A stretch of DNA of 64,000 nt from Lepidodermella squamata (taxonomy: Eukaryota > Animalia > Gastrotricha), in NCBI GenBank assembly GCA_047495785.1, contig JBLDXI010000019.1, positions 3,559,881 to 3,623,880 of the forward strand. Reading direction: 5' to 3'. Positions 1 to 64,000 of the stretch are shown piece after piece. The translations under genes and the position numbers were made by a program. Position 1 is the first letter of the stretch. Each line of letters opens with the position of its first letter. Under the pieces are notes generated by a model. That model saw nothing but the letters and a program-made list of their open reading frames with translations. It made no database searches and was not told where the DNA came from.

Positions 1-17
1 CCCTAATAATCGATACA

Positions 18-254
18 GTGTATCAGCAACTATTACATAACACAGTGAGAAATTCCACAGGCGAATATGGATTTACTCGGCTTCATAAGGCTGCAGATGC
101 GGGTAGCCCCAGCATTGTCCGTTACTTGGTCGAACAGATGAACGTGGATATTGATTGCAAAGACATGGCAGATGCCACGCCTCCTACACCGGGCTGCCAT
201 ATCTCACGAGTTGCAAACAGTCCGAACATTGGTCAGATTGGGGGCCAAGACTAG
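18..254 (+). pseudogene. Ankyrin-repeat protein fragment, frameshifted near 180
   Basis: GFTRLHKAADAGSPSIVRYLVEQMNVDIDCKD..ATP in one frame continues as LLHRAAISHELQTVRTLVRLGAK in the overlapping ORF 151..450; two ankyrin consensus repeats. Confidence 0.7.
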
Positions 255-675
255 AAGCGCTGGTCACGGGTCTCGAATAGTCGACGCCTGTTTAATCCCA
301 GGCATCCCATTAGCGCAATTGACGTTCGTTTCAACGTACATTACAGTCGTTTTACCTAATTTATCCTTTGTCCCGCTCTCTCCATCTCTCCCGCTAATAT
401 TTTGCAATTCATTACTGTATACCTTTTCCAATAAGGAGACGATGTGGTAAAACTGACTCTAGCTCATGACTGTCTATATTTTTAGCATCTTAATTATAAT
501 TCGCTGCCTCTAAGCAACAATCGCGGCGAAAATAGAAATAAAACAAAGATTGACATTGCCCATGGGCCTCCCGATGACATTTATGTGGGAAATTTGAACC
601 ATAACTGAACAAAAATTTGGCCCAAAGTCGTAAAAAAATTTGCGACGAAAAAAATAAAGGTAAAGAGCTGCGACC

Positions 676-1680
676 TACCTTGAAATATCGAAGTGAGTAG
701 TCATGCTTCCATGTACGCTGAATTCCAGTCGTCGCTCGTCGTCGTCGTCGCCAACTATGCGCGGAGTCATCAGCTGATGATAGTGGTGATTTTCCAACAT
801 CTGCCCGATTTGACCACGCGTACCTAAAAAGATTAATAAAAAATAATTCAGACTAACACGAATTTTAGAATTTAGCATTAAGAGACGAAATTTAACCGGC
901 CATCACTGAACATTATCGGGTTCCCTAACGCACTTTCTTAGCGTAGATTAACGCACGAATTATTACTCAACCCTCGCATTCTTTGAATCGCATTTGCTTG
1001 TCTTCAACGGTTTATCTTGAATATTAATTCTCAAGGGTGAATAGAAATAGCAACTACTCTAATGCTCATTCCCTGCTAATTTGAATTCAAAGAATAGAGA
1101 TAAATTTTATACACGAAATAAAATTAAATTGGAAGTTATGCTGATAACTTGACGAGTAATTCCGAAAGCAATTCGTTGAAATAACTAGTTCAGACGTCTA
1201 CCTTTGGCAATTTTTTAAAAAGACGGAAGACAATTTTCCTACCTTTGAATTGTACTTTTAGTCGGGCAAGGAATCCTTCGTAGCCATAAGCCGAATTATT
1301 ACCAATACTCCCGAAATGCTGAGCACACGTTGGAAGGTGCACGGCTTGATGCAGGTTGAACATGAGGATTTGATCGCCACACAGTAGTTGATGCGTCTCG
1401 TTGACGTAGCCATTCAGCAGCGTCTCGCTTGCGATAGTTGATTCAATAAATCACGGTTTTGCCAGCCGATATTCAAACTGAGAAGCAGGCGGACAAATGA
1501 TGCTGCGCGACCTGGGCCCATCCTCACTGGCGGAATGCCTAGAACCAAATAGGCGTCGACGAACATTGGAGACCATGTATATTCCCCTCAAGTTCTTCAC
1601 TCATCCTTTCGAAGCAGTTTCAGCAGTGGGCGAAGCTGAACTGCCAGCAGAGATTCAAAGCGAAAGCAATTGAAGACCGC
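676..1680 (-). pseudogene. Degenerate second copy of the CACTA/EnSpm-type transposase (C-terminal exons)
   Basis: Minus strand 1243-1380 reads GDQILMFNLHQAVHLPTCAQHFGSIGNNSAYGYEGFLARLKVQFKG and 676-823 reads GTRGQIGQMLENHHYHQL. These match 12228..12824 and 9409..10118, with an intron (824..1242) at the same position. Confidence 0.75.
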
Positions 1681-2199
1681 CTAAAAAAGGCGTAAGAGCG
1701 CCTAAAAAAACTTCAAATACCAATGATTGTACCGCGAAGTTTCAACTTACGATAATAGAGATCAGGCGCATCACCATGGTTGTTGCTGCACAGAAATATC
1801 AAAGCGAGGTTGAAGGCAACAACCTTGCATATTTCACCACATGTACGCACGTAACATCAGGCACCATCAAGTAACATCAGGTAACATCAGGTATCCGGTA
1901 ACGTCGCGCCGTAGTATGTTGGTTTGGGAACTGCGCAACACCGTTCCATACGATTTTCTTTCCATCACAACAGTAATAAATCAAGAATGAACTTTGGAAC
2001 AATAGTTCAAACCTATTCACAGATGGAAAAATGTTAAAAATGTAACGTTTCCAACAGATAAACCTCTAACGACTTGTGGAATTAAAAAATTGGAGTTGTG
2101 GAAGCAAAGTTTTGGGGCCAGGGGACCGTTTAGGATTCTAGGTGATACTGATGGTTATGGCAAGTTATATTTAAGTAGCTCGATCAAAGAATCTATGTA

Positions 2200-2745
2200 C
2201 TATTTCACCGCCCTAAAATAGTATAAATTAAAAAATAATGTAGAACACCCATGCTCGCCAGGGCGAAGTTAGGGCAAGATGTCGTTCGCCTGATTATTAT
2301 AGATTGCACTTCGTTCAAATCATCGGTCTTGTTACAGGCAGGAAATCACGTGGCTCTGGATGGCGTCTCATTTCCTTGTCGATGCTTTGCGATGCAACTT
2401 TCGCTGATGTTCAAGTCGTGTGTTGGGCTGCGTTCAGTGTTAGTGGTTTTCGTAGTTTCAACAGAATGGTTTCCGGTGAACGAACTTCACGTGGTACCGT
2501 AGCATCTTCAGCGATGTGTTTGCAAACATGTCGATGTGTTGAATGTCGTACGTACGAAAATGGAACCTTCGACCGGATTGAAATTTAAATCTCCGAGGTG
2601 CAGGGACATGGCGATATGGTGGGCGATGTCACAAATGTGATGCCTTTGACACCAGTTCATCTCGACTCTACGTATACTTTGATCAACCGAATAAAAATGT
2701 TAACTGCACAATTAATAGTATATTTATTTCAGGGCGGTGAAATAG
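2200..2745. mobile_element. Putative MITE / non-autonomous TIR element
   Basis: CTATTTCACCGCCCTAAAATA at 2200 and the inverted TATTTCAGGGCGGTGAAATAG ending at 2745 (one mismatch in 21 bp); no clear TSD. Confidence 0.5.
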
Positions 2746-3460
2746 ACCCATAGCGAAAGATGCTGGAGATGTAAAAGAGCATCTAGTCAAGAAAGTCAAG
2801 CCCAAGTCCAAATGCAAAAAAAAAAATTAACCCATTTAACTGGGACGAAAAAAAAAATAGGCGGGACAGGTGACATGGGCACCCAAAAAAATAAACAAAA
2901 GTGATTTATGGGACACGTGGGACGCATAGGAAAGGCACATAAGTAGCAATGGCACATCGATGCAACTGCGAAAACAGGACTTGAATAATTGAAAAAAATA
3001 GACGAAATACTGGGACTAGTTGAAAAATAGTGAATTTGGTAGATGGCAAAAGCAGGTTGAATAGACATAGCAAAAATATGAGTGCGAGACATAGCAGGTA
3101 GATCGACATGTTGACAAAATAAATGTGACTAAAGTACAGAAGTGGAGGGCTCACTCACAACTGCATGGCAACTGCAGGTAACGAGCAGGCATAGGAGAGC
3201 ATTTCGACAAAAATGAATAAATGAATAAATTAATTAACTGATGAGACGGACGTGTGAAAAATATCGTGCAGGTGCATAACGACATAGGTCGAAATACGTG
3301 GTATTTCATATACACAGAAATGAATGATGACTGATTGAGCGAAACAAGAACATGAATATGAATAAAGCGAGAATAAATCAATCAATAAATGCATATGTAA
3401 GTGTGCATGGACAGATACGTGCTACGTGCATACGTGCACAATTGCTGCTAATCACTTACA

Positions 3461-6400
3461 TTACTCGTTACCATGACGATGCCTGTTCTTCTGCTGCTGC
3501 TGAGTCTTATGACTGCTGCTGATACTGCTCTCGCCTTGGCGCTTGTTGCCACTATCATGAGCAGGCTTGGATTTGGTGGCCTGCTTTGCGCTGCTGCTGG
3601 CCTTCTTCTCGCTCTGGCTGGCTTTCTGGTTAGCAATCTTGCTCCTTTTCTTGCTTCCTTTCCGGTTCGCCTTCTTGCTGCTGCTTTTGCCGCTGCGACG
3701 AGCTTCTTTGTTCTTGCTCTTCTTCTCCTGCTTGACTTTGTTAGCTTCTTCATTCTCTGATTCGTCGCTGGCCAGGTATCTCTTAGTGGCGGGTTTTTTG
3801 CCGCTCTTCTTCCCGCTCTCGCTTTCGCTGCTTGACGTTGCGCTGCTAATGACGTTGACGGGGCGAGTTTCGTCGCTTCGTTGAATTTGCGATAACGTCG
3901 AATTAGCGTGCGATGGCGGCGCCTCGACGTCGTGCGGGATTTGTCCTTGCTCGAGTCTCCCTTGTTGTTGTCTCTCCTTCTCGAGTAACTCCTGCTGCAG
4001 TTGATCTTGTTTGCGACGCATATCTTCCTGCGCAGCAGCTATGCGTAGAGTTCGTTTTAGTTCGGTCTCTTTCAACATTTCGGCGCGCAAGCGTTCGTTC
4101 TCAACACGCAATTGCTCGACATACTGCAAACGGTCTTGGAGTTGTTTCGACTCATCGGCGAGTTTTTGAGCCTCTTCGCGCCGTTTTTCTTCGTCTTCAG
4201 ACTTTTCGGTGACATTTTCTTCATCGCGTGGATTGGCGCCGGCTTGGTGCTCACCGGTTTCTCCATGCGGGATAGCGCGATGCTCGGCAGCCTCATCGCC
4301 ACTGATGTTCTCACCTCCACCTTCGGCTTCGTTCGGCCTTTTACCAGTTTTGGCATCATGATGTCGATGTCGATGTTGATGCTGATCTTCATCTTCATCT
4401 TCATCTACAGTATCTTCTTCATCATCGTCATCACCTTCGATATCATCATTTTCATCGTCGCTCTGATCATCGATCGATGAAGTGGTCATGGCTTCCTCAG
4501 GATCGTCGAATTCTTCGTCATCACGGTCGTCGCCACTTCCGATCGTCGTGACGTCATCTTCATCATTGTCATCATCGCTGCCGTCGACCTTGTCACCTAA
4601 GAAATTGCATTATTAGCTATGAAGACACAATGCGGCATAATCACTTACGACAGCCTGATCCTTGACTTGAACGCGATCGCGATGGAACACGCGCTAAAAC
4701 GATTGTTAATGATATTAATAATATGGCTTATAGAAAACAGAAGCCAAGGACAACTAACATTTCTCTGCAGAGGACGATTCGAGGAGCTGGCGGGTGATCG
4801 GACCCAGTTGGCTCGGCGGCATCTCCGCAGCCTCCTCCAGATAAGCATCTATAGATTCTTTATCGCGTTTGCCCGCCTTTTGATCCGTTCCCAATTGGCG
4901 GAAGCATTCATTAATTAATTTGACTGCGACATTGTCTTCGCGCGTCCCTTCTTTGGTTCCGCGAAGGATACGGAAAGCCTCTAAAAGAACACTCGTAATA
5001 TTAGGAAAATAACCAGCTGAAGGAGTTTAACAAAAAGGAAAGCGATATTCCGTTGACAGTTATATTGGAAAGTGACGTTTTGGTACTAGCTCATACCATC
5101 ATCAGACTCTAGAACAAAAAGAAAAGGAATTACAGTGATGGTACGAGCTAGTACCGAAACGCCTCTTTCAAATAAAACTGTCAACGGAATATCGCTTTCC
5201 TTTTTGTTAAAGATTGACCCAGTTCGGGTCTTTATCGGAACATTGAAGGAGTTTCAGTTACCATGAATTCCGCGGCGCGTCGTTTCGTCCGTAGGGATAC
5301 GCGGGGTCGACGATTTTCGATGGAGTTGCAGGACGTGATCTAGGAAATAGCCAGCCTGCATAAAAATACAAGGTAAAGACGGGAATTATTCTGTTACACA
5401 ACAAGCTTACAGGGAAAATACCGCTGTCGTTGGCCACAGCGGCTACGAGAGCTCCCGGTTGCGGGTTCCTATTAGGAAAAGTATTGATTTTTTCCCTCAA
5501 CACTTTCAGGACATCAACGTTGCGATGATCGACGAGCGATTTAACAACCTGTTTAAAAGCTAATATTTGCAAAAGCTATGACATAGTGTAACCGGTGTGA
5601 AGTCAACCGTGACGAACTGCCGCTCAGTTCGCCGAGGTTCTACGCATCACCGGCAACATAGCGCGGTTCCACTCGACTTACATCTCTACGGTTCACCGAC
5701 GTGTTAGCGCGATTCCTGTAGCCGACACAGTAGCTGATGTTGCGCATGACCGATCTTCATCATCCGGAACCAACACGGCCTCGAAAAACAACCCATTCTG
5801 ATAGTATATAAACCCTGTTAATAATGTTGTCAGACACTTGATACACACAAGTCAGGTAGTTGTTTATAGTATAATAAAACCTGTCAGTTGTTGGAGTCCG
5901 CCGTCTCTTGCCTAGACCATTCGAACCCCTGTTACATTTGGTGTCAGAAGTGGGATCTAGCCAAGAACGGCGGACCCCATGATCAAGCAGGAACCTGGCG
6001 ACCCGGAGGAGTGTAGGACTGCAGATAAAACCTTAGCGAAAGCTGGACGACCAATGGCCAGGACGTTCGACACCCGGAAGATGTAGCCACAACGAACGTC
6101 AAGGTGCCGACGACATAGACAATCTGCAAGGCAACGAGAATCGGCGGATCCTGGCAAGTATCGACATATTGATCGGACTGGATCAGACGGAATGATCGGG
6201 TGGATCGGACTGGGCGAAACTGGCAAGACAGCCTGGCAAGGATAGGATCGACGACCGGTTAGTCTAGGCCTGATCGTTTGCGGACAACGTTGCTAAGGAA
6301 ACGGATGGAATGGTGCAGGGCCTACAATGTAAAACTGTGTACTGTAGCGTTGACTGCCCACACTTAGTGATTAGTACGCGTAGTGCGTAGTATTGCGAGT

Positions 6401-9358
6401 TATGGAAATACTGGCTAACCCTAGCACTGGTAATACCGGGTGCATGCAGCTGCTTTGGAGGAAAGACATGATGGTTTCAGACCGATAACCGACTTCAGCC
6501 CTAACCCCAGCCCTAAGACGGTACGGACAAGTGGATGAGTTTCCTTACACGGACGTAACTTCTGGTTGTCACCGATAATATTGAACGGAGACGAGGGCGT
6601 GTTTGTCCAGCAGCAGTTGTCGTATATATGGTTGTGGAACGAAGTTTGTTATGGAGTATGCCCTTCTTGAAAGGAAGAAGGAAGAGACTGTCGCAATATA
6701 GTGAAGCTAACGACCGGACGGTACCGTAGACACGCGCCGCATTTACGTCGGGAATCAAAAGTTCGGCCGAACCTTCTTCACCTGGAGCCTGACGTACAGA
6801 ATGCGAGCGAATGACTGACAATTGAGAGCGATGTGATACTATGATTGTACAATCCTGGAGACGCATAGTCTGGAGATGTCCCAGGTGACGACCTGGAAGG
6901 GAGCGGTAGTTCGCAAGGATTTTTGACTGGGTGATATGGTAAGAAAACCCCCGAAAGGCGGCTCGCTCCGAGTTGGCTGCTGGATGATGGATGGCGCCAC
7001 TTGTGATGTTGTTTGAACACCCCTCGAAGTCGCCAATTGCAGTCTTCTTGGACTGGTTTAACCGCGTTGATCATGACGCCGCTGAACCTTGCTGGGCGAT
7101 TGTAGCCGTGAAAGATGCTGCGACGAAGCGTGAATGGCATCGGAGTATCTCTAAAGTCGCAACGTCGATTGAGGAAGTGACGAACCCTGTAACCAGAAGC
7201 CGAGGTGATGATGATAATGGAAAGGGCGGGTGGCGAGTTAAGAGCCGTCGACTTAGTAAACCTTCTCTATGACACATATTTCTGGAGAGAACTACACGAT
7301 CGAGTCTGACGCCATGTGTTCGAGGAATAGCCCTGGTGTGTCGAACTGGCCGAGTAGCGAGTGCACTTTCTCGTCATTGGTGATAGTTGCTCTTCTGATT
7401 CAGTCTTGTGTTGTGCGTTATAAACCTTCTAAGCTTGTGTCTGCACCTATCTTTTATTAACTTGGAAAAAAGAGGGATGGGAATATCATGTCGGGACGGA
7501 GTGGAGTAGCCATTAACAACCACCGTAGCAAATTAACAAGTCGATTAATAACAATTGTGCCAAGCCGTAGTATAGTTTATGTGCGCCGACACGGATTATG
7601 GACTATTACTAACATTATGACCTTTGTTGCTGGTAGTATAGTTGCATAGTAATAGTGTTGTATATAGTAGTGTTGTTTAGAGCTATACTGTTACGATTCC
7701 TGTAAATCAAACAGATACGCCTGCTCTAATATGTGATGAATTGAAGCAACTCACGACCAAGATGCAACTCAAATCTTCCGTCGGGTACTACGCCGCATGT
7801 GAACCACAGCTGCACAACGTTTCCGGCCACGCCGTAGATTCGACGATGACGACTCATCGGCAACCACCGTTACAGTGGCAGTTGCAGCATCTTTTACTAC
7901 GGGGCGGACATTGACTTCAACCTCGGCGTCGACCAGTGTAGCAGCCTCGACGGTTTCCGCGGCCATTGCGCGGGCACCTACGTCAGGAACTGTTTCGGAC
8001 ACCGACTGCGGCATGCGGGTAGTTTGAGGATTCATTGATCCCGGTGGATCACTCCTCAACCACCGTAAATACGACGCGGTAATCGCAAGATCGCGGGCAT
8101 GTCCGCTATGACGGAACAGAAATGACTCATAGGTGCGAAGAGCTGCTGCCACTAGCTCCTCGACGCCAGCACCGGTCGTTAGGTCGTAAGTTCGGCCAGA
8201 GATGTCACTGGATGCTGGGCTGATGGCACCCGAGCGTTGATCTTCGACGTTGGACATACTGGGCGTAGTTGTATTGCTTGAAGTTATGGAACTGCCTCCG
8301 ACATGGTCATTTTATATGGTAGTCAGCGAACGATACGCGGTCACGATTCAATGACTCTGTGGATAACTGTTTTCATGGACACCCGTAGTCATAGGTTAAA
8401 CGGGGAGGAATTGTAACCGGTGTGAAGTCAACCGTGACGAACTGCCGCTCAGTTCGCCGAGGTTCTACGCATCACCGGCAACATAGCGCGGTTCCACTCG
8501 ACTTACATCTCTACGGTTCACCGACGTGTTAGCGCGATTCCTGTAGCCGACACAGTAGCTGATGTTGCGCATGACCGATCTTCATCATCCGGAACCAACA
8601 CGGCCTCGAAAAACAACCCATTCTGATAGTATATAAACCCTGTTAATAATGTTGTCAGACACTTGATACACACAAGTCAGGTAGTTGTTTATAGTATAAT
8701 AAAACCTGTCAGTTGTTGGAGTCCGCCGTCTCTTGCCTAGACCATTCGAACCCCTGTTACAATAGCATTGAAGAAAACTCACATAAGACTTGTTAATGCC
8801 CGGGTAGGGGTCGACAGGCTGAGCGGGTGCGGCCTTCTTCATCTCCTTCAACGTTTTCGATATTTTTCGTAGGCGCATTTCACTGGAATGTTGCAAGCAA
8901 TAAAGCTTGCAGATTTGCTTCTGAAATTCAAATACCATGTTAAAAGCCATATCACAGCATTGCTACCGCATTGTGAGTGACACATCTCACGTGAAAGATA
9001 ATTTTGAGCACACCTGAGATTTTCCTTTCCTTTCCTTTCGTTACCTTTCCTTATTCCGAACCTTTGCAAAGAATGGTAAAAACATAGTTATCTCAGTTTT
9101 TGATTTGAAAAAAATTTAGAAATACCTCGACCATTTCATTTTAAAAATCGAGTTCCCGAATAATGACACAATAATTTCATCAGAGTTCTTCATCATACTG
9201 TATCACGAGACCAGTTAAAACGCGTTCTTTCCCTAGGAACTGCAAACAATCATCTATTCAAAACAAAGTTATAACTTGCCTCTGGCGATAGCCGCATGAA
9301 ATCCCGCTTCTCCTCTTCCGTGATCTCCGTTGACGATGGCTTCTCTTTTTTAGGCATC
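3461..9358 (-). CDS. Uncharacterised multi-exon gene downstream of the CACTA transposase (acidic, coiled-coil and Lys/Ser-rich C-terminus); possible accessory gene of the element, may be decayed
   Basis: 342-aa ORF 3461..4489 plus upstream exon-like segments with GT/AG borders, e.g. PYPGINKSY|gtgag...aaacag|VVKSLVDHRNVDVLKV across the LTR insertion. The 5' exon structure is unresolved. Confidence 0.45.
5026..5211. mobile_element. Palindromic MITE in an intron
   Basis: ~75-bp imperfect inverted arms TTTAACAAAAAGGAAAGCGATATTCCGTTGACAG... / ...CTGTCAACGGAATATCGCTTTCCTTTTTGTTAAA. Confidence 0.7.
5587..5936 (+). repeat. 5' LTR
   Basis: TG...CA ends, internal TATATAAA and AATAAA; appears identical by eye to 8412..8761. 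Confidence 0.93.
5939..5956 (+). promoter_or_regulatory. Primer-binding site complementary to a tRNA-Leu 3' end
   Basis: TGGTGTCAGAAGTGGGAT, 2 nt after the 5' LTR. Confidence 0.85.
7769..8257 (-). CDS. Antisense ORF (162 aa) in the 3' internal region of the LTR element, basic C-terminus, function unknown
   Basis: ATG-initiated, the longest ORF in the element, ends RRGRKR...RRSTRRKI. Confidence 0.3.
   Translation of the reverse strand: MSNVEDQRSGAISPASSDISGRTYDLTTGAGVEELVAAALRTYESFLFRHSGHARDLAITASYLRWLRSDPPGSMNPQTTRMPQSVSETVPDVGARAMAAETVEAATLVDAEVEVNVRPVVKDAATATVTVVADESSSSNLRRGRKRCAAVVHMRRSTRRKI
8398..8410 (+). promoter_or_regulatory. Polypurine tract
   Basis: AAACGGGGAGGAA immediately before the 3' LTR. 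Confidence 0.75.
8412..8761 (+). repeat. 3' LTR
   Basis: Direct repeat of 5587..5936 followed by ATAG. Confidence 0.93.
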
Positions 9359-9408
9359 TAAATAAATTATATGAAGAAATTTAGTAATCCTAGTGTAATC
9401 TTCAAATT

Positions 9409-12400
9409 TCAATACAAGTCTACGCTCAAATTCCACGGAACCGCGTCAAATGACTGATCGCATGGTTTTGTAACCGGTATTAAAATTAATCGCCTGCGTA
9501 ACTGCGACATAGGGATTAAACAAAAGCTATTTTTCAAGACGCTATCAATAAAAGAAAAATCTAAAATTCTATAACTTGTTAAAATACGCTTAGATAGTTC
9601 GTGTTCTATAGCCGGCCTTAAATCGTCAATGGCAGCGTTGATATCAGCCGGAAACCGCTCACGCGGGGCCGTGGAGATCGCATTGAGACGGCGCAGGACA
9701 ACGCCCGGTGAGTTGCGATCATACTTGATGAGGCGACATAAGGCTAGTAGATCTTTCGAATTGCTGGCGGGCTCCCCTGCTATTTCGCCGGGAAATTCGA
9801 TAAAGCAGAGAAGTTCCACAGGAATCAAGTCATCACGAATCAGCGCTTCAATCGCAAAAGACCGCGGCAACCTCCGGCGAGCCCCGTGGTGTAACCAGCT
9901 CCCATCAAAACGCTGGTGGCGATAGCGGCATGTAGTGAAGATCTTGCACTTAGCTGGTGTTACTTGAAGCAATGCACGCAAAATGGCGAGGTAATCTTCG
10001 GAAAGGCGAATGATGCGGTTTGAACCCGTTGTCTCCTTGTCATCTCCAGCCAGGCGAGGAGTAGTTAGCTGGTGATAATGATGGTTCTCTACCATCTGCC
10101 CGATTTGACCTCGGGTACCTAAATTATAAAATAGTACATGTAATTTCAAATTTGTAAAGTTAATCAGCGTTATTTCACTGATGAATGACATCAACCTAGA
10201 ATTCCTAGGTTTCGGTGCCGATGGCTTTTTTGTTGAAGAATTTGTTCACTTAACACCTCTAACCCTAAGCCTCATTGCAGACGCCTACCGCAATTCGCTG
10301 TCAGCCGAGCGGTCGCATACCTCAACGACGTCTATGCCTGTTGTTATTCGGAAATTAGATTGGAAATATCGAAAAAATGGAGTTAGTATCGTCGAATGGC
10401 TTACATTTGAAATTCGCTGAAGGACTAACGAGATTGCTTAGTAAATTGCTACTATACGAGTCGTTATTTAATCGGCTGATTCCCGCTAATCTTGTTATTT
10501 GGATCGACCCCGAGTCTGCTCCCATTTTCCGAGTCCGGGCTACCGAGATCACTGACTCAGACCGTGGACGTGAATCTGCGATCGGGCGTACCTTGCGGTT
10601 TCCTAGGGTTCGCGACCTTCGTGATCCGTCTGAGAAGGGTCATGAGAACTGCACGACCCTAACTAAACTTTTGCCTATGAAAGTCGGGCCGATGCGGCGC
10701 TTCCTGGAAGGCAACCCATCAGCAGCAAGACTGCTGGTCGAGGTCGCGAAAAGCAACTCGCAGTCGGTGCTGTCGATCCAGTGGAACGTCAGCGTTTGGA
10801 CGAACTTGCCGCCGCTGCCGCCCAGACACGGTTGAAAGGCAAGGAAGTCGTTGTTTTTGATGCGCTGCAATCTCACATGGCCCAGATTCGTGAACACCTT
10901 GCGCATTTTGGTGCCAATCCGGTCAACGCTCCTAAACGCGGACTCACCAACCTTATAGTCGCAACGTTGCTAACACGACCAAGGAGTATAAGGAAGCTTT
11001 TCATCGAAAGTCTCATCGCATACAATTGAGTCCGTCAATGTTAAAGTTTACATGAAGGAGCCACATTATCACTGCTTTCATTTTCTCGGGCGAGTTGTTT
11101 GATCTATGCTGTCGCAAAGATTTAATACTGGATTTAATAATACTAGCTTATTTGTTGTCCTATGGCGATTCGGCTAATAAACCCCGGTAACAATCCAGGC
11201 TGTAACGAAATTCCGACAACATTCAACTGGCTAATGTTAAACATATTCGGAGTTCTCACTCATTTTTCACATGACAATAATGACTACCGCCGAAATCGAA
11301 GAACAGTCCCATTCAATAATGAGAACAACTCTGTATAACCCTAGAATCTGCGCTATCGAGTCGTGGTAAATAAGACTTTTCGAAATTTCATTTCAAAAAT
11401 TGAATTCGAAAACCTAAGCGCATATCAAATACGATTTCTTGTATTCTTGAATTATCGATCGCTGTCATTGGCCACTACGGCCACGCCACAGCCCAATTGA
11501 GGGTTTCGATTGGAACAATTGTTCATCTTGTCTCTCATCAGTTTAACTACGTCGACATTCCTATAGTCAACCAATGACTTCACAATCTGTTAAAAGCTAA
11601 TATTTGCAAAAACCTGACATAGAGGTACCAACCTCTACGTTAGACATGTTTTACTTTCGCCCTCTGATCGGCATCTACTATCTTTCTTTCTTCCTCAAAA
11701 AAATTGACTTCACCAATAAACACGAGACGAATGCTAGTCAGCGGCAGATAAAGCTCATGGAATCTCTTGCAAAATAAATTCGCACATTCCTCCTGGGTCA
11801 ATGAAATGCTAGTTAAGTTGACACAATCTTTCCTTACGGATGCTGGTATTAAACTGGCTATGACTCGAAACAACGTATTTTCCCAAATATTTGCGCAATT
11901 TACGATGCTGTGGTATTCCGATGAGGAAAATCGTCAAAGATTGTCGAGAGCCATTTTTAAATTTGAGACCCTTGCTATTTCCTTATTTGTTACATGCTCA
12001 TTCACCTCCTAGCCCTAGTCCGACTCATTTTAGCCATCAGGATTTCTCAGGCAATAATAACGATATTTTGACAACATTCATGAATAATTTGGAGGGGAAA
12101 TGACATGTGACATATATTGTGATTGATCGACACACAAAGGCGACTACGAGAACAAAATTTTGTCGCATTTCGAACTGAGACATTTAATCAATTTCAAATC
12201 TATCAAAAGTAATACTAAGCAGCAATTTTATATGTACTTACCTTTAAACTCATGTTTAAGGTGCGAAAGGAAGCCTTCGTAGCCATAAGCGGATACATTG
12301 CTGACGTTACCAAAGAGCTCAGCAAAATCAGCAAGATGTAGCGCTTGATGGAGGTTGAACAGCAATGCCTCGTCGCCACCCATCAGCTGATGTGTCATAA

Positions 12401-14630
12401 TGGCGTATCGATTGAGCAAAGAACGGCCTGTACGGATGGCAAAATTCTTCTCTTCAACATTTTGCTCATCGAACTCGAGCAGCAAACGTAACGCCAATTG
12501 GAAGGTGACGAACAACAGGTAGTAAGCGTTCGGTAATTCGTTAGCAAATACTGTCGATCCAACGAAACACAAGTAAAGCTTCATGTGTTTTGCACGCCAC
12601 TTTGCGTGCACAGACGAATCAAAGGCTGTGAGGCGAACCGTGATGAGTTGACTAGGAAGGTGCATGTTGCGAAGCTTGTAGGCAATAACTCGACGCGAAA
12701 TTGCAGACAGTATGTCATCGCTGAACAGGAACGCTGAGTTTATTCGACGACCATTGCCTTCCTCGAAGCAGTGAAGAGGCTCAACAGGCGCGTCGCGAGG
12801 AAACACCATATCGGGATAAAACACCGATACTCCGAAAACTCCTTTTAAAATACAAACAGAATGTTAAATATATATATATATATAGATAATGTTCAGATGA
12901 AGTCAAATCCTCCTTAAAAAATTTCAAAATTAACCCAAGTACCGCAGGAAAGACGACAAGTACATATATATTTCTCAGCTACATAAATAACCCGCCTTGA
13001 AGAATAAATGATAAACAAATTGATAAATAAATCGTAGAATTAATACAAGGTTTCTGAAATGATAACTATACTAATAGCATTGAAACACCCTCCAATGACT
13101 GAGATGAAATTAGAGAAATTTTGCCGCTTTGCAAAGGTATAATATAGAAAAGTTGGTTAAACCACCCTCTCGAAACACAAACAATAGCTCACTCACCCGT
13201 GAAATAATCAAACAAAGCGATTAAAGTCGATCTTATTCTACATATTATATTGCTATTAGCAAAGCAAAAATCCCCACACTGAAATAGTTTTCTAGACTAT
13301 AAGAATTTATAACATAATCAAATGAGTTAATTGCACACACCCCGAATAGGACTACCCAGCTAAATAGCTAAGATAACGCTAACAGACAAAAACAAAATAT
13401 ATCTACAAGATATTCAAGAAACAAGGTGGCGTAGCAGTAAGAAATGATTCAACACTAAGCAAACACAAATAGTTCAACAGTGCCAATTAATAAAACCTAC
13501 ATTAGATTTAACATTAAATGATTATTATCATTACCATTTAAAACGTCGAGATGCAGTCTTTCAACAATCGCTCCCACTTCATCCAGCCCATTTGGTCCTC
13601 GCAGGTACTGTTCTAGATTGGGCACCAGTCGATAACGCCAACCGACACCTTCGATGGTCACCCCGGTGACAAGGCAATACGGGCAGCCGTGTTCGCCATT
13701 GAATTGCCTCATATTCAAACATGGAGCTCGAGCTATCAAGTCAGCTATGAACGAATGCAAACAAATAGCCAAATTGATTCGAACACCACGTTGAAATACC
13801 AGCACCTTCGGAGCCCGAAATTCACGTGAAGTTTTGTTCAGGCACAGATCGATAATCTTTTTATAAGGCGGATGGCAGGGACCTTGCCACAAGCCCATAA
13901 TGATAATGTTATGCGGCTTGTAACGAGCATGAATCGGCAGGTTGACGATCGACGCCGTTAACGGCCACACATCGGTGCAGCCTGTGTTCCGCTTAGACAA
14001 GGGGGTGCCGTCGAAACTGACTTGCAATTGCAGACTATGACCAAGATCGCCCATGTTTTGAAGAGTGATGCCATTGTTTATAACATACTCGTTCATGACA
14101 GTCAGCAATTGCCAAGCTAGTGACGGTACAATCACTTCAGCGCGAGCTGATGGCGCCAATTTCTTGTTGCAATTCGGGCACTTGCTGTCTCGATCCAGCT
14201 GGCAGAAACAAACCGGACACATGAAGCTTCGGAAACACGGTTTCACCAGACTACCAGATTTCTCCAACCGTCTTCGATAAACGTAGTGCGACTTTGGAAT
14301 GTACTGGCGTAGCTCTTCTTTGCAATAGACTCTGACAAAATCGAGTACTTCATCGACAGCAGCTCGAGACAATTTGTGCTGCATTTCGAGGCGCTTCAGA
14401 CGACCCATAGCATCATGAGGATCGGTTGTCCCATAATTCGGCTGGCGAACAAATTCAGCGTACGAATAGCTTTCGCGGATAGGAAACACATTCGATGCTC
14501 CTGCTGCAGGCTCATCATTTTCTTGTCCTTGTTCTCCGACGTCATCGCCATCAACACCACCACCATCATCATCATTGTCACCATCGCCATCGCCATCGCT
14601 TTCCTCGGAGGACCAATCAGATATATCATC
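9409..14630 (-). CDS. CACTA/EnSpm (CMC) superfamily transposase, spliced (approx. exons 14630-13500, 12842-12242, 10118-9409)
   Basis: Motifs SFDGTP...VWP...NLP..ARY...NIIIMGLWQG, ADLIARAPCLNMRQFNGEHGCPYC, GVFGVS, HLPS...WRA and NLHQALHL...FG...SAYGYEG; splice sites AAAG|GTAAGT at 12241 and TTTAG|GT at 10119. Confidence 0.8.
10470..10980 (+). pseudogene. LIG4: DNA ligase IV fragment (end of OB domain plus a BRCT-like segment, frameshifted) inside the transposase intron
   Basis: VIWIDPESAPIFRVRATEITDSD...GRTLRFPRVRDLRD..KGHENCTTLTKL resembles LIG4 VWIEP..S...IKAAEIV.SD...GCTLRFPR...IR.DK.W..C.TL; the following LKGKEVVVF...LAHFGANPVNAP..TNLIVA is BRCT-like. Confidence 0.72.
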
Positions 14631-15128
14631 AGTCTACAATAACAAATATAATTTAATAGACTGCAATTTGCAAACAAGTACTAATCAAGATATGTAAGTA
14701 ATTAGAGGACAAATTGCTACGCAATCTAAAATGATATTGCGCACATGCTTTCTAGCCATGTGGCGACGCCGTCTTAGCTAAGACGCAACGCAAACAGCCT
14801 AAGTTAATGCGCAGCAACAAACCGACAAAAAAATACCATTCTAACTATAATTAACATTGGCAATAACAACGATCATTATGACGAAATCGCCGCGAACTGG
14901 TGATTGCTCAAGTACAAAGAATTAAAGTAAATCAACGTCCCATTATAAAAGCAAACAAAAAAAATACAACGTCATACAACGTTATAACTAACAAAGTAAT
15001 AAACTAAATTATTACCCATGTTTTATAATACCAGCTTAAAACTAGAAACTAGATACCTGACTCGAAGATTTGTATAACAAGGTAACAAAAAAGGTAACAA
15101 AAAAAACGACACAGAAAACTGAAATTTA

Positions 15129-15851
15129 TCAAATAATGCTTACGCTTTCACTCGATTCGCTGGGTGTCGATTCGGTGTCGCTGCTTATCGTAGAAAGACT
15201 ACCCGAATCAGTTGCAGATGGATTGATATTACCAAAGGAGGATTCTTCCGTTGACTCTTGCAGCCCCGATTGAGCATCAGTATCATCATCATCATCATCC
15301 ATAGCGTCAGATGATAGGCCATCACCGCCGCCTTCAATCGATCGTTGCTGTTCAGCTTGAACTTCCTCATTTTCATCATCATCATCATAATAATCCATAG
15401 CTCTGTCAAGTGAATCACTTCCTACAGCGTTAACAACAGTTGCATCACCGCTTGAATCTTCGCTTGCATTAGTCTCACCGACAATAGTTACTTCGCTCAT
15501 GCTCGAATCAGCATCATCATCATCATTATCATCACCGTCCTCATCGTCATCGCCATCAGAACTGTCGCCACCGCCAGTTGTTGTTGTTGTTGTTGAGCTT
15601 GTTGTAGCAGAACGCGACATTGAACTCGGAGAACTCGAAGAAGTAGCACTAGTAGCACCAGTTGAAGGCTCATTCGAGCTAACTGATGTCAGGTCTGACA
15701 CGCTGTCTGACGCATCACTGCCCGCTGTCGGTAACACAGTCTGAGAAGTTTCTTGTAGTAGCGGAACATTATCAGGACGCTTTGGACGACGTCGATCTTC
15801 TCTTCCTATAGACTTGCCATCAGTCCGCAATCTGTCTGCGCGCTGAGACAT
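15129..15851 (-). CDS. Ser/Asp-rich low-complexity ORF, probably the 5' exon of the CACTA transposase gene
   Basis: Part of ORF 15129..15920, same strand and directly upstream; the next exon (14630 downward) starts with similar acidic sequence. Confidence 0.45.
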   Translation of the reverse strand: MSQRADRLRTDGKSIGREDRRRPKRPDNVPLLQETSQTVLPTAGSDASDSVSDLTSVSSNEPSTGATSATSSSSPSSMSRSATTSSTTTTTTGGGDSSDGDDDEDGDDNDDDDADSSMSEVTIVGETNASEDSSGDATVVNAVGSDSLDRAMDYYDDDDENEEVQAEQQRSIEGGGDGLSSDAMDDDDDDTDAQSGLQESTEESSFGNINPSATDSGSLSTISSDTESTPSESSESVSII

Positions 15852-16060
15852 GAGGTAGCTCAGATAAAAAATACACAATGTGTAATAACACACTAGATTC
15901 AGAAACAAAAACAAATGCAACTATATTATGCATAGCAAAGTGTAAAGATACTTAGAAAGCGAGAGAGACAAGAGCGCAGATTTTCATCGTCTCGACATTC
16001 CAATTATTTACAAATTATTACCAATTACTTACTTATTTGAAACTATATATAGAACGTACT

Positions 16061-16297
16061 TCAGTGATTCTTTTTCATAGGACCCTTCTTCGGCCTGATA
16101 ACTACTTTCACTTTATCAGGCTTCGGCTCAGGATGGCGCAGAGAAACATGACCTTGCATCGCTGTTCTCACGGCGAATACCATGCCACACTTCTCACACG
16201 AAAAGTGGCCCGGGTGCTCTAACAGATGGTCTTGCAGCTCGATATTGCACTGAAATGTCTTCAGGCAAACGGTACAGGCGAAAACTTCTGCTAGCAT
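16061..16297 (-). CDS. C2H2 zinc-finger protein, 3' half (interrupted by the Sola1-like element)
   Basis: FACTVCLKTF...LQDHLLEH and FSCEKCGMVF...MQGHVSLRH. Confidence 0.75.
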   Translation of the reverse strand: MLAEVFACTVCLKTFQCNIELQDHLLEHPGHFSCEKCGMVFAVRTAMQGHVSLRHPEPKPDKVKVVIRPKKGPMKKNH

Positions 16298-16550
16298 ATC
16301 GTTCGTGTCGCGGAAGAACCAGCACTTTGCTTATTTTTTTTGTTCAGCAGTACCGAAATGTACAGTCCATGGCTCTGTAAAACAGCAGTACTGCTCAAAC
16401 CGACTGTAAAATAAAGTACAGTCGGCGCGCTGTACTCGCTGTACAGCTGAAATTAGCTGTACACCCCGGTACGGCACGCCTGACCGTACTGCTTAGTACT
16501 GTAGTGATCGGGCAGTACTCATGCATACGGCTCAAATACTGTACTAATAG

Positions 16551-16660
16551 TACAGGAGAGATACTGTACTTCAAGTACAGGAGAGATACTGTACTTCAAG
16601 TACAGGAGAGATACTGTACTTCAAGTACAGGAGAGATACTGTACTTCAAGTACAGGAGAG
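16551..16660 (+). repeat. 25-bp tandem repeat, ~4.4 copies, subterminal in the Sola1-like element
   Basis: Unit TACAGGAGAGATACTGTACTTCAAG with no spacers. Confidence 0.9.
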
Positions 16661-17164
16661 AAGATAGTGTACATGCGAAATACAGAAGACGATGTCGCAC
16701 TTCAAGTACGGTATATGGTCTGTGCCGTATTCTTTGGTAAAGTTTATTTATCTTGATCGGGATAGCAGTTTTCAGCTTCAGATCCCTTCAGTTCAGCTTC
16801 AGATCCCTGCAGTTGCAGATGCGAAGACCTTAGACTTATAGCTTAGCGGATGCCACCAATTATTTTCGATCCAAATGTTTACTCAAATTTAAATTCCCAT
16901 TTTTCGCGATATTTCGTCAGCAAGTGAACGCAAAGTATAGTGGTTATTCGGCGGTTTTATCTATTACGTAATTTGATTGACTGATTAGTGATTAGGTTCG
17001 ACTAATTCACCTCGTGAAATCTCGTCTCCGCTCGCCTACCGGCTCGCTCCGCCTCGATTTCACTCGTTTCATTCGCTTTACTCGATCTATATTTCGTGCT
17101 TCACTCAAATATAGATTCCTACTCATGTTATATCATACAAATATAGAAATTAGGTATCTTTTAT

Positions 17165-19391
17165 TCAATCATCAAAATCTGAATCATAAGGCACTGAATT
17201 TTTTCTAACATTGAAGCTCTCAAATATTGCACGCTTGTCGGATTGTTTGCCATTCCACGGCTGATAAGGAAGATCAAGAATCTTCTCGGTATATGACCTC
17301 GGTATAATTTCGTTCTTCAGCATCTCAAGCATGTCAGCCATCAAAGGGTAAGGGAGTGGAAGAGGGGACTTTCTCAGTTTCGGGGGAATTCCTACTGGTA
17401 CTTTTTTGAGCGAATTTTTCGATAGACTGTACATCTTCCAAGGCCATTTCGCTTCGTAGCCGTCTCGAACAAAGACAGCTTTCGTCCCCTTTCGATATCT
17501 GAACCAAACGCCTTCCGACCATGGTAAATAATCGCTTTTTGTGCTAGGCTTGGTTCCAATCCCGAAAAGGTCACAGTTGAGGTTGTTGCTCATTCTCCAG
17601 TTTTTTGGCTTCCGAAGCTTTGATGTGAAGCTTGGCTCGCCGTGGAAATCCAGGAGCTCATCCCAAGACAAATCGTGAATGAAAAATGGTTGTTCAGGGC
17701 GACAAATTCGGGCGACTTCTCGCCAGTCTGTAGGGAAATTGATGGAATGCCGGCTGCCTCTTCGCTCAATCAATCTGACAAAATTGAAAAGTTGAAAAAC
17801 GGCCAATTTTCTATTCATAAATTACGAATGACAATGGTCAACGACCATCATTGTATGATTAGCTTGGAAAAATTTGTGATGGACCGATTGGAGCTGTGAC
17901 GTTGTGTTTTCCAATGCGAACATGATGGCGTTTGCGAAGTAGCTGCTGTGGTTCCCTGTGCCGTTGTCACTATATATGATCAGCGTACGGCAGTTCGGAT
18001 GGTGAACCGGTAAATACTTGGTTATATAGGCATATAACGCAGATCCAGCGGAGCTACCGTCAGGGTGTTCAAGGTCAATGTCATCGGACATGAAGCAAAA
18101 CGCATTCTTAGACACCATTTCATAAATCACTGCAACAGATATAATATATATTTAAAATATATATAAACATCGCAAAAATACCGCAATTCCAAGTTTTCAT
18201 TTTCCTGTAGTGATAGTTTGCATCGGAAATAGCCGGGCTTAACAATGCTTTTTCATAGTCTAGCTGTATCACGACAACCTCCGATTTCTCTTGGGCCATT
18301 TTCGTATCGGCCTTGCAAGCTCGCCTAGCAGCGTTCTTCATGTATAAATGCACCTGGAAGATAGATTTGCGCCTCTCGTCAACTCTGTTTTCGCGTAGCC
18401 GCAATCTAAATTTTCTGCATTTGCAACACTTGTCTTTCTTGGTTAATTTCAAAGACAGTTCGGGGTAGGCTTCGCGTAAAACCCGTTTGAAGGAAGAGAA
18501 GCCAAGTGGGTATAGGCCCGCTGAGAGAGTTGAAAAGTGCCTCAAATATGCATCGAACATTTCTCGCTGCGTTATGTCTCCTTGGATATAAACTTTTCTG
18601 GAATTTTTTCGGACATAATGACCGGGTGCACGCTCATAGCTATCAATGAATCTGTAATAATTTGCAAATAAATGTTTTCATAAATCGACCGGAAGGAATT
18701 ACCTGCAGCAGTGATCAAACTGTTCGTTTGAGATTGCGTTAGGATTGGGCTGACAACCTCGTTCATCCGGCTTGGCGAAACCTAGATCGCCAATTTTATT
18801 CTTTAAAGTCCACTCGACGAAGTTGCGCGGGGAAAGGCCAAGGGCGCTGTGGAAAAACTTCGAACACACGCGAATGTTGCCGGCCGAAGCCTTGTTCGAA
18901 AACGCGCCATCGAATTGAAAAGTGTGGTGTTTCGAAGGACCACGTCGAGGTATTACTTGGCGAATTATGAAGCTGCGCCGGTCATCTAAATTGCTGTTTT
19001 GAAAAGCGTCATATAGCCGGCGGACATTTTGCTGAGGAAAATAGTCTTTACAACGATTTGGGCACTTGCAATGATAAAATAAAAATGGCCGAAGCGGTGG
19101 AAACAGGACGTTTCGATCTGGCTCACCGGGTTTCAAGTTTCTAGCTATATCGGAGGAAGAGTCTAGGGTCGCGTCACTTTCTTCAGTTTTCGGCCAAATG
19201 AATGAAGGCAAATAGTCAGCATTCGAAATTTCTGAAATATTCGACATTTGAGAAGGCGTTGACGTTGCGGAAACAACTGAGAGGTTGTCCAGCATTCTGC
19301 TCAATACATTGCCAACAGCAGAGCCCAAGCACGACGAGCAAGTCGCGCTAACATCAGAATGAGAATTGCTCGACATTATTAAGGTAGACAA
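17165..19391 (-). CDS. Sola1-type DDD transposase, spliced over at least 3 short introns
   Basis: CKCPNRC, VCSKFF..LG, DERG, FIDSY...GHYVR, KDKCCKC, QLDYEK...YRK...WN, IYSDNGTG, HKFF..HTMMVVD; ORF pieces join through GT-AG introns near 18655-18702, 18132-18181 and 17776-17826. Confidence 0.75.
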
Positions 19392-19453
19392 AATAAAGTC
19401 CTAAAGATAAACAATAATCAAGTTCAATATGCATCATTTTTAGTTCTCATCGG

Positions 19454-19825
19454 CTAATTTTTCATACTAGATCGCCTCTTGGGTGCCTCATTTTGTTTGA
19501 CAAAATAATTTTTTTTTGACCAATAAATCAATTCTTCAATTTCCTTCTCAGTAAGAGCTAAGCTGCCTGTTTTTTTGCAATACAATTGTAAATGTTTTTT
19601 CAAACCGGATGAATCGAAAAATGTTTTATCGCACAAGCGGCACTTTCGGCGAAAACCGATTCGATGAGGTTTTTTCCCAACAAATTTACCCATAACTCGT
19701 CGTTGGCCTTTGACTCTCAAGCTTCTAGATGTTTTTTTCTTAGATTTTTCCAACTCAAGCCATTCGCTTCGCGTTAGGCGCAACTCAGACTCAGCAGTAG
19801 TTTCATCAAGTTCCATGGCGGCCAT
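19454..19825 (-). CDS. Basic protein with a single C2H-C zinc finger, inside the Sola1-like element
   Basis: CRLCDKTFFDSSGLKKHLQLYC. Confidence 0.55.
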   Translation of the reverse strand: MAAMELDETTAESELRLTRSEWLELEKSKKKTSRSLRVKGQRRVMGKFVGKKPHRIGFRRKCRLCDKTFFDSSGLKKHLQLYCKKTGSLALTEKEIEELIYWSKKNYFVKQNEAPKRRSSMKN

Positions 19826-20534
19826 CTCGATATTTTAAAACCTCTAAGAAATTGGTTATATAAAAGAAGATTTAAAGTAATTTCCACCTCATTCCATTTT
19901 AAAACCTCACAAAAACTCGCAACCACGCCTTCAGCAAGACTAGGACTGCCTTACCCTGTATTGGTTCATTTTGCTCATCACATTAGTGACGGTACGTCCC
20001 CCAAAGGACTCTTCGAAGCAAGTACCCATCTCCTTGAGTATTTGGTGGAAGTGCTCAGTTGTTGACCTGACGTAGCCTGGCTCCCCAAGGTCCCGGCGCT
20101 CATCCATTGTCCTAGCAATCGCCTTTAGGAGCGGGACTTCCTTGACTTTGTCGTAAAGTGACCCAGTCCGATCAACAACTGTCTGCGGTGCCGCTCTGGA
20201 GCCACTGGTACCGGTGACAATGGGTAGGTGAGACTGTGACGCACCTAAACTCAGAGGTGGCGCATTGAAAGGCGTCTGGGCCGGCGACGGCTTAGGTTCG
20301 GTTTGTAATTCTTATGCAAAATTAGAGACATTTAATTAAAGAAATATGCATAAACAATCTGAACCCTAGCGCTGCGAAAAACTGGGATAAATTTGCGATT
20401 TTTCCAGCAATTCAGCTTACATTTAACCTAAACTAGGAAGATCTGTCCTGAAAACTTTCTCCTTTTGAGCATAAAATTTGAAAATCAGAGGAACTTCCAC
20501 CTAGGATATATTCGATAAAAATATTCACAAATAC

Positions 20535-20868
20535 CTGAAATCATTCTCGTCAAGTCCTCGACCTTTTGCGACAAAGATGGCTGTAGCGTCATTAGGTCCT
20601 CGAGATAGCGTCCAAAAAAGACTGATATATGAAGGCGCTCTGGATTCAAGTGAAACGCTAGCAGGAGGTCATCATCGTCATCAATGATGACGAAATGATC
20701 ACCATCATGCCAAAAAAGGCCATAGTCGTCAGCTTTAAAGATGTTGCGGAAGACGGGGTAGATTTTCGTTTTTAAAAATACTAAAGGGTTCTCCGCGGAA
20801 CTATTCATTCTAACGCAACGTGCCCACTTTGACTCGCCGATAGTCACTTTTACTATTGAGTCAGTCAT
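20535..20868 (-). CDS. PB1-domain exon inside the Sola1-like element
   Basis: IVKVTIG...R-x-V N-terminal strands and an acidic OPCA-like motif LFWHDGDHFVIIDDDDDLLLAF followed by LHISV. Confidence 0.7.
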
Positions 20869-21719
20869 TTCAGAAAATTTACCTAAAATCACGAAAAATG
20901 TGAACAATCGTTTGCAATGGTAATATCGGCAACGGGCTGTGAAGAAAAAATAGGATATATCGTCACCATGAAGGAAATATGAAGTGTGATTATATTCCTT
21001 ATTTTGACACGAGTTGCTCTTTCTGCTAAAAATGCGCTTTATTACCATCAAAAACGATGACTTATTTATCGAATATTAGACGTGACAAGTGACTTCGGTC
21101 CTACTTTTTATTCACAGGAGTTTGAAAAGGAAACAACTTACTTATAATCGTTATTGCTCAACGCCCAATTTTCATTTGTCTGAGAAGGTGGAGTAGAGGT
21201 TGAAATCATTTGTCAAGTTTCTTATGTGAGCAACGAAACATGGAAGTCGCGTCTATCGTCGCGTCTATCGTCGCGTCGCAATCGTCGCGTCGAATAATTA
21301 ATTACCTGCACATTCGTCCGATTCTCACTCTTTCACCAAAATCGTCAATCTAATTGTGAGTGGGTTTGCGGGCCGTAACTTCCATCGACTACGTTATAAA
21401 AATGAATCTCCCGTACTCTCGTGTACGGTTTAGACGAACCGTACACAGTCATTACGGCTGTCACTCCTGTACTCAGCATGTACGTTGCATTCGACTGTAC
21501 TTGGGCGTACAGCTCAATGAGCTGTACGCCATGATACAGGAATGAAACGCTGTACATCTAATATACAGCCTGGTCAACTGTACTCAATCTACAGTCGAAT
21601 GAGCTGTACTGACATTTACGGCCATCAAAACTGTACCAGTTTGTACAGAATAAATATACTGTACTCTTGTGTACACGAGTTTTTTTGCCTAAAGTGCTGG
21701 TTCTTCCGCGCCACGAACG

Positions 21720-21981
21720 ATATCGTCGTTAACATTGTTTTCAGCCGCTAAACCTTTTTTTCTCTTAGAAGTTTTCATATCGAAATTAACGATACTGTCA
21801 TCTTGAGATTGGCTTTGCGATGCCTCAAAATAGTTGTGGTCATCGCCAACCGATGATTCCACCTGCTTTTCAGATTGCTTTTGACATTGCAAACCAATCA
21901 AAGAACTTGCTCCGCCTTGCTTTCGCAATTACATGCACAATGACGCAATACAACCATATAAGATTTACTTACGCTTTCCAT
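21720..21981 (-). CDS. 5' half of the zinc-finger gene split by the Sola1-like element
   Basis: ORF 21689..21928 ending ...AAENNVNDD joins MLAEVFAC in frame when the element and one ATAT are removed. Confidence 0.6.
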
Positions 21982-22858
21982 TACTATTTCGATTTGCCAT
22001 AACAACCTTTTACCAGACAGCTGCCACTGTATCAGTAGGTAAAATGAAGCGGTAACGAAGCAACGATGCGAGCTAAAATCACCGCGGGGGATGACACAAA
22101 ACACACGCGCACCACGTCACGTGCCCCACCTGCGTCCTTAATAAATAAGTGTCAACTAAAGAATTCACTATTTTTAAAACCAAAACATAACTAAAACGCA
22201 TTTCAATCAACTTTAATCCCTATTAGGCACCTCTAAATATTGTTAGCTGCATGTTTCGCCTAGAGAAATCAAGCAATTTTCGCACATCTCCCAGAACCCA
22301 AGATCTTGCAAAGGCATACATCTTTACCGAACACTGCAAAACTCCTTCAAGACACCTGGCTAAACAGATTCAACGCGCCGAACTTACAACGACTTGACAC
22401 AGATCCGTCGAGGCGCCTTGCTCACCATTTTTAACAAGGCGCCTGCAAAGACACTTGCTCAACATAGTCATTTTTCAGCTTTTTTGACCAATGATCCGCA
22501 AAGTCACCCTAGGTGACCCCGCGGCCTCCTGCTCCAGCAAAAAAACAAAGATCTTGCGTGATCACAAGAGGTCGTTCCAAAGACTTTCCTCATTTTTATT
22601 CTAGGGTACGGTATCTAAGGTTGCCATAGTAGGCAAGATGTAAAGTACGGATGATAATTTGTTTAATAACTCGGTAACCATGAGAAATTTCTTGGAGCGG
22701 GTATTTCTCCAGTCGATAGATCTAGTATGTTGTAAACTTTCCTAAAATCCTCGTCAGATTGGGATAACATTCAGGATTACTCCACTTTTATCCAGTGTTT
22801 TACCGATTTCCTAACAGACCGATTATTTAGAGAAGAAATCAGCTGAGCTGTTAAACAG

Positions 22859-24860
22859 ATTTCATTCCAACTTTGTTCTATTTGTTTCAATGAGGCGCCG
22901 GTTCAAGATTTGCTTTGCACAAGAGGATCGCCACAGCCAAGTTTATCCTACCAATCTCCGCCGCAGCTCAACTACTGGGACACTTATTCAAACATCTTCG
23001 ATAATGATATTTATTCGAATGACCTCGCCTTGTCCGAATCATCTCGCAAAAATAGCAGCGTTACACTTATGCATCCTTATGGCAAAGTATGCATGTGGAG
23101 CAAAACTGTGAGTAATTTGCTACATTCCGTAACTTTGAGTTATCGAACGATTTGTTCAATAGAATTTCAACCTGGGCGATTTTTATGCCGAAATAGTGCT
23201 GACGCAATGGTACGGAGGCGTCTTAATTGTCGTTACCAACACCCCAGCTGTTGTAAGGCCAGATTCGAAGGGTAAATACAAATTGACCCCAGCAAATTTG
23301 TATGCATTTGAAACTTCCTCGAGTGCAGGTAATTATTGTGGAACTTTTTCCAACCCAAGAGACGCTGAATCTTTCGATTTAGGTCTTTATATTTACATAC
23401 CATTTTCTGCCAAGCCGAATGCTGCTACAGTCAACTTCAAAAGTCTCTCAAACGCAAATTGCTCGATAAGCGAATACATCAACTTCGAACCAGAATATTG
23501 CTTGTTTAACTGCAAGCTGTCTGATGCCTGTTTTAAACCGACACAGCTGTTCATAGAAACGTTTATGCGGAAGCCATTCACGCTAAAAATTCGAGTTCAA
23601 GGAAAGATGGTAACAGTCGATATTTGTCGCGCCAGCTCGTCGTTTTGCTCTCGCATGTTTGAGACGTCCATTAACCAAAAAATTGATTTTTCCACTATGA
23701 ACGCGACATTGGGTATAATCCCAGTTTTTTCTGAAGTCGAAATATCGTCAATCAGCGTAATGGACTGTGTTATTCCTTACACCGGAGCAGCGTCTATCGA
23801 GGCCTTGGCAACCATGACAGCTGATAAATTACCTGAAAGCGATAAAGGCCTGACAGCTTTCCTATCCCCAACTACAGGCCTGTCAACAACCGCTTGGCCA
23901 TCGTGTTCTTCAACATGTGGAATCGGCCTGAAATGGCGATTGTCAAATGGCTCGAATGCGGAAAGCCAACAGTGCACAAACCCGATTCGATGCTCGGCTT
24001 CAACGGAAGAACAATCGCGGGGGGTCGACATGATTTTTTCGCCGGTTCCGACTTTGGACAGCTATTTCAAGGCTCGAAAAACGATCAAGGTCAACCTGGC
24101 TAAGAAAATCAGTGATTTATGTGCGAAAAACTTCACGAAATGTTGCCCAGCTTACAATGCCGGGTCTCAAACTCCGAGTTTCAGCTATGCGGGTTCTGAC
24201 GATTTGATAGACTCAAACTACGCCAATACTTCGCTGACGGCAAGTGGCTGCTGTTTCAGAGTGACAATTCTTATCAGCAAAACTAATCCGACTAAGTTTT
24301 GCGAGGCTGGCGGAAAGCTGAAATCAGCCAGTCGGAAGAAGCGAGCGTCTTCCGATTCAACGTTGATAAGCCAGGCGGATCTCAGCTCGATAAACTCAGA
24401 TCCTGATTTCACCAAGGCGTTGTCATATGAGTTGGGCTACTCAATCAACATGAAGAGTTGTCTACCAACCGAGGCGAGATGTTCTGGTGAAGATTCCCCG
24501 CCGGCTGTGTCTGTTTCTCAAGGTTCGAGTAGCAGCAGCTCTGATACAACGGGATTGAGCCAAACTACGATCATCATCATTGGATCGGTTGTTGGAGGGG
24601 TTGCTTTCGTTGGAATTTCGGTCGGGCTGATCGCTTATTTTTGTTGCGTTAAAAAGAAGGCAACAAGTCCAAACAAAGTATCACCACCTGCCAGTTATAC
24701 CGGTGGTCGTCGAATGTCGAATGCTGTCGGAGCGACTGACTGGTACTCTAACCCCAGCGCGAACGTTTACGCGCCCCAATCTTCTCCATCAGCCCTACCG
24801 ATGCAATTCGCTGGGGAGATGCCGATTCACTCGCAGAAGCCTTACAGCAATAATTACTAA
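22859..24860 (+). CDS. Type I membrane protein, paralog 1 (one lectin-like module, TSP1-like motif, Cys-rich domain with RKKR, TM helix); first exon not located
   Basis: 554-aa ORF 23196..24860 plus an upstream exon; WPSCSSTCGIGLKWR, KCCP, GCCFR, SRKKRA, TM IIIIIGSVVGGVAFVGISVGLIAYFCC. Confidence 0.85.
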
Positions 24861-24999
24861 ACGATTTGTTCAAGCTGGGAGCAACTAAATTGAATCTCAT
24901 AGTGACTGGCTCAGTGCCTTACTTGACTGAAGCTTTTATGATCCGATTGCGGTTTGTTTTGTTTTCTCTATCGAAAGAGCGTCTTTTAAAAGCGGGTTG

Positions 25000-25190
25000 C
25001 AGGGTCTGATCTTGGATCCTACAGCTGCCAGAGGTGAAAACATTTAGTATTTGCCAAAATGACTCGTGATTTCAATCGAAATTTTGATGATTTTCTACAA
25101 AAGCACGCTTCAAAAAAACCTCTAAAACCATTTTCGTTTTCCTGTCCTGATTAACCGAGCCCGGGGGAATGGAGGACGCCCCCCTTTTCC
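25000..25190 (+). repeat. Dispersed repeat family copy (others at ~49334-49535 on + and ~45190-45349 on -)
   Basis: Shared CAG(G/A)GTCTGATCTTGGAT...AGCTGCCAG.GGTG.AAAA...GTATTTGCCAAAAT.ACTCGTGATTTCAA. Confidence 0.6.
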
Positions 25191-25810
25191 CTCAAACTCA
25201 TAGAGAGCAAAATATTTACAAAACAAACTCATAGAGAGCAAAATATTAACAAAATCTTGAGAAATCAATAGCGTTAGCTAGGAAATAAGCGGGTGTTCTC
25301 TCTGATCACTTCGTTCTCTATGCGAACTATGAAACTTGCTTATTCATCGATCAACTTTCTTGTTTAGGTTTCAGTAAAGCCTCTTCATGGCCAAAAATTC
25401 TGAGCTGTCAGAAGAGTTCACAAATAAAAAATGAATATTAAGGGCTTTTTGGGATGAATGTCGATTTGAACATCTGACTACCTCTGAATGAAAAATAACG
25501 AAAGAATGACACCTGGAGCTTGTGAAGTATTTGCCCAGAATATATATCGACTCTGTGGGATCTTCTCGGCCCCAGTTTTCGCCCCACGATATCAACTTGC
25601 CGAGTCGTCAAGGCCGCTTGATTGAAATTGCTGTCTTTTCGTGAATCAAATATCAATGAGTTACCGGAATTAGCGCACTTGGCTTTGCGCACACAGCAAA
25701 ATGATGATGATTGCGCACATAGCAAGTTGCGCACAACAATTCTCGAAGTGAGAGAATTCAGAGTTCAATATGCACAGCCAGGAAAAATCGGAAAATCGAA
25801 ATATTATATA

Positions 25811-25901
25811 ATATACGGAAGCCATTCAGGTTATATGGGTTTATAATCGCCTTCAGGCTTATATTTCGTCCTTCGGCTGAACCTGAATGGCTTCCGTATA
25901 T
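25811..25901. repeat. Short inverted repeat / mini-MITE
   Basis: ATATACGGAAGCCATTCAGGTT ... AACCTGAATGGCTTCCGTATAT. Confidence 0.7.
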
Positions 25902-26592
25902 GTGTGTTATCCGGGTCGTATCGTAAAATTTTCAGGGTTACTAGTATTGTATGGTACACTCTCGCTGAATTTCTATTGCTATAATTTGAAATTGAAAAAT
26001 CCAACTTAAAAAAATCATGAAATTTGTTGCTTGCTCATTTCATTTTCGCATTCTTCATTTTGCGAGTTTTTGGTTTGTTTTTCACATCGAATTTCCCGCA
26101 TTTCTCGCATGCTCAACAAATTGCTGCTACTGAATCACAAAATTGGGCGTCGGACACTTAAGCAAATCCTAGATTGCTTTTCTCCTCTGTATCTGCTAAA
26201 AACTCGGAGAAACGTAGCTAGAAAGTGCGGGAAAAAGTGATCTTGTACGCCATTTATATAGGAAAATGCGAAAATAAAAAGTCCATCTTAATAAAAGTGT
26301 TTCTGTATTGTACAGGAATACAGAAACACTATTTCTGTATCCTTTTTTAGCCTCAATCATAGGAGAAAAGATGGTTCTGCTCGGTTGGCTTCGGATGGCT
26401 GCCAATGCGACTTTGAAACGACCCTTCGACTTTCGAACGAAAGGCTGCTATTTGCCATGGTGTCAGGAATCGCTCGATTTTCGAACCATGCCGTTCTGTA
26501 TCTTCTTGCTTTCAATGGATTCTGGGATCCAATGCTGCCTGAGCTGTCTTCGATTTCATCGAAAGCTGATTGTTGCTTGATCCCGGCGACAT

Positions 26593-26810
26593 CCTGGACG
26601 AATTTTGCTCTTTTGTCGCGAATTTCCAGACGAATTCTGCTCAATTTTCGCGAAATTCTGGACGAGTTCTGCCCGATTTTGCGAATCTCTGGACGAGTTC
26701 TGCCCGATTTTCACGAGCTCATGGCCAAGTGCTGTTCGATGGGGGTGAATGCTGCCCGATTTGATACCGGTCTCGCGCTTTTTCTTCCGGAGTTCTGCCC
26801 AATTTTCGCC
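26593..26810 (+). repeat. Degenerate ~30-bp minisatellite
   Basis: Recurring CTGGACGAGTTCTGCCCGATTTT. Confidence 0.55.
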
Positions 26811-27029
26811 CCATTTTTGTGATTTTCAATAAAATCTTTTTGCAGTGTTGCTTGAGGTTTTTTGGGTTTCTCTTGTGTGTTTGACAAGTGGGGTTTTTGG
26901 TGATATTTTCTGGACAAGCGGGCATTTTTTGATATAAAAATATCAAAAAATCCCTGCTTGGAAGAAGGTTTTATGAGTTTATAATTCGGCCATTAAGAAG
27001 GCATATTTTACGATACGATCCGGATAATA

Positions 27030-27280
27030 GTTTCCTATCTGTTACGGTGTTGCCTAATGCTCTCACCGATTCTTCGAAGGGCCATTGTCGAGCAGATCAA
27101 GTCTCATCTGAAAATAACACACTTCTTTCGCCAGTCAGTTTGGATTCAGGCGATATCACCCATGCGCGAAACATGCCTGCTCAAAATTACGGGAGACTGG
27201 CGCATGGCACTGGACAAAGATATGAAAGTCGCAGCCGTATCAATTGATTTGTCGAAAGAATTTGATGCGCTACACCCGAT
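27030..27280 (+). pseudogene. Decayed non-LTR (CR1/L2-like) reverse transcriptase fragment
   Basis: ETCLLKITGDWRMALDKDMKVAAVSIDLSKEFD resembles the RT motif ETALL...DW..ALD...V.LDLSKAFD. Confidence 0.75.
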
Positions 27281-27455
27281 GGGAGTCGAAGCTTCTTTGG
27301 CAAACGCTGGTTATTAAGTCAATCTGGGCAGTCCTCACGAAACGCTTTTAAAAACATTTTATTACGTTTAATTGGGAGACACTGAAGGCTATTACCCATT
27401 TCAACTGTTGCGCTTTATTCATTTCATGTAAATCCTTTATCTTCAGTTTCACTTA

Positions 27456-29899
27456 GGGTGCGTTTCTTTATCTCCAACAGAGATGAAATTATTAACAAAA
27501 CAAGCCATAAACAGGCCATTTCTTTATTTCTGTTGAAATTATTAGTTCAACCAGAAATTATTTCTTTATTCTGATTATTGTTGGAGCTACTATAATAATC
27601 AGCTAGCGTTTCATTCATTATACATGTTTTTGCCCGAAATTTCCAACAACTCGCCGAGTCGTTTTTGGAGCGATTTTTTCCAAGTCGCACGCATCAACGA
27701 CCCGCCCAACGAAGGCAGAAGAAGAAAAAACTCATTTTCCTGCCAATTTTTTCCAAGTTATGCCTGATGATTCATTATGCCAAGCAACAAATACGTACTA
27801 TAAATTTATGGGCGTGCGATATTTCAGCAGGAAACAAAACCGCAGGCATTTTTTGATATGATGCGATTATGTGACAATTTGAGAACATTACGATTCCAAA
27901 ATAGTGCGCAATCGTTATTCGGCGACATTTGCGCTGGCGACAGCCCAGCAAGGGACAGGGGACAGATCAGCCTTAATTGACAGTCGAAATGCTAGCTCAG
28001 TTTAAATACAAGGTCGGATTAGATTTATCAAATTCTGATGAAATTTCGGCTAAATTGCTTCATTGTCGCCAGCTGAAATGTCGTCAAATAAACCAAAATT
28101 TTTGCAAAAGAATAATTAATTTTAGCGTGAAAAAAATGCGAGTAATGCGAGCGTGGCCGTCAGTAACGATTCGGATCATAGTGATCACATTATAATAAGT
28201 GAAGCTACATTGCTTATTTGTCAGCTGCTGAAATGTCGTCAAACATAGAATCTTTTGGATTGCGTGAAAGCTTGCTTCACCTTCGAGTCTGGAAAATGAC
28301 ATTTTTGTCTTGATTTGGCCGAGCGCTTCACATCGGGCTGATTTGACGCGGCTGAAATGTCGACACTTAATATCATAGCCTAAACGCGCTGATTTGCAAT
28401 ATTTCCTGCAGAGCTGGAAAACTTGCAAAAATGACGCACCTGGTGCGTAGGAAATTTTCAGGAAAGTAGGAAATTTTTAAGGTAGGAAACGCTAAAAAAT
28501 GATGGAAAAAGTGAAATTATCAACAAGGAAATTGGGTTTTCTGTAGGAAAAAACGAAGTTTTCCACAGGAAAAAGTGTGCTCTTCCTACCGCATTAATAG
28601 CTTAATTTTCGCCTAAATTGCATCTAATTATTTAATTCAAAAGTGACTGATAAAATTTGAAATAAATTTGAATAAACACTTGAAGCCCCTTTTTATAACT
28701 TTTCGAGTATGACGAATTACGTAAAATAAATTAGATATTTGGAATCAGCATGAAAAATTGAGGTAGACCTCCAATTTGCGCGCAATTAGCAGCCAAATTC
28801 ACGAAGAAATCGACTATTAAAAATTGTAAATTTTAGTGCGCGCGCATGGTGTGTGCGCGTGTGCGCGCGCTCTGAGAAGCTAGCCTAGAATGTGCGCCGC
28901 CCCATCTATACAAGTGTGCGCTAAATTCGGTGGTGAAATATGCGCGCGCGTGTGCGCGGTGTGTGCGCGCTAAACTTCACTGGCTCATTACTTCCCCATT
29001 TATAACGATATTCATGCGCAAATTTACGGAATAGCCCAACTTTTCACGCTGATTCCGAATTTCTAATTTGCATCGAAAAATTCCTCAAAATAAAGGACTT
29101 ATTAACAGCCGCATTGCAAGAGAAAAGCCGAACATTACTTCTTCTTAGCATTATTTGTTCGCGCATTGATCGCGCAATTATTCCAGTTTTTAGTTAACCG
29201 AATTACTGAAGCCCATATTTGTACTATAATTTCAACAAAGAAGACTAATTTGAAGTGAAGAAAAACGGGAGCAATTTTGAGCTGTTTTTATGGAGATTAT
29301 AGAATTCTAAATTTGCAAGAAAATTCGAATAATTGCGCGTGCAAAAATTTAAAAGTGAAAAAGAAAGAAGACGGGATGACCAATAGAGATGAGCCGAAAT
29401 AATAAATGGCGCGAGCGAGCGTAGCGAGCGAGCGCGTTTTGTAGGAAATTTCAAATTTTGTGCGTAGGAAGTTCTGCATGTTTTCCAGCTCTGATTTCCT
29501 GTTGATTTCCTATTTGAACAATTGAAAAGTTAATCGATCGCAACATTATGACTCTCAATACCGACTGAAATTTCAGTTGGCCAGAGGCCAAATTATACAA
29601 CCTGTCTAAATAGTACCGATTCTATTGACTTCTCAGGTCGCCAGAGCAGTTGCACAGCCAACCATTTCTTTATTGATTTAATATAATAACAAAATCAGAG
29701 TGTTTCTTTTGAAAAACGAGATTTTGTTAGTGCAAAAAATCGAATAAATAAATGCCTCTGATTATTGTTTTTGCTACTAACAAAATCAGGATAAAGAAAT
29801 ACGCACACTTGATTGTTTTTAACATAAATGGATAAAGAAATGGTCTCTGTTTTTTGCCTTGTTTTCAACAAAATCTGTTGAGAATAAAGAAACGCACCC
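27456..29899. mobile_element. PIF/Harbinger-like non-autonomous element
   Basis: TIR GGGTGCGTTTCTTTAT / ATAAAGAAACGCACCC with TTA on both sides (27453-27455, 29900-29902). Confidence 0.75.
28409..29493. mobile_element. hAT-like MITE nested in the Harbinger-like element
   Basis: TIR CAGAGCTGGAAAAC(T/A)TGCA; perfect 8-bp TSD ATTTCCTG (28401-28408, 29494-29501). Confidence 0.85.
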
Positions 29900-30224
29900 T
29901 TACATTATCCTCCGTTAAGATTCTACCTTTCAATGACTTCACTATGTGTATAAAGCTCTCGACAAATCTACTAGCGAAACCTCCTCTGCGGTACCTCCTC
30001 ACCTTAGCACATGTGTACTCGGTGGGTGCCGCTACCACTGCGCTTCAGTTGGAACTTTTGCAGCAACTTGCCATCAATGCAGGTCGGGCGATGGCTGATC
30101 AGGGAGGACGTTGTCATCTCAGGGAGTCTGTTCATCGGCGTAGTTAGTCGCATGGCTGGTTGTGGTGACCTTACCCTCGACCTAAAATCAAACACGTCAA
30201 AAGCATTGGCGATTCAATGTTTGA

Positions 30225-30750
30225 AATTCGCACCGAGCAGCAAGTTTAATTGTAGCTATTTCTACCCTGAGTCGTGTAGTCCCAATTCATGACAAATCTG
30301 CTCATGACCTCGTTAGCATTGCACTGGACATTTTGCCGGTCTAGGAAATTGCTGTCGCCATTGAAGGCGGCCGTCCACTGGGTAGTTACGTCGCGGCACG
30401 ACGAAGGAATGGGGGCAGCGCAGCACGAGTACGTGTACTGGAGGCCGCCAGGCTTGGTCAATCCGAATGAAGTTGTATAACTGACGCTAGGACATTGGAT
30501 GTGGAGAAAACTGAGAGCCATGGTGGACCCGGAGTGGTATTGGGATTCAGGATGTCATTGGAGCACTTCTGGCCAGGGTGTGATCGTGGCACACGTGTAT
30601 TCAAAGCGTATCTTACCATTGGGCATATCGCGTTGCATGTTGCATGTGCCATCTCTGCATCAGGTCACCGTCCGCACAGGTGAGATTGTGATGATCAAGG
30701 TAATAAGCATTGTTTTGATTATTTCCATCAAGGTAGTATGCGGTTGCTAG
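30225..30750 (-). pseudogene. Cys-rich repeat protein pseudogene (three LD(R/H)xxxxC...YxYxCC-type repeats)
   Basis: YYLDHHNLTC...FEYTC, LSFLHIQC...YTYSCC and FLDRQNVQC...YN*TCC lie in shifting frames; 7-bp duplication CATGCAACATGCAA and an in-frame stop. Confidence 0.55.
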
Positions 30751-31606
30751 CTCCTTGGTAGTAACAGTATATCTGCCTTCAACCTGCCATCAGACAGATA
30801 ATAAGACATAATTATTCGCTAGAAGTTCTCGCGAGGGTTTGCTCGATGTTTTCCCGGTTCAAATGCGCTGATTCAAATTAGCTGTTTTAAAAAGCGCAAG
30901 GTCGTTTTCGCTGCAGAAAACACGTGGTTTATAAATTGCCAACATTAATTTCGGTAATTTGTTATAATTTAATGTTAGGAAAAAATACAAATGGCGAACT
31001 GTAAAATAGGTATTAGAGAAAAAATTGCGAAGAAAGTTTGCGGCCAAATTGCGGTAAATTTCGGAACACTGGTTGGGATTCAGGGATTCGGATCAGCGGC
31101 AGGGATTATCACAGAGTTATCAGGGATTATCACAGGGATTCGGAGAGTTATTTATAGTTGTCGATCTTGTCTAGCTACTCCAGCTGGTTTTGACCTCATT
31201 ATTGACGATTTAATAATGGATAAGTATGTATTTGACAAAACAATTCGCACATAAACTGTTGAAGATGCTACGAACCGATCCCAAGGTCAGAAGCAGCCAG
31301 AAGTGGCTCCAATGGAAGAAAATTGACTCGTCTTCGGAAGTTTCTGTGCGGTCCACCTGGTTTTTCTCTCTACTCCACTCCGCTCTCCACTCGCACGAAC
31401 ATGGTTTAGGCGAGTGGAGTGCTTTAGGTAAACTATTAGCTACCTGAGCGCGCTCTCAAGCTACCGATCTCAGGCTGGCTTCTGCATAATTAATACTTCA
31501 ACGAAGGCATAATTAGCAGTGCATTAGACACCCCCGCTCTAGAACAAAAAATTTCTTTGTGATTCGCGAGCAAAATTTCTCATTGTTGAATGCGCGAAAT
31601 ACTGCA

Positions 31607-34600
31607 ATGTTATTTTCAATTGTGGCCGTGGTTCTTTTCTCATCCAGAGTCGCAAGCCAGTCGATTAACTGTCGCACACCTCTTTTGCAGCCGCAATATA
31701 CGTTCGAAGATGTGACGTCTCGCAACACCAACTTTGACTTCTACCGCTCGGAAGTTGTAAGCTCGGCGAACCTCAATTTTACCCGCATCAGTTCGGATTT
31801 GCGGGGAAACGGTATCTGGACAAAAAAGGTTAGATTCACCTCACCAAGTTGAAGTTCGTACTTTAAACCGAGATTTCACATAGCCGTTCGTTCTGGACGA
31901 TTTCTACGTTGAAGCTACTGTGAAGATGCAACCCATAGCCAACTTGTCATCAATTCGTGGTTTTGGGTTTTTCCTAGCCAATGAGTTGGCTGTAAACCGC
32001 GAAACACCAAAGAAAAGCGAATTCTCAGTCATTAGCAATAGGCAAATCGGTATATACCCCATGCTAGTATTTCTTTCATTGAATTGAGATCTTTCAGGCA
32101 TAGCAATGTTTTTCACTCCACTGGGAAACGGTGTTATGGGCGGCTGGTTTGCACCTAGTGCGAACCTTACAAAATGGACGAGCTGGATTAACAACAGCTG
32201 CGACTCTCTGGAATGGTGTTACCAAGGTTCGCCGCGTTTCTTCGTGTCCTTCTTCGCAAATCGTTCGGTCACTTGGAAGCTGAGGTTTCAGATGAACGTG
32301 TTGTCAGCGGACGCGTGTTCAAGTGAGTCGTCTAGCAATTGCACGCGTGTTTTCGACAACATTACGATGCCCACGTCCTTTCAATCGACCTTCGGAAGCA
32401 TCAACACGTACCTAGGCATGATTGGCAGTGTTTACAACACTGAAGCCCTTATCGACCTTTACTCGATCAAAGTCTGGGATTGTGGCACGCCTACTGCTAC
32501 GCCGGCACCTCAGGTTTGTTGAATTAGCGGGCGACGGAATATATAAAATCTCACTTTCCGATTAACTTCTAATGTATGGGAAAAAAATAAGGAGTAGGAG
32601 TTGATGAATAAACACAAAAATTCAACTCATAGTAAACCCAGAATAGATAGAAAAATTCAACGAGAAATTTGTGAACGAGAACTGAAATCAAAATTTGAGA
32701 GGACTAAAAATGCTGAACTGACGGAAACCCTGAATAAAAGAATTCATTTGAAACAGCTTGCTGCTCGGAATCTCTTGTGCAAAGGTGGAACTTTCCAGTC
32801 TCAGTGGTCATTTCAAAGCTCCTGGGCTGATTTAGCGGGAAAATGGGATATGTACTACGTCCTTGTTCAGAACGCCAGTCAGCCACCGCAAATGCCTGAC
32901 GCAGTGAGGATGCACACTTTAGGTGTCAGATCAGCAGCCATGTGGAACAAAAACGTAAATTTTAAAAGACAAATTCATTCTTGAGTTAATCATCTTTTAT
33001 GAAAAGCGCTTCACTCTGAACGATTTTTACATCGAATTTGGCCTTGAAAACAGCGATATAAATTTCTACCAAGGTTTTCTGCTCTTAATAACTAATAACG
33101 CTTCAATCACGCGGGAAAGTGGTTCGCTCAATACAACCTACAACTTCGGAATTAACGGCGGTCAACATACCGGTGAGTTGCTCATGTTGAAGGAATAACT
33201 TTCATTAGTCCATTTTCAGGTCTTTCGGTTTACATTCCGCCTGTTTATTCGTCGGCTCCTCAGATTACTGTTAATCTTCAAGCTCTCAAAGGAGTGCCGA
33301 GATGGTGGACCGCTGACTCGTCTGACGCTTACCAAAATAATTCAGTGCTAATTAAAGAGGCCTACATTAAAGCTCGCTCGCTATGGCAAATTCGTTACAG
33401 GAACGGAATTATCACCCTTGATGTTTGCCGATTCTGTTCGAACTTCTGTAGCCGAATTATCAGTAGCGCGAATATCACAAAAAACTTCGATTTCAGCAGC
33501 GGGAATATGATCTTTGGGGTGGCTACAACGGACAGTAGTCTTGCTAACCCTACTCCAAACGTCACCTTGATGTCCATTGGGGTTTGGGACTGTTCTACCA
33601 CCAACTCTACAACATCAGGTTATTTGTATCAACCCACATGTTCGGTAGAAACCACGACAACAACAACTAGCTCAACAATTACAAAAACCATTACCACTTC
33701 GACGACGACTGCAACGACCACGACATCCTCCCCGGTCGCCACCTCGGCCACCACCTCGGCCACCGCCACGGCGTCAACTAGCTCGACTGCAACGACAACA
33801 TTGAGCTCAACTTTGCCCTCAGCAACAAGTGTGAAGGAATCTACCGTGTCTACTCAAACACAAGCGCTGAGTTCGCCGACATCCAAAGGCGTAGGTACCC
33901 AAAGCACAACTTCAGTCGCGGCTTTCAAGGGTTCAACTTCAGTCAAAAGTCTAGCCGCTACAAAGGCTGAGGACTTGACCGAGGGAGATGGCTATCTAAA
34001 AAAGTGGTTGCCACCATCAGTTGGTCTCTCAGCGAACGTCTGGTCAGCTTGCTCCACTAACTGCAGCATCGGAGTTCAGTGGCGACTTACCTCGAATGGC
34101 TCAAAGGAATACCAACAGTGCAGCTCAACCACCCGATGTGCTACAACGACAGATGAAGCAACTCGGGGCGTCGATCTGCTTTACAAACCTGTGCCAACAG
34201 TTGATGGCTATTTCAAAATCAGAGGTTCGATCAAAACCAAGGTTGCGACAAAACTGAACCCATTCTGCAGATCGAACTTTGCAAAATGTTGCCCTGGTTA
34301 CACGAACAACAAAACACCGACTTCAAACTACGTCGAGGCTGATGAGTTGATCGATTCAAACTACGCGAACACGTCGAAGAAAGCCGATGGTTGCTGTTTC
34401 AGAATCACGTATGTCCTCAGCAAGACTTCTACCAGTAGATTTTGCAGTTCATTCGGAGATTTGAAGGCTGCTGGTCGCAAAAAGCGGGCCGCTGTTGATC
34501 CGGCTTCTATCAGTCAGGAAGACTTCACGAAGGTGATGGAGGAGACTGAGCCAGATCTTGAAAGCATGATGATGGCTGAATTCGGTTTCTCTTCGAAATT

Positions 34601-34940
34601 TGACAGCTGCTTGCCGACTGACAACCCATGTGTGAGTGAAGATGGGATTGTTGGCGACGGGAATGCACTTGGTTCTAAAGGTAACAGCACTTCTTCATCA
34701 ACAGGCAGCAGCACGGGCGTCATCATCGGTTCTGTTTTGGGAGGCGTGGCCTTCCTCTTGCTGATCGGAATAGTCGCCTACTGCTACTACACGAAATCAA
34801 AAAATAGGAAGAAGACTTGTAAAGTTGATCATGAAATCAGGCGGACGCCTTCATCTGTTGGGAGATCGCTTGACTCTAACAATGATTCCTATTTGAAAGC
34901 TGTTGCTCTCAAGGCCAAAGCTAATGGATATCTTCGATGA
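31607..34940 (+). CDS. Type I membrane protein, paralog 2 (signal peptide, two lectin-like modules, Thr/Ser-rich stalk, TSP1-like motif, RKKR, TM), multi-exon
   Basis: MLFSIVAVVLFSSRVASQ signal peptide; exons with LDDFYVE and SIKVWDC; terminal ORF 33294..34940 with WSACSTNCSIGVQWR, GRKKRAA and TM VIIGSVLGGVAFLLLIGIVAYCYY. Confidence 0.85.
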
Positions 34941-35603
34941 ACGATCCTGAAAACATAACAAAGATTTCGAAATTCATTTTGAAATTGCCACGATAAAAAT
35001 CTCACCCGCATCTGAGTCAAATATTTAATTCCACTGAGGGCCGCTTGTGTTTTGCGATGAAGAAATAAATAAAAGGTTAAAGTTAGTATTTATTTTTGGC
35101 ATTTTGGGGCCTGCAAATTGATTTTCGCCTCTTAAAGAACATTTGAGCTACTTGTTTAAATAACCGTTACGAAAAAATTTATGAAAAATTACAAGCATCG
35201 TAGAATGAACCGAGAGCAAAAATACAGCCAGAGTATAATTTCGGCTGCTGTCTGCTAAGCTCTAGGGTCTACGCCATCGTGATTAAAATCGTTTGACTGC
35301 ATCAGTGCAAGGTGCGAAGTGCAGGGGTGCTGGGGTGTCCCCAGCTCCCAGCTCCGGGACTCCAACCAGAAGAAGGCTGAAAAACCACAGGGGGGACACT
35401 TTGTTTCTTTGGCTGGGTACCGAATAAACCGAGAAAACACCTCAGTTTCCGGATCCTACTTCGCACACTGCTGCAGTGGGACTAAATGCTTGACGGTAAC
35501 CGAACGAGACGCTGTTAACATGAGAATTTAAACTACAATTTATGTACTTTGTTTTCAAGTCGCGAATTCATACATTCCAGCTATTCAGTTCACCTCATTG
35601 TGT

Positions 35604-36362
35604 CATGAGATAGTCATGAGTACTATGGTACGCCGCGGCTTGCTAAGAATCAGAAAAGGCGTGATATTTTTAATGAGCGCCAACTTGGGACCTCATTAAA
35701 AATATCACGCATTAAAAATCCCAAGTCCAACTTGACCAATGAATCATCTCATTACACTTTTTGCAATCAACTCAAGTCTCTTTTTGCTTAAGATTAACGA
35801 GATCAACACATCTTTACACAGCATCTCGCCGATGGTTTCCTGTAAATTAAATCCCAGCAGTTTTTAATTATTGACATTTAAGAAAGGGTCTTACTTTTAG
35901 CGGAACCTAATTAGACTGTAGCGGAATCAAATTTTGGAATTTTCGATGTTCCTAAAACTCATTCGATGCTTATAAGGATGCCATGATTAATATAAATCGG
36001 CATAATTTAAAATAAATTACCTTTGAATTCCGCGTGAAATTCTGTATCAGCAAGCACTCTTCACTATAGAATTCAAAAATTGCTTTAATTCCGTAGAAAT
36101 ATTCGAAAATGGACCTTTTTCTTATCTAAAATTAGGTTCCGCAACATGTGTTAGTTCCGCTACAGTCAAATTTGGTTCCGCTAAAAGATATTCTCTTTAA
36201 AAAACTAAAATTTTATAAATCAACATTTTAAATTTCGAAATTGCTGGACTAAAAATTAAATAGTATGCCGCGGAATAATTATGCACAACGGGTGGCAAAC
36301 GAGGAACGAGGGGTCATGTAATGGGAGCTTCAAAGCCACGGCGTCCTATAGTACGCCTCATG
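35604..36362. mobile_element. P-like (CATGAG termini) non-autonomous element
   Basis: CATGAG..TACTATGGTACGCCGCGGCTT versus AAGCCACGGCGTCCTATAGTACGCCTCATG; flanks CATTGTGT / CATTGTCT (7 of 8). Confidence 0.55.
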
Positions 36363-36613
36363 CATTGTCTTGGATAAACAGTTCATTTATTGCATGAGAC
36401 GTAGCTAGGCCGGTATTTTGACCAAAACTTGTATAAGAACCAGCCATGTAACACCCGAATTTACACCTGTCAGCCTTAAAAGAGGCTTTATTACGCTCGG
36501 ATTTCGAGTAGAAAAAGACGAAAATTATTGTACTAAAAGGAGAACTAACACTTTTACTCAAGCTGTGTTCTCTCTTCAAGTTGCGCAACATACATAAAAT
36601 TTTCGCATTTTAA

Positions 36614-37198
36614 CCCTCTAAGGCCGGCAGCTACCTAGTTTATACAACTTGAGTATACTCAAATGAAAAAAATCTTGTATCTTGAGAATGAGGAGCAGCC
36701 ACCTGACCAAACTTTTCACGAATGGTCTTCTCATCCATCTGAGTCTTATACCAATGAACTGACCGTATTACGCAATCCTCTGTTGCTTAACACCTGTTCA
36801 AATCTGATTATTGCCCATTTCGATAAAAAGTGCGATTTTTCATCTTAAAACAAGCAACAGACTTATGTTTTTCGCCCAATTTATGAGGGACGTTAGTAGA
36901 AACCTGTATTGGCACTAGTTTGAACTTTTTATATCAAACTGAGTGAATCTTGCTGGCACCCATCGAGTCAAATGGCTTAGATTCCCGATTGAGTATACAC
37001 ATAAAGCATACGAACGCGTGATTTGCGTGCTCACCTGTGTTACGCAAATAACGCGGTGAGTATGCGGTTTTCGGAATTGAGAAGCCCAGATGGCTATCTA
37101 AAACTGTGCCAAACCGTTAGTCCGGCAAAATTCGGAAAGTATGAGAATTTAAGGAGAGAAGTCGTAGTTTGAGTATACACGTTCCCGGCCTTAGAGGG
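36614..37198. mobile_element. piggyBac-like MITE
   Basis: TTAA|CCCTCTAAGGCCGG ... CCGGCCTTAGAGGG|TTAA. Confidence 0.85.
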
Positions 37199-37550
37199 TT
37201 AATGAAAATTGAATCGTTTCCTGGATTTTAATCAGGAAATCCTGAAAAACTGTATCCAGCCTAGACCTTTCCGTGGCTTATTCAGAAACTTCGAAATCTT
37301 CTCCGAGGCTGGAACCTGGATCCAGCTTGGTAACTATGGCACCGGAACATTTCTTCTCTTTTTTTAAATTGACCCCGCTTTAATTCATAAAAATTTCAGG
37401 GATATTCAATTTTCTTTTCTTTTTAAACCCTGAAATTTTAATTTTTACAATAATAATAATAATAATGGTTTTATTTAGTCCTCCTCTCGATTAAGCATCT
37501 ATACCGTAAAAACGGTTTTGAGGAGGGCGAAGGCAGGCGAAAGATGGAAA

Positions 37551-40500
37551 TCACCCACCCCCACAGTTGAAGATTCTACTTTTTCCAAAAAATTCATAAT
37601 CATTCATTGAGTCAACAATGTTGCGCCATTCAATTTTATCAAAAGAAAGTAATTCAGTCAATTGAAGATCAGGAATAATTTTAATTTCAAATTTATTTTC
37701 TTTTTCGCCGGATTTTTTGTTTTTAGCTGGCTTTTTGCCTTTCTGATTTTTGGGTTGTCTTTTCTTCCGGCGAACTTCCTTAACAATGCCAACCTTGTGT
37801 AGACTTCTGTTTATGCCGTTTATCCACCTAGTTCGAGGTCTGCCTCTCGGTGCGAACCACCCGAACGGAGGTGTCCACGTATAAATCAAGTTCAGAAGGC
37901 CGTACTCATCGTAATCACGAGATCTAATGATGTGTCCTAGATATCTTAAACGCTGTTTTTCAATGATGCGGCTGACTTCGATCAGACCTCCGCACAATGC
38001 CAATCTAATGTCAATGTTAGGAATATAATCCATCAGGTGTATACCTAAAATCGCTCGTAGCCAACGATATTCTAAAACATTCAACCTATTTTCCTGGCTT
38101 AAAGAAATATTCCAGGATTCGCAGGCGTAAATGATGGTAGGTACGATGACGCAAGTGAGTACTTTCAATTTGGTTTGTAATGACACATGATTCCTACTGC
38201 ACATGAATTTATTCATCGCACCAAATACGCTGCCAGCCTTTGAAATTCTATAATTTAATTCTTCGTCAATGCGACCGTCGCTGGTTATAATGCTACCTAA
38301 GTATTTGAATTTGGAAACCTTTTCCAGTTTCGATCCGCGCAGCTCTAGTTCATAATTTCTTACTGCAGCATCGTCCCTGGAAATGATCATGTATTGAGTT
38401 TTTGCCACGTTAATTTTCAATCCTAATTCTTCGCATGCCATGTCAAAAATTTCTAGAAGGCGCTTAATTTCGTCATGGTTCATGCCTAGGAGAGTTCCAT
38501 CATCGGCGAAAGCTAATAAATTTAGATAATCACCGTTGTTCATAGGGAAACCAAATTTTGTGTCGTATAATTTTTCGCAAATTTTGTTAAAAGTAGCAAT
38601 GAAAAGCAGAGGGGACAGCGGGCAGCCTTGCCTTAGACCCCTAGTTACATAGAAAAAATCGGAGACCTCAGAATCCACTTTTACCGCAACTTTATTTACT
38701 TTATATAGACTCTTAATCGCGTCAATAAGGCTAGTTTCAACACCCATGTTTTCCAAGGCTGTCCAAACCTTTTCCCTATCAACCAGATCATAGGCTTTTT
38801 CGAGGTCAATGAAGACAAGATGAAGTTCTTTGCGAAAGAAAATAATTTTTTCAATTATTTGTCTAAGAACAAAAATACAATCACGGGTGCCTTTAAGAGG
38901 CTGAAATCCGAATTGTAATTTGGAGATTTTCGATCCAATCAAAGACCTTAGTTTTCTTTCGAGGATAACAGCATAAAGTTTACCTACAACAGAAAGCAGA
39001 CTGATGCCTCGATAGTTTTGGCACTTGGATTTTTCACCCTTATTTTTATAAATCGGAGTAATAAGGGCGGTGGACCATTCCTCGGGGACCTTCTTTTCCC
39101 GCCAGGCTTGATTTAAAATTTCACCTAACCATTTGGTATTTGCTTCTGACAAAGCTTTGATCATCTCAGGTCTAATTTCGTCAATACCCGGGGCCTTCCC
39201 GTTTTTCATGTGATCAATAGCTCCCTCAATTTCGGCCTGGGTAATTTCGGTGAGATTAGTTAAATCGGGTGGTTCGGGTTCAGGATCGGGGTCATGAGGT
39301 TGGTTCTCTAGTCCCTCTAAGAGGTCCATGAAATAACTTTTCATCACTTCCAAGATTTCGTCAATACTGTCCGTTAGCGAGCCATCCGATTTTTCGAGTG
39401 GGTCTGGTTCACCTTTACTTCTTCCTTCGCCTCGGATTCGCTTGATTTCATGCCAAAATTTTTTGATGTTATCGTAATCAAAGGGATTTTCCAGAAGTTT
39501 ATCTAGTTCGGCAAATTCGTTCTGGTCTTTCAAGAGTTTCACTCGCTCTAGAGCATGGTTTTTCTGGTTCCTATTTCGCGTGAATTCCTCTCTTGAAATA
39601 CGGCCCTTGGTATAATTTTTAAAATTTTCCTTGCCTTTTTGAATGATTTCATTGGCTAATGGGGACCACCACGGGGGTTTTTCACTGACCGTGCCAACTT
39701 TCCTTTCACCGCAGGTTTCCCTAGCGGTGTCAAGAAGATTAGACTTGGTAGCAGACCAGTTTTCTTCAATAGATTTTGGCTCGTTCGACAAAATTCGAGT
39801 GTTAACAGTTAAATTTTCATTGAATTTTCCAGCGTATTCTTCTTTTCGCAATAAATGGTGCTTGATCGACTTTTTAATAATTTCTTTCTTTCGATTGAAA
39901 TTTGGGCAGTCGATGACGCCTCTGACCAGCCTATGATCTGATTCAAGAATGGGTGTTTCTTCAATGTCGCAGAATGAAAATTTGTCTTTAAAGTTCTTAT
40001 CAATCAGGATATAATCGAGAAATGATCTTTTTCGTCTGGCCCCGTTGCCCCTCTGCCATGTGTAACCGGTATTTGGAAAGTATGTATTAATAAAGCATAA
40101 ATTGTTACTGTTCGCAAATTCTATCCACAAATCGCCTTTATCGTTGCCAATTTTGTCACCATAAGGTCCTACTGTTTTTGAGCTCTCTGTGCTAAAAATA
40201 CGTCCATTCAGATCGCCCATTATTATAGTAAAACCCTTTTTCGCACTTATCCTAGCGTACTCTTGTTGTAAGACATGGAGAAAAGCGTCTAATGTTTTAG
40301 TACAAGTAGTAGCCGGTGCGTACACAGAAATAATATTATAAACTTCGCGATTGACTTTAAGCCTCACAGAAATAATACGTTCATTTAAGGGATTGACATC
40401 AATAATAGTGATGTTTTTACAGCGACGAACATAAACAGCTGCCCCAGCCTGGGCTCTACCATCATTTACGCCACTATAAAACAGAGTACCGTGCCTTAGA

Positions 40501-40772
40501 TTTAATTTGCCTCGTCCTTTGAAGCAATGTTCTTGCACAGCGACTGCATCATATTTACAAAATTCGAAATCGGCTTCTTCTTCCTTTTCATTCAAGGTGG
40601 CAATGTTAAGGGTACAAATTTTAAATGGGACAAATGAATTTTCAGTAATTTTTGATTCGCGCAAAATTGTTGATCTCTTACTTTTTCGTCGATTTTTTCG
40701 TCTTTTCCTCTTCGCCTTGCCTTCGCCCTTCCCAGTCTTCTCATCCGGAAAAAAATTATCAATGTTGTTCAA
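37551..40772 (-). CDS. LINE ORF2: AP endonuclease plus reverse transcriptase
   Basis: TLNI, VQE, SVYAP, MGDLN, LDYI and SDH (APE); KAPGID, NYRGISLL, QFGF, FIDLEKAYD, GLRQGCPLSPLLF, LAFADD, FKYLGS (RT); C-terminal RGRPRTRW. Confidence 0.97.
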   Translation of the reverse strand: MNNIDNFFPDEKTGKGEGKAKRKRRKNRRKSKRSTILRESKITENSFVPFKICTLNIATLNEKEEEADFEFCKYDAVAVQEHCFKGRGKLNLRHGTLFYSGVNDGRAQAGAAVYVRRCKNITIIDVNPLNERIISVRLKVNREVYNIISVYAPATTCTKTLDAFLHVLQQEYARISAKKGFTIIMGDLNGRIFSTESSKTVGPYGDKIGNDKGDLWIEFANSNNLCFINTYFPNTGYTWQRGNGARRKRSFLDYILIDKNFKDKFSFCDIEETPILESDHRLVRGVIDCPNFNRKKEIIKKSIKHHLLRKEEYAGKFNENLTVNTRILSNEPKSIEENWSATKSNLLDTARETCGERKVGTVSEKPPWWSPLANEIIQKGKENFKNYTKGRISREEFTRNRNQKNHALERVKLLKDQNEFAELDKLLENPFDYDNIKKFWHEIKRIRGEGRSKGEPDPLEKSDGSLTDSIDEILEVMKSYFMDLLEGLENQPHDPDPEPEPPDLTNLTEITQAEIEGAIDHMKNGKAPGIDEIRPEMIKALSEANTKWLGEILNQAWREKKVPEEWSTALITPIYKNKGEKSKCQNYRGISLLSVVGKLYAVILERKLRSLIGSKISKLQFGFQPLKGTRDCIFVLRQIIEKIIFFRKELHLVFIDLEKAYDLVDREKVWTALENMGVETSLIDAIKSLYKVNKVAVKVDSEVSDFFYVTRGLRQGCPLSPLLFIATFNKICEKLYDTKFGFPMNNGDYLNLLAFADDGTLLGMNHDEIKRLLEIFDMACEELGLKINVAKTQYMIISRDDAAVRNYELELRGSKLEKVSKFKYLGSIITSDGRIDEELNYRISKAGSVFGAMNKFMCSRNHVSLQTKLKVLTCVIVPTIIYACESWNISLSQENRLNVLEYRWLRAILGIHLMDYIPNIDIRLALCGGLIEVSRIIEKQRLRYLGHIIRSRDYDEYGLLNLIYTWTPPFGWFAPRGRPRTRWINGINRSLHKVGIVKEVRRKKRQPKNQKGKKPAKNKKSGEKENKFEIKIIPDLQLTELLSFDKIEWRNIVDSMNDYEFFGKSRIFNCGGG

Positions 40773-40826
40773 TTCATCAAATTTGTTATTGAGCAGAATC
40801 GGTTTCGGGAGTGGGTGATATCGTGA

Positions 40827-41717
40827 CTAGTAATAGAACGGCATCCTGTGTTGCTGCGGGTGGCCGCCGTAGCCGTAGCCGTTGTTGTTGCGGTTGAAGT
40901 TGAAAGTGCCGTGTTGGTTGTTGCGGTAATCGTTGTTGCTGTTGAAGTTGTTGAAACCGCCGCGATTTCGAGGCGGCCCGCGGTATTGCTGTTGGTAAAA
41001 CCCGTTGTTGTTGTTGTTATTCACACATTGCTTCCCGATGTGGCCGTAGCCTTGACAGCGCCAGCATTGTGGTCCCGGCGGGTGAGGTTCAGGCGGGCGT
41101 GTCGTCACGGGTGGTTTGTAGTCTTCCAACGGTTCGTGTCTCGACACGAGTTGATTTGCCTCGGAGCAATATTGCTTGATGTAGGCGCTGCCTTGCATAA
41201 GATTAGCGCCGCGAATCTCTAGACCTTCGATTCCTTGGTCTTCATAGGCCTTTTTCTCGCTCGCTAGTTCTTCTTGGACAGCCTTCATATGTCCAGTTGC
41301 GGGGTGCTTCGCCTTCAGGGGTGTTTTCCAAGACTTCGCTTCAAATAGAACGCGCTCCTTTGATCTTCGAGCATCTTGAACGAATTCGATAATGATCGTA
41401 CCGTCCGCTTTTCTTTCTTTTATCATCCAGCTCGTGATTTCTTGCGGGATAAGTTTTCGCACCTCTTCTCGCCAGTTGGTTTCTGGGATGCCAGAGATTT
41501 CCAACAGATCCTGGTTAAGGATTTTTTCCACCATATGATCCGCCTTTTCTTTTTCTTTCTTGGCTTGCTTCGACTCCAGTACCGAGATGACATCGCATTG
41601 GAGGCCAGAGACCAGTCGTCTCAACTTTTCGCGTTCCTCCGGGCTGACTTCCAGCTCGTCGATTGCCTTGTTGAGAGCGATGAATTTCTCGGCCGTTCCA
41701 GTGCCAGATTGAGCCAT
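40827..41717 (-). CDS. LINE ORF1: coiled coil, CCHC zinc knuckle, Asn/Gly/Tyr-rich tail
   Basis: CWRCQGYGHIGKQC; position directly upstream of ORF2. Confidence 0.88.
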   Translation of the reverse strand: MAQSGTGTAEKFIALNKAIDELEVSPEEREKLRRLVSGLQCDVISVLESKQAKKEKEKADHMVEKILNQDLLEISGIPETNWREEVRKLIPQEITSWMIKERKADGTIIIEFVQDARRSKERVLFEAKSWKTPLKAKHPATGHMKAVQEELASEKKAYEDQGIEGLEIRGANLMQGSAYIKQYCSEANQLVSRHEPLEDYKPPVTTRPPEPHPPGPQCWRCQGYGHIGKQCVNNNNNNGFYQQQYRGPPRNRGGFNNFNSNNDYRNNQHGTFNFNRNNNGYGYGGHPQQHRMPFYY

Positions 41718-42184
41718 CGTTTATAATTATTTCAATTAAAAAACCTTAGACACAAATCAAATTCGCAGATGGTTATATTTTTACAGTATAAGAATATTCT
41801 TGAATATTCATGCATGAGACCAGCATGACACCCCGTTTGCATGGCGGGGTTCAAGCTGCGGCGTCCTACCTACGTCTCATGATTTATTGCGGATAATGGA
41901 TGTGGAAGTGCTCTTAGCTTGTTCAAAACAGCTTTCATGCTATTTACAAGCTCGATACTTCTGGAGTCCAAACAGATTTACAGTATAACATTGTTGAAAG
42001 ATTTAGTTTTATAAATGATGATGGCTGGGCCTTTAAATTTTGCCGTAGGCGGCGTGGCGGAGCGATTAGGATGCCATGGCTGCAAACCCCCACCTCGAGC
42101 GACTCGCAAAGCTTTAAACCATCAGTTTGTTTTTCAATGGTTGAGAAAATAAAGATTTGAGAATCGAGATTCGAGTACTTATCG

Positions 42185-45100
42185 ATGAGAATCGTGGCAA
42201 TAGCTATCAGCTTATCGGCATTTTGTCATCTGGCTAACTCGCAAGTTACGTTATGCTCAAATGCTAAATTTCAGCCACAATACTCATTCAACGATACGTC
42301 ATCATTTAACGCATCTTGGATTCGTGATCATTATGCATGGTCGAATGAGACAATCTACCCCGAAATCGTGAGGTTTCGGCCATATTCTGGGTATAATACC
42401 TATTTTTTCGGCCAATGGGTGAACACGAGAGAGGTATCAGAGGGCTCAAATCACATAGTAAATGACAGCTAAACAGTTCGAAAATATTTTTAGAAATTCC
42501 TTTTGGACGATTTCTATGTGGAATTAACAATAGCCAGCGGAAACTTCAGCAATTCATCGCAGAACCCAGGAATTGGCATTTTTTTGCGCAACTCGCACGC
42601 TGCTTTATTCGGATATGAATTCAACATCGATTTCACTACTCAAATAGGTTTGCTTTCTACTTGTCATGTAGTGCCCTACGCCCTATGTATGCATAATTTC
42701 CGTCTTTATTTTTTTCGATCTTTTCTTGGAATTGATTGGTAGAAAGGTAGACTTTTTCCAGAGGGGAAAGGGGATAACGATTTCAGCTTAGCGTTGGATA
42801 TTTTTTACGTTAATTTGAACGAAAATGGTCCATGGTTTGCTTAAATTTCGGTAGATCCTGGGTTACCCAGTCCAGCATCTGAAAAGCCGAAAAAGGGGTA
42901 AAATCGAATGGTACTTAGTTGTTCAGCTTCCCCGTTTTCAACGGCCGAACAAAGCCGAGAACTTCTGTTTGAATTTTTGTTCGGCGTTGTTCGGGCATGT
43001 TCACAGCTTGCGATATAAATTCCAGAAAAAAAAATTGAACAAATCTGTGGACGCGGTGGGATTTGAACGATGATTCACACATCCCACACGCAGCCTCTTT
43101 CACCACTAAGCCGCCTGCTTCCAAGGCTTTGTCTTGGAATCAGAGACCGATTTTTTACTATTTAACTGCCTAAACGCCTATCTCGGAAACTGTGATGGCT
43201 ATGAAGATTCTGAAAAGCACATTTTCAGGCCCGCCTACGTTACGGCTCCGCGCGCGCTCCTATTGGACGGCCATTTCGCGCACACTGTTACGCAACGCAC
43301 GAGCTGACCAATAGGAGCGCGCGCAGAGCCGTAACGTAGGCGGGCCTGAAAATGTGCTTTTCAGAATCTTCATAGCCATCACAGTTTCCGAGATAGAACT
43401 AAGTACCATTCGATTTTACCCCTTTTTGAATTTTTGTTCGGTCTTGTTGTGGCATGATTACAGCTTGCGATATAAATGGGTGGGATTTGAACCATCATTC
43501 ACACATCCCACACGCAGCCTCTTTCACCACTAAGCCGCCTGCTTCCAAGGCTTTGTCTTGGAATCAGAGACCGATTTTTTACTATTTAACTGCCTAAACG
43601 CCTATCTCGGAAACTGTGATGGCTATGAAGATTCTGAAAAGCACATTTTCCGAAGTGCGAATTCTTCCGCGACGTGAACGCCTAAACATGAAGGATAGAG
43701 CAAGGCGAAGTTCATCATACGCAGAATCATTTGTAGCAATTATGTACTGGAGAAATCGCTAAATTGTTTGTCGCCAAGGATAATAACCACTTTCTTAATA
43801 TTAAATTACCAGGGATGGGCATCTTCATGTCACCCTTGAATAAGGGTGTATTCGGTGGCTGGGTTACACCAAATCCGGACTTCGGGAAATGGGGAAGTTG
43901 GCAATGGCTCAACAAGTCTTGCGGCGCCTTTGAATGGTGCTGGCCAGCATCGCAAGCTTTTGTTAATACTTACATGAGGAATCAGAAAGTCACATGGAAG
44001 CTCCGAGTGCAGTTGGCTAATCTTTCGTTAGAAGTTTGCATTTTCAACACTAATAATTGCACGCGAACCTTGAGCAACATCGCAATGCCCACATCCTTCC
44101 AATCCTACTTCGGAATTATGAACCCATACTTGGTTGTTTCCACCGCGCTTTCTAACAGCAGCTCCCCAATCGGCCTATATTCCATCAACGTTTGGGATTG
44201 TGGGAAATCTCAATCAACAACACGTCTGACGGTAAATATAAGTATTTTCAGCATAGAGTATCAATTATGTGAATCAATAAGGTTCCGAAGCGCAGACTGA
44301 TGTGCTCAATGGGGGCGTTTCGGCCTCAACTCTCATTTCAAAGCATCTCTGACTTGACGAATTATTGGAGCTACTACTCATATAGTATTCGGAATATTTC
44401 TGATGTTTTGTGGCCTCAAGAGCCATGCTCCCAACGCCTTAGACGAGAAAACGACAGGATTGGAGCGCTATGGGGCAATACAGTAACCACCTTATCTTAC
44501 ATATTACTTTCTTTTTGATGGGGTGATATGGTAAGAAATAAGCAACCCAAGAGAAACAAATTTCACTTTGATTTCTCATGCGAATCCATTGTTAAGCTGA
44601 AGTTTTCAGCGTGAACAACCATGCGACCATGCTGAGCCCGAATTTAGCATGCCCCGACCCCGCAAACGTGTCCTCGGTTGAGATACTGGAACCCCAAGAG
44701 GCAGGCGACGCGACGCCCGGCGACCGGAATTTTTGAATTTCCCCACAAACGCGTCGCCATGGAAAATATTTAAATTCAAATAATAAAAATTTGATTTAGT
44801 AATAAAATAACAGTTTAAAAATGTTTTCGAATTTTAAATTAAATTGCGTTCAAAATCAGAAAGCGCACTATTTGTTTTTTGGCATTTTTGACACTGCGGA
44901 TTTGACGGATTCGAAATCTGGCATTTTTCGCTCGAGTAGTGTGCGTGAGTGTCCGATCTGTACCATCATTGTCGATGCTTAGAGTAATAGTGCGTTGTCT
45001 ATTCCTCCAGATTTCGCGCAAAAGTCCACTGTGATACTTCGAGTGCGCGCTTGAAGTGGCCCGAACTAGGACGTTGTTTTACCTGCTGTCGTACGATTCT

Positions 45101-48047
45101 AATTCGCCGAAAATTCGCTCATTAGTGAATCCACCTTTAGTTCCGTGCAGGACGCAAACATGATTGCGCAACAAAATGAGAATTTATACCACTGTTTTGT
45201 CAATTTTGGAGGGTTCTGGAGCATGTTTTAGTGAAAAATCTCCAAAATGTTGTCGCTTTGCTCGGTTATTAGCCGAAATGACTAGTCATTTTGGCAAATA
45301 CAGCAAACAATTTTTTTCCATCCCTGGCAGCTCGGGGATCGCACCCTGAAGCCCGGCATTTGCACTCGAAGTCTTGATTTTTATCAACTTCATGGCCGAG
45401 TGCGATGATGCTCAAGGGTTACTTTCAAGTATTGCTTTGGCTCTAATAACAGAAAAAAAATTCTCTTTAGATTTAATACGGGGTTCTCACGTGAAAAATC
45501 AATGCAAAACAGTTTTACATGTACCTTAAATATTGCGCAATCAAGTTGAGAGCATGGGCAATTTAAATGTCTCCAATAATTTAAAACGTTTTACCCATTA
45601 ATTTGCCTTGCGGGTGCACCATATTCAATCGATAAAAAATGGTATGATCATTATTTTGGTATAAAAACCGCCCAAATTATGAAAACTAAACTTCTGACAT
45701 CAGTGTGCGCGGCCCTGAAATTCACAAAAATTTCGACTGGGCGTTCGTGAACAAATTCACTTTTACCCTCTGATTGCGCGCAATCATTATTGGCTTCGTG
45801 CACGGAACAAGCGGAATTGAGTCGTCTGGAATTGAGCTCGCGACCGTTTCTGCAAAAAAATGAATTTAGCGCAAAAGAAAATAACGATGAAACATGAACG
45901 TGTATTTTACACTTGTGTTTGTGAACCACACTTTAATTTCTTATCTTTTGCTGTGCTGACAGCACGCGTGATTTGAAACATTTTTATGTGTGTTTATCAC
46001 CAAGTCCATCTCCATTAGTCCCAAGGAACCGTTAGCTAGCCACAAGGAAAACTAAAGAAAAGCTTTGATGATTATCACTTGACGATCACAAAATTATTTA
46101 AGCAATTCGATATTTTAACAGCGCTTCGCATTGAATGATTTCTACTTGGAAGCTGTTATCACCGCTATCCCAACGGGCCGTGCTTATTCCTCATTTTACG
46201 GAGAAGGCATTGTCCTCACTATCACGAACAATGCCAGTATTGTCCGGCCAAATAGCACAGGGTTCTATCAAGTAAACTGGACCAACGATGCTGGGTTTGA
46301 GCCAAGCTCGGATGGTAAGAATTCAGAAAAATTTGTTCAGCCCCCTTTTCTTCCTTCTCCAACATCATGGTTTGTAGGTTTGACAGTTTACGTACCTTTC
46401 CGGCGTAGCTTTGGTGAATACTATTTCGATTCGCCAGCCGTGAATACTCGCAAAGGGGCATTCATCACAGCCAACAATAATTCTGACTACCGTTTTGGCT
46501 ATTACAACGCCACTGATGCTTGTTTCACAACGGATCAGCTTTTCGTCGAGACTTACCTTACAGCGAAATCTCTATGGCAGATACGATTGCGTGGTAGAGA
46601 GTTCGTCATGGATGTTTGCCGGTTCGGCACACCGTACTGCACTAGAATGTTCAATGTCACATTGAGTCGACAGATCGATTTCCAAGTGGAGAATATGGCC
46701 TTTGGAATTATTGGTTATGGTGATTATAACGCATTGATAGCAACAGTCGATGTTAACTCAGTCGGAGTATGGGACTGTTCGACAAACACATCATCAGCAG
46801 TTTCAGATTGGGATTATCTGCCGTTAACACCATGCTCGAACGAAAACTTGACATCAAGCACCTCAAGTTCATCAACCACTTCAACTACGCCTGCACCAAG
46901 TACTTCGACTTCAACTCCAACGTCATCCAAAACAACATCAACAGCTTCAAGTTCCACGACTACTGTTGCTGCTACTCCTTCAACGACAATTAGTTCAACT
47001 CAACCCTTGATAGCGACTACAGTTGCTTATAGAGTATCCGCATCGGTATCAAATCTTGCAACGGCAACCCGCGATTCCTTGAGCGAAGGGGATGGTTATC
47101 TGGCTAGTTGGCTCCCGCCGAAAACTGGTTTGTCAGCTGGAATATGGTCGTCTTGTTCGACAACGTGCAGCATCGGAGTTCAATGGCGACTTACTTCGAA
47201 TGGCTCGAAAGAGTACCAACAATGCAGCTCAACTACTCGATGCGCAACTGCGGCAGATGAAGCAACCAGAGGCGTTGATTTACTGTACAAACCTGTTCCG
47301 ACTATTGATGGCTACTTCAAGATCAGAGGCTCAATCAAAACCAAGGTTGCGACGAAACTGAACCCATTTTGCAGATCGAATTACGCAAAATGCTGCCCAG
47401 GCTACACGAACAACAAAACACCGACTTCAAACTACGTCGAGGCCGATGAGTTGATCGATTCGAACTACGCGAACACGTCGAAGAAAGCCGATGGTTGCTG
47501 TTTCAGAATCACGTATGTCCTCAGTAAGACCTCGACTACCAAATTCTGTGAATCCTTTGGAGTGCTGAAGATTTCTGGTCGTAAGAAGCGCGCTGCTGTT
47601 GATGATGCTTCCATCAGCCAGGAAGATTTCAGCAAAGTCATGGATGAGAGCGAGCCAGATTTGAAGAGCATGATGTTGGCTGAGTTTGGCTTTACTGGGG
47701 ATTTCAGCACATGCCTGCCAACTGATAACCCATGTGTTAGCGAGGATGTTGTACTCGCTCAGGGGCTTACAAAAGGCAATGGAACAACTGATGGCGCCGC
47801 GAATATTGGCATCATTATCGGTTCAGTGGTTGGAGGCGCCGCTGGACTGGTCGGGATCAGTGTTCTCGTCTATTGCTGCTGCTGTAGGAAGCAAAATACA
47901 CCGATGAACAAAGTTGCGGACTCCGGTGTAAGGCGATCGCCTACTGCAGCTGCTCGATCCTTGCAACATTACGAGAAGAATAATTCGTATTTGAAAGATG
48001 TCGCAGTTAAAGCCAAGGCAGCTGAGCAACTTTCTGCTAATCGCTGA
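42185..48047 (+). CDS. Type I membrane protein, paralog 3 (same architecture as paralog 2), multi-exon with repeat-expanded introns
   Basis: MRIVAIAISLSAFCHLANSQ signal peptide; exon ORFs at 42503, 43764..44300 and 44300..44518; terminal ORF 46131..48047 with WSSCSTTCSIGVQWR, GRKKRAA and a TM helix followed by YCCCC. Confidence 0.85.
43048..43650 (-). repeat. Two tRNA-related (SINE-like) segments around a ~220-bp palindrome (~43178-43396)
   Basis: Minus strand GGCTTAGTGG (A box) ... GTTCAAATCCCACC (B box) at ~43055-43112 and ~43478-43536; ~170-bp direct repeat and long inverted arms. Confidence 0.55.
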
Positions 48048-48189
48048 TGAAAAGGGCGATGCTGATGGGAAACTGACATTATCGTGAACCCCAGTCATTA
48101 ATAGCCCTATTAATAGCCCTATCGGCTATTTTTGCGCTGATAGAAAAACTAATAATATATGTTTCGTCCTGTTTCTCGTGGGGTTTTAA

Positions 48190-48685
48190 AACTTTAACTG
48201 CCAAAAATAGACAGCGAGATCCGATATTGGGGTCTAATTCCTGGGTCTGTCAAAAAGTCATTTTTTCGGGTCAACGATGCGTCGAGGGGCAAAATGCCTG
48301 ACGGCAAAGTGTAGGCCATGACCTGGCGGTTCTTTTGACACCGAATTCGGGGCCACAGGGTCTGAGCAGGTTATTGAAAATGACAGTGAAAAAACGTCGA
48401 AATTTTTGATTGGAGCCAAAAATCAGACCCAAGAATTGGACCTAATTATTAGACCCAGATTATGGCGCAACAATCGAAATTTCACTGTTTTTCAAGTTTG
48501 ATTTCTGTGCGTTCCTTGATGTCTTTGGCTCCAAATATGATGTCAAAAGAAGCGCCAGCCTACACTTTGCTGCCAGGCATTTTGCCCCTCGACGCATCGT
48601 TGACCCGAAAAAAATGACTTTTTGACAGACCCAGGAATTTGACCCAAATATCGGACCGAGCAGTCTATTTTTGGCAGTTAAAGTG
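48190..48685. mobile_element. piggyBac-like MITE with long inverted arms
   Basis: TTAA-flanked (A/C)ACTTTAACTGCCAAAAATAGAC termini; inverted similarity extends well over 100 bp. Confidence 0.8.
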
Positions 48686-50213
48686 TTAAGTACTTATAGT
48701 ACTTAAGTATGTATTTAATATAAACATTGATGTCGGATAGTCAACTTCTACCCCCTTTAGCGACCTATAAAGTTGTTGCGTAATCCATGTTTTTTATCTT
48801 TACGACGTGACATATTTTTGGAGCTGCAGTTGTTGGAGTTGGAGTTTTGAGTTTGGATGCAAACCAGATTTTTTGTTTCTTTCACTTCGTAAGATTGATG
48901 GACTAAATTCGAAGTTATGTCATCTTCAAGACAATGGCTCTCAGTGTAACTAATCATTTGTTTATAGATAAATTGTGGAATTGTTTACAGACTGACGACT
49001 GGCAACATTGGTAACCTCGAATAAAACGAATTAATTAGAAACAGCTTGCAGCTCAGCTCGAAAGGTGGAACTGTATATAGTCCCGGTTGTCATATCATCA
49101 TAGTCCATGGTACCTGAATCGGTAACATGGGACTTTGAGATTGAATAGGATTCTGTGCCGTGCTGAGAATGATGAGGGGCGCACCTCTTGACGCTTGACG
49201 CTGAACGCTTGGCGAGCAACAAGGCCGTGTCCAGGAGCGTGAGCGATAGGAATACATTTCATTGAACATTTTTACCCGGTTATAATACTTGGTCAATCTT
49301 ACCGCTCTAGTACGAGATATAGCGCCCCAATGACCAGAGTCTGATCTTGGATACTGGAGCTGCCAGGGGTGGAAAATATTCAGTATTTGCCAAAATTACT
49401 CGTGATTTCAACCGCAATTTTCAAGAACTCCACGACAACACGCTCCAAAACCACTCAAATTTGCGAAACAGTTGTGGGCACATTTTCATTTTCCTGTCCT
49501 GTTTGGCCGAGCCTGGTGGAATGGAGGACCCCCTTTCAAACTCGCACTCTGCCAATGGCAGCGGAAAGTACTCTGCACCGTGTAATGATTTCCGGACTTG
49601 CAGACAGCAGCAGAGCAGACTCGATCTTTAAATGTAGCCAATAGCTACAAAGATTGTCTCGAAGCGTACCATATTTCATATCACTGCAGATAAACAGCGA
49701 ATTTCTAGTTGAGTTTAACCCGCGTTTTATTTCGCAGAAGCACGATTTTTTTTCAAAAACCTCGTGCATATTTTCCACTGAAATTTTTTAGCGCAACCCC
49801 GCGTGCAGGCCATTCAAACTTTACAGAAGGTTGGGAGGTTGGGAAACTACTTAAACTGCAGACTAGAAAAGCCAGCATCGCCATTAGACTACAGAAATAA
49901 ATTCGATCTGCTGCTTTTCGCCCAGGAACTCAATTTGTGAAACGAAAAAGCGAAGTGATTTCCCTACGCAATATTTATACTTTAATGACGATTTCTATAA
50001 CGTGCTTGAATAGCACAGATTCAGCGACGCTGCCTCCAAAACGCATTAGCTAATGCGCACCTGGGCGACCTCCATTAGTGTCTAAAGTGGTCCGAATCCT
50101 ACGTGTGCTACGCTACCGCAATTTCACATTAACAGCTCTCAACAATTGGAGGAAGATCGCAGGGAAGAATTTTAATGCTTTGCTTCTTCGTAAGTAGTAA
50201 GGATGGGAACTTT

Positions 50214-50430
50214 GGATCAGTAATGGCAGTACGGCGATTTTTACTATAGCCGTTTGGTATAAATATACGCAATTTGGGATCAGTAATGGCAGTACGGCGA
50301 TTTTTACTATAGCCATTTGGCATAAATATACGAGCGTTGTATCAGTAATAGCACTACGGTCATTTTTACTATAACCGTTTCACATAAATATATAAGTGCG
50401 TTTTATCCGTTGCCCCATAAATGTACGCAA
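50214..50430 (+). repeat. Subterminal ~62-bp tandem repeats (2 close copies plus degenerate ones)
   Basis: GGATCAGTAATGGCAGTACGGCGATTTTTACTATAGCC.TTTGG(T/C)ATAAATATACG. Confidence 0.85.
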
Positions 50431-50558
50431 TGTTTATGATAAAATATACAGCGGGCATACTTTTTTTCTAAAACTATTATGAGTCATGCTTTTGCATTCT
50501 TTCTGGGAATTAATTTGTAATATAAAAAATGCACACATGATAATTTATTTTTAATTTT

Positions 50559-50774
50559 TCAATCTTTGTAACAGTAATTACAATTCCAATCACCACAATC
50601 TAGGCTGCATGCCTGATCTCTTGCTCGAGTTGCTATCATAAATCGTGATGCATCATTGATCAATTGTTCAACCTCCAATTGTGTGTTCAACATTTCGTTT
50701 ATAGCTGCTGTCATTGCTCGTTGCAGATGGTCAATGCTTAGCAGTGCTTGATATAAGCGTTCACGACTAAACAT
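50559..50774 (-). CDS. Small coiled-coil protein with a C-terminal 4-Cys motif
   Basis: ATG ORF ending CSLDCGDWNCNYC. Confidence 0.45.
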   Translation of the reverse strand: MFSRERLYQALLSIDHLQRAMTAAINEMLNTQLEVEQLINDASRFMIATRARDQACSLDCGDWNCNYCYKD

Positions 50775-50913
50775 AACAGAATTTATTCAAGATTTTTTAA
50801 AAAAGAACCAAACTTACATGTCTTCTGCTTCCATCAATTTTCTTAGTTTCCAAAAAGATACTTGATTAGATACAGTAATCTAAGAACTCAAGCTAGCTCA
50901 TCTTTTTTCCTGC

Positions 50914-51167
50914 TTTGTCCATTAGCTTATATAAATACACCTTACTTTCCATTAACCTTTTTTGTAAATAAACATTACTTTCTCCTATCAATCCCCCTTA
51001 ACTTTAATCTAAAATATAATAAATATTTTTTACTTTGGCCATTAGCATTTATAAATACTCCTTTCTTTCCTGATATGTCCATTAACTTGTTTTGTAAATA
51101 AACTTTACTTTCTCCTATCAATCCAACTTAACTGTAATCTAAAAAATATAAGAAACATTTTTTTACT
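50914..51167 (+). repeat. ~120-bp imperfect tandem duplication with TATAAATA in each unit, between divergent ORFs
   Basis: CCATTAGC.T.TATAAATAC...TTTTGTAAATAAAC.TTACTTTCTCCTATCAATCC occurs twice. Confidence 0.7.
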
Positions 51168-51227
51168 CAAGGAAAATCGAATAAAAGCAAAGATTAAGGT
51201 AGGGATAGCAAGGTCAAATAAGTTGCT

Positions 51228-52034
51228 ATGATTATTGGCTATGATGAATCTTATGAAGCGATTTTCTACCGAGAAGATTTACTTTTTCCTCCGAAATCAT
51301 TAAATATATCACTAAATACCCTCTCTGGACGCATTACATTCGCTGAAGTCGCCATATTCGATTTGATTGCCAACTCGAAAGGCCAACATATTACTATCGA
51401 TCATGTTTATCTCGGCTACAAAAGAGCCGTTGCTCGTCTCTTCCCATCAACCCACGATGGCACGAATTTTCAACATTTTGCCGAATATAATTTAGCTACC
51501 TGTGCTTCCATCGTTGGGCATGATTTATGGAAGAGCATCCTAAATGATACTACCACGCTCCTTGTTCGCCAGGATGATTTATGGTCGTCCATTTGTCACT
51601 CAATTATTTTTACTGAAAGTGATTACCTTTTGGATGATTGCCTCGACGATAGCCCTAACCCTATTATTGTGTCTGGCCTGGAAGAAAGTTTCTGGTATGG
51701 CCTAACGGCACACCCTACCTACACCGAAGGCCGATATATCTACATCCAACATTTATTTTACGATTTGTTAAAAAACTTTAATGGTGTCAGCGTAAACCTG
51801 CGGCACATATTCTACCTTTTACTTCGGGCAGGTCGTAGGGTCTCAGTAGAAATGCAGAACGTCGTACCTCCACCCTATCAACACGCTCAGAAAATTCCAT
51901 GGGCATCAGTCATCGATGTTCTTAATGGTCAGCAGGAAGGTGCGAATAGTAAATGGCCGGGCATCATGCAACGCTCCATCGCACTACAACCTGTCGCTAC
52001 CGTCTTACCTTTCAACAACAGCTCTTCGACCTAA
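51228..52034 (+). CDS. Hypothetical Polinton protein (268 aa)
   Basis: ATG-initiated ORF of globular composition inside the element; no motif recognised. Confidence 0.65.
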   Translation: MIIGYDESYEAIFYREDLLFPPKSLNISLNTLSGRITFAEVAIFDLIANSKGQHITIDHVYLGYKRAVARLFPSTHDGTNFQHFAEYNLATCASIVGHDLWKSILNDTTTLLVRQDDLWSSICHSIIFTESDYLLDDCLDDSPNPIIVSGLEESFWYGLTAHPTYTEGRYIYIQHLFYDLLKNFNGVSVNLRHIFYLLLRAGRRVSVEMQNVVPPPYQHAQKIPWASVIDVLNGQQEGANSKWPGIMQRSIALQPVATVLPFNNSSST

Positions 52035-52202
52035 TTTGGTCAGTTTATTTTATTTATATAATGCCTTTGTTATTTATTCATTCCTAATCAGAAGGTTCTG
52101 GGGCTCAGCAACTCCAACCAATCACCGCGGCCGGCTTCCGTCATTCGATCATTTTTCATTTCAAACGCAAGAACTTTGAATATTATTCTTCTTACTGAAT
52201 TT

Positions 52203-53314
52203 ATGGAAGCTTTCTTCAATTCATCTCCGGCTTCTCCATTGTTTTTTTCTAACAATGATTTCGTACCAATAAACCTGAATGAACCGAATACGAGTACGTT
52301 TACCAAGGAACCTGTTGAACAAACATCAGCCTCTAGATTAGCAAAAACTGCGGTTCGTAATCAACCGAAACGCAATGCTAAACATAAAATTCAGAAAAAA
52401 GTCATAGGTACTGAGAAGAAATCAGTTGCTAAATCGGCGAAAACGCCATGCAAGGCGAAAAATAAACCAGCTGTTCCAATTACCAATCATGAGTCACGAA
52501 AGCAAGATTCTGTCGCCTCTTTTTTGGTCATGATTTGCCCTCAACCTATCGCAAAGTTCAAACAGAAACAGCTGAAATCAAGTATGTTACAAGCCTTCAA
52601 TCAGCCGCATCACAGTCGACCACGATCATAAATTTGACTATATCCTATCCTGTTGATTTAAAGCTACAATCTAGCACTGAACCTTTTTTTCTATTGAAAT
52701 CCCCACCATTAAATATGGAAGTAAATAATATACAATATGATATTGATTACTCTATTTCAAATATTATGGCTAAATCAAGGTCAAATTTTCTATTTAATTT
52801 AGATAGTCTAGCCCTAATTTTACCTTGTGCAAAATATAACCCAAAAAAAATGTCGAGTGCTTTGTTCTATAAAGTACCTGCTTTTAACGCGACGTTTTTA
52901 TTATTTTCATCCGGAGCTATAATTTGTAGTGGTACCAAAACAGCCTCGAATTGTGTTACTGCTTTTGGAGTTCTTCAAGCTACACTCAGAAAAATTGTTA
53001 ATCGACGGTTGATAATCCGTGACCCAATAATTACTAATATAGTATTGTTCTACGATTTACATAAAACTGTCAATCTTAGCCTGCTAGCTTTTCAATTTCC
53101 TAAAATATGCGTTTACCAACCAGAATTTTTTCCTGGGTTGCGTATACGTGTTTTCTCCAAAGTCAGCACTAATGAAAATGAACCAAAGTTAAATGTATCT
53201 GCCACACTGTTTCACACTGGAAAAATGATTATGAGCGGCTGTTTTTCGTTATCTCTTATAAAAATAGCATTTGTTAAATTGGCGCCTTTTTTTCTGTATA
53301 TCAAACAACAATAA
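52203..53314 (+). CDS. TATA-box-binding protein (TBP) homolog; core in ORF 52535..53314, N-terminal extension possibly joined across a 1-bp indel in the T-run at 52520-52525
   Basis: Two TBP repeats: ISNIMA...LDSLA...AKYNPKK...ATFLLFSSGAIICSGTK and ITNIV...VNLSLLA...YQPEFFPGL...ATLFHTGKMIMSG. Confidence 0.88.
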
Positions 53315-53478
53315 AATGATTTAATGAATGAGGGAAGATTAATCGCGTGCCGTCTTTTTTTAAGCTAAAATCATTATTTCTACTTTCATCATTATCTATC
53401 AATTTTCAAAATTCGCAGCAGAAATAAAAATATGGCTATCGGTAAATTTCCCCGTTTTTAAAGTCTTCGTAATTTATT

Positions 53479-53748
53479 ATGCATCAAACAACAGATATTC
53501 CGCGTGCTGTTTTACCGATCCTATTGCTGCTATCCCTGGTTACCATTTTAATCAGCTTTTTCGCTGTTATGGAAGTTCGCAATACTCAAGCCGAACTCCT
53601 TCACCTGCGGCAACTTGTCGAGTCTACTGAGCGGATGTTATATAATATAAATGATTTATTATTCCACTTAAACGGTGATTTATTTAGCCACATGGCTAAT
53701 TGTTCGGTTGTCCCTACTTGCCGTAAATTAGCTATAAAGAAGAATTAG
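53479..53748 (+). CDS. Small membrane-anchored coiled-coil protein
   Basis: Hydrophobic AVLPILLLLSLVTILISFFAVM followed by a heptad-like segment. Confidence 0.65.
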   Translation: MHQTTDIPRAVLPILLLLSLVTILISFFAVMEVRNTQAELLHLRQLVESTERMLYNINDLLFHLNGDLFSHMANCSVVPTCRKLAIKKN

Positions 53749-53751
53749 GTC

Positions 53752-54963
53752 ATGCCACGTAATAAACACAATGCGAGACGTCTAGCTGAAGGAGATGCTA
53801 AAATAAACCACAGGTCAGACTTGAAATCGTTTGTTTTGAGCTTCTATAATGATCCGAAACATGTTGGATCATTTCAAGGCCTGCGCAGATTATACTCAAC
53901 ACTTAAAGCTACATTACCCTTAGAGCTGAGAAATTCCCTTACTCATAAAAAACTAGCTGAGATTATGAGCCATGATCGAACATATTCATTATATAAACCA
54001 CTAAGTGTAAGAAACCGGAAGCAATTCATGCAATATGAAGTTTATGCTAGAAGTGACCTCTTTCTAGGTGATCTTCTTGAAGTTCAAGATTCAAGCCAAG
54101 ATAATGATGGAACCCGCTATTTACTTACAATCAAAGACTGTTTTACGCGTTATGCTTTCTGTATTCCCTTACTTAACAAAGAAGGAAATTACACTGCTGA
54201 GAAGATCAGTAATTTTTTGAGCAGCCTAACACCTGATTTGCGTTGCCGCTCTTTCACTACAGATTCTGGCGGAGAATTTATCAACAAAGAAGCTAAAAAA
54301 ATATTTAAAAAATTCAATGTTTATTATTACACTACAACCTCCATGTTCAAGTGTTCACCCATAGAAATTTTCAACCGTTGGCTTCGTAGAACTATTTCGA
54401 GGCATCAAATTGCAAATCATACGCTGCGTTACATCGATTACTTACCTTTTTTCTTAGCGTCTTACAATCAAATGAAAAATCGCAGCACTAGGGTTGCCCC
54501 GTTAGAATTATGGCTAGCTTCCCCAGAAGATCCTATAAATTTGGTTGCTTACAATAATGTTTTTGGAAAAAGAGATCAATTGATGCTTGAAAAGCGCAAG
54601 AATTTACTATACAAACCGACTTTTTCTGTCGGTGATTGTGTTAGAATTAGTCGTGTAAAGGATTTATTTCACAAAGAAGGAGATTTCATTTTTACTGAAG
54701 AATATTTTTTTATCGACCGCATAGATACTTGTACCATCCCCGACAAGTATTATCTCCGTGATACTCTGAATAAGCGTATTCAAGGTAGTTTTTACGATTG
54801 GCAGCTTCAGATAGCACATCCGCAAGAAACATATTTAATAGAAAAAGTTCTGAAGCATCGCACTATAAATGGCAAGAAACAGGCTCTTGTGAAATGGCAA
54901 AACTGGCCGATTGAAGCCGCTAGTTGGATTGATGCAAACGAGATCAAAACCTTGGCCTCATGA
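53752..54963 (+). CDS. Polinton retroviral-type (rve) integrase with a C-terminal chromodomain
   Basis: YNDP..GSF.G; DDE triad GDLLE / TDSGGEF / IEIFNR; FSVGDCVRIS; YLIEKVLKHR...LVKWQNWP...SWI. Confidence 0.95.
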   Translation: MPRNKHNARRLAEGDAKINHRSDLKSFVLSFYNDPKHVGSFQGLRRLYSTLKATLPLELRNSLTHKKLAEIMSHDRTYSLYKPLSVRNRKQFMQYEVYARSDLFLGDLLEVQDSSQDNDGTRYLLTIKDCFTRYAFCIPLLNKEGNYTAEKISNFLSSLTPDLRCRSFTTDSGGEFINKEAKKIFKKFNVYYYTTTSMFKCSPIEIFNRWLRRTISRHQIANHTLRYIDYLPFFLASYNQMKNRSTRVAPLELWLASPEDPINLVAYNNVFGKRDQLMLEKRKNLLYKPTFSVGDCVRISRVKDLFHKEGDFIFTEEYFFIDRIDTCTIPDKYYLRDTLNKRIQGSFYDWQLQIAHPQETYLIEKVLKHRTINGKKQALVKWQNWPIEAASWIDANEIKTLAS

Positions 54964-55163
54964 ATAGAGTTCCTACGACTCCACTCTTAGCTTTCCTACA
55001 AAAGCCATCTGTGCGTGTAGGGGCCTACATTTTTTTCCTTCTAATAACCGTTTGGCTTATAGAAATTTCAAACTATTTATTCAAAACTAAGCTCCCCCCT
55101 TTTGGCAACAGCGCAATCCTTACTTTAGAAAAGATAGATAAGGATAACATAACAAATGCTTAG
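54960..55163 (+). CDS. Small hydrophobic protein overlapping both neighbouring genes
   Basis: ATGA overlap with the integrase stop; TM-like VGAYIFFLLITVWLI. Confidence 0.55.
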   Translation: MNRVPTTPLLAFLQKPSVRVGAYIFFLLITVWLIEISNYLFKTKLPPFGNSAILTLEKIDKDNITNA

Positions 55164-56376
55164 CATCCAGGAGGACTTCTTTATTTATTTACCCTCGAAT
55201 GCCTCATATTCTCAACATCCGGCGAATACTCCGTCGGATTATCAAGTTGCTCTCCCTGTCCCAATTTGCGTACCCGATTGCCGTGCTTATGAAGTAGCCC
55301 TACTTGAGGCTACAATTCCTGTTAGGTGGAGTAGCATTGATCGTCATACAGTCTATGTGCTTGATTGTAACTGGCTGAAATCTTTTAAAAACGACATTAT
55401 TGCTAATTATTTAACAAATCCTGGCTCTTTGCCACATCGGATGAAAAGTTTCAACAATCCATGGGAAACTGGCTTTATTAACAAAGTAAATTTCGGAGGT
55501 GAATATTTTGCGAATATAACCAAACTAATCGATCACTTTAATGAAAAAATATCCATCTCAAGTAGTAATGGCTCTATTTTTGCTCATTATGATTCAGTCA
55601 ACAAAAAAACTAAAATTACCTGTAAATGGCCATATTCTATGTTTATACCTTCAGATTCTGCTGGCCTCTTAGGTTTTGTGTCTCCAATAGAACAGAATAC
55701 ACCGTCTGGAGTTTTCATTTTTCCCAAGGCCCCAAAAAATGACGAGCCAGAATTTAATGAAGTTTCCACTTTTGATATAAAGTCAACGTATGCCTTGGCA
55801 TATGCGTGGAATATGAGCCACCAAATTCGTGAAAATCCACACATTTTATTCAACTCAGTTGGGATTGTTAGGCTTTCTAGCAGACCAAAACTTAAGGAGG
55901 ATGCAAATAATGAGACAGCGGCGGTAGAAAATCAAGAAGGCGTAAATTCAGCACAGCACTTTGATTTTTCTGAGCAAACAGTAATCACCAAAGATAATGA
56001 TTTACCGCCTGCCTTTATTTATGCATGCTATGAAGAAAGTGCTACAGCTCAATACAACATTCAGTTGAATTATGGCAATAACTCACTGTTCATTTACTGC
56101 TCAGTTGCAGCGGATGTTTTTGTTGGAGATTGCCAAGCTAGCCTCCTTCGAATGATAACCTATTCTACGATGGCTTCTGCTACGGCAAATTCAGACTTGT
56201 CATCACATTTTACAGTGATTTATAACTCGGGCCTATATTTACCTTTAAAAGCCAATTTTATAGATTCAATTCAAGTTCAAATCCGCCGCGATAACGGGGC
56301 ATTGATCGATTTTGTGGATGGTAGCAAAGTTGTATTGCTACTTCATATTCGCCGAAAAACCGGAGCCTTATATTAA
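55156..56376 (+). CDS. Polinton minor capsid (penton) protein
   Basis: N-terminal FFIYLPSNAS...P.NT.SDY...LP...YEVALLE...P and C-terminal LFIYC.V...VGD..A.LLR...YLPL..NFIDSIQVQI...G..IDF..G.KV.L.LHIRR. Confidence 0.85.
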   Translation: MLSIQEDFFIYLPSNASYSQHPANTPSDYQVALPVPICVPDCRAYEVALLEATIPVRWSSIDRHTVYVLDCNWLKSFKNDIIANYLTNPGSLPHRMKSFNNPWETGFINKVNFGGEYFANITKLIDHFNEKISISSSNGSIFAHYDSVNKKTKITCKWPYSMFIPSDSAGLLGFVSPIEQNTPSGVFIFPKAPKNDEPEFNEVSTFDIKSTYALAYAWNMSHQIRENPHILFNSVGIVRLSSRPKLKEDANNETAAVENQEGVNSAQHFDFSEQTVITKDNDLPPAFIYACYEESATAQYNIQLNYGNNSLFIYCSVAADVFVGDCQASLLRMITYSTMASATANSDLSSHFTVIYNSGLYLPLKANFIDSIQVQIRRDNGALIDFVDGSKVVLLLHIRRKTGALY

Positions 56377-56414
56377 TATAAGTGGCTGAGTTCTAATTAT
56401 TAATATTACCGAAG

Positions 56415-56957
56415 ATGCCCCTAGCTTATTCTAACCAAAACGTTGACAAGTACCAGCAGTTTTTTCTCCGCCAACACTCCTCCCCGCTGATAGCAGGCTA
56501 TGGAGCTGGAGCGGGTGCTAACCTGGACCATTTCCGTGGGGCAACAATTCAATTTCCATATCATTATAGGGGTCAGGGAATAGGAAATATATTAGGTGCC
56601 TTTTTCAGAAATTTCTTCCCAGTAATTGCTCCGTCTATTTTTCAACAAGCATTATCTACTGGCCAAAAAATATTAGGTGATATGCAACAACCTGAGGGCG
56701 CTAGACCTAGTTTTACCGAATCCCTTAAGCGTCATGGCACTTCAGGCGCCTTAAACATGGCTAAGGATATTGCTGAAACGGCTTTGAAGCAACATCAAGG
56801 CGGTGGAGGTGGCCGTAAAAGGCGCCGTCGTCGTGGCCCTAGTAAAACTAGTAGTGTGACTGCAAAACGTAGGCGCCGTGCTTCTACTACAAAAAGAAAG
56901 GCTTATAAAAGGAAAAGACGCGCAACAACTAAATCAGTGCTATTTGAAGCGTCTTGA
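56415..56957 (+). CDS. Conserved Polinton GxG protein with an Arg/Lys-rich tail (virion core/membrane-active candidate)
   Basis: YRGQGIGNILGAFFRNFFP amphipathic segment, HQGGG, then RKRRRRR...KRKRR. Confidence 0.75.
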   Translation: MPLAYSNQNVDKYQQFFLRQHSSPLIAGYGAGAGANLDHFRGATIQFPYHYRGQGIGNILGAFFRNFFPVIAPSIFQQALSTGQKILGDMQQPEGARPSFTESLKRHGTSGALNMAKDIAETALKQHQGGGGGRKRRRRRGPSKTSSVTAKRRRRASTTKRKAYKRKRRATTKSVLFEAS

Positions 56958-56990
56958 GCCCATTGCTGCGTTTGATTCTTCAAATTTGTA

Positions 56991-58481
56991 ATGGAAGGCT
57001 TTGGAGATAATTTTGTTCACCCAGCCTCAGCCTCTTCAATAGTATTATCTTCAGATTTAGATTTATTTACTGTACCGCCTTCACAGCTTGCTGAAGAAAA
57101 CCAAATAAGTATAGATGTTTACCCAATTGCCCCTCTTAATAGTTCACCGAACCTGATTGAGTTTCAAATCGGCCCGTACAATGATTATTTGTGTCTGTCA
57201 CGCATGCAACTGATGCTCAAGTGGAAAGTAGTTAGAACCCCTTCTGAAGCTCGGAAGAAAAATGCTGGCGAAGCTGACGATGCATACAACGAGTATAAGG
57301 CTAGTCTTTCGGCTACAAATTTACAAAAAGCCCCGCTTTGTTTAGCCCACCACACAATGTTCAAAACATGCGAGATTTCACTAAATGGGCAACTTTTAAG
57401 TGAACAAAATTCATTATACGCTTATCGGGCCTATATTTCAACGCTTTTGTCTCATAATACTGATGCAAAAAACACGATATTACAGACACAATTTTGGTAT
57501 CCTGATACAGCTAAAAAACTGGATAATTTTGACAATTCAAACGAGGGATTTAAAAAACGGTTGGAAATTGTTCAGGGCGGGAAATCTGTGTGCACCCTGG
57601 GACGCCTGTTTGCAGATCCTATGCTGTGTAATAGGCTACTTCTACCTAATGTTGAAGTCCGCATCAAGCTCTATAGGGCATCTAACAATTTTGCTTTGGT
57701 TGGGCCGAGCACAGCTGATCCTCACTCAATCGTCATTGAATCTGCAAAAATTATTGCCCGGGCTGTTGTTGTGTCGCCGGACATAGTGATTGCTCATACG
57801 CGTGCGCTGGAAAAAACTAACGCCAAATATCCTATAATGAGAGTTCGAACAAGGCTTTTTCACATACCAAGTAGTGTTTTGAGTTACAGTGTAAGTTTGC
57901 TCATCGCGCGTTTCTAAGTCAATTTTTAAAACTCTAATGGTTTAACAGATACCACAATGTATTAATGGTAAGCTTCCAAGGCGTATGTTTTTCTGTTTTT
58001 TTTGAAGATTCCGCCCTGAATGGAACGGCGGGTAAAAATCCATTGAATGCATTACACAGCCAGCTATCCCGAATATCGATTTATTTGGGCAATGAACTAC
58101 ATCACTCAACAGCTCCCTTGAAATGGATTTTGCAAATGGAGATGTCACCAGAGTCTATTTGGAGCTTCTCAATGCTATCAACCCAGATAACCCTTTCAAG
58201 GCATCTACGTTAACTATGGATCAGTTTATTAATGGTTTCACAATTTTTGGTTTCGATTTATCGCGCAACTCCTCGTTGCAAAATTACTCAGTTATACGCA
58301 CAGGTACCTGCAGAGTAGAGTTGAGTTTTGCTGTTCAAACAACAATTGTTACTCAGCTGTTAGTATTAACTGAAACTGATTCAGTTTTTGAGGTATCATC
58401 TTTTTTCATAAAATTAAAATTGCCTTAAAATTCAAATTTTTTAAGATCACACGAACGCGTGACGTAATTGTTGATTCTTAA
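56991..58481 (+). CDS. Polinton major capsid protein (double jelly-roll); predicted exons 56991-57890, 57949-58392, 58446-58481; two 1-bp indels in exon 2 of this copy
   Basis: SDLDLFTVPPSQ, IEF, YAYRAYI.TLL, RLLLPNVEVRIKL.R, AKYPI.RV, GKLPRR, ALNG...KNPLN, FGFDLS, VEL.FA. Confidence 0.9.
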
Positions 58482-58491
58482 GCAGTTTTTC

Positions 58492-58923
58492 ATGTACAAC
58501 AATGAATTGGAAGATTTCATCCGGATTGATCCAGTACTAAAAAAGTTTGACATTTTTGTTGTAGCCGCTGATCAGCTACCACAGCAGCTTCCTATTGTGA
58601 AAAATAATCCACAATTGATTATCTGTAACACAGGAAATGTATACAATTCTACAGGAAAGCACTGGGTCACACTGTTTGTTCACAGCGCACAGCATCCTGA
58701 TGAGCCCTGTGAGTTTTTCGATAGCCTTAACCTTTCCCCTTCCTATCATAACCTCTATATCGACAACTTTTTGAAAGCGAATAGCCAAACAGAAGTGCCG
58801 TACATTCATTGCAATAGGTCTTACCAGCATGTTTTTTCACAAATCTGCGGCTTATGGGCTCTATATTACAGCATGCTTCGAGCGCGAGGTAAAGACATGC
58901 ACCAAATTTTGAGGCATTTTTAA
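58492..58923 (+). CDS. Adenain-like (C5) cysteine protease, probably C-terminally truncated at the fold-back junction
   Basis: ICNT...GKHWV, EFFDS and YQ...SQICG give the His-Asp-(Gln)-Cys order of adenoviral proteases. Confidence 0.9.
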   Translation: MYNNELEDFIRIDPVLKKFDIFVVAADQLPQQLPIVKNNPQLIICNTGNVYNSTGKHWVTLFVHSAQHPDEPCEFFDSLNLSPSYHNLYIDNFLKANSQTEVPYIHCNRSYQHVFSQICGLWALYYSMLRARGKDMHQILRHF

Positions 58924-61900
58924 TTTTATGAAAAAAGATGATACCTCAAAAACTGAATCAGTTTCAGTTAATACTAACAGCTGAGTAACAATTGTTGTTT
59001 GAACAGCAAAACTCAACTCTACTCTGCAGGTACCTGTGCGTATAACTGAGTAATTTTGCAACGAGGAGTTGCGCGATAAATCGAAACCAAAAATTGTGAA
59101 ACCATTAATAAACTGATCCATAGTTAACGTAGATGCCTTGAAAGGGTTATCTGGGTTGATAGCATTGAGAAGCTCCAAATAGACTCTGGTGACATCTCCA
59201 TTTGCAAAATCCATTTCCAAGGGAGCTGTTGAGTGATGTAGTTCATTGCCCAAATAAATCGATATTCGGGATAGCTGGCTGTGTAATGCATTCAATGGAT
59301 TTTTACCCGCCGTTCCATTCAGGGCGGAATCTTCAAAAAAACAGAAAAACATACGCCTTGGAAGCTTACCATTAATACATTGTGGTATCTGTTAAACCAT
59401 TAGAGTTTTAAAAATTGACTTAGAAACGCGCGATGAGCAAACTTACACTGTAACTCAAAACACTACTTGGTATGTGAAAAAGCCTTGTTCGAACTCTCAT
59501 TATAGGATATTTGGCGTTAGTTTTTTCCAGCGCACGCGTATGAGCAATCACTATGTCCGGCGACACAACAACAGCCCGGGCAATAATTTTTGCAGATTCA
59601 ATGACGATTGAGTGAGGATCAGCTGTGCTCGGCCCAACCAAAGCAAAATTGTTAGATGCCCTATAGAGCTTGATGCGGACTTCAACATTAGGTAGAAGTA
59701 GCCTATTACACAGCATAGGATCTGCAAACAGGCGTCCCAGGGTGCACACAGATTTCCCGCCCTGAACAATTTCCAACCGTTTTTTAATCCCTCGTTTGAA
59801 TTGTCAAAATTATCCAGTTTTTTAGCTGTATCAGGATACCAAAATTGTGTCTGTAATATCGTGTTTTTTGCATCAGTATTATGAGACAAAAGCGTTGAAA
59901 TATAGGCCCGATAAGCGTATAATGAATTTTGTTCACTTAAAAGTTGCCCATTTAGTGAAATCTCGCATGTTTTGAACATTGTGTGGTGGGCTAAACAAAG
60001 CGGGGCTTTTTGTAAATTTGTAGCCGAAAGACTAGCCTTATACTCGTTGTATGCATCGTCAGCTTCGCCAGCATTTTTCTTCCGAGCTTCAGAAGGGGTT
60101 CTAACTACTTTCCACTTGAGCATCAGTTGCATGCGTGACAGACACAAATAATCATTGTACGGGCCGATTTGAAACTCAATCAGGTTCGGTGAACTATTAA
60201 GAGGGGCAATTGGGTAAACATCTATACTTATTTGGTTTTCTTCAGCAAGCTGTGAAGGCGGTACAGTAAATAAATCTAAATCTGAAGATAATACTATTGA
60301 AGAGGCTGAGGCTGGGTGAACAAAATTATCTCCAAAGCCTTCCATTACAAATTTGAAGAATCAAACGCAGCAATGGGCTCAAGACGCTTCAAATAGCACT
60401 GATTTAGTTGTTGCGCGTCTTTTCCTTTATAAGCCTTTCTTTTTGTAGTAGAAGCACGGCGCCTACGTTTTGCAGTCACACTACTAGTTTTACTAGGGCC
60501 ACGACGACGGCGCCTTTTACGGCCACCTCCACCGCCTTGATGTTGCTTCAAAGCCGTTTCAGCAATATCCTTAGCCATGTTAAGGCGCCTGAAGTGCCAT
60601 GACGCTTAAGGGATTCGGTAAAACTAGGTCTAGCGCCCTCAGGTTGTTGCATATCACCTAATATTTTTTGGCCAGTAGATAATGCTTGTTGAAAAATAGA
60701 CGGAGCAATTACTGGGAAGAAATTTCTGAAAAAGGCACCTAATATATTTCCTATTCCCTGACCCCTATAATGATATGGAAATTGAATTGTTGCCCCACGG
60801 AAATGGTCCAGGTTAGCACCCGCTCCAGCTCCATAGCCTGCTATCAGCGGGGAGGAGTGTTGGCGGAGAAAAAACTGCTGGTACTTGTCAACGTTTTGGT
60901 TAGAATAAGCTAGGGGCATCTTCGGTAATATTAATAATTAGAACTCAGCCACTTATATTAATATAAGGCTCCGGTTTTTCGGCGAATATGAAGTAGCAAT
61001 ACAACTTTGCTACCATCCACAAAATCGATCAATGCCCCGTTATCGCGGCGGATTTGAACTTGAATTGAATCTATAAAATTGGCTTTTAAAGGTAAATATA
61101 GGCCCGAGTTATAAATCACTGTAAAATGTGATGACAAGTCTGAATTTGCCGTAGCAGAAGCCATCGTAGAATAGGTTATCATTCGAAGGAGGCTAGCTTG
61201 GCAATCTCCAACAAAAACATCCGCTGCAACTGAGCAGTAAATGAACAGTGAGTTATTGCCATAATTCAACTGAATGTTGTATTGAGCTGTAGCACTTTCT
61301 TCATAGCATGCATAAATAAAGGCAGGCGGTAAATCATTATCTTTGGTGATTACTGTTTGCTCAGAAAAATCAAAGTGCTGTGCTGAATTTACGCCTTCTT
61401 GATTTTCTACCGCCGCTGTCTCATTATTTGCATCCTCCTTAAGTTTTGGTCTGCTAGAAAGCCTAACAATCCCAACTGAGTTGAATAAAATGTGTGGATT
61501 TTCACGAATTTGGTGGCTCATATTCCACGCATATGCCAAGGCATACGTTGACTTTATATCAAAAGTGGAAACTTCATTAAATTCTGGCTCGTCATTTTTT
61601 GGGGCCTTGGGAAAAATGAAAACTCCAGACGGTGTATTCTGTTCTATGGAGACACAAAACCTAAGAGGCCAGCAGAATCTGAAGGTATAAACATAGAATA
61701 TGGCCATTTACAGGTAATTTTAGTTTTTTTGTTGACTGAATCATAATGAGCAAAAATAGAGCCATTACTACTTGAGATGGATATTTTTTCATTAAAGTGA
61801 TCGATTAGTTTGGTTATATTCGCAAAATATTCACCTCCGAAATTTACTTTGTTAATAAAGCCAGTTTCCCATGGATTGTTGAAACTTTTCATCCGATGTG

Positions 61901-63988
61901 GCAAAGAGCCAGGATTTGTTAAATAATTAGCAATAATGTCGTTTTTAAAAGATTTCAGCCAGTTACAATCAAGCACATAGGACTGTATGACGATCAATGC
62001 TACTCCACCTAACAGGAATTGTAGCCTCAAGTAGGGCTACTTCATAAGCACGGCAATCGGGTACGCAAATTGGGACAGGGAGAGCAACTTGATAATCCGA
62101 CGGAGTATTCGCCGGATGTTGAGAATATGAGGCATTCGAGGGTAAATAAATAAAGAAGTCCTCCTGGATGCTAAGCATTTGTTATGTTATCCTTATCTAT
62201 CTTTTCTAAAGTAAGGATTGCGCTGTTGCCAAAAGGGGGGAGCTTAGTTTTGAATAAATAGTTTGAAATTTCTATAAGCCAAACGGTTATTAGAAGGAAA
62301 AAAATGTAGGCCCCTACACGCACAGATGGCTTTTGTAGGAAAGCTAAGAGTGGAGTCGTAGGAACTCTATTCATGAGGCCAAGGTTTTGATCTCGTTTGC
62401 ATCAATCCAACTAGCGGCTTCAATCGGCCAGTTTTGCCATTTCACAAGAGCCTGTTTCTTGCCATTTATAGTGCGATGCTTCAGAACTTTTTCTATTAAA
62501 TATGTTTCTTGCGGATGTGCTATCTGAAGCTGCCAATCGTAAAAACTACCTTGAATACGCTTATTCAGAGTATCACGGAGATAATACTTGTCGGGGATGG
62601 TACAAGTATCTATGCGGTCGATAAAAAAATATTCTTCAGTAAAAATGAAATCTCCTTCTTTGTGAAATAAATCCTTTACACGACTAATTCTAACACAATC
62701 ACCGACAGAAAAAGTCGGTTTGTATAGTAAATTCTTGCGCTTTTCAAGCATCAATTGATCTCTTTTTCCAAAAACATTATTGTAAGCAACCAAATTTATA
62801 GGATCTTCTGGGAAGCTAGCCATAATTCTAACGGGGCAACCCTAGTGCTGCGATTTTTCATTTGATTGTAAGACGCTAAGAAAAAAGGTAAGTAATCGAT
62901 GTAACGCAGCGTATGATTTGCAATTTGATGCCTCGAAATAGTTCTACGAAGCCAACGGTTGAAAATTTCTATGGGTGAACACTTGAACATGGAGGTTGTA
63001 GTGTAATAATAAACATTGAATTTTTTAAATATTTTTTTAGCTTCTTTGTTGATAAATTCTCCGCCAGAATCTGTAGTGAAAGAGCGGCAACGCAAATCAG
63101 GTGTTAGGCTGCTCAAAAAATTACTGATCTTCTCAGCAGTGTAATTTCCTTCTTTGTTAAGTAAGGGAATACAGAAAGCATAACGCGTAAACAGTCTTTG
63201 ATTGTAAGTAAATAGCGGGTTCCATCATTATCTTGGCTTGAATCTTGAACTTCAAGAAGATCACCTAGAAAGAGGTCACTTCTAGCATAAACTTCATATT
63301 GCATGAATTGCTTCCGGTTTCTTACACTTAGTGGTTTATATAATGAATATGTTCGATCATGGCTCATAATCTCAGCTAGTTTTTTATGAGTAAGGGAATT
63401 TCTCAGCTCTAAGGGTAATGTAGCTTTAAGTGTTGAGTATAATCTGCGCAGGCCTTGAAATGATCCAACATGTTTCGGATCATTATAGAAGCTCAAAACA
63501 AACGATTTCAAGTCTGACCTGTGGTTTATTTTAGCATCTCCTTCAGCTAGACGTCTCGCATTGTGTTTATTACGTGGCATGACCTAATTCTTCTTTATAG
63601 CTAATTTACGGCAAGTAGGGACAACCGAACAATTAGCCATGTGGCTAAATAAATCACCGTTTAAGTGGAATAATAAATCATTTATATTATATAACATCCG
63701 CTCAGTAGACTCGACAAGTTGCCGCAGGTGAAGGAGTTCGGCTTGAGTATTGCGAACTTCCATAACAGCGAAAAAGCTGATTAAAATGGTAACCAGGGAT
63801 AGCAGCAATAGGATCGGTAAAACAGCACGCGGAATATCTGTTGTTTGATGCATAATAAAATTACGAAGACTTTAAAAACGGGGAAATTTACCGATAGCCA
63901 TATTTTTATTTCTGCTGCGAATTTTGAAAATTGATAGATAATGATGAAAGTAGAAATAATGATTTTAGCTTAAAAAAAGACGGCACGC
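58918..63988 (-). repeat. ~5.07-kb inverted duplicate of 53345..58419 (frameshifted copies of MCP, core protein, penton, integrase and small ORFs)
   Basis: Same protein sequences on the minus strand, broken by single-base indels mostly in homopolymers. Confidence 0.95.
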
Positions 63989-64000
63989 TACTCTCACGAG

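What the first reader, a model, noticed from the sequence alone, without database searches (positions are those of the whole stretch)
52203..53314. Polinton/Maverick carrying its own TATA-binding protein homolog
Seen: a two-repeat TBP core with no introns lies between the candidate AGTAGT terminus and the integrase, co-oriented with the capsid cluster. Known: the core Polinton gene set (pPolB, integrase, ATPase, adenain, MCP, penton) has no basal transcription factor, whereas TBP homologs occur in large DNA viruses. By eye, three of the four DNA-intercalating Phe positions are kept (FSSG, FFPG, LFHTG; the YNPKRF Phe is Met) along with both NI(V/M) asparagines, so it looks more like a TATA binder than TRF2, yet it is far more divergent than host TBPs usually are. 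Inference: the element may supply a dedicated TBP to drive its own genes or to compete with host TFIID. I cannot verify whether this has already been reported.
Basis: partly seen in the sequence, partly recalled or inferred. Interest (0 to 1): 0.85.

Follow-up and report, generated by a model that had tools for sequence, protein, structure and literature searches.

The report
Polinton carrying its own TATA-binding protein
A virus-like Polinton transposon carries an intact, highly altered gene for a TATA-binding protein inside its left end, and three of its particle-protein genes sit behind a shared TATA-like box that this protein likely reads to switch them on.

Summary
Confirmed, with one correction. 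The TBP gene is 52715-53314 (199 aa); 52203-52631 is a separate ORF. It is a full two-repeat TBP saddle (Pfam 86.5 bits, pLDDT 93) but only 26-30% identical to cellular TBPs, which are 68-80% identical to each other. It lies inside the element. The left end is 50193 (AGTAGT), with a different flank and an apparent empty allele in run X1. There the TBP contigs have the depth of the integrase and capsid contigs, about 21 times that of the host flank. A spliced contig from a probable RNA run covers the ORF. Penton, pVII/X-like and major capsid genes each follow G(G/C)CTTATA. Two unrelated Polintons (L013, L016) carry another TBP type and a different box, TATT(T/A)AA(G/A). Best reading (0.55): a late-gene promoter factor like the herpesvirus TBP mimics; binding is untested. 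The window lacks pPolB and ATPase and ends in a probable fold-back artefact. In print I found only a figure label, 'TBP', among MELD viruses (PMC8502044). This scan has noted Polinton TBPs before on other DNA (15 findings, at least 3 genomes); none matched this protein by sequence.

The parts
50193..50314 (+). Left terminal inverted repeat of the element, starting AGTAGT
   Evidence: X1 loose ends at 50192 (another flank before, other sequence behind, read as an empty allele). A 1370-nt X1 contig of depth 2186 shares 50250-50314 and then runs on into other sequence; the same loose end appears in X2. Sequence.
50208..50394 (+). Three 62-nt subterminal repeats; the first holds TATAAATA at 50258
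   Evidence: (D6)
50559..50830 (-). Small minus-strand gene of unknown function with a 51-nt intron (50767-50817); start not fixed
   Evidence: ORF; joint in one X3 contig of depth 5
50913..51163 (.). Duplicated unit of about 120-130 nt with TATAAATA at 50930 and 51050; candidate divergent promoter (inferred)
   Evidence: (D10)
51228..52034 (+). 268-aa ORF of unknown function; transcript has a 53-nt intron (52039-52091) after the stop and a poly(A) end at 52288
   Evidence: no Pfam family; Atlas hits all under 0.9; joint in X2, X3, X4 and poly(A) loose end in X2
52203..52631 (+). 142-aa basic ORF, separate from TBP; coding status uncertain
   Evidence: no RNA joint fuses it to TBP; 4 candidate GT-AG introns are all less A+T-rich (0.57-0.61) than the 4 observed ones (0.70-0.83) and none is 51-53 nt
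52715..53314 (+). TBP homolog, 199 aa, two-repeat saddle, intronless, intact
53432..53748 (+). Small spliced gene (53-nt intron 53442-53494) encoding a hydrophobic stretch followed by a likely helical region
   Evidence: joint in X2 and X3; translation; membrane anchor inferred by eye
53752..54963 (+). Retroviral-type integrase with chromodomain
   Evidence: Pfam Chromo 29.6 bits above cut-off; rve E 1.7e-5, below cut-off; D107/D171/E206 motifs; E 2e-28 to the L013 integrase
55054..55061 (+). G(G/C)CTTATA box, 102 nt before the penton ATG
55156..56376 (+). Penton (minor capsid)-like ORF
   Evidence: tblastn E 3e-10 (L016) and 1e-6 (L013) to the gene after the integrase; the penton label comes from recalled Polinton gene order; no Pfam hit
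56365..56372 (+). G(G/C)CTTATA box, 50 nt before the pVII/X-like ATG
56415..56957 (+). Arg/Gly-rich core protein, pVII/pX-like (label recalled)
   Evidence: translation; no Pfam hit
56900..56907 (+). G(G/C)CTTATA box, 91 nt before the major capsid ATG
56991..58480 (+). Major capsid protein gene; in pieces in the window, last exon after a 53-nt intron (58393-58445)
   Evidence: E 1e-15 and 2e-7 to the L013 gene between pX and protease (MCP label recalled). An X1 contig at full depth differs from the window by two single-base indels here, so the breaks look like assembly errors. Intron from X2 record 13.
58492..58923 (+). Adenain-like protease, running into the fold-back junction
   Evidence: 29% identity, E 1e-13, to the L013 Peptidase_C5 protein; H57, D78, C119 motifs
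58905..63988 (-). Inverted copy of 53345-58432; probable fold-back artefact
   Evidence: 99.76% over 5091 nt, 10 gap openings, 2 mismatches; imperfect inverted match at the junction

Best explanation
This Polinton/Maverick element carries an intact, divergent TBP gene inside its left end, and the protein likely acts as the element's own promoter factor, predicted to bind the G(G/C)CTTATA box that lies before the penton, pVII/X-like and major capsid genes and to recruit host RNA polymerase II there. Shown: the gene, its predicted fold, its place inside the terminus, its presence at element depth, and the box. Inferred: host TBP first reads the ordinary TATAAATA boxes at the left end. The element's TBP is then made and bends the variant box with its kept Phe pair (F139, F166). 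It likely recruits host TFIIB through a largely kept stirrup (YQPEFFPG) and escapes TFIIA/NC2-type control because helix 2 has lost most of its basic residues. That would give an early-to-late switch like the one in beta/gamma-herpesviruses.
For: DNA-binding face: N16, N108, F64, F139, F166, T60, L62, V110, P140 and R145 are kept at 26-30% overall identity, so change has spared the concave face. The three positions whose mutation alters TATA specificity in yeast TBPm3 (I194, V203, L205; PMC1636458, passages) are all changed here, to R143, S162 and T164 (the last two counted back without gaps from F166). Of 5 basic helix-2 residues of a fungal TBP, 1 is kept; helix 2 contacts TFIIA and NC2 (PMC2577341, abstract). 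All 3 plus-strand G(G/C)CTTATA sites in the element lie 50-102 nt before structural genes. A shared TATA-containing 8-mer arose in 8 of 5000 random window triples and 2 of 5000 dinucleotide shuffles. L013 and L016 carry another TBP type and another box, TATTWAAR: 5 of 5 and 4 of 4 sites are on the strand of the packaging/capsid module; 3 of 200 and 0 of 200 shuffles reach these counts. The ORF is intact in X1 contigs at element depth and is covered by an X2 contig that also holds a spliced joint.
Against: No binding or transcription test was run. Both boxes were picked by eye before they were counted. Without the TATA condition, a shared 8-mer occurs in 480 of 5000 triples, and I chose 3 genes among about 6 candidates, which weakens the 0.002 by up to twenty-fold. 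The protease and integrase genes lack the box. One further site lies on the minus strand inside the capsid gene, and three lie in host DNA. No transcription start was mapped, so spacing to the start is unknown. CTTATA(A/G/T)A is close enough to TATA that host TBP could read it. One intercalating Phe is Met, and several phosphate-binding basic residues are lost (N58, A68), so binding may be weak. X2 is only guessed to be RNA, and contigs give no strand or level. Covariation of TBP type and box rests on two types only.
Confidence: 0.55

Rival explanations
1. Decoy or competitor: the protein binds host TFIIB or host TATA boxes and dampens host transcription, for example of stress or silencing genes, and does not activate element genes.
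For: The TFIIB-stirrup region is the best-kept motif, while one Phe and several basic DNA contacts are lost.
Against: It does not explain the element-specific boxes before structural genes, here or in L013 and L016. Both Asn and three Phe on the DNA face are kept.
Confidence: 0.13
2. General TBP supplement: it reads ordinary TATA boxes, including TATAAATA at the element's left end, where host TBP is limiting; there is no special late box.
For: TATAAATA occurs at 50258, 50930 and 51050. The candidate box contains TATA. Its statistical support is post hoc.
Against: All three TBPm3 specificity positions are changed. Strand-biased variant boxes recur in two other TBP-bearing Polintons.
Confidence: 0.15
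3. Non-transcriptional DNA binder: it bends AT-rich sites in the terminal repeats to help protein-primed replication, integration or packaging.
For: The 62-nt subterminal repeats hold TATAAATA or a close variant.
Against: The stirrup is kept, which only makes sense for a transcription partner (inference). The boxes lie before genes.
Confidence: 0.07
4. Passenger: a captured host TBP-family gene that drifts without function.
For: Very long branch (1.5-2.1 substitutions per site). Copies are too alike for dN/dS: no variant row inside the ORF.
Against: An open 199-codon frame with 26-30% identity and a kept saddle needs long purifying selection. GC3 is 0.245, nearer the element's genes (0.32-0.42) than host ORFs (0.45-0.50). 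TBP genes recur in other Polintons.
Confidence: 0.07
5. The ORF is the host's own TBP/TRF gene, or an assembly chimera.
For: The contig has a probable fold-back artefact nearby. No whole genome was available to look for the host TBP. An AU test does not reject grouping with cellular TBPs (p 0.31).
Against: X1 contigs tile from the terminal repeat through TBP into the integrase at one depth, about 21 times that of host flank.
Confidence: 0.03

Closest known systems
Cellular TBP (Pfam PF00352; PDB 1cdw, 1ytb)
   Same: Two-repeat saddle, TM about 0.8, rmsd about 2.5 A; both Asn, 3 of 4 Phe and the stirrup motif kept.
   Different: 26-30% identity, against 68-80% among six cellular TBP-family cores. 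F-to-M at the first Phe, an insertion of about 10 residues in repeat 2, few basic residues on helix 2, no long N-terminal tail, and carried by a mobile element.
TBP-labelled gene in MELD viruses with adintovirus-like PolB (Starrett et al. 2021, PMC8502044, Fig. 5 legend)
   Same: A TBP-like gene in a Polinton-like element (passages and section 3.4 read).
   Different: It is a legend entry only, in the section on non-animal datasets. The figure is not held, so I could not see which element carries it. No function or promoter is proposed in what I read, and the one supplement held has no 'TBP' or 'TATA'.
Compact 'HCQ' TBP family of other Polintons (L013, L016 and about 70 similar proteins; my label)
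   Same: Compact TBP beside integrase, capsid, ATPase and (in L013) pPolB genes. Shares the short strand before FH(T/S)GK and a changed specificity pocket.
   Different: This protein lacks the HCQxYxNGK signature and scores 73 bits on the family profile, against 179-244 for three members used to build it and 148 for a rat TBP-family protein. It lies outside the 99%-supported clade, but a sister position is not rejected (AU p 0.42). The candidate box differs.
Beta/gamma-herpesvirus TBP mimics (KSHV ORF24, HCMV UL87) and the TATT late box
   Same: A viral TBP-fold protein that directs host Pol II to late structural genes through a variant TATA box (PMC7498053, abstract; PMC8360532, start of abstract in listing).
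   Different: Those are large multidomain proteins in a six-protein complex and bind the Pol II CTD through an N-terminal domain. This is a bare 199-aa core with clear sequence similarity to cellular TBP and no such domain.
TBP homologs of Nucleocytoviricota and mirusvirus-like elements
   Same: Viral TBP-fold proteins: 61 BFVD matches at E <= 0.001, led by a Heterosigma akashiwo virus TBP. TBP genes are noted in mirusvirus-like elements of Cymbomonas (PMC10675990, passage).
   Different: Many of those viruses bring their own RNA polymerase (recalled). No polymerase gene is seen in the part of this element that the window holds.
TRF2/TBPL1
   Same: A divergent TBP-fold basal factor.
   Different: TRF2 does not bind TATA promoters (PMC4422821, passages) and lacks three of the four Phe (recalled). 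This protein keeps three.

Membership tests
TBP family (PF00352) | Two TBP repeats above the Pfam cut-off | tested here: met
   86.5 bits against 22.9, 2 stretches
TBP family (PF00352) | Saddle fold | tested here: met
   pLDDT 93.3, pTM 0.85; TMq 0.80 to 1cdw. The single-sequence model failed (pLDDT 38), so the fold leans on the alignment.
Canonical TATA-binding TBP | Four intercalating Phe and two central Asn | tested here: not met
   3 of 4 Phe (M46 replaces one), 2 of 2 Asn
Canonical TATA-binding TBP | Binds TATA DNA and TFIIB | not testable with these tools
   Needs EMSA or pull-down
Polinton/Maverick | Terminal inverted repeats of 100-1500 bp (PMC10748475, passage) | tested here: met
   About 122 bp (50193-50314), inferred from a second high-depth X1 contig that shares 50250-50314 and then diverges. 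The other end is not in the window.
Polinton/Maverick | 5-8-bp target-site duplication | not testable with these tools
   The right junction of this copy is absent, and no genome is held
Polinton/Maverick | Retroviral-like integrase | tested here: met
Polinton/Maverick | Capsid proteins and adenain protease | tested here: met
   Homology to the L013/L016 module; L013 protease is Pfam Peptidase_C5. The capsid labels are recalled from gene order, and there was no PDB sequence match.
Polinton/Maverick | Protein-primed PolB and A32-like packaging ATPase | tested here: inconclusive
   tblastn with the L013 proteins finds neither in the window (best E 0.5, in host DNA). The element is cut by the fold-back at about 58905, so they may lie in the missing part.
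HCQ-type Polinton TBP family | HCQxYxNGK signature and placement inside the clade | tested here: not met
   a sister relation is not rejected (AU p 0.42)
Herpesvirus vTBP (ORF24/UL87) | N-terminal Pol II CTD-binding domain and six-protein complex | tested here: not met
   Only about 10 residues precede the core. It may work like a vTBP but is not a member.

The most novel reading that the evidence does not exclude
Polintons run a one-protein early-to-late transcription switch. A bare TBP core with a re-tuned specificity pocket reads a lineage-specific TATA variant before the virion genes. At least two protein-box pairs exist (HCQ-type with TATT(T/A)AA, and this type with G(G/C)CTTATA), possibly from separate captures. 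They would be natural altered-specificity TBPs and the smallest viral late-gene system that uses host Pol II.
Probability: 0.4. Interest if true: 0.85.

Novelty: new variant of a known kind. Interest (0 to 1): 0.64.

Why it matters
I found nothing in the searches listed on how Polintons time the expression of their capsid genes. A self-encoded TBP with a matching box would be a concrete, testable mechanism and would support the view that they have a viral life cycle. This copy suits a test: it appears young and multi-copy, and it is spliced in public runs. The changed specificity pocket would also make it a natural counterpart of the engineered yeast TBPm3.

Tried and rejected
One long N-terminally extended TBP from 52203: rejected. 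There is no indel in X1 or X2, no RNA joint, and no intron candidate like the element's own. The TBP frame is open for 74 codons before its ATG without a Met, which remains unexplained. Close relatives: 1 of 192 candidates passed (P0001, 30%); the 150 best of 1196 representatives are 25-40% identical. Viral contigs: TBP query 0 of 2; broad alignments 4 of 22 and 5 of 17, none with Polinton genes; capsid query 0 of 2; HCQ alignment 0 of 58. The first metagenome query had no usable pattern. Trees: the careful searches did not finish and the 56-row clade test timed out. The AU tests come from a 28-row quick LG+G tree with a long-branch warning, so the origin is unresolved. The 'compact' profile score of 124 bits is biased, because those rows were picked from this query's hits. 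The window-wide count for GSCTTATA (11 matches, 0 of 100 shuffles) is inflated by 4 mirror copies in the fold-back and was not used. No RNA holder is on record. X3 has no contig over the TBP ORF, X2 has almost none over integrase and penton, and X5 laid nothing; none of these gaps is used as evidence. dN/dS was not possible. Atlas search of ORF 51228 gave leads only. PDB sequence search with the capsid piece gave nothing. No complex prediction was run: no host TFIIB was on hand, and a stand-in would pass by likeness. Literature searches: polinton + TATA-binding protein, 5 papers; maverick + polinton + TBP, 2; adintovirus + TBP, 2; mavericks + nematode + cargo + TATA, 0; polinton + TATA box, 8 with 7 listed; two broader searches (20 of 547 and 20 of 29 listed). 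TBP, TATA and TFIID have no hits in the main text of PMC10748475, PMC11131425 and bioRxiv 2022.07.12.499685 or in the held supplements of the first two. A search for a citation on the TFIIB stirrup found none, so that role is recalled. Figures, bioRxiv supplements, Repbase entries and subscription journals were not visible and could hold a prior description.

Full report
Observation. The TBP gene is the ORF 52715-53314 (199 aa). It scores 86.5 bits on Pfam TBP with two stretches and matches 35 distinct PDB sequences, all TBP or TBP fusions. With a 23-sequence alignment it folds into the saddle at pLDDT 93.3 (single sequence 38), with TM about 0.8 to human and yeast TBP. It is 26-30% identical to six cellular TBP-family cores that are 68-80% identical to each other. 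X1 and X2 contigs match the window across this stretch with no differences and no joint. None of 4 candidate fusing introns resembles the element's real introns.

The element. No genome is held, so I used public run contigs; X1 may be the source of the window. The element starts at 50193 with AGTAGT. X1 has two loose ends at 50192: another flank joined to the element start, and the same flank continuing into other sequence, which I read as an empty allele. A second high-depth X1 contig shares 50250-50314 and then diverges, which marks a terminal repeat of about 122 bp. Contigs over the TBP ORF have depth 1678 and 1651. Those over integrase, penton and capsid have 1631-1740, host flank contigs 78-79, and this junction 53. 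The tool warns that depth is no exact copy number, but the roughly 21-fold step at the terminus puts TBP inside an amplified unit. 68 of 83 X1 records are 99% or more alike and no variant row falls in the ORF, which suggests a young expansion or extrachromosomal copies (inference). Downstream lie an integrase with chromodomain, a penton-like gene, an Arg/Gly-rich core-protein gene, the major capsid gene and an adenain-like protease (capsid labels recalled from gene order). pPolB and ATPase are not in the window. From 58905 the contig folds back as a 99.76% inverted copy with 10 gap openings, probably an artefact. The host is probably an animal (TSP1-like membrane-protein ORFs); I did not identify it.

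Transcription. X2, X3 and X4 show GT-AG joints that X1 lacks: 53-nt introns at 52039-52091, 53442-53494 and 58393-58445, and a 51-nt one on the minus strand. X2 has a poly(A) end at 52288. One X2 contig runs unspliced over the whole TBP ORF (52278-53440) into the spliced downstream gene. This fits transcription of TBP, but X2 is only guessed to be RNA, and contigs give neither strand, start nor level. X3 has no contig over the ORF.

Other Polintons with TBP. A metagenome scan with an alignment of compact TBPs gave 13 loci from 94 stretches. Of these, 2 are Polintons. L013 has an A32 ATPase, integrase, capsid module, Peptidase_C5, TBP and pPolB; L016 has TBP beside the ATPase, integrase and capsid module. 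Their TBPs are 46% identical to each other and seed a family, of which I took 72 proteins; I left out two plant proteins in that rank range and all lower-ranked cellular hits of the 120 listed. Genomic context is known for only these two loci. The window's protein is not a clear member. It scores 73 bits on that profile against 148 for a rat TBP-family protein and lies outside the 99%-supported clade on a long branch. AU tests reject neither a sister position (p 0.42) nor grouping with cellular TBPs (p 0.31). One capture or two cannot be told apart.

Mechanism. Earlier scan notes suggested looking for a variant TATA box before structural genes, and I tested that here. G(G/C)CTTATA occurs three times on the element's plus strand, 102, 50 and 91 nt before the penton, pVII/X-like and capsid ATGs. 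It is the only 8-mer pattern these three 120-nt windows share. A shared TATA-containing 8-mer arose in 8 of 5000 random triples and 2 of 5000 shuffles, but any shared 8-mer arose in 480 and 425 of 5000. The gene set was chosen afterwards, and the protease and integrase genes lack the box. In L013 and L016 a different box, TATTWAAR (also picked by eye), occurs 5 and 4 times, always on the strand of the packaging/capsid module; 3 of 200 and 0 of 200 shuffles reach those counts. This element has one plus-strand TATTWAAR, inside the integrase. The three positions that alter specificity in yeast TBPm3 (I194, V203, L205; PMC1636458, passages) are R143, S162 and T164 here. In the 72-protein family the last two are Thr in 78% and Val in 97% of rows, the same substitutions as TBPm3 (register counted back without gaps from the conserved Phe, and yeast numbering transferred through a fungal TBP). 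The stirrup that binds TFIIB (role recalled) is largely kept as YQPEFFPG. Helix 2, which contacts TFIIA and NC2 (PMC2577341, abstract), keeps 1 of 5 basic residues. The simplest reading is a promoter factor for the structural genes, working like the herpesvirus TBP mimics (PMC7498053, abstract) without belonging to that family. I give it 0.55. Binding, partners and timing are all inferred. Against it: one Phe and some basic contacts are lost, host TBP might read the box itself, and no start site is mapped.

Novelty. Viral TBPs are known. [quoted passage not shown] 5 of Starrett et al. (PMC8502044, passages and section 3.4; preprint passages), with the figure itself not visible. The searches and the look-ups found no functional account. 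Subscription journals, figures, Repbase and bioRxiv supplements were not covered. This scan has reported Polinton TBPs and matching boxes in other genomes, and none matched this protein by sequence. Those notes are unchecked leads and were not counted as support.

Verdict. The feature is real and element-borne. It is a new variant of a known kind: a divergent Polinton TBP outside the common compact family, with its own candidate box. Interest 0.64; 0.85 if the switch is shown.

Noticed in passing
window 53345-58432 and 58905-63988: 5.1-kb inverted duplication with single-base indels between the arms and an imperfect inverted match at the junction; probably an amplification or long-read fold-back.
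   Followed up: partly
window 52039-52091, 53442-53494, 58393-58445, 50767-50817: The element carries short spliceosomal introns of nearly fixed length (53, 53, 53 and 51 nt), one after a stop codon and one in the capsid gene's 3' end.
   Followed up: partly
window 51228-52034: 268-aa ORF with no Pfam family and no Atlas hit at 0.9 or above; spliced and polyadenylated in the run contigs.
   Followed up: partly
window 53432-53748: Small spliced gene with an N-terminal hydrophobic stretch between TBP and integrase; could be a membrane or fusion-type accessory protein (guess).
   Followed up: no
window 50192: X1 holds what looks like an empty allele at the insertion site, so the insertion may be polymorphic.
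   Followed up: no
window 52493-52714: The TBP frame is open for 74 codons upstream of its ATG with no Met and overlaps ORF 52203; unexplained.
   Followed up: partly
L013 7964-8497 and 1118-1405: This TBP-bearing Polinton also has a PC4 coactivator-like gene (E 6.6e-5) and a BIR-like gene (E 0.0016), both below Pfam cut-off.
   Followed up: no
proteins P0327, P0345, P0395: Tardigrade proteins annotated as TBP-like or hypothetical fall in the HCQ Polinton-type family and may be element genes; context not checked.
   Followed up: no
window 37551-41717 (-): LINE-like retrotransposon: a 296-aa ORF with a weak zinc-knuckle hit and an 889-aa reverse transcriptase ORF.
   Followed up: no
window 23565-24860, 33507-34940, 46608-48047: Long paralogous host ORFs; the two scanned have weak TSP1-like hits and are likely single-pass membrane proteins.
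   Followed up: no
window 48186-48689 and 42890-43650: Fold-back (MITE-like) elements; the first has very high summed depth in X1.
   Followed up: no
window 13497-14408 (-): DUF1258-like ORF (E 2.6e-5, below cut-off) among acidic-repeat ORFs; possibly part of another transposon.
   Followed up: no
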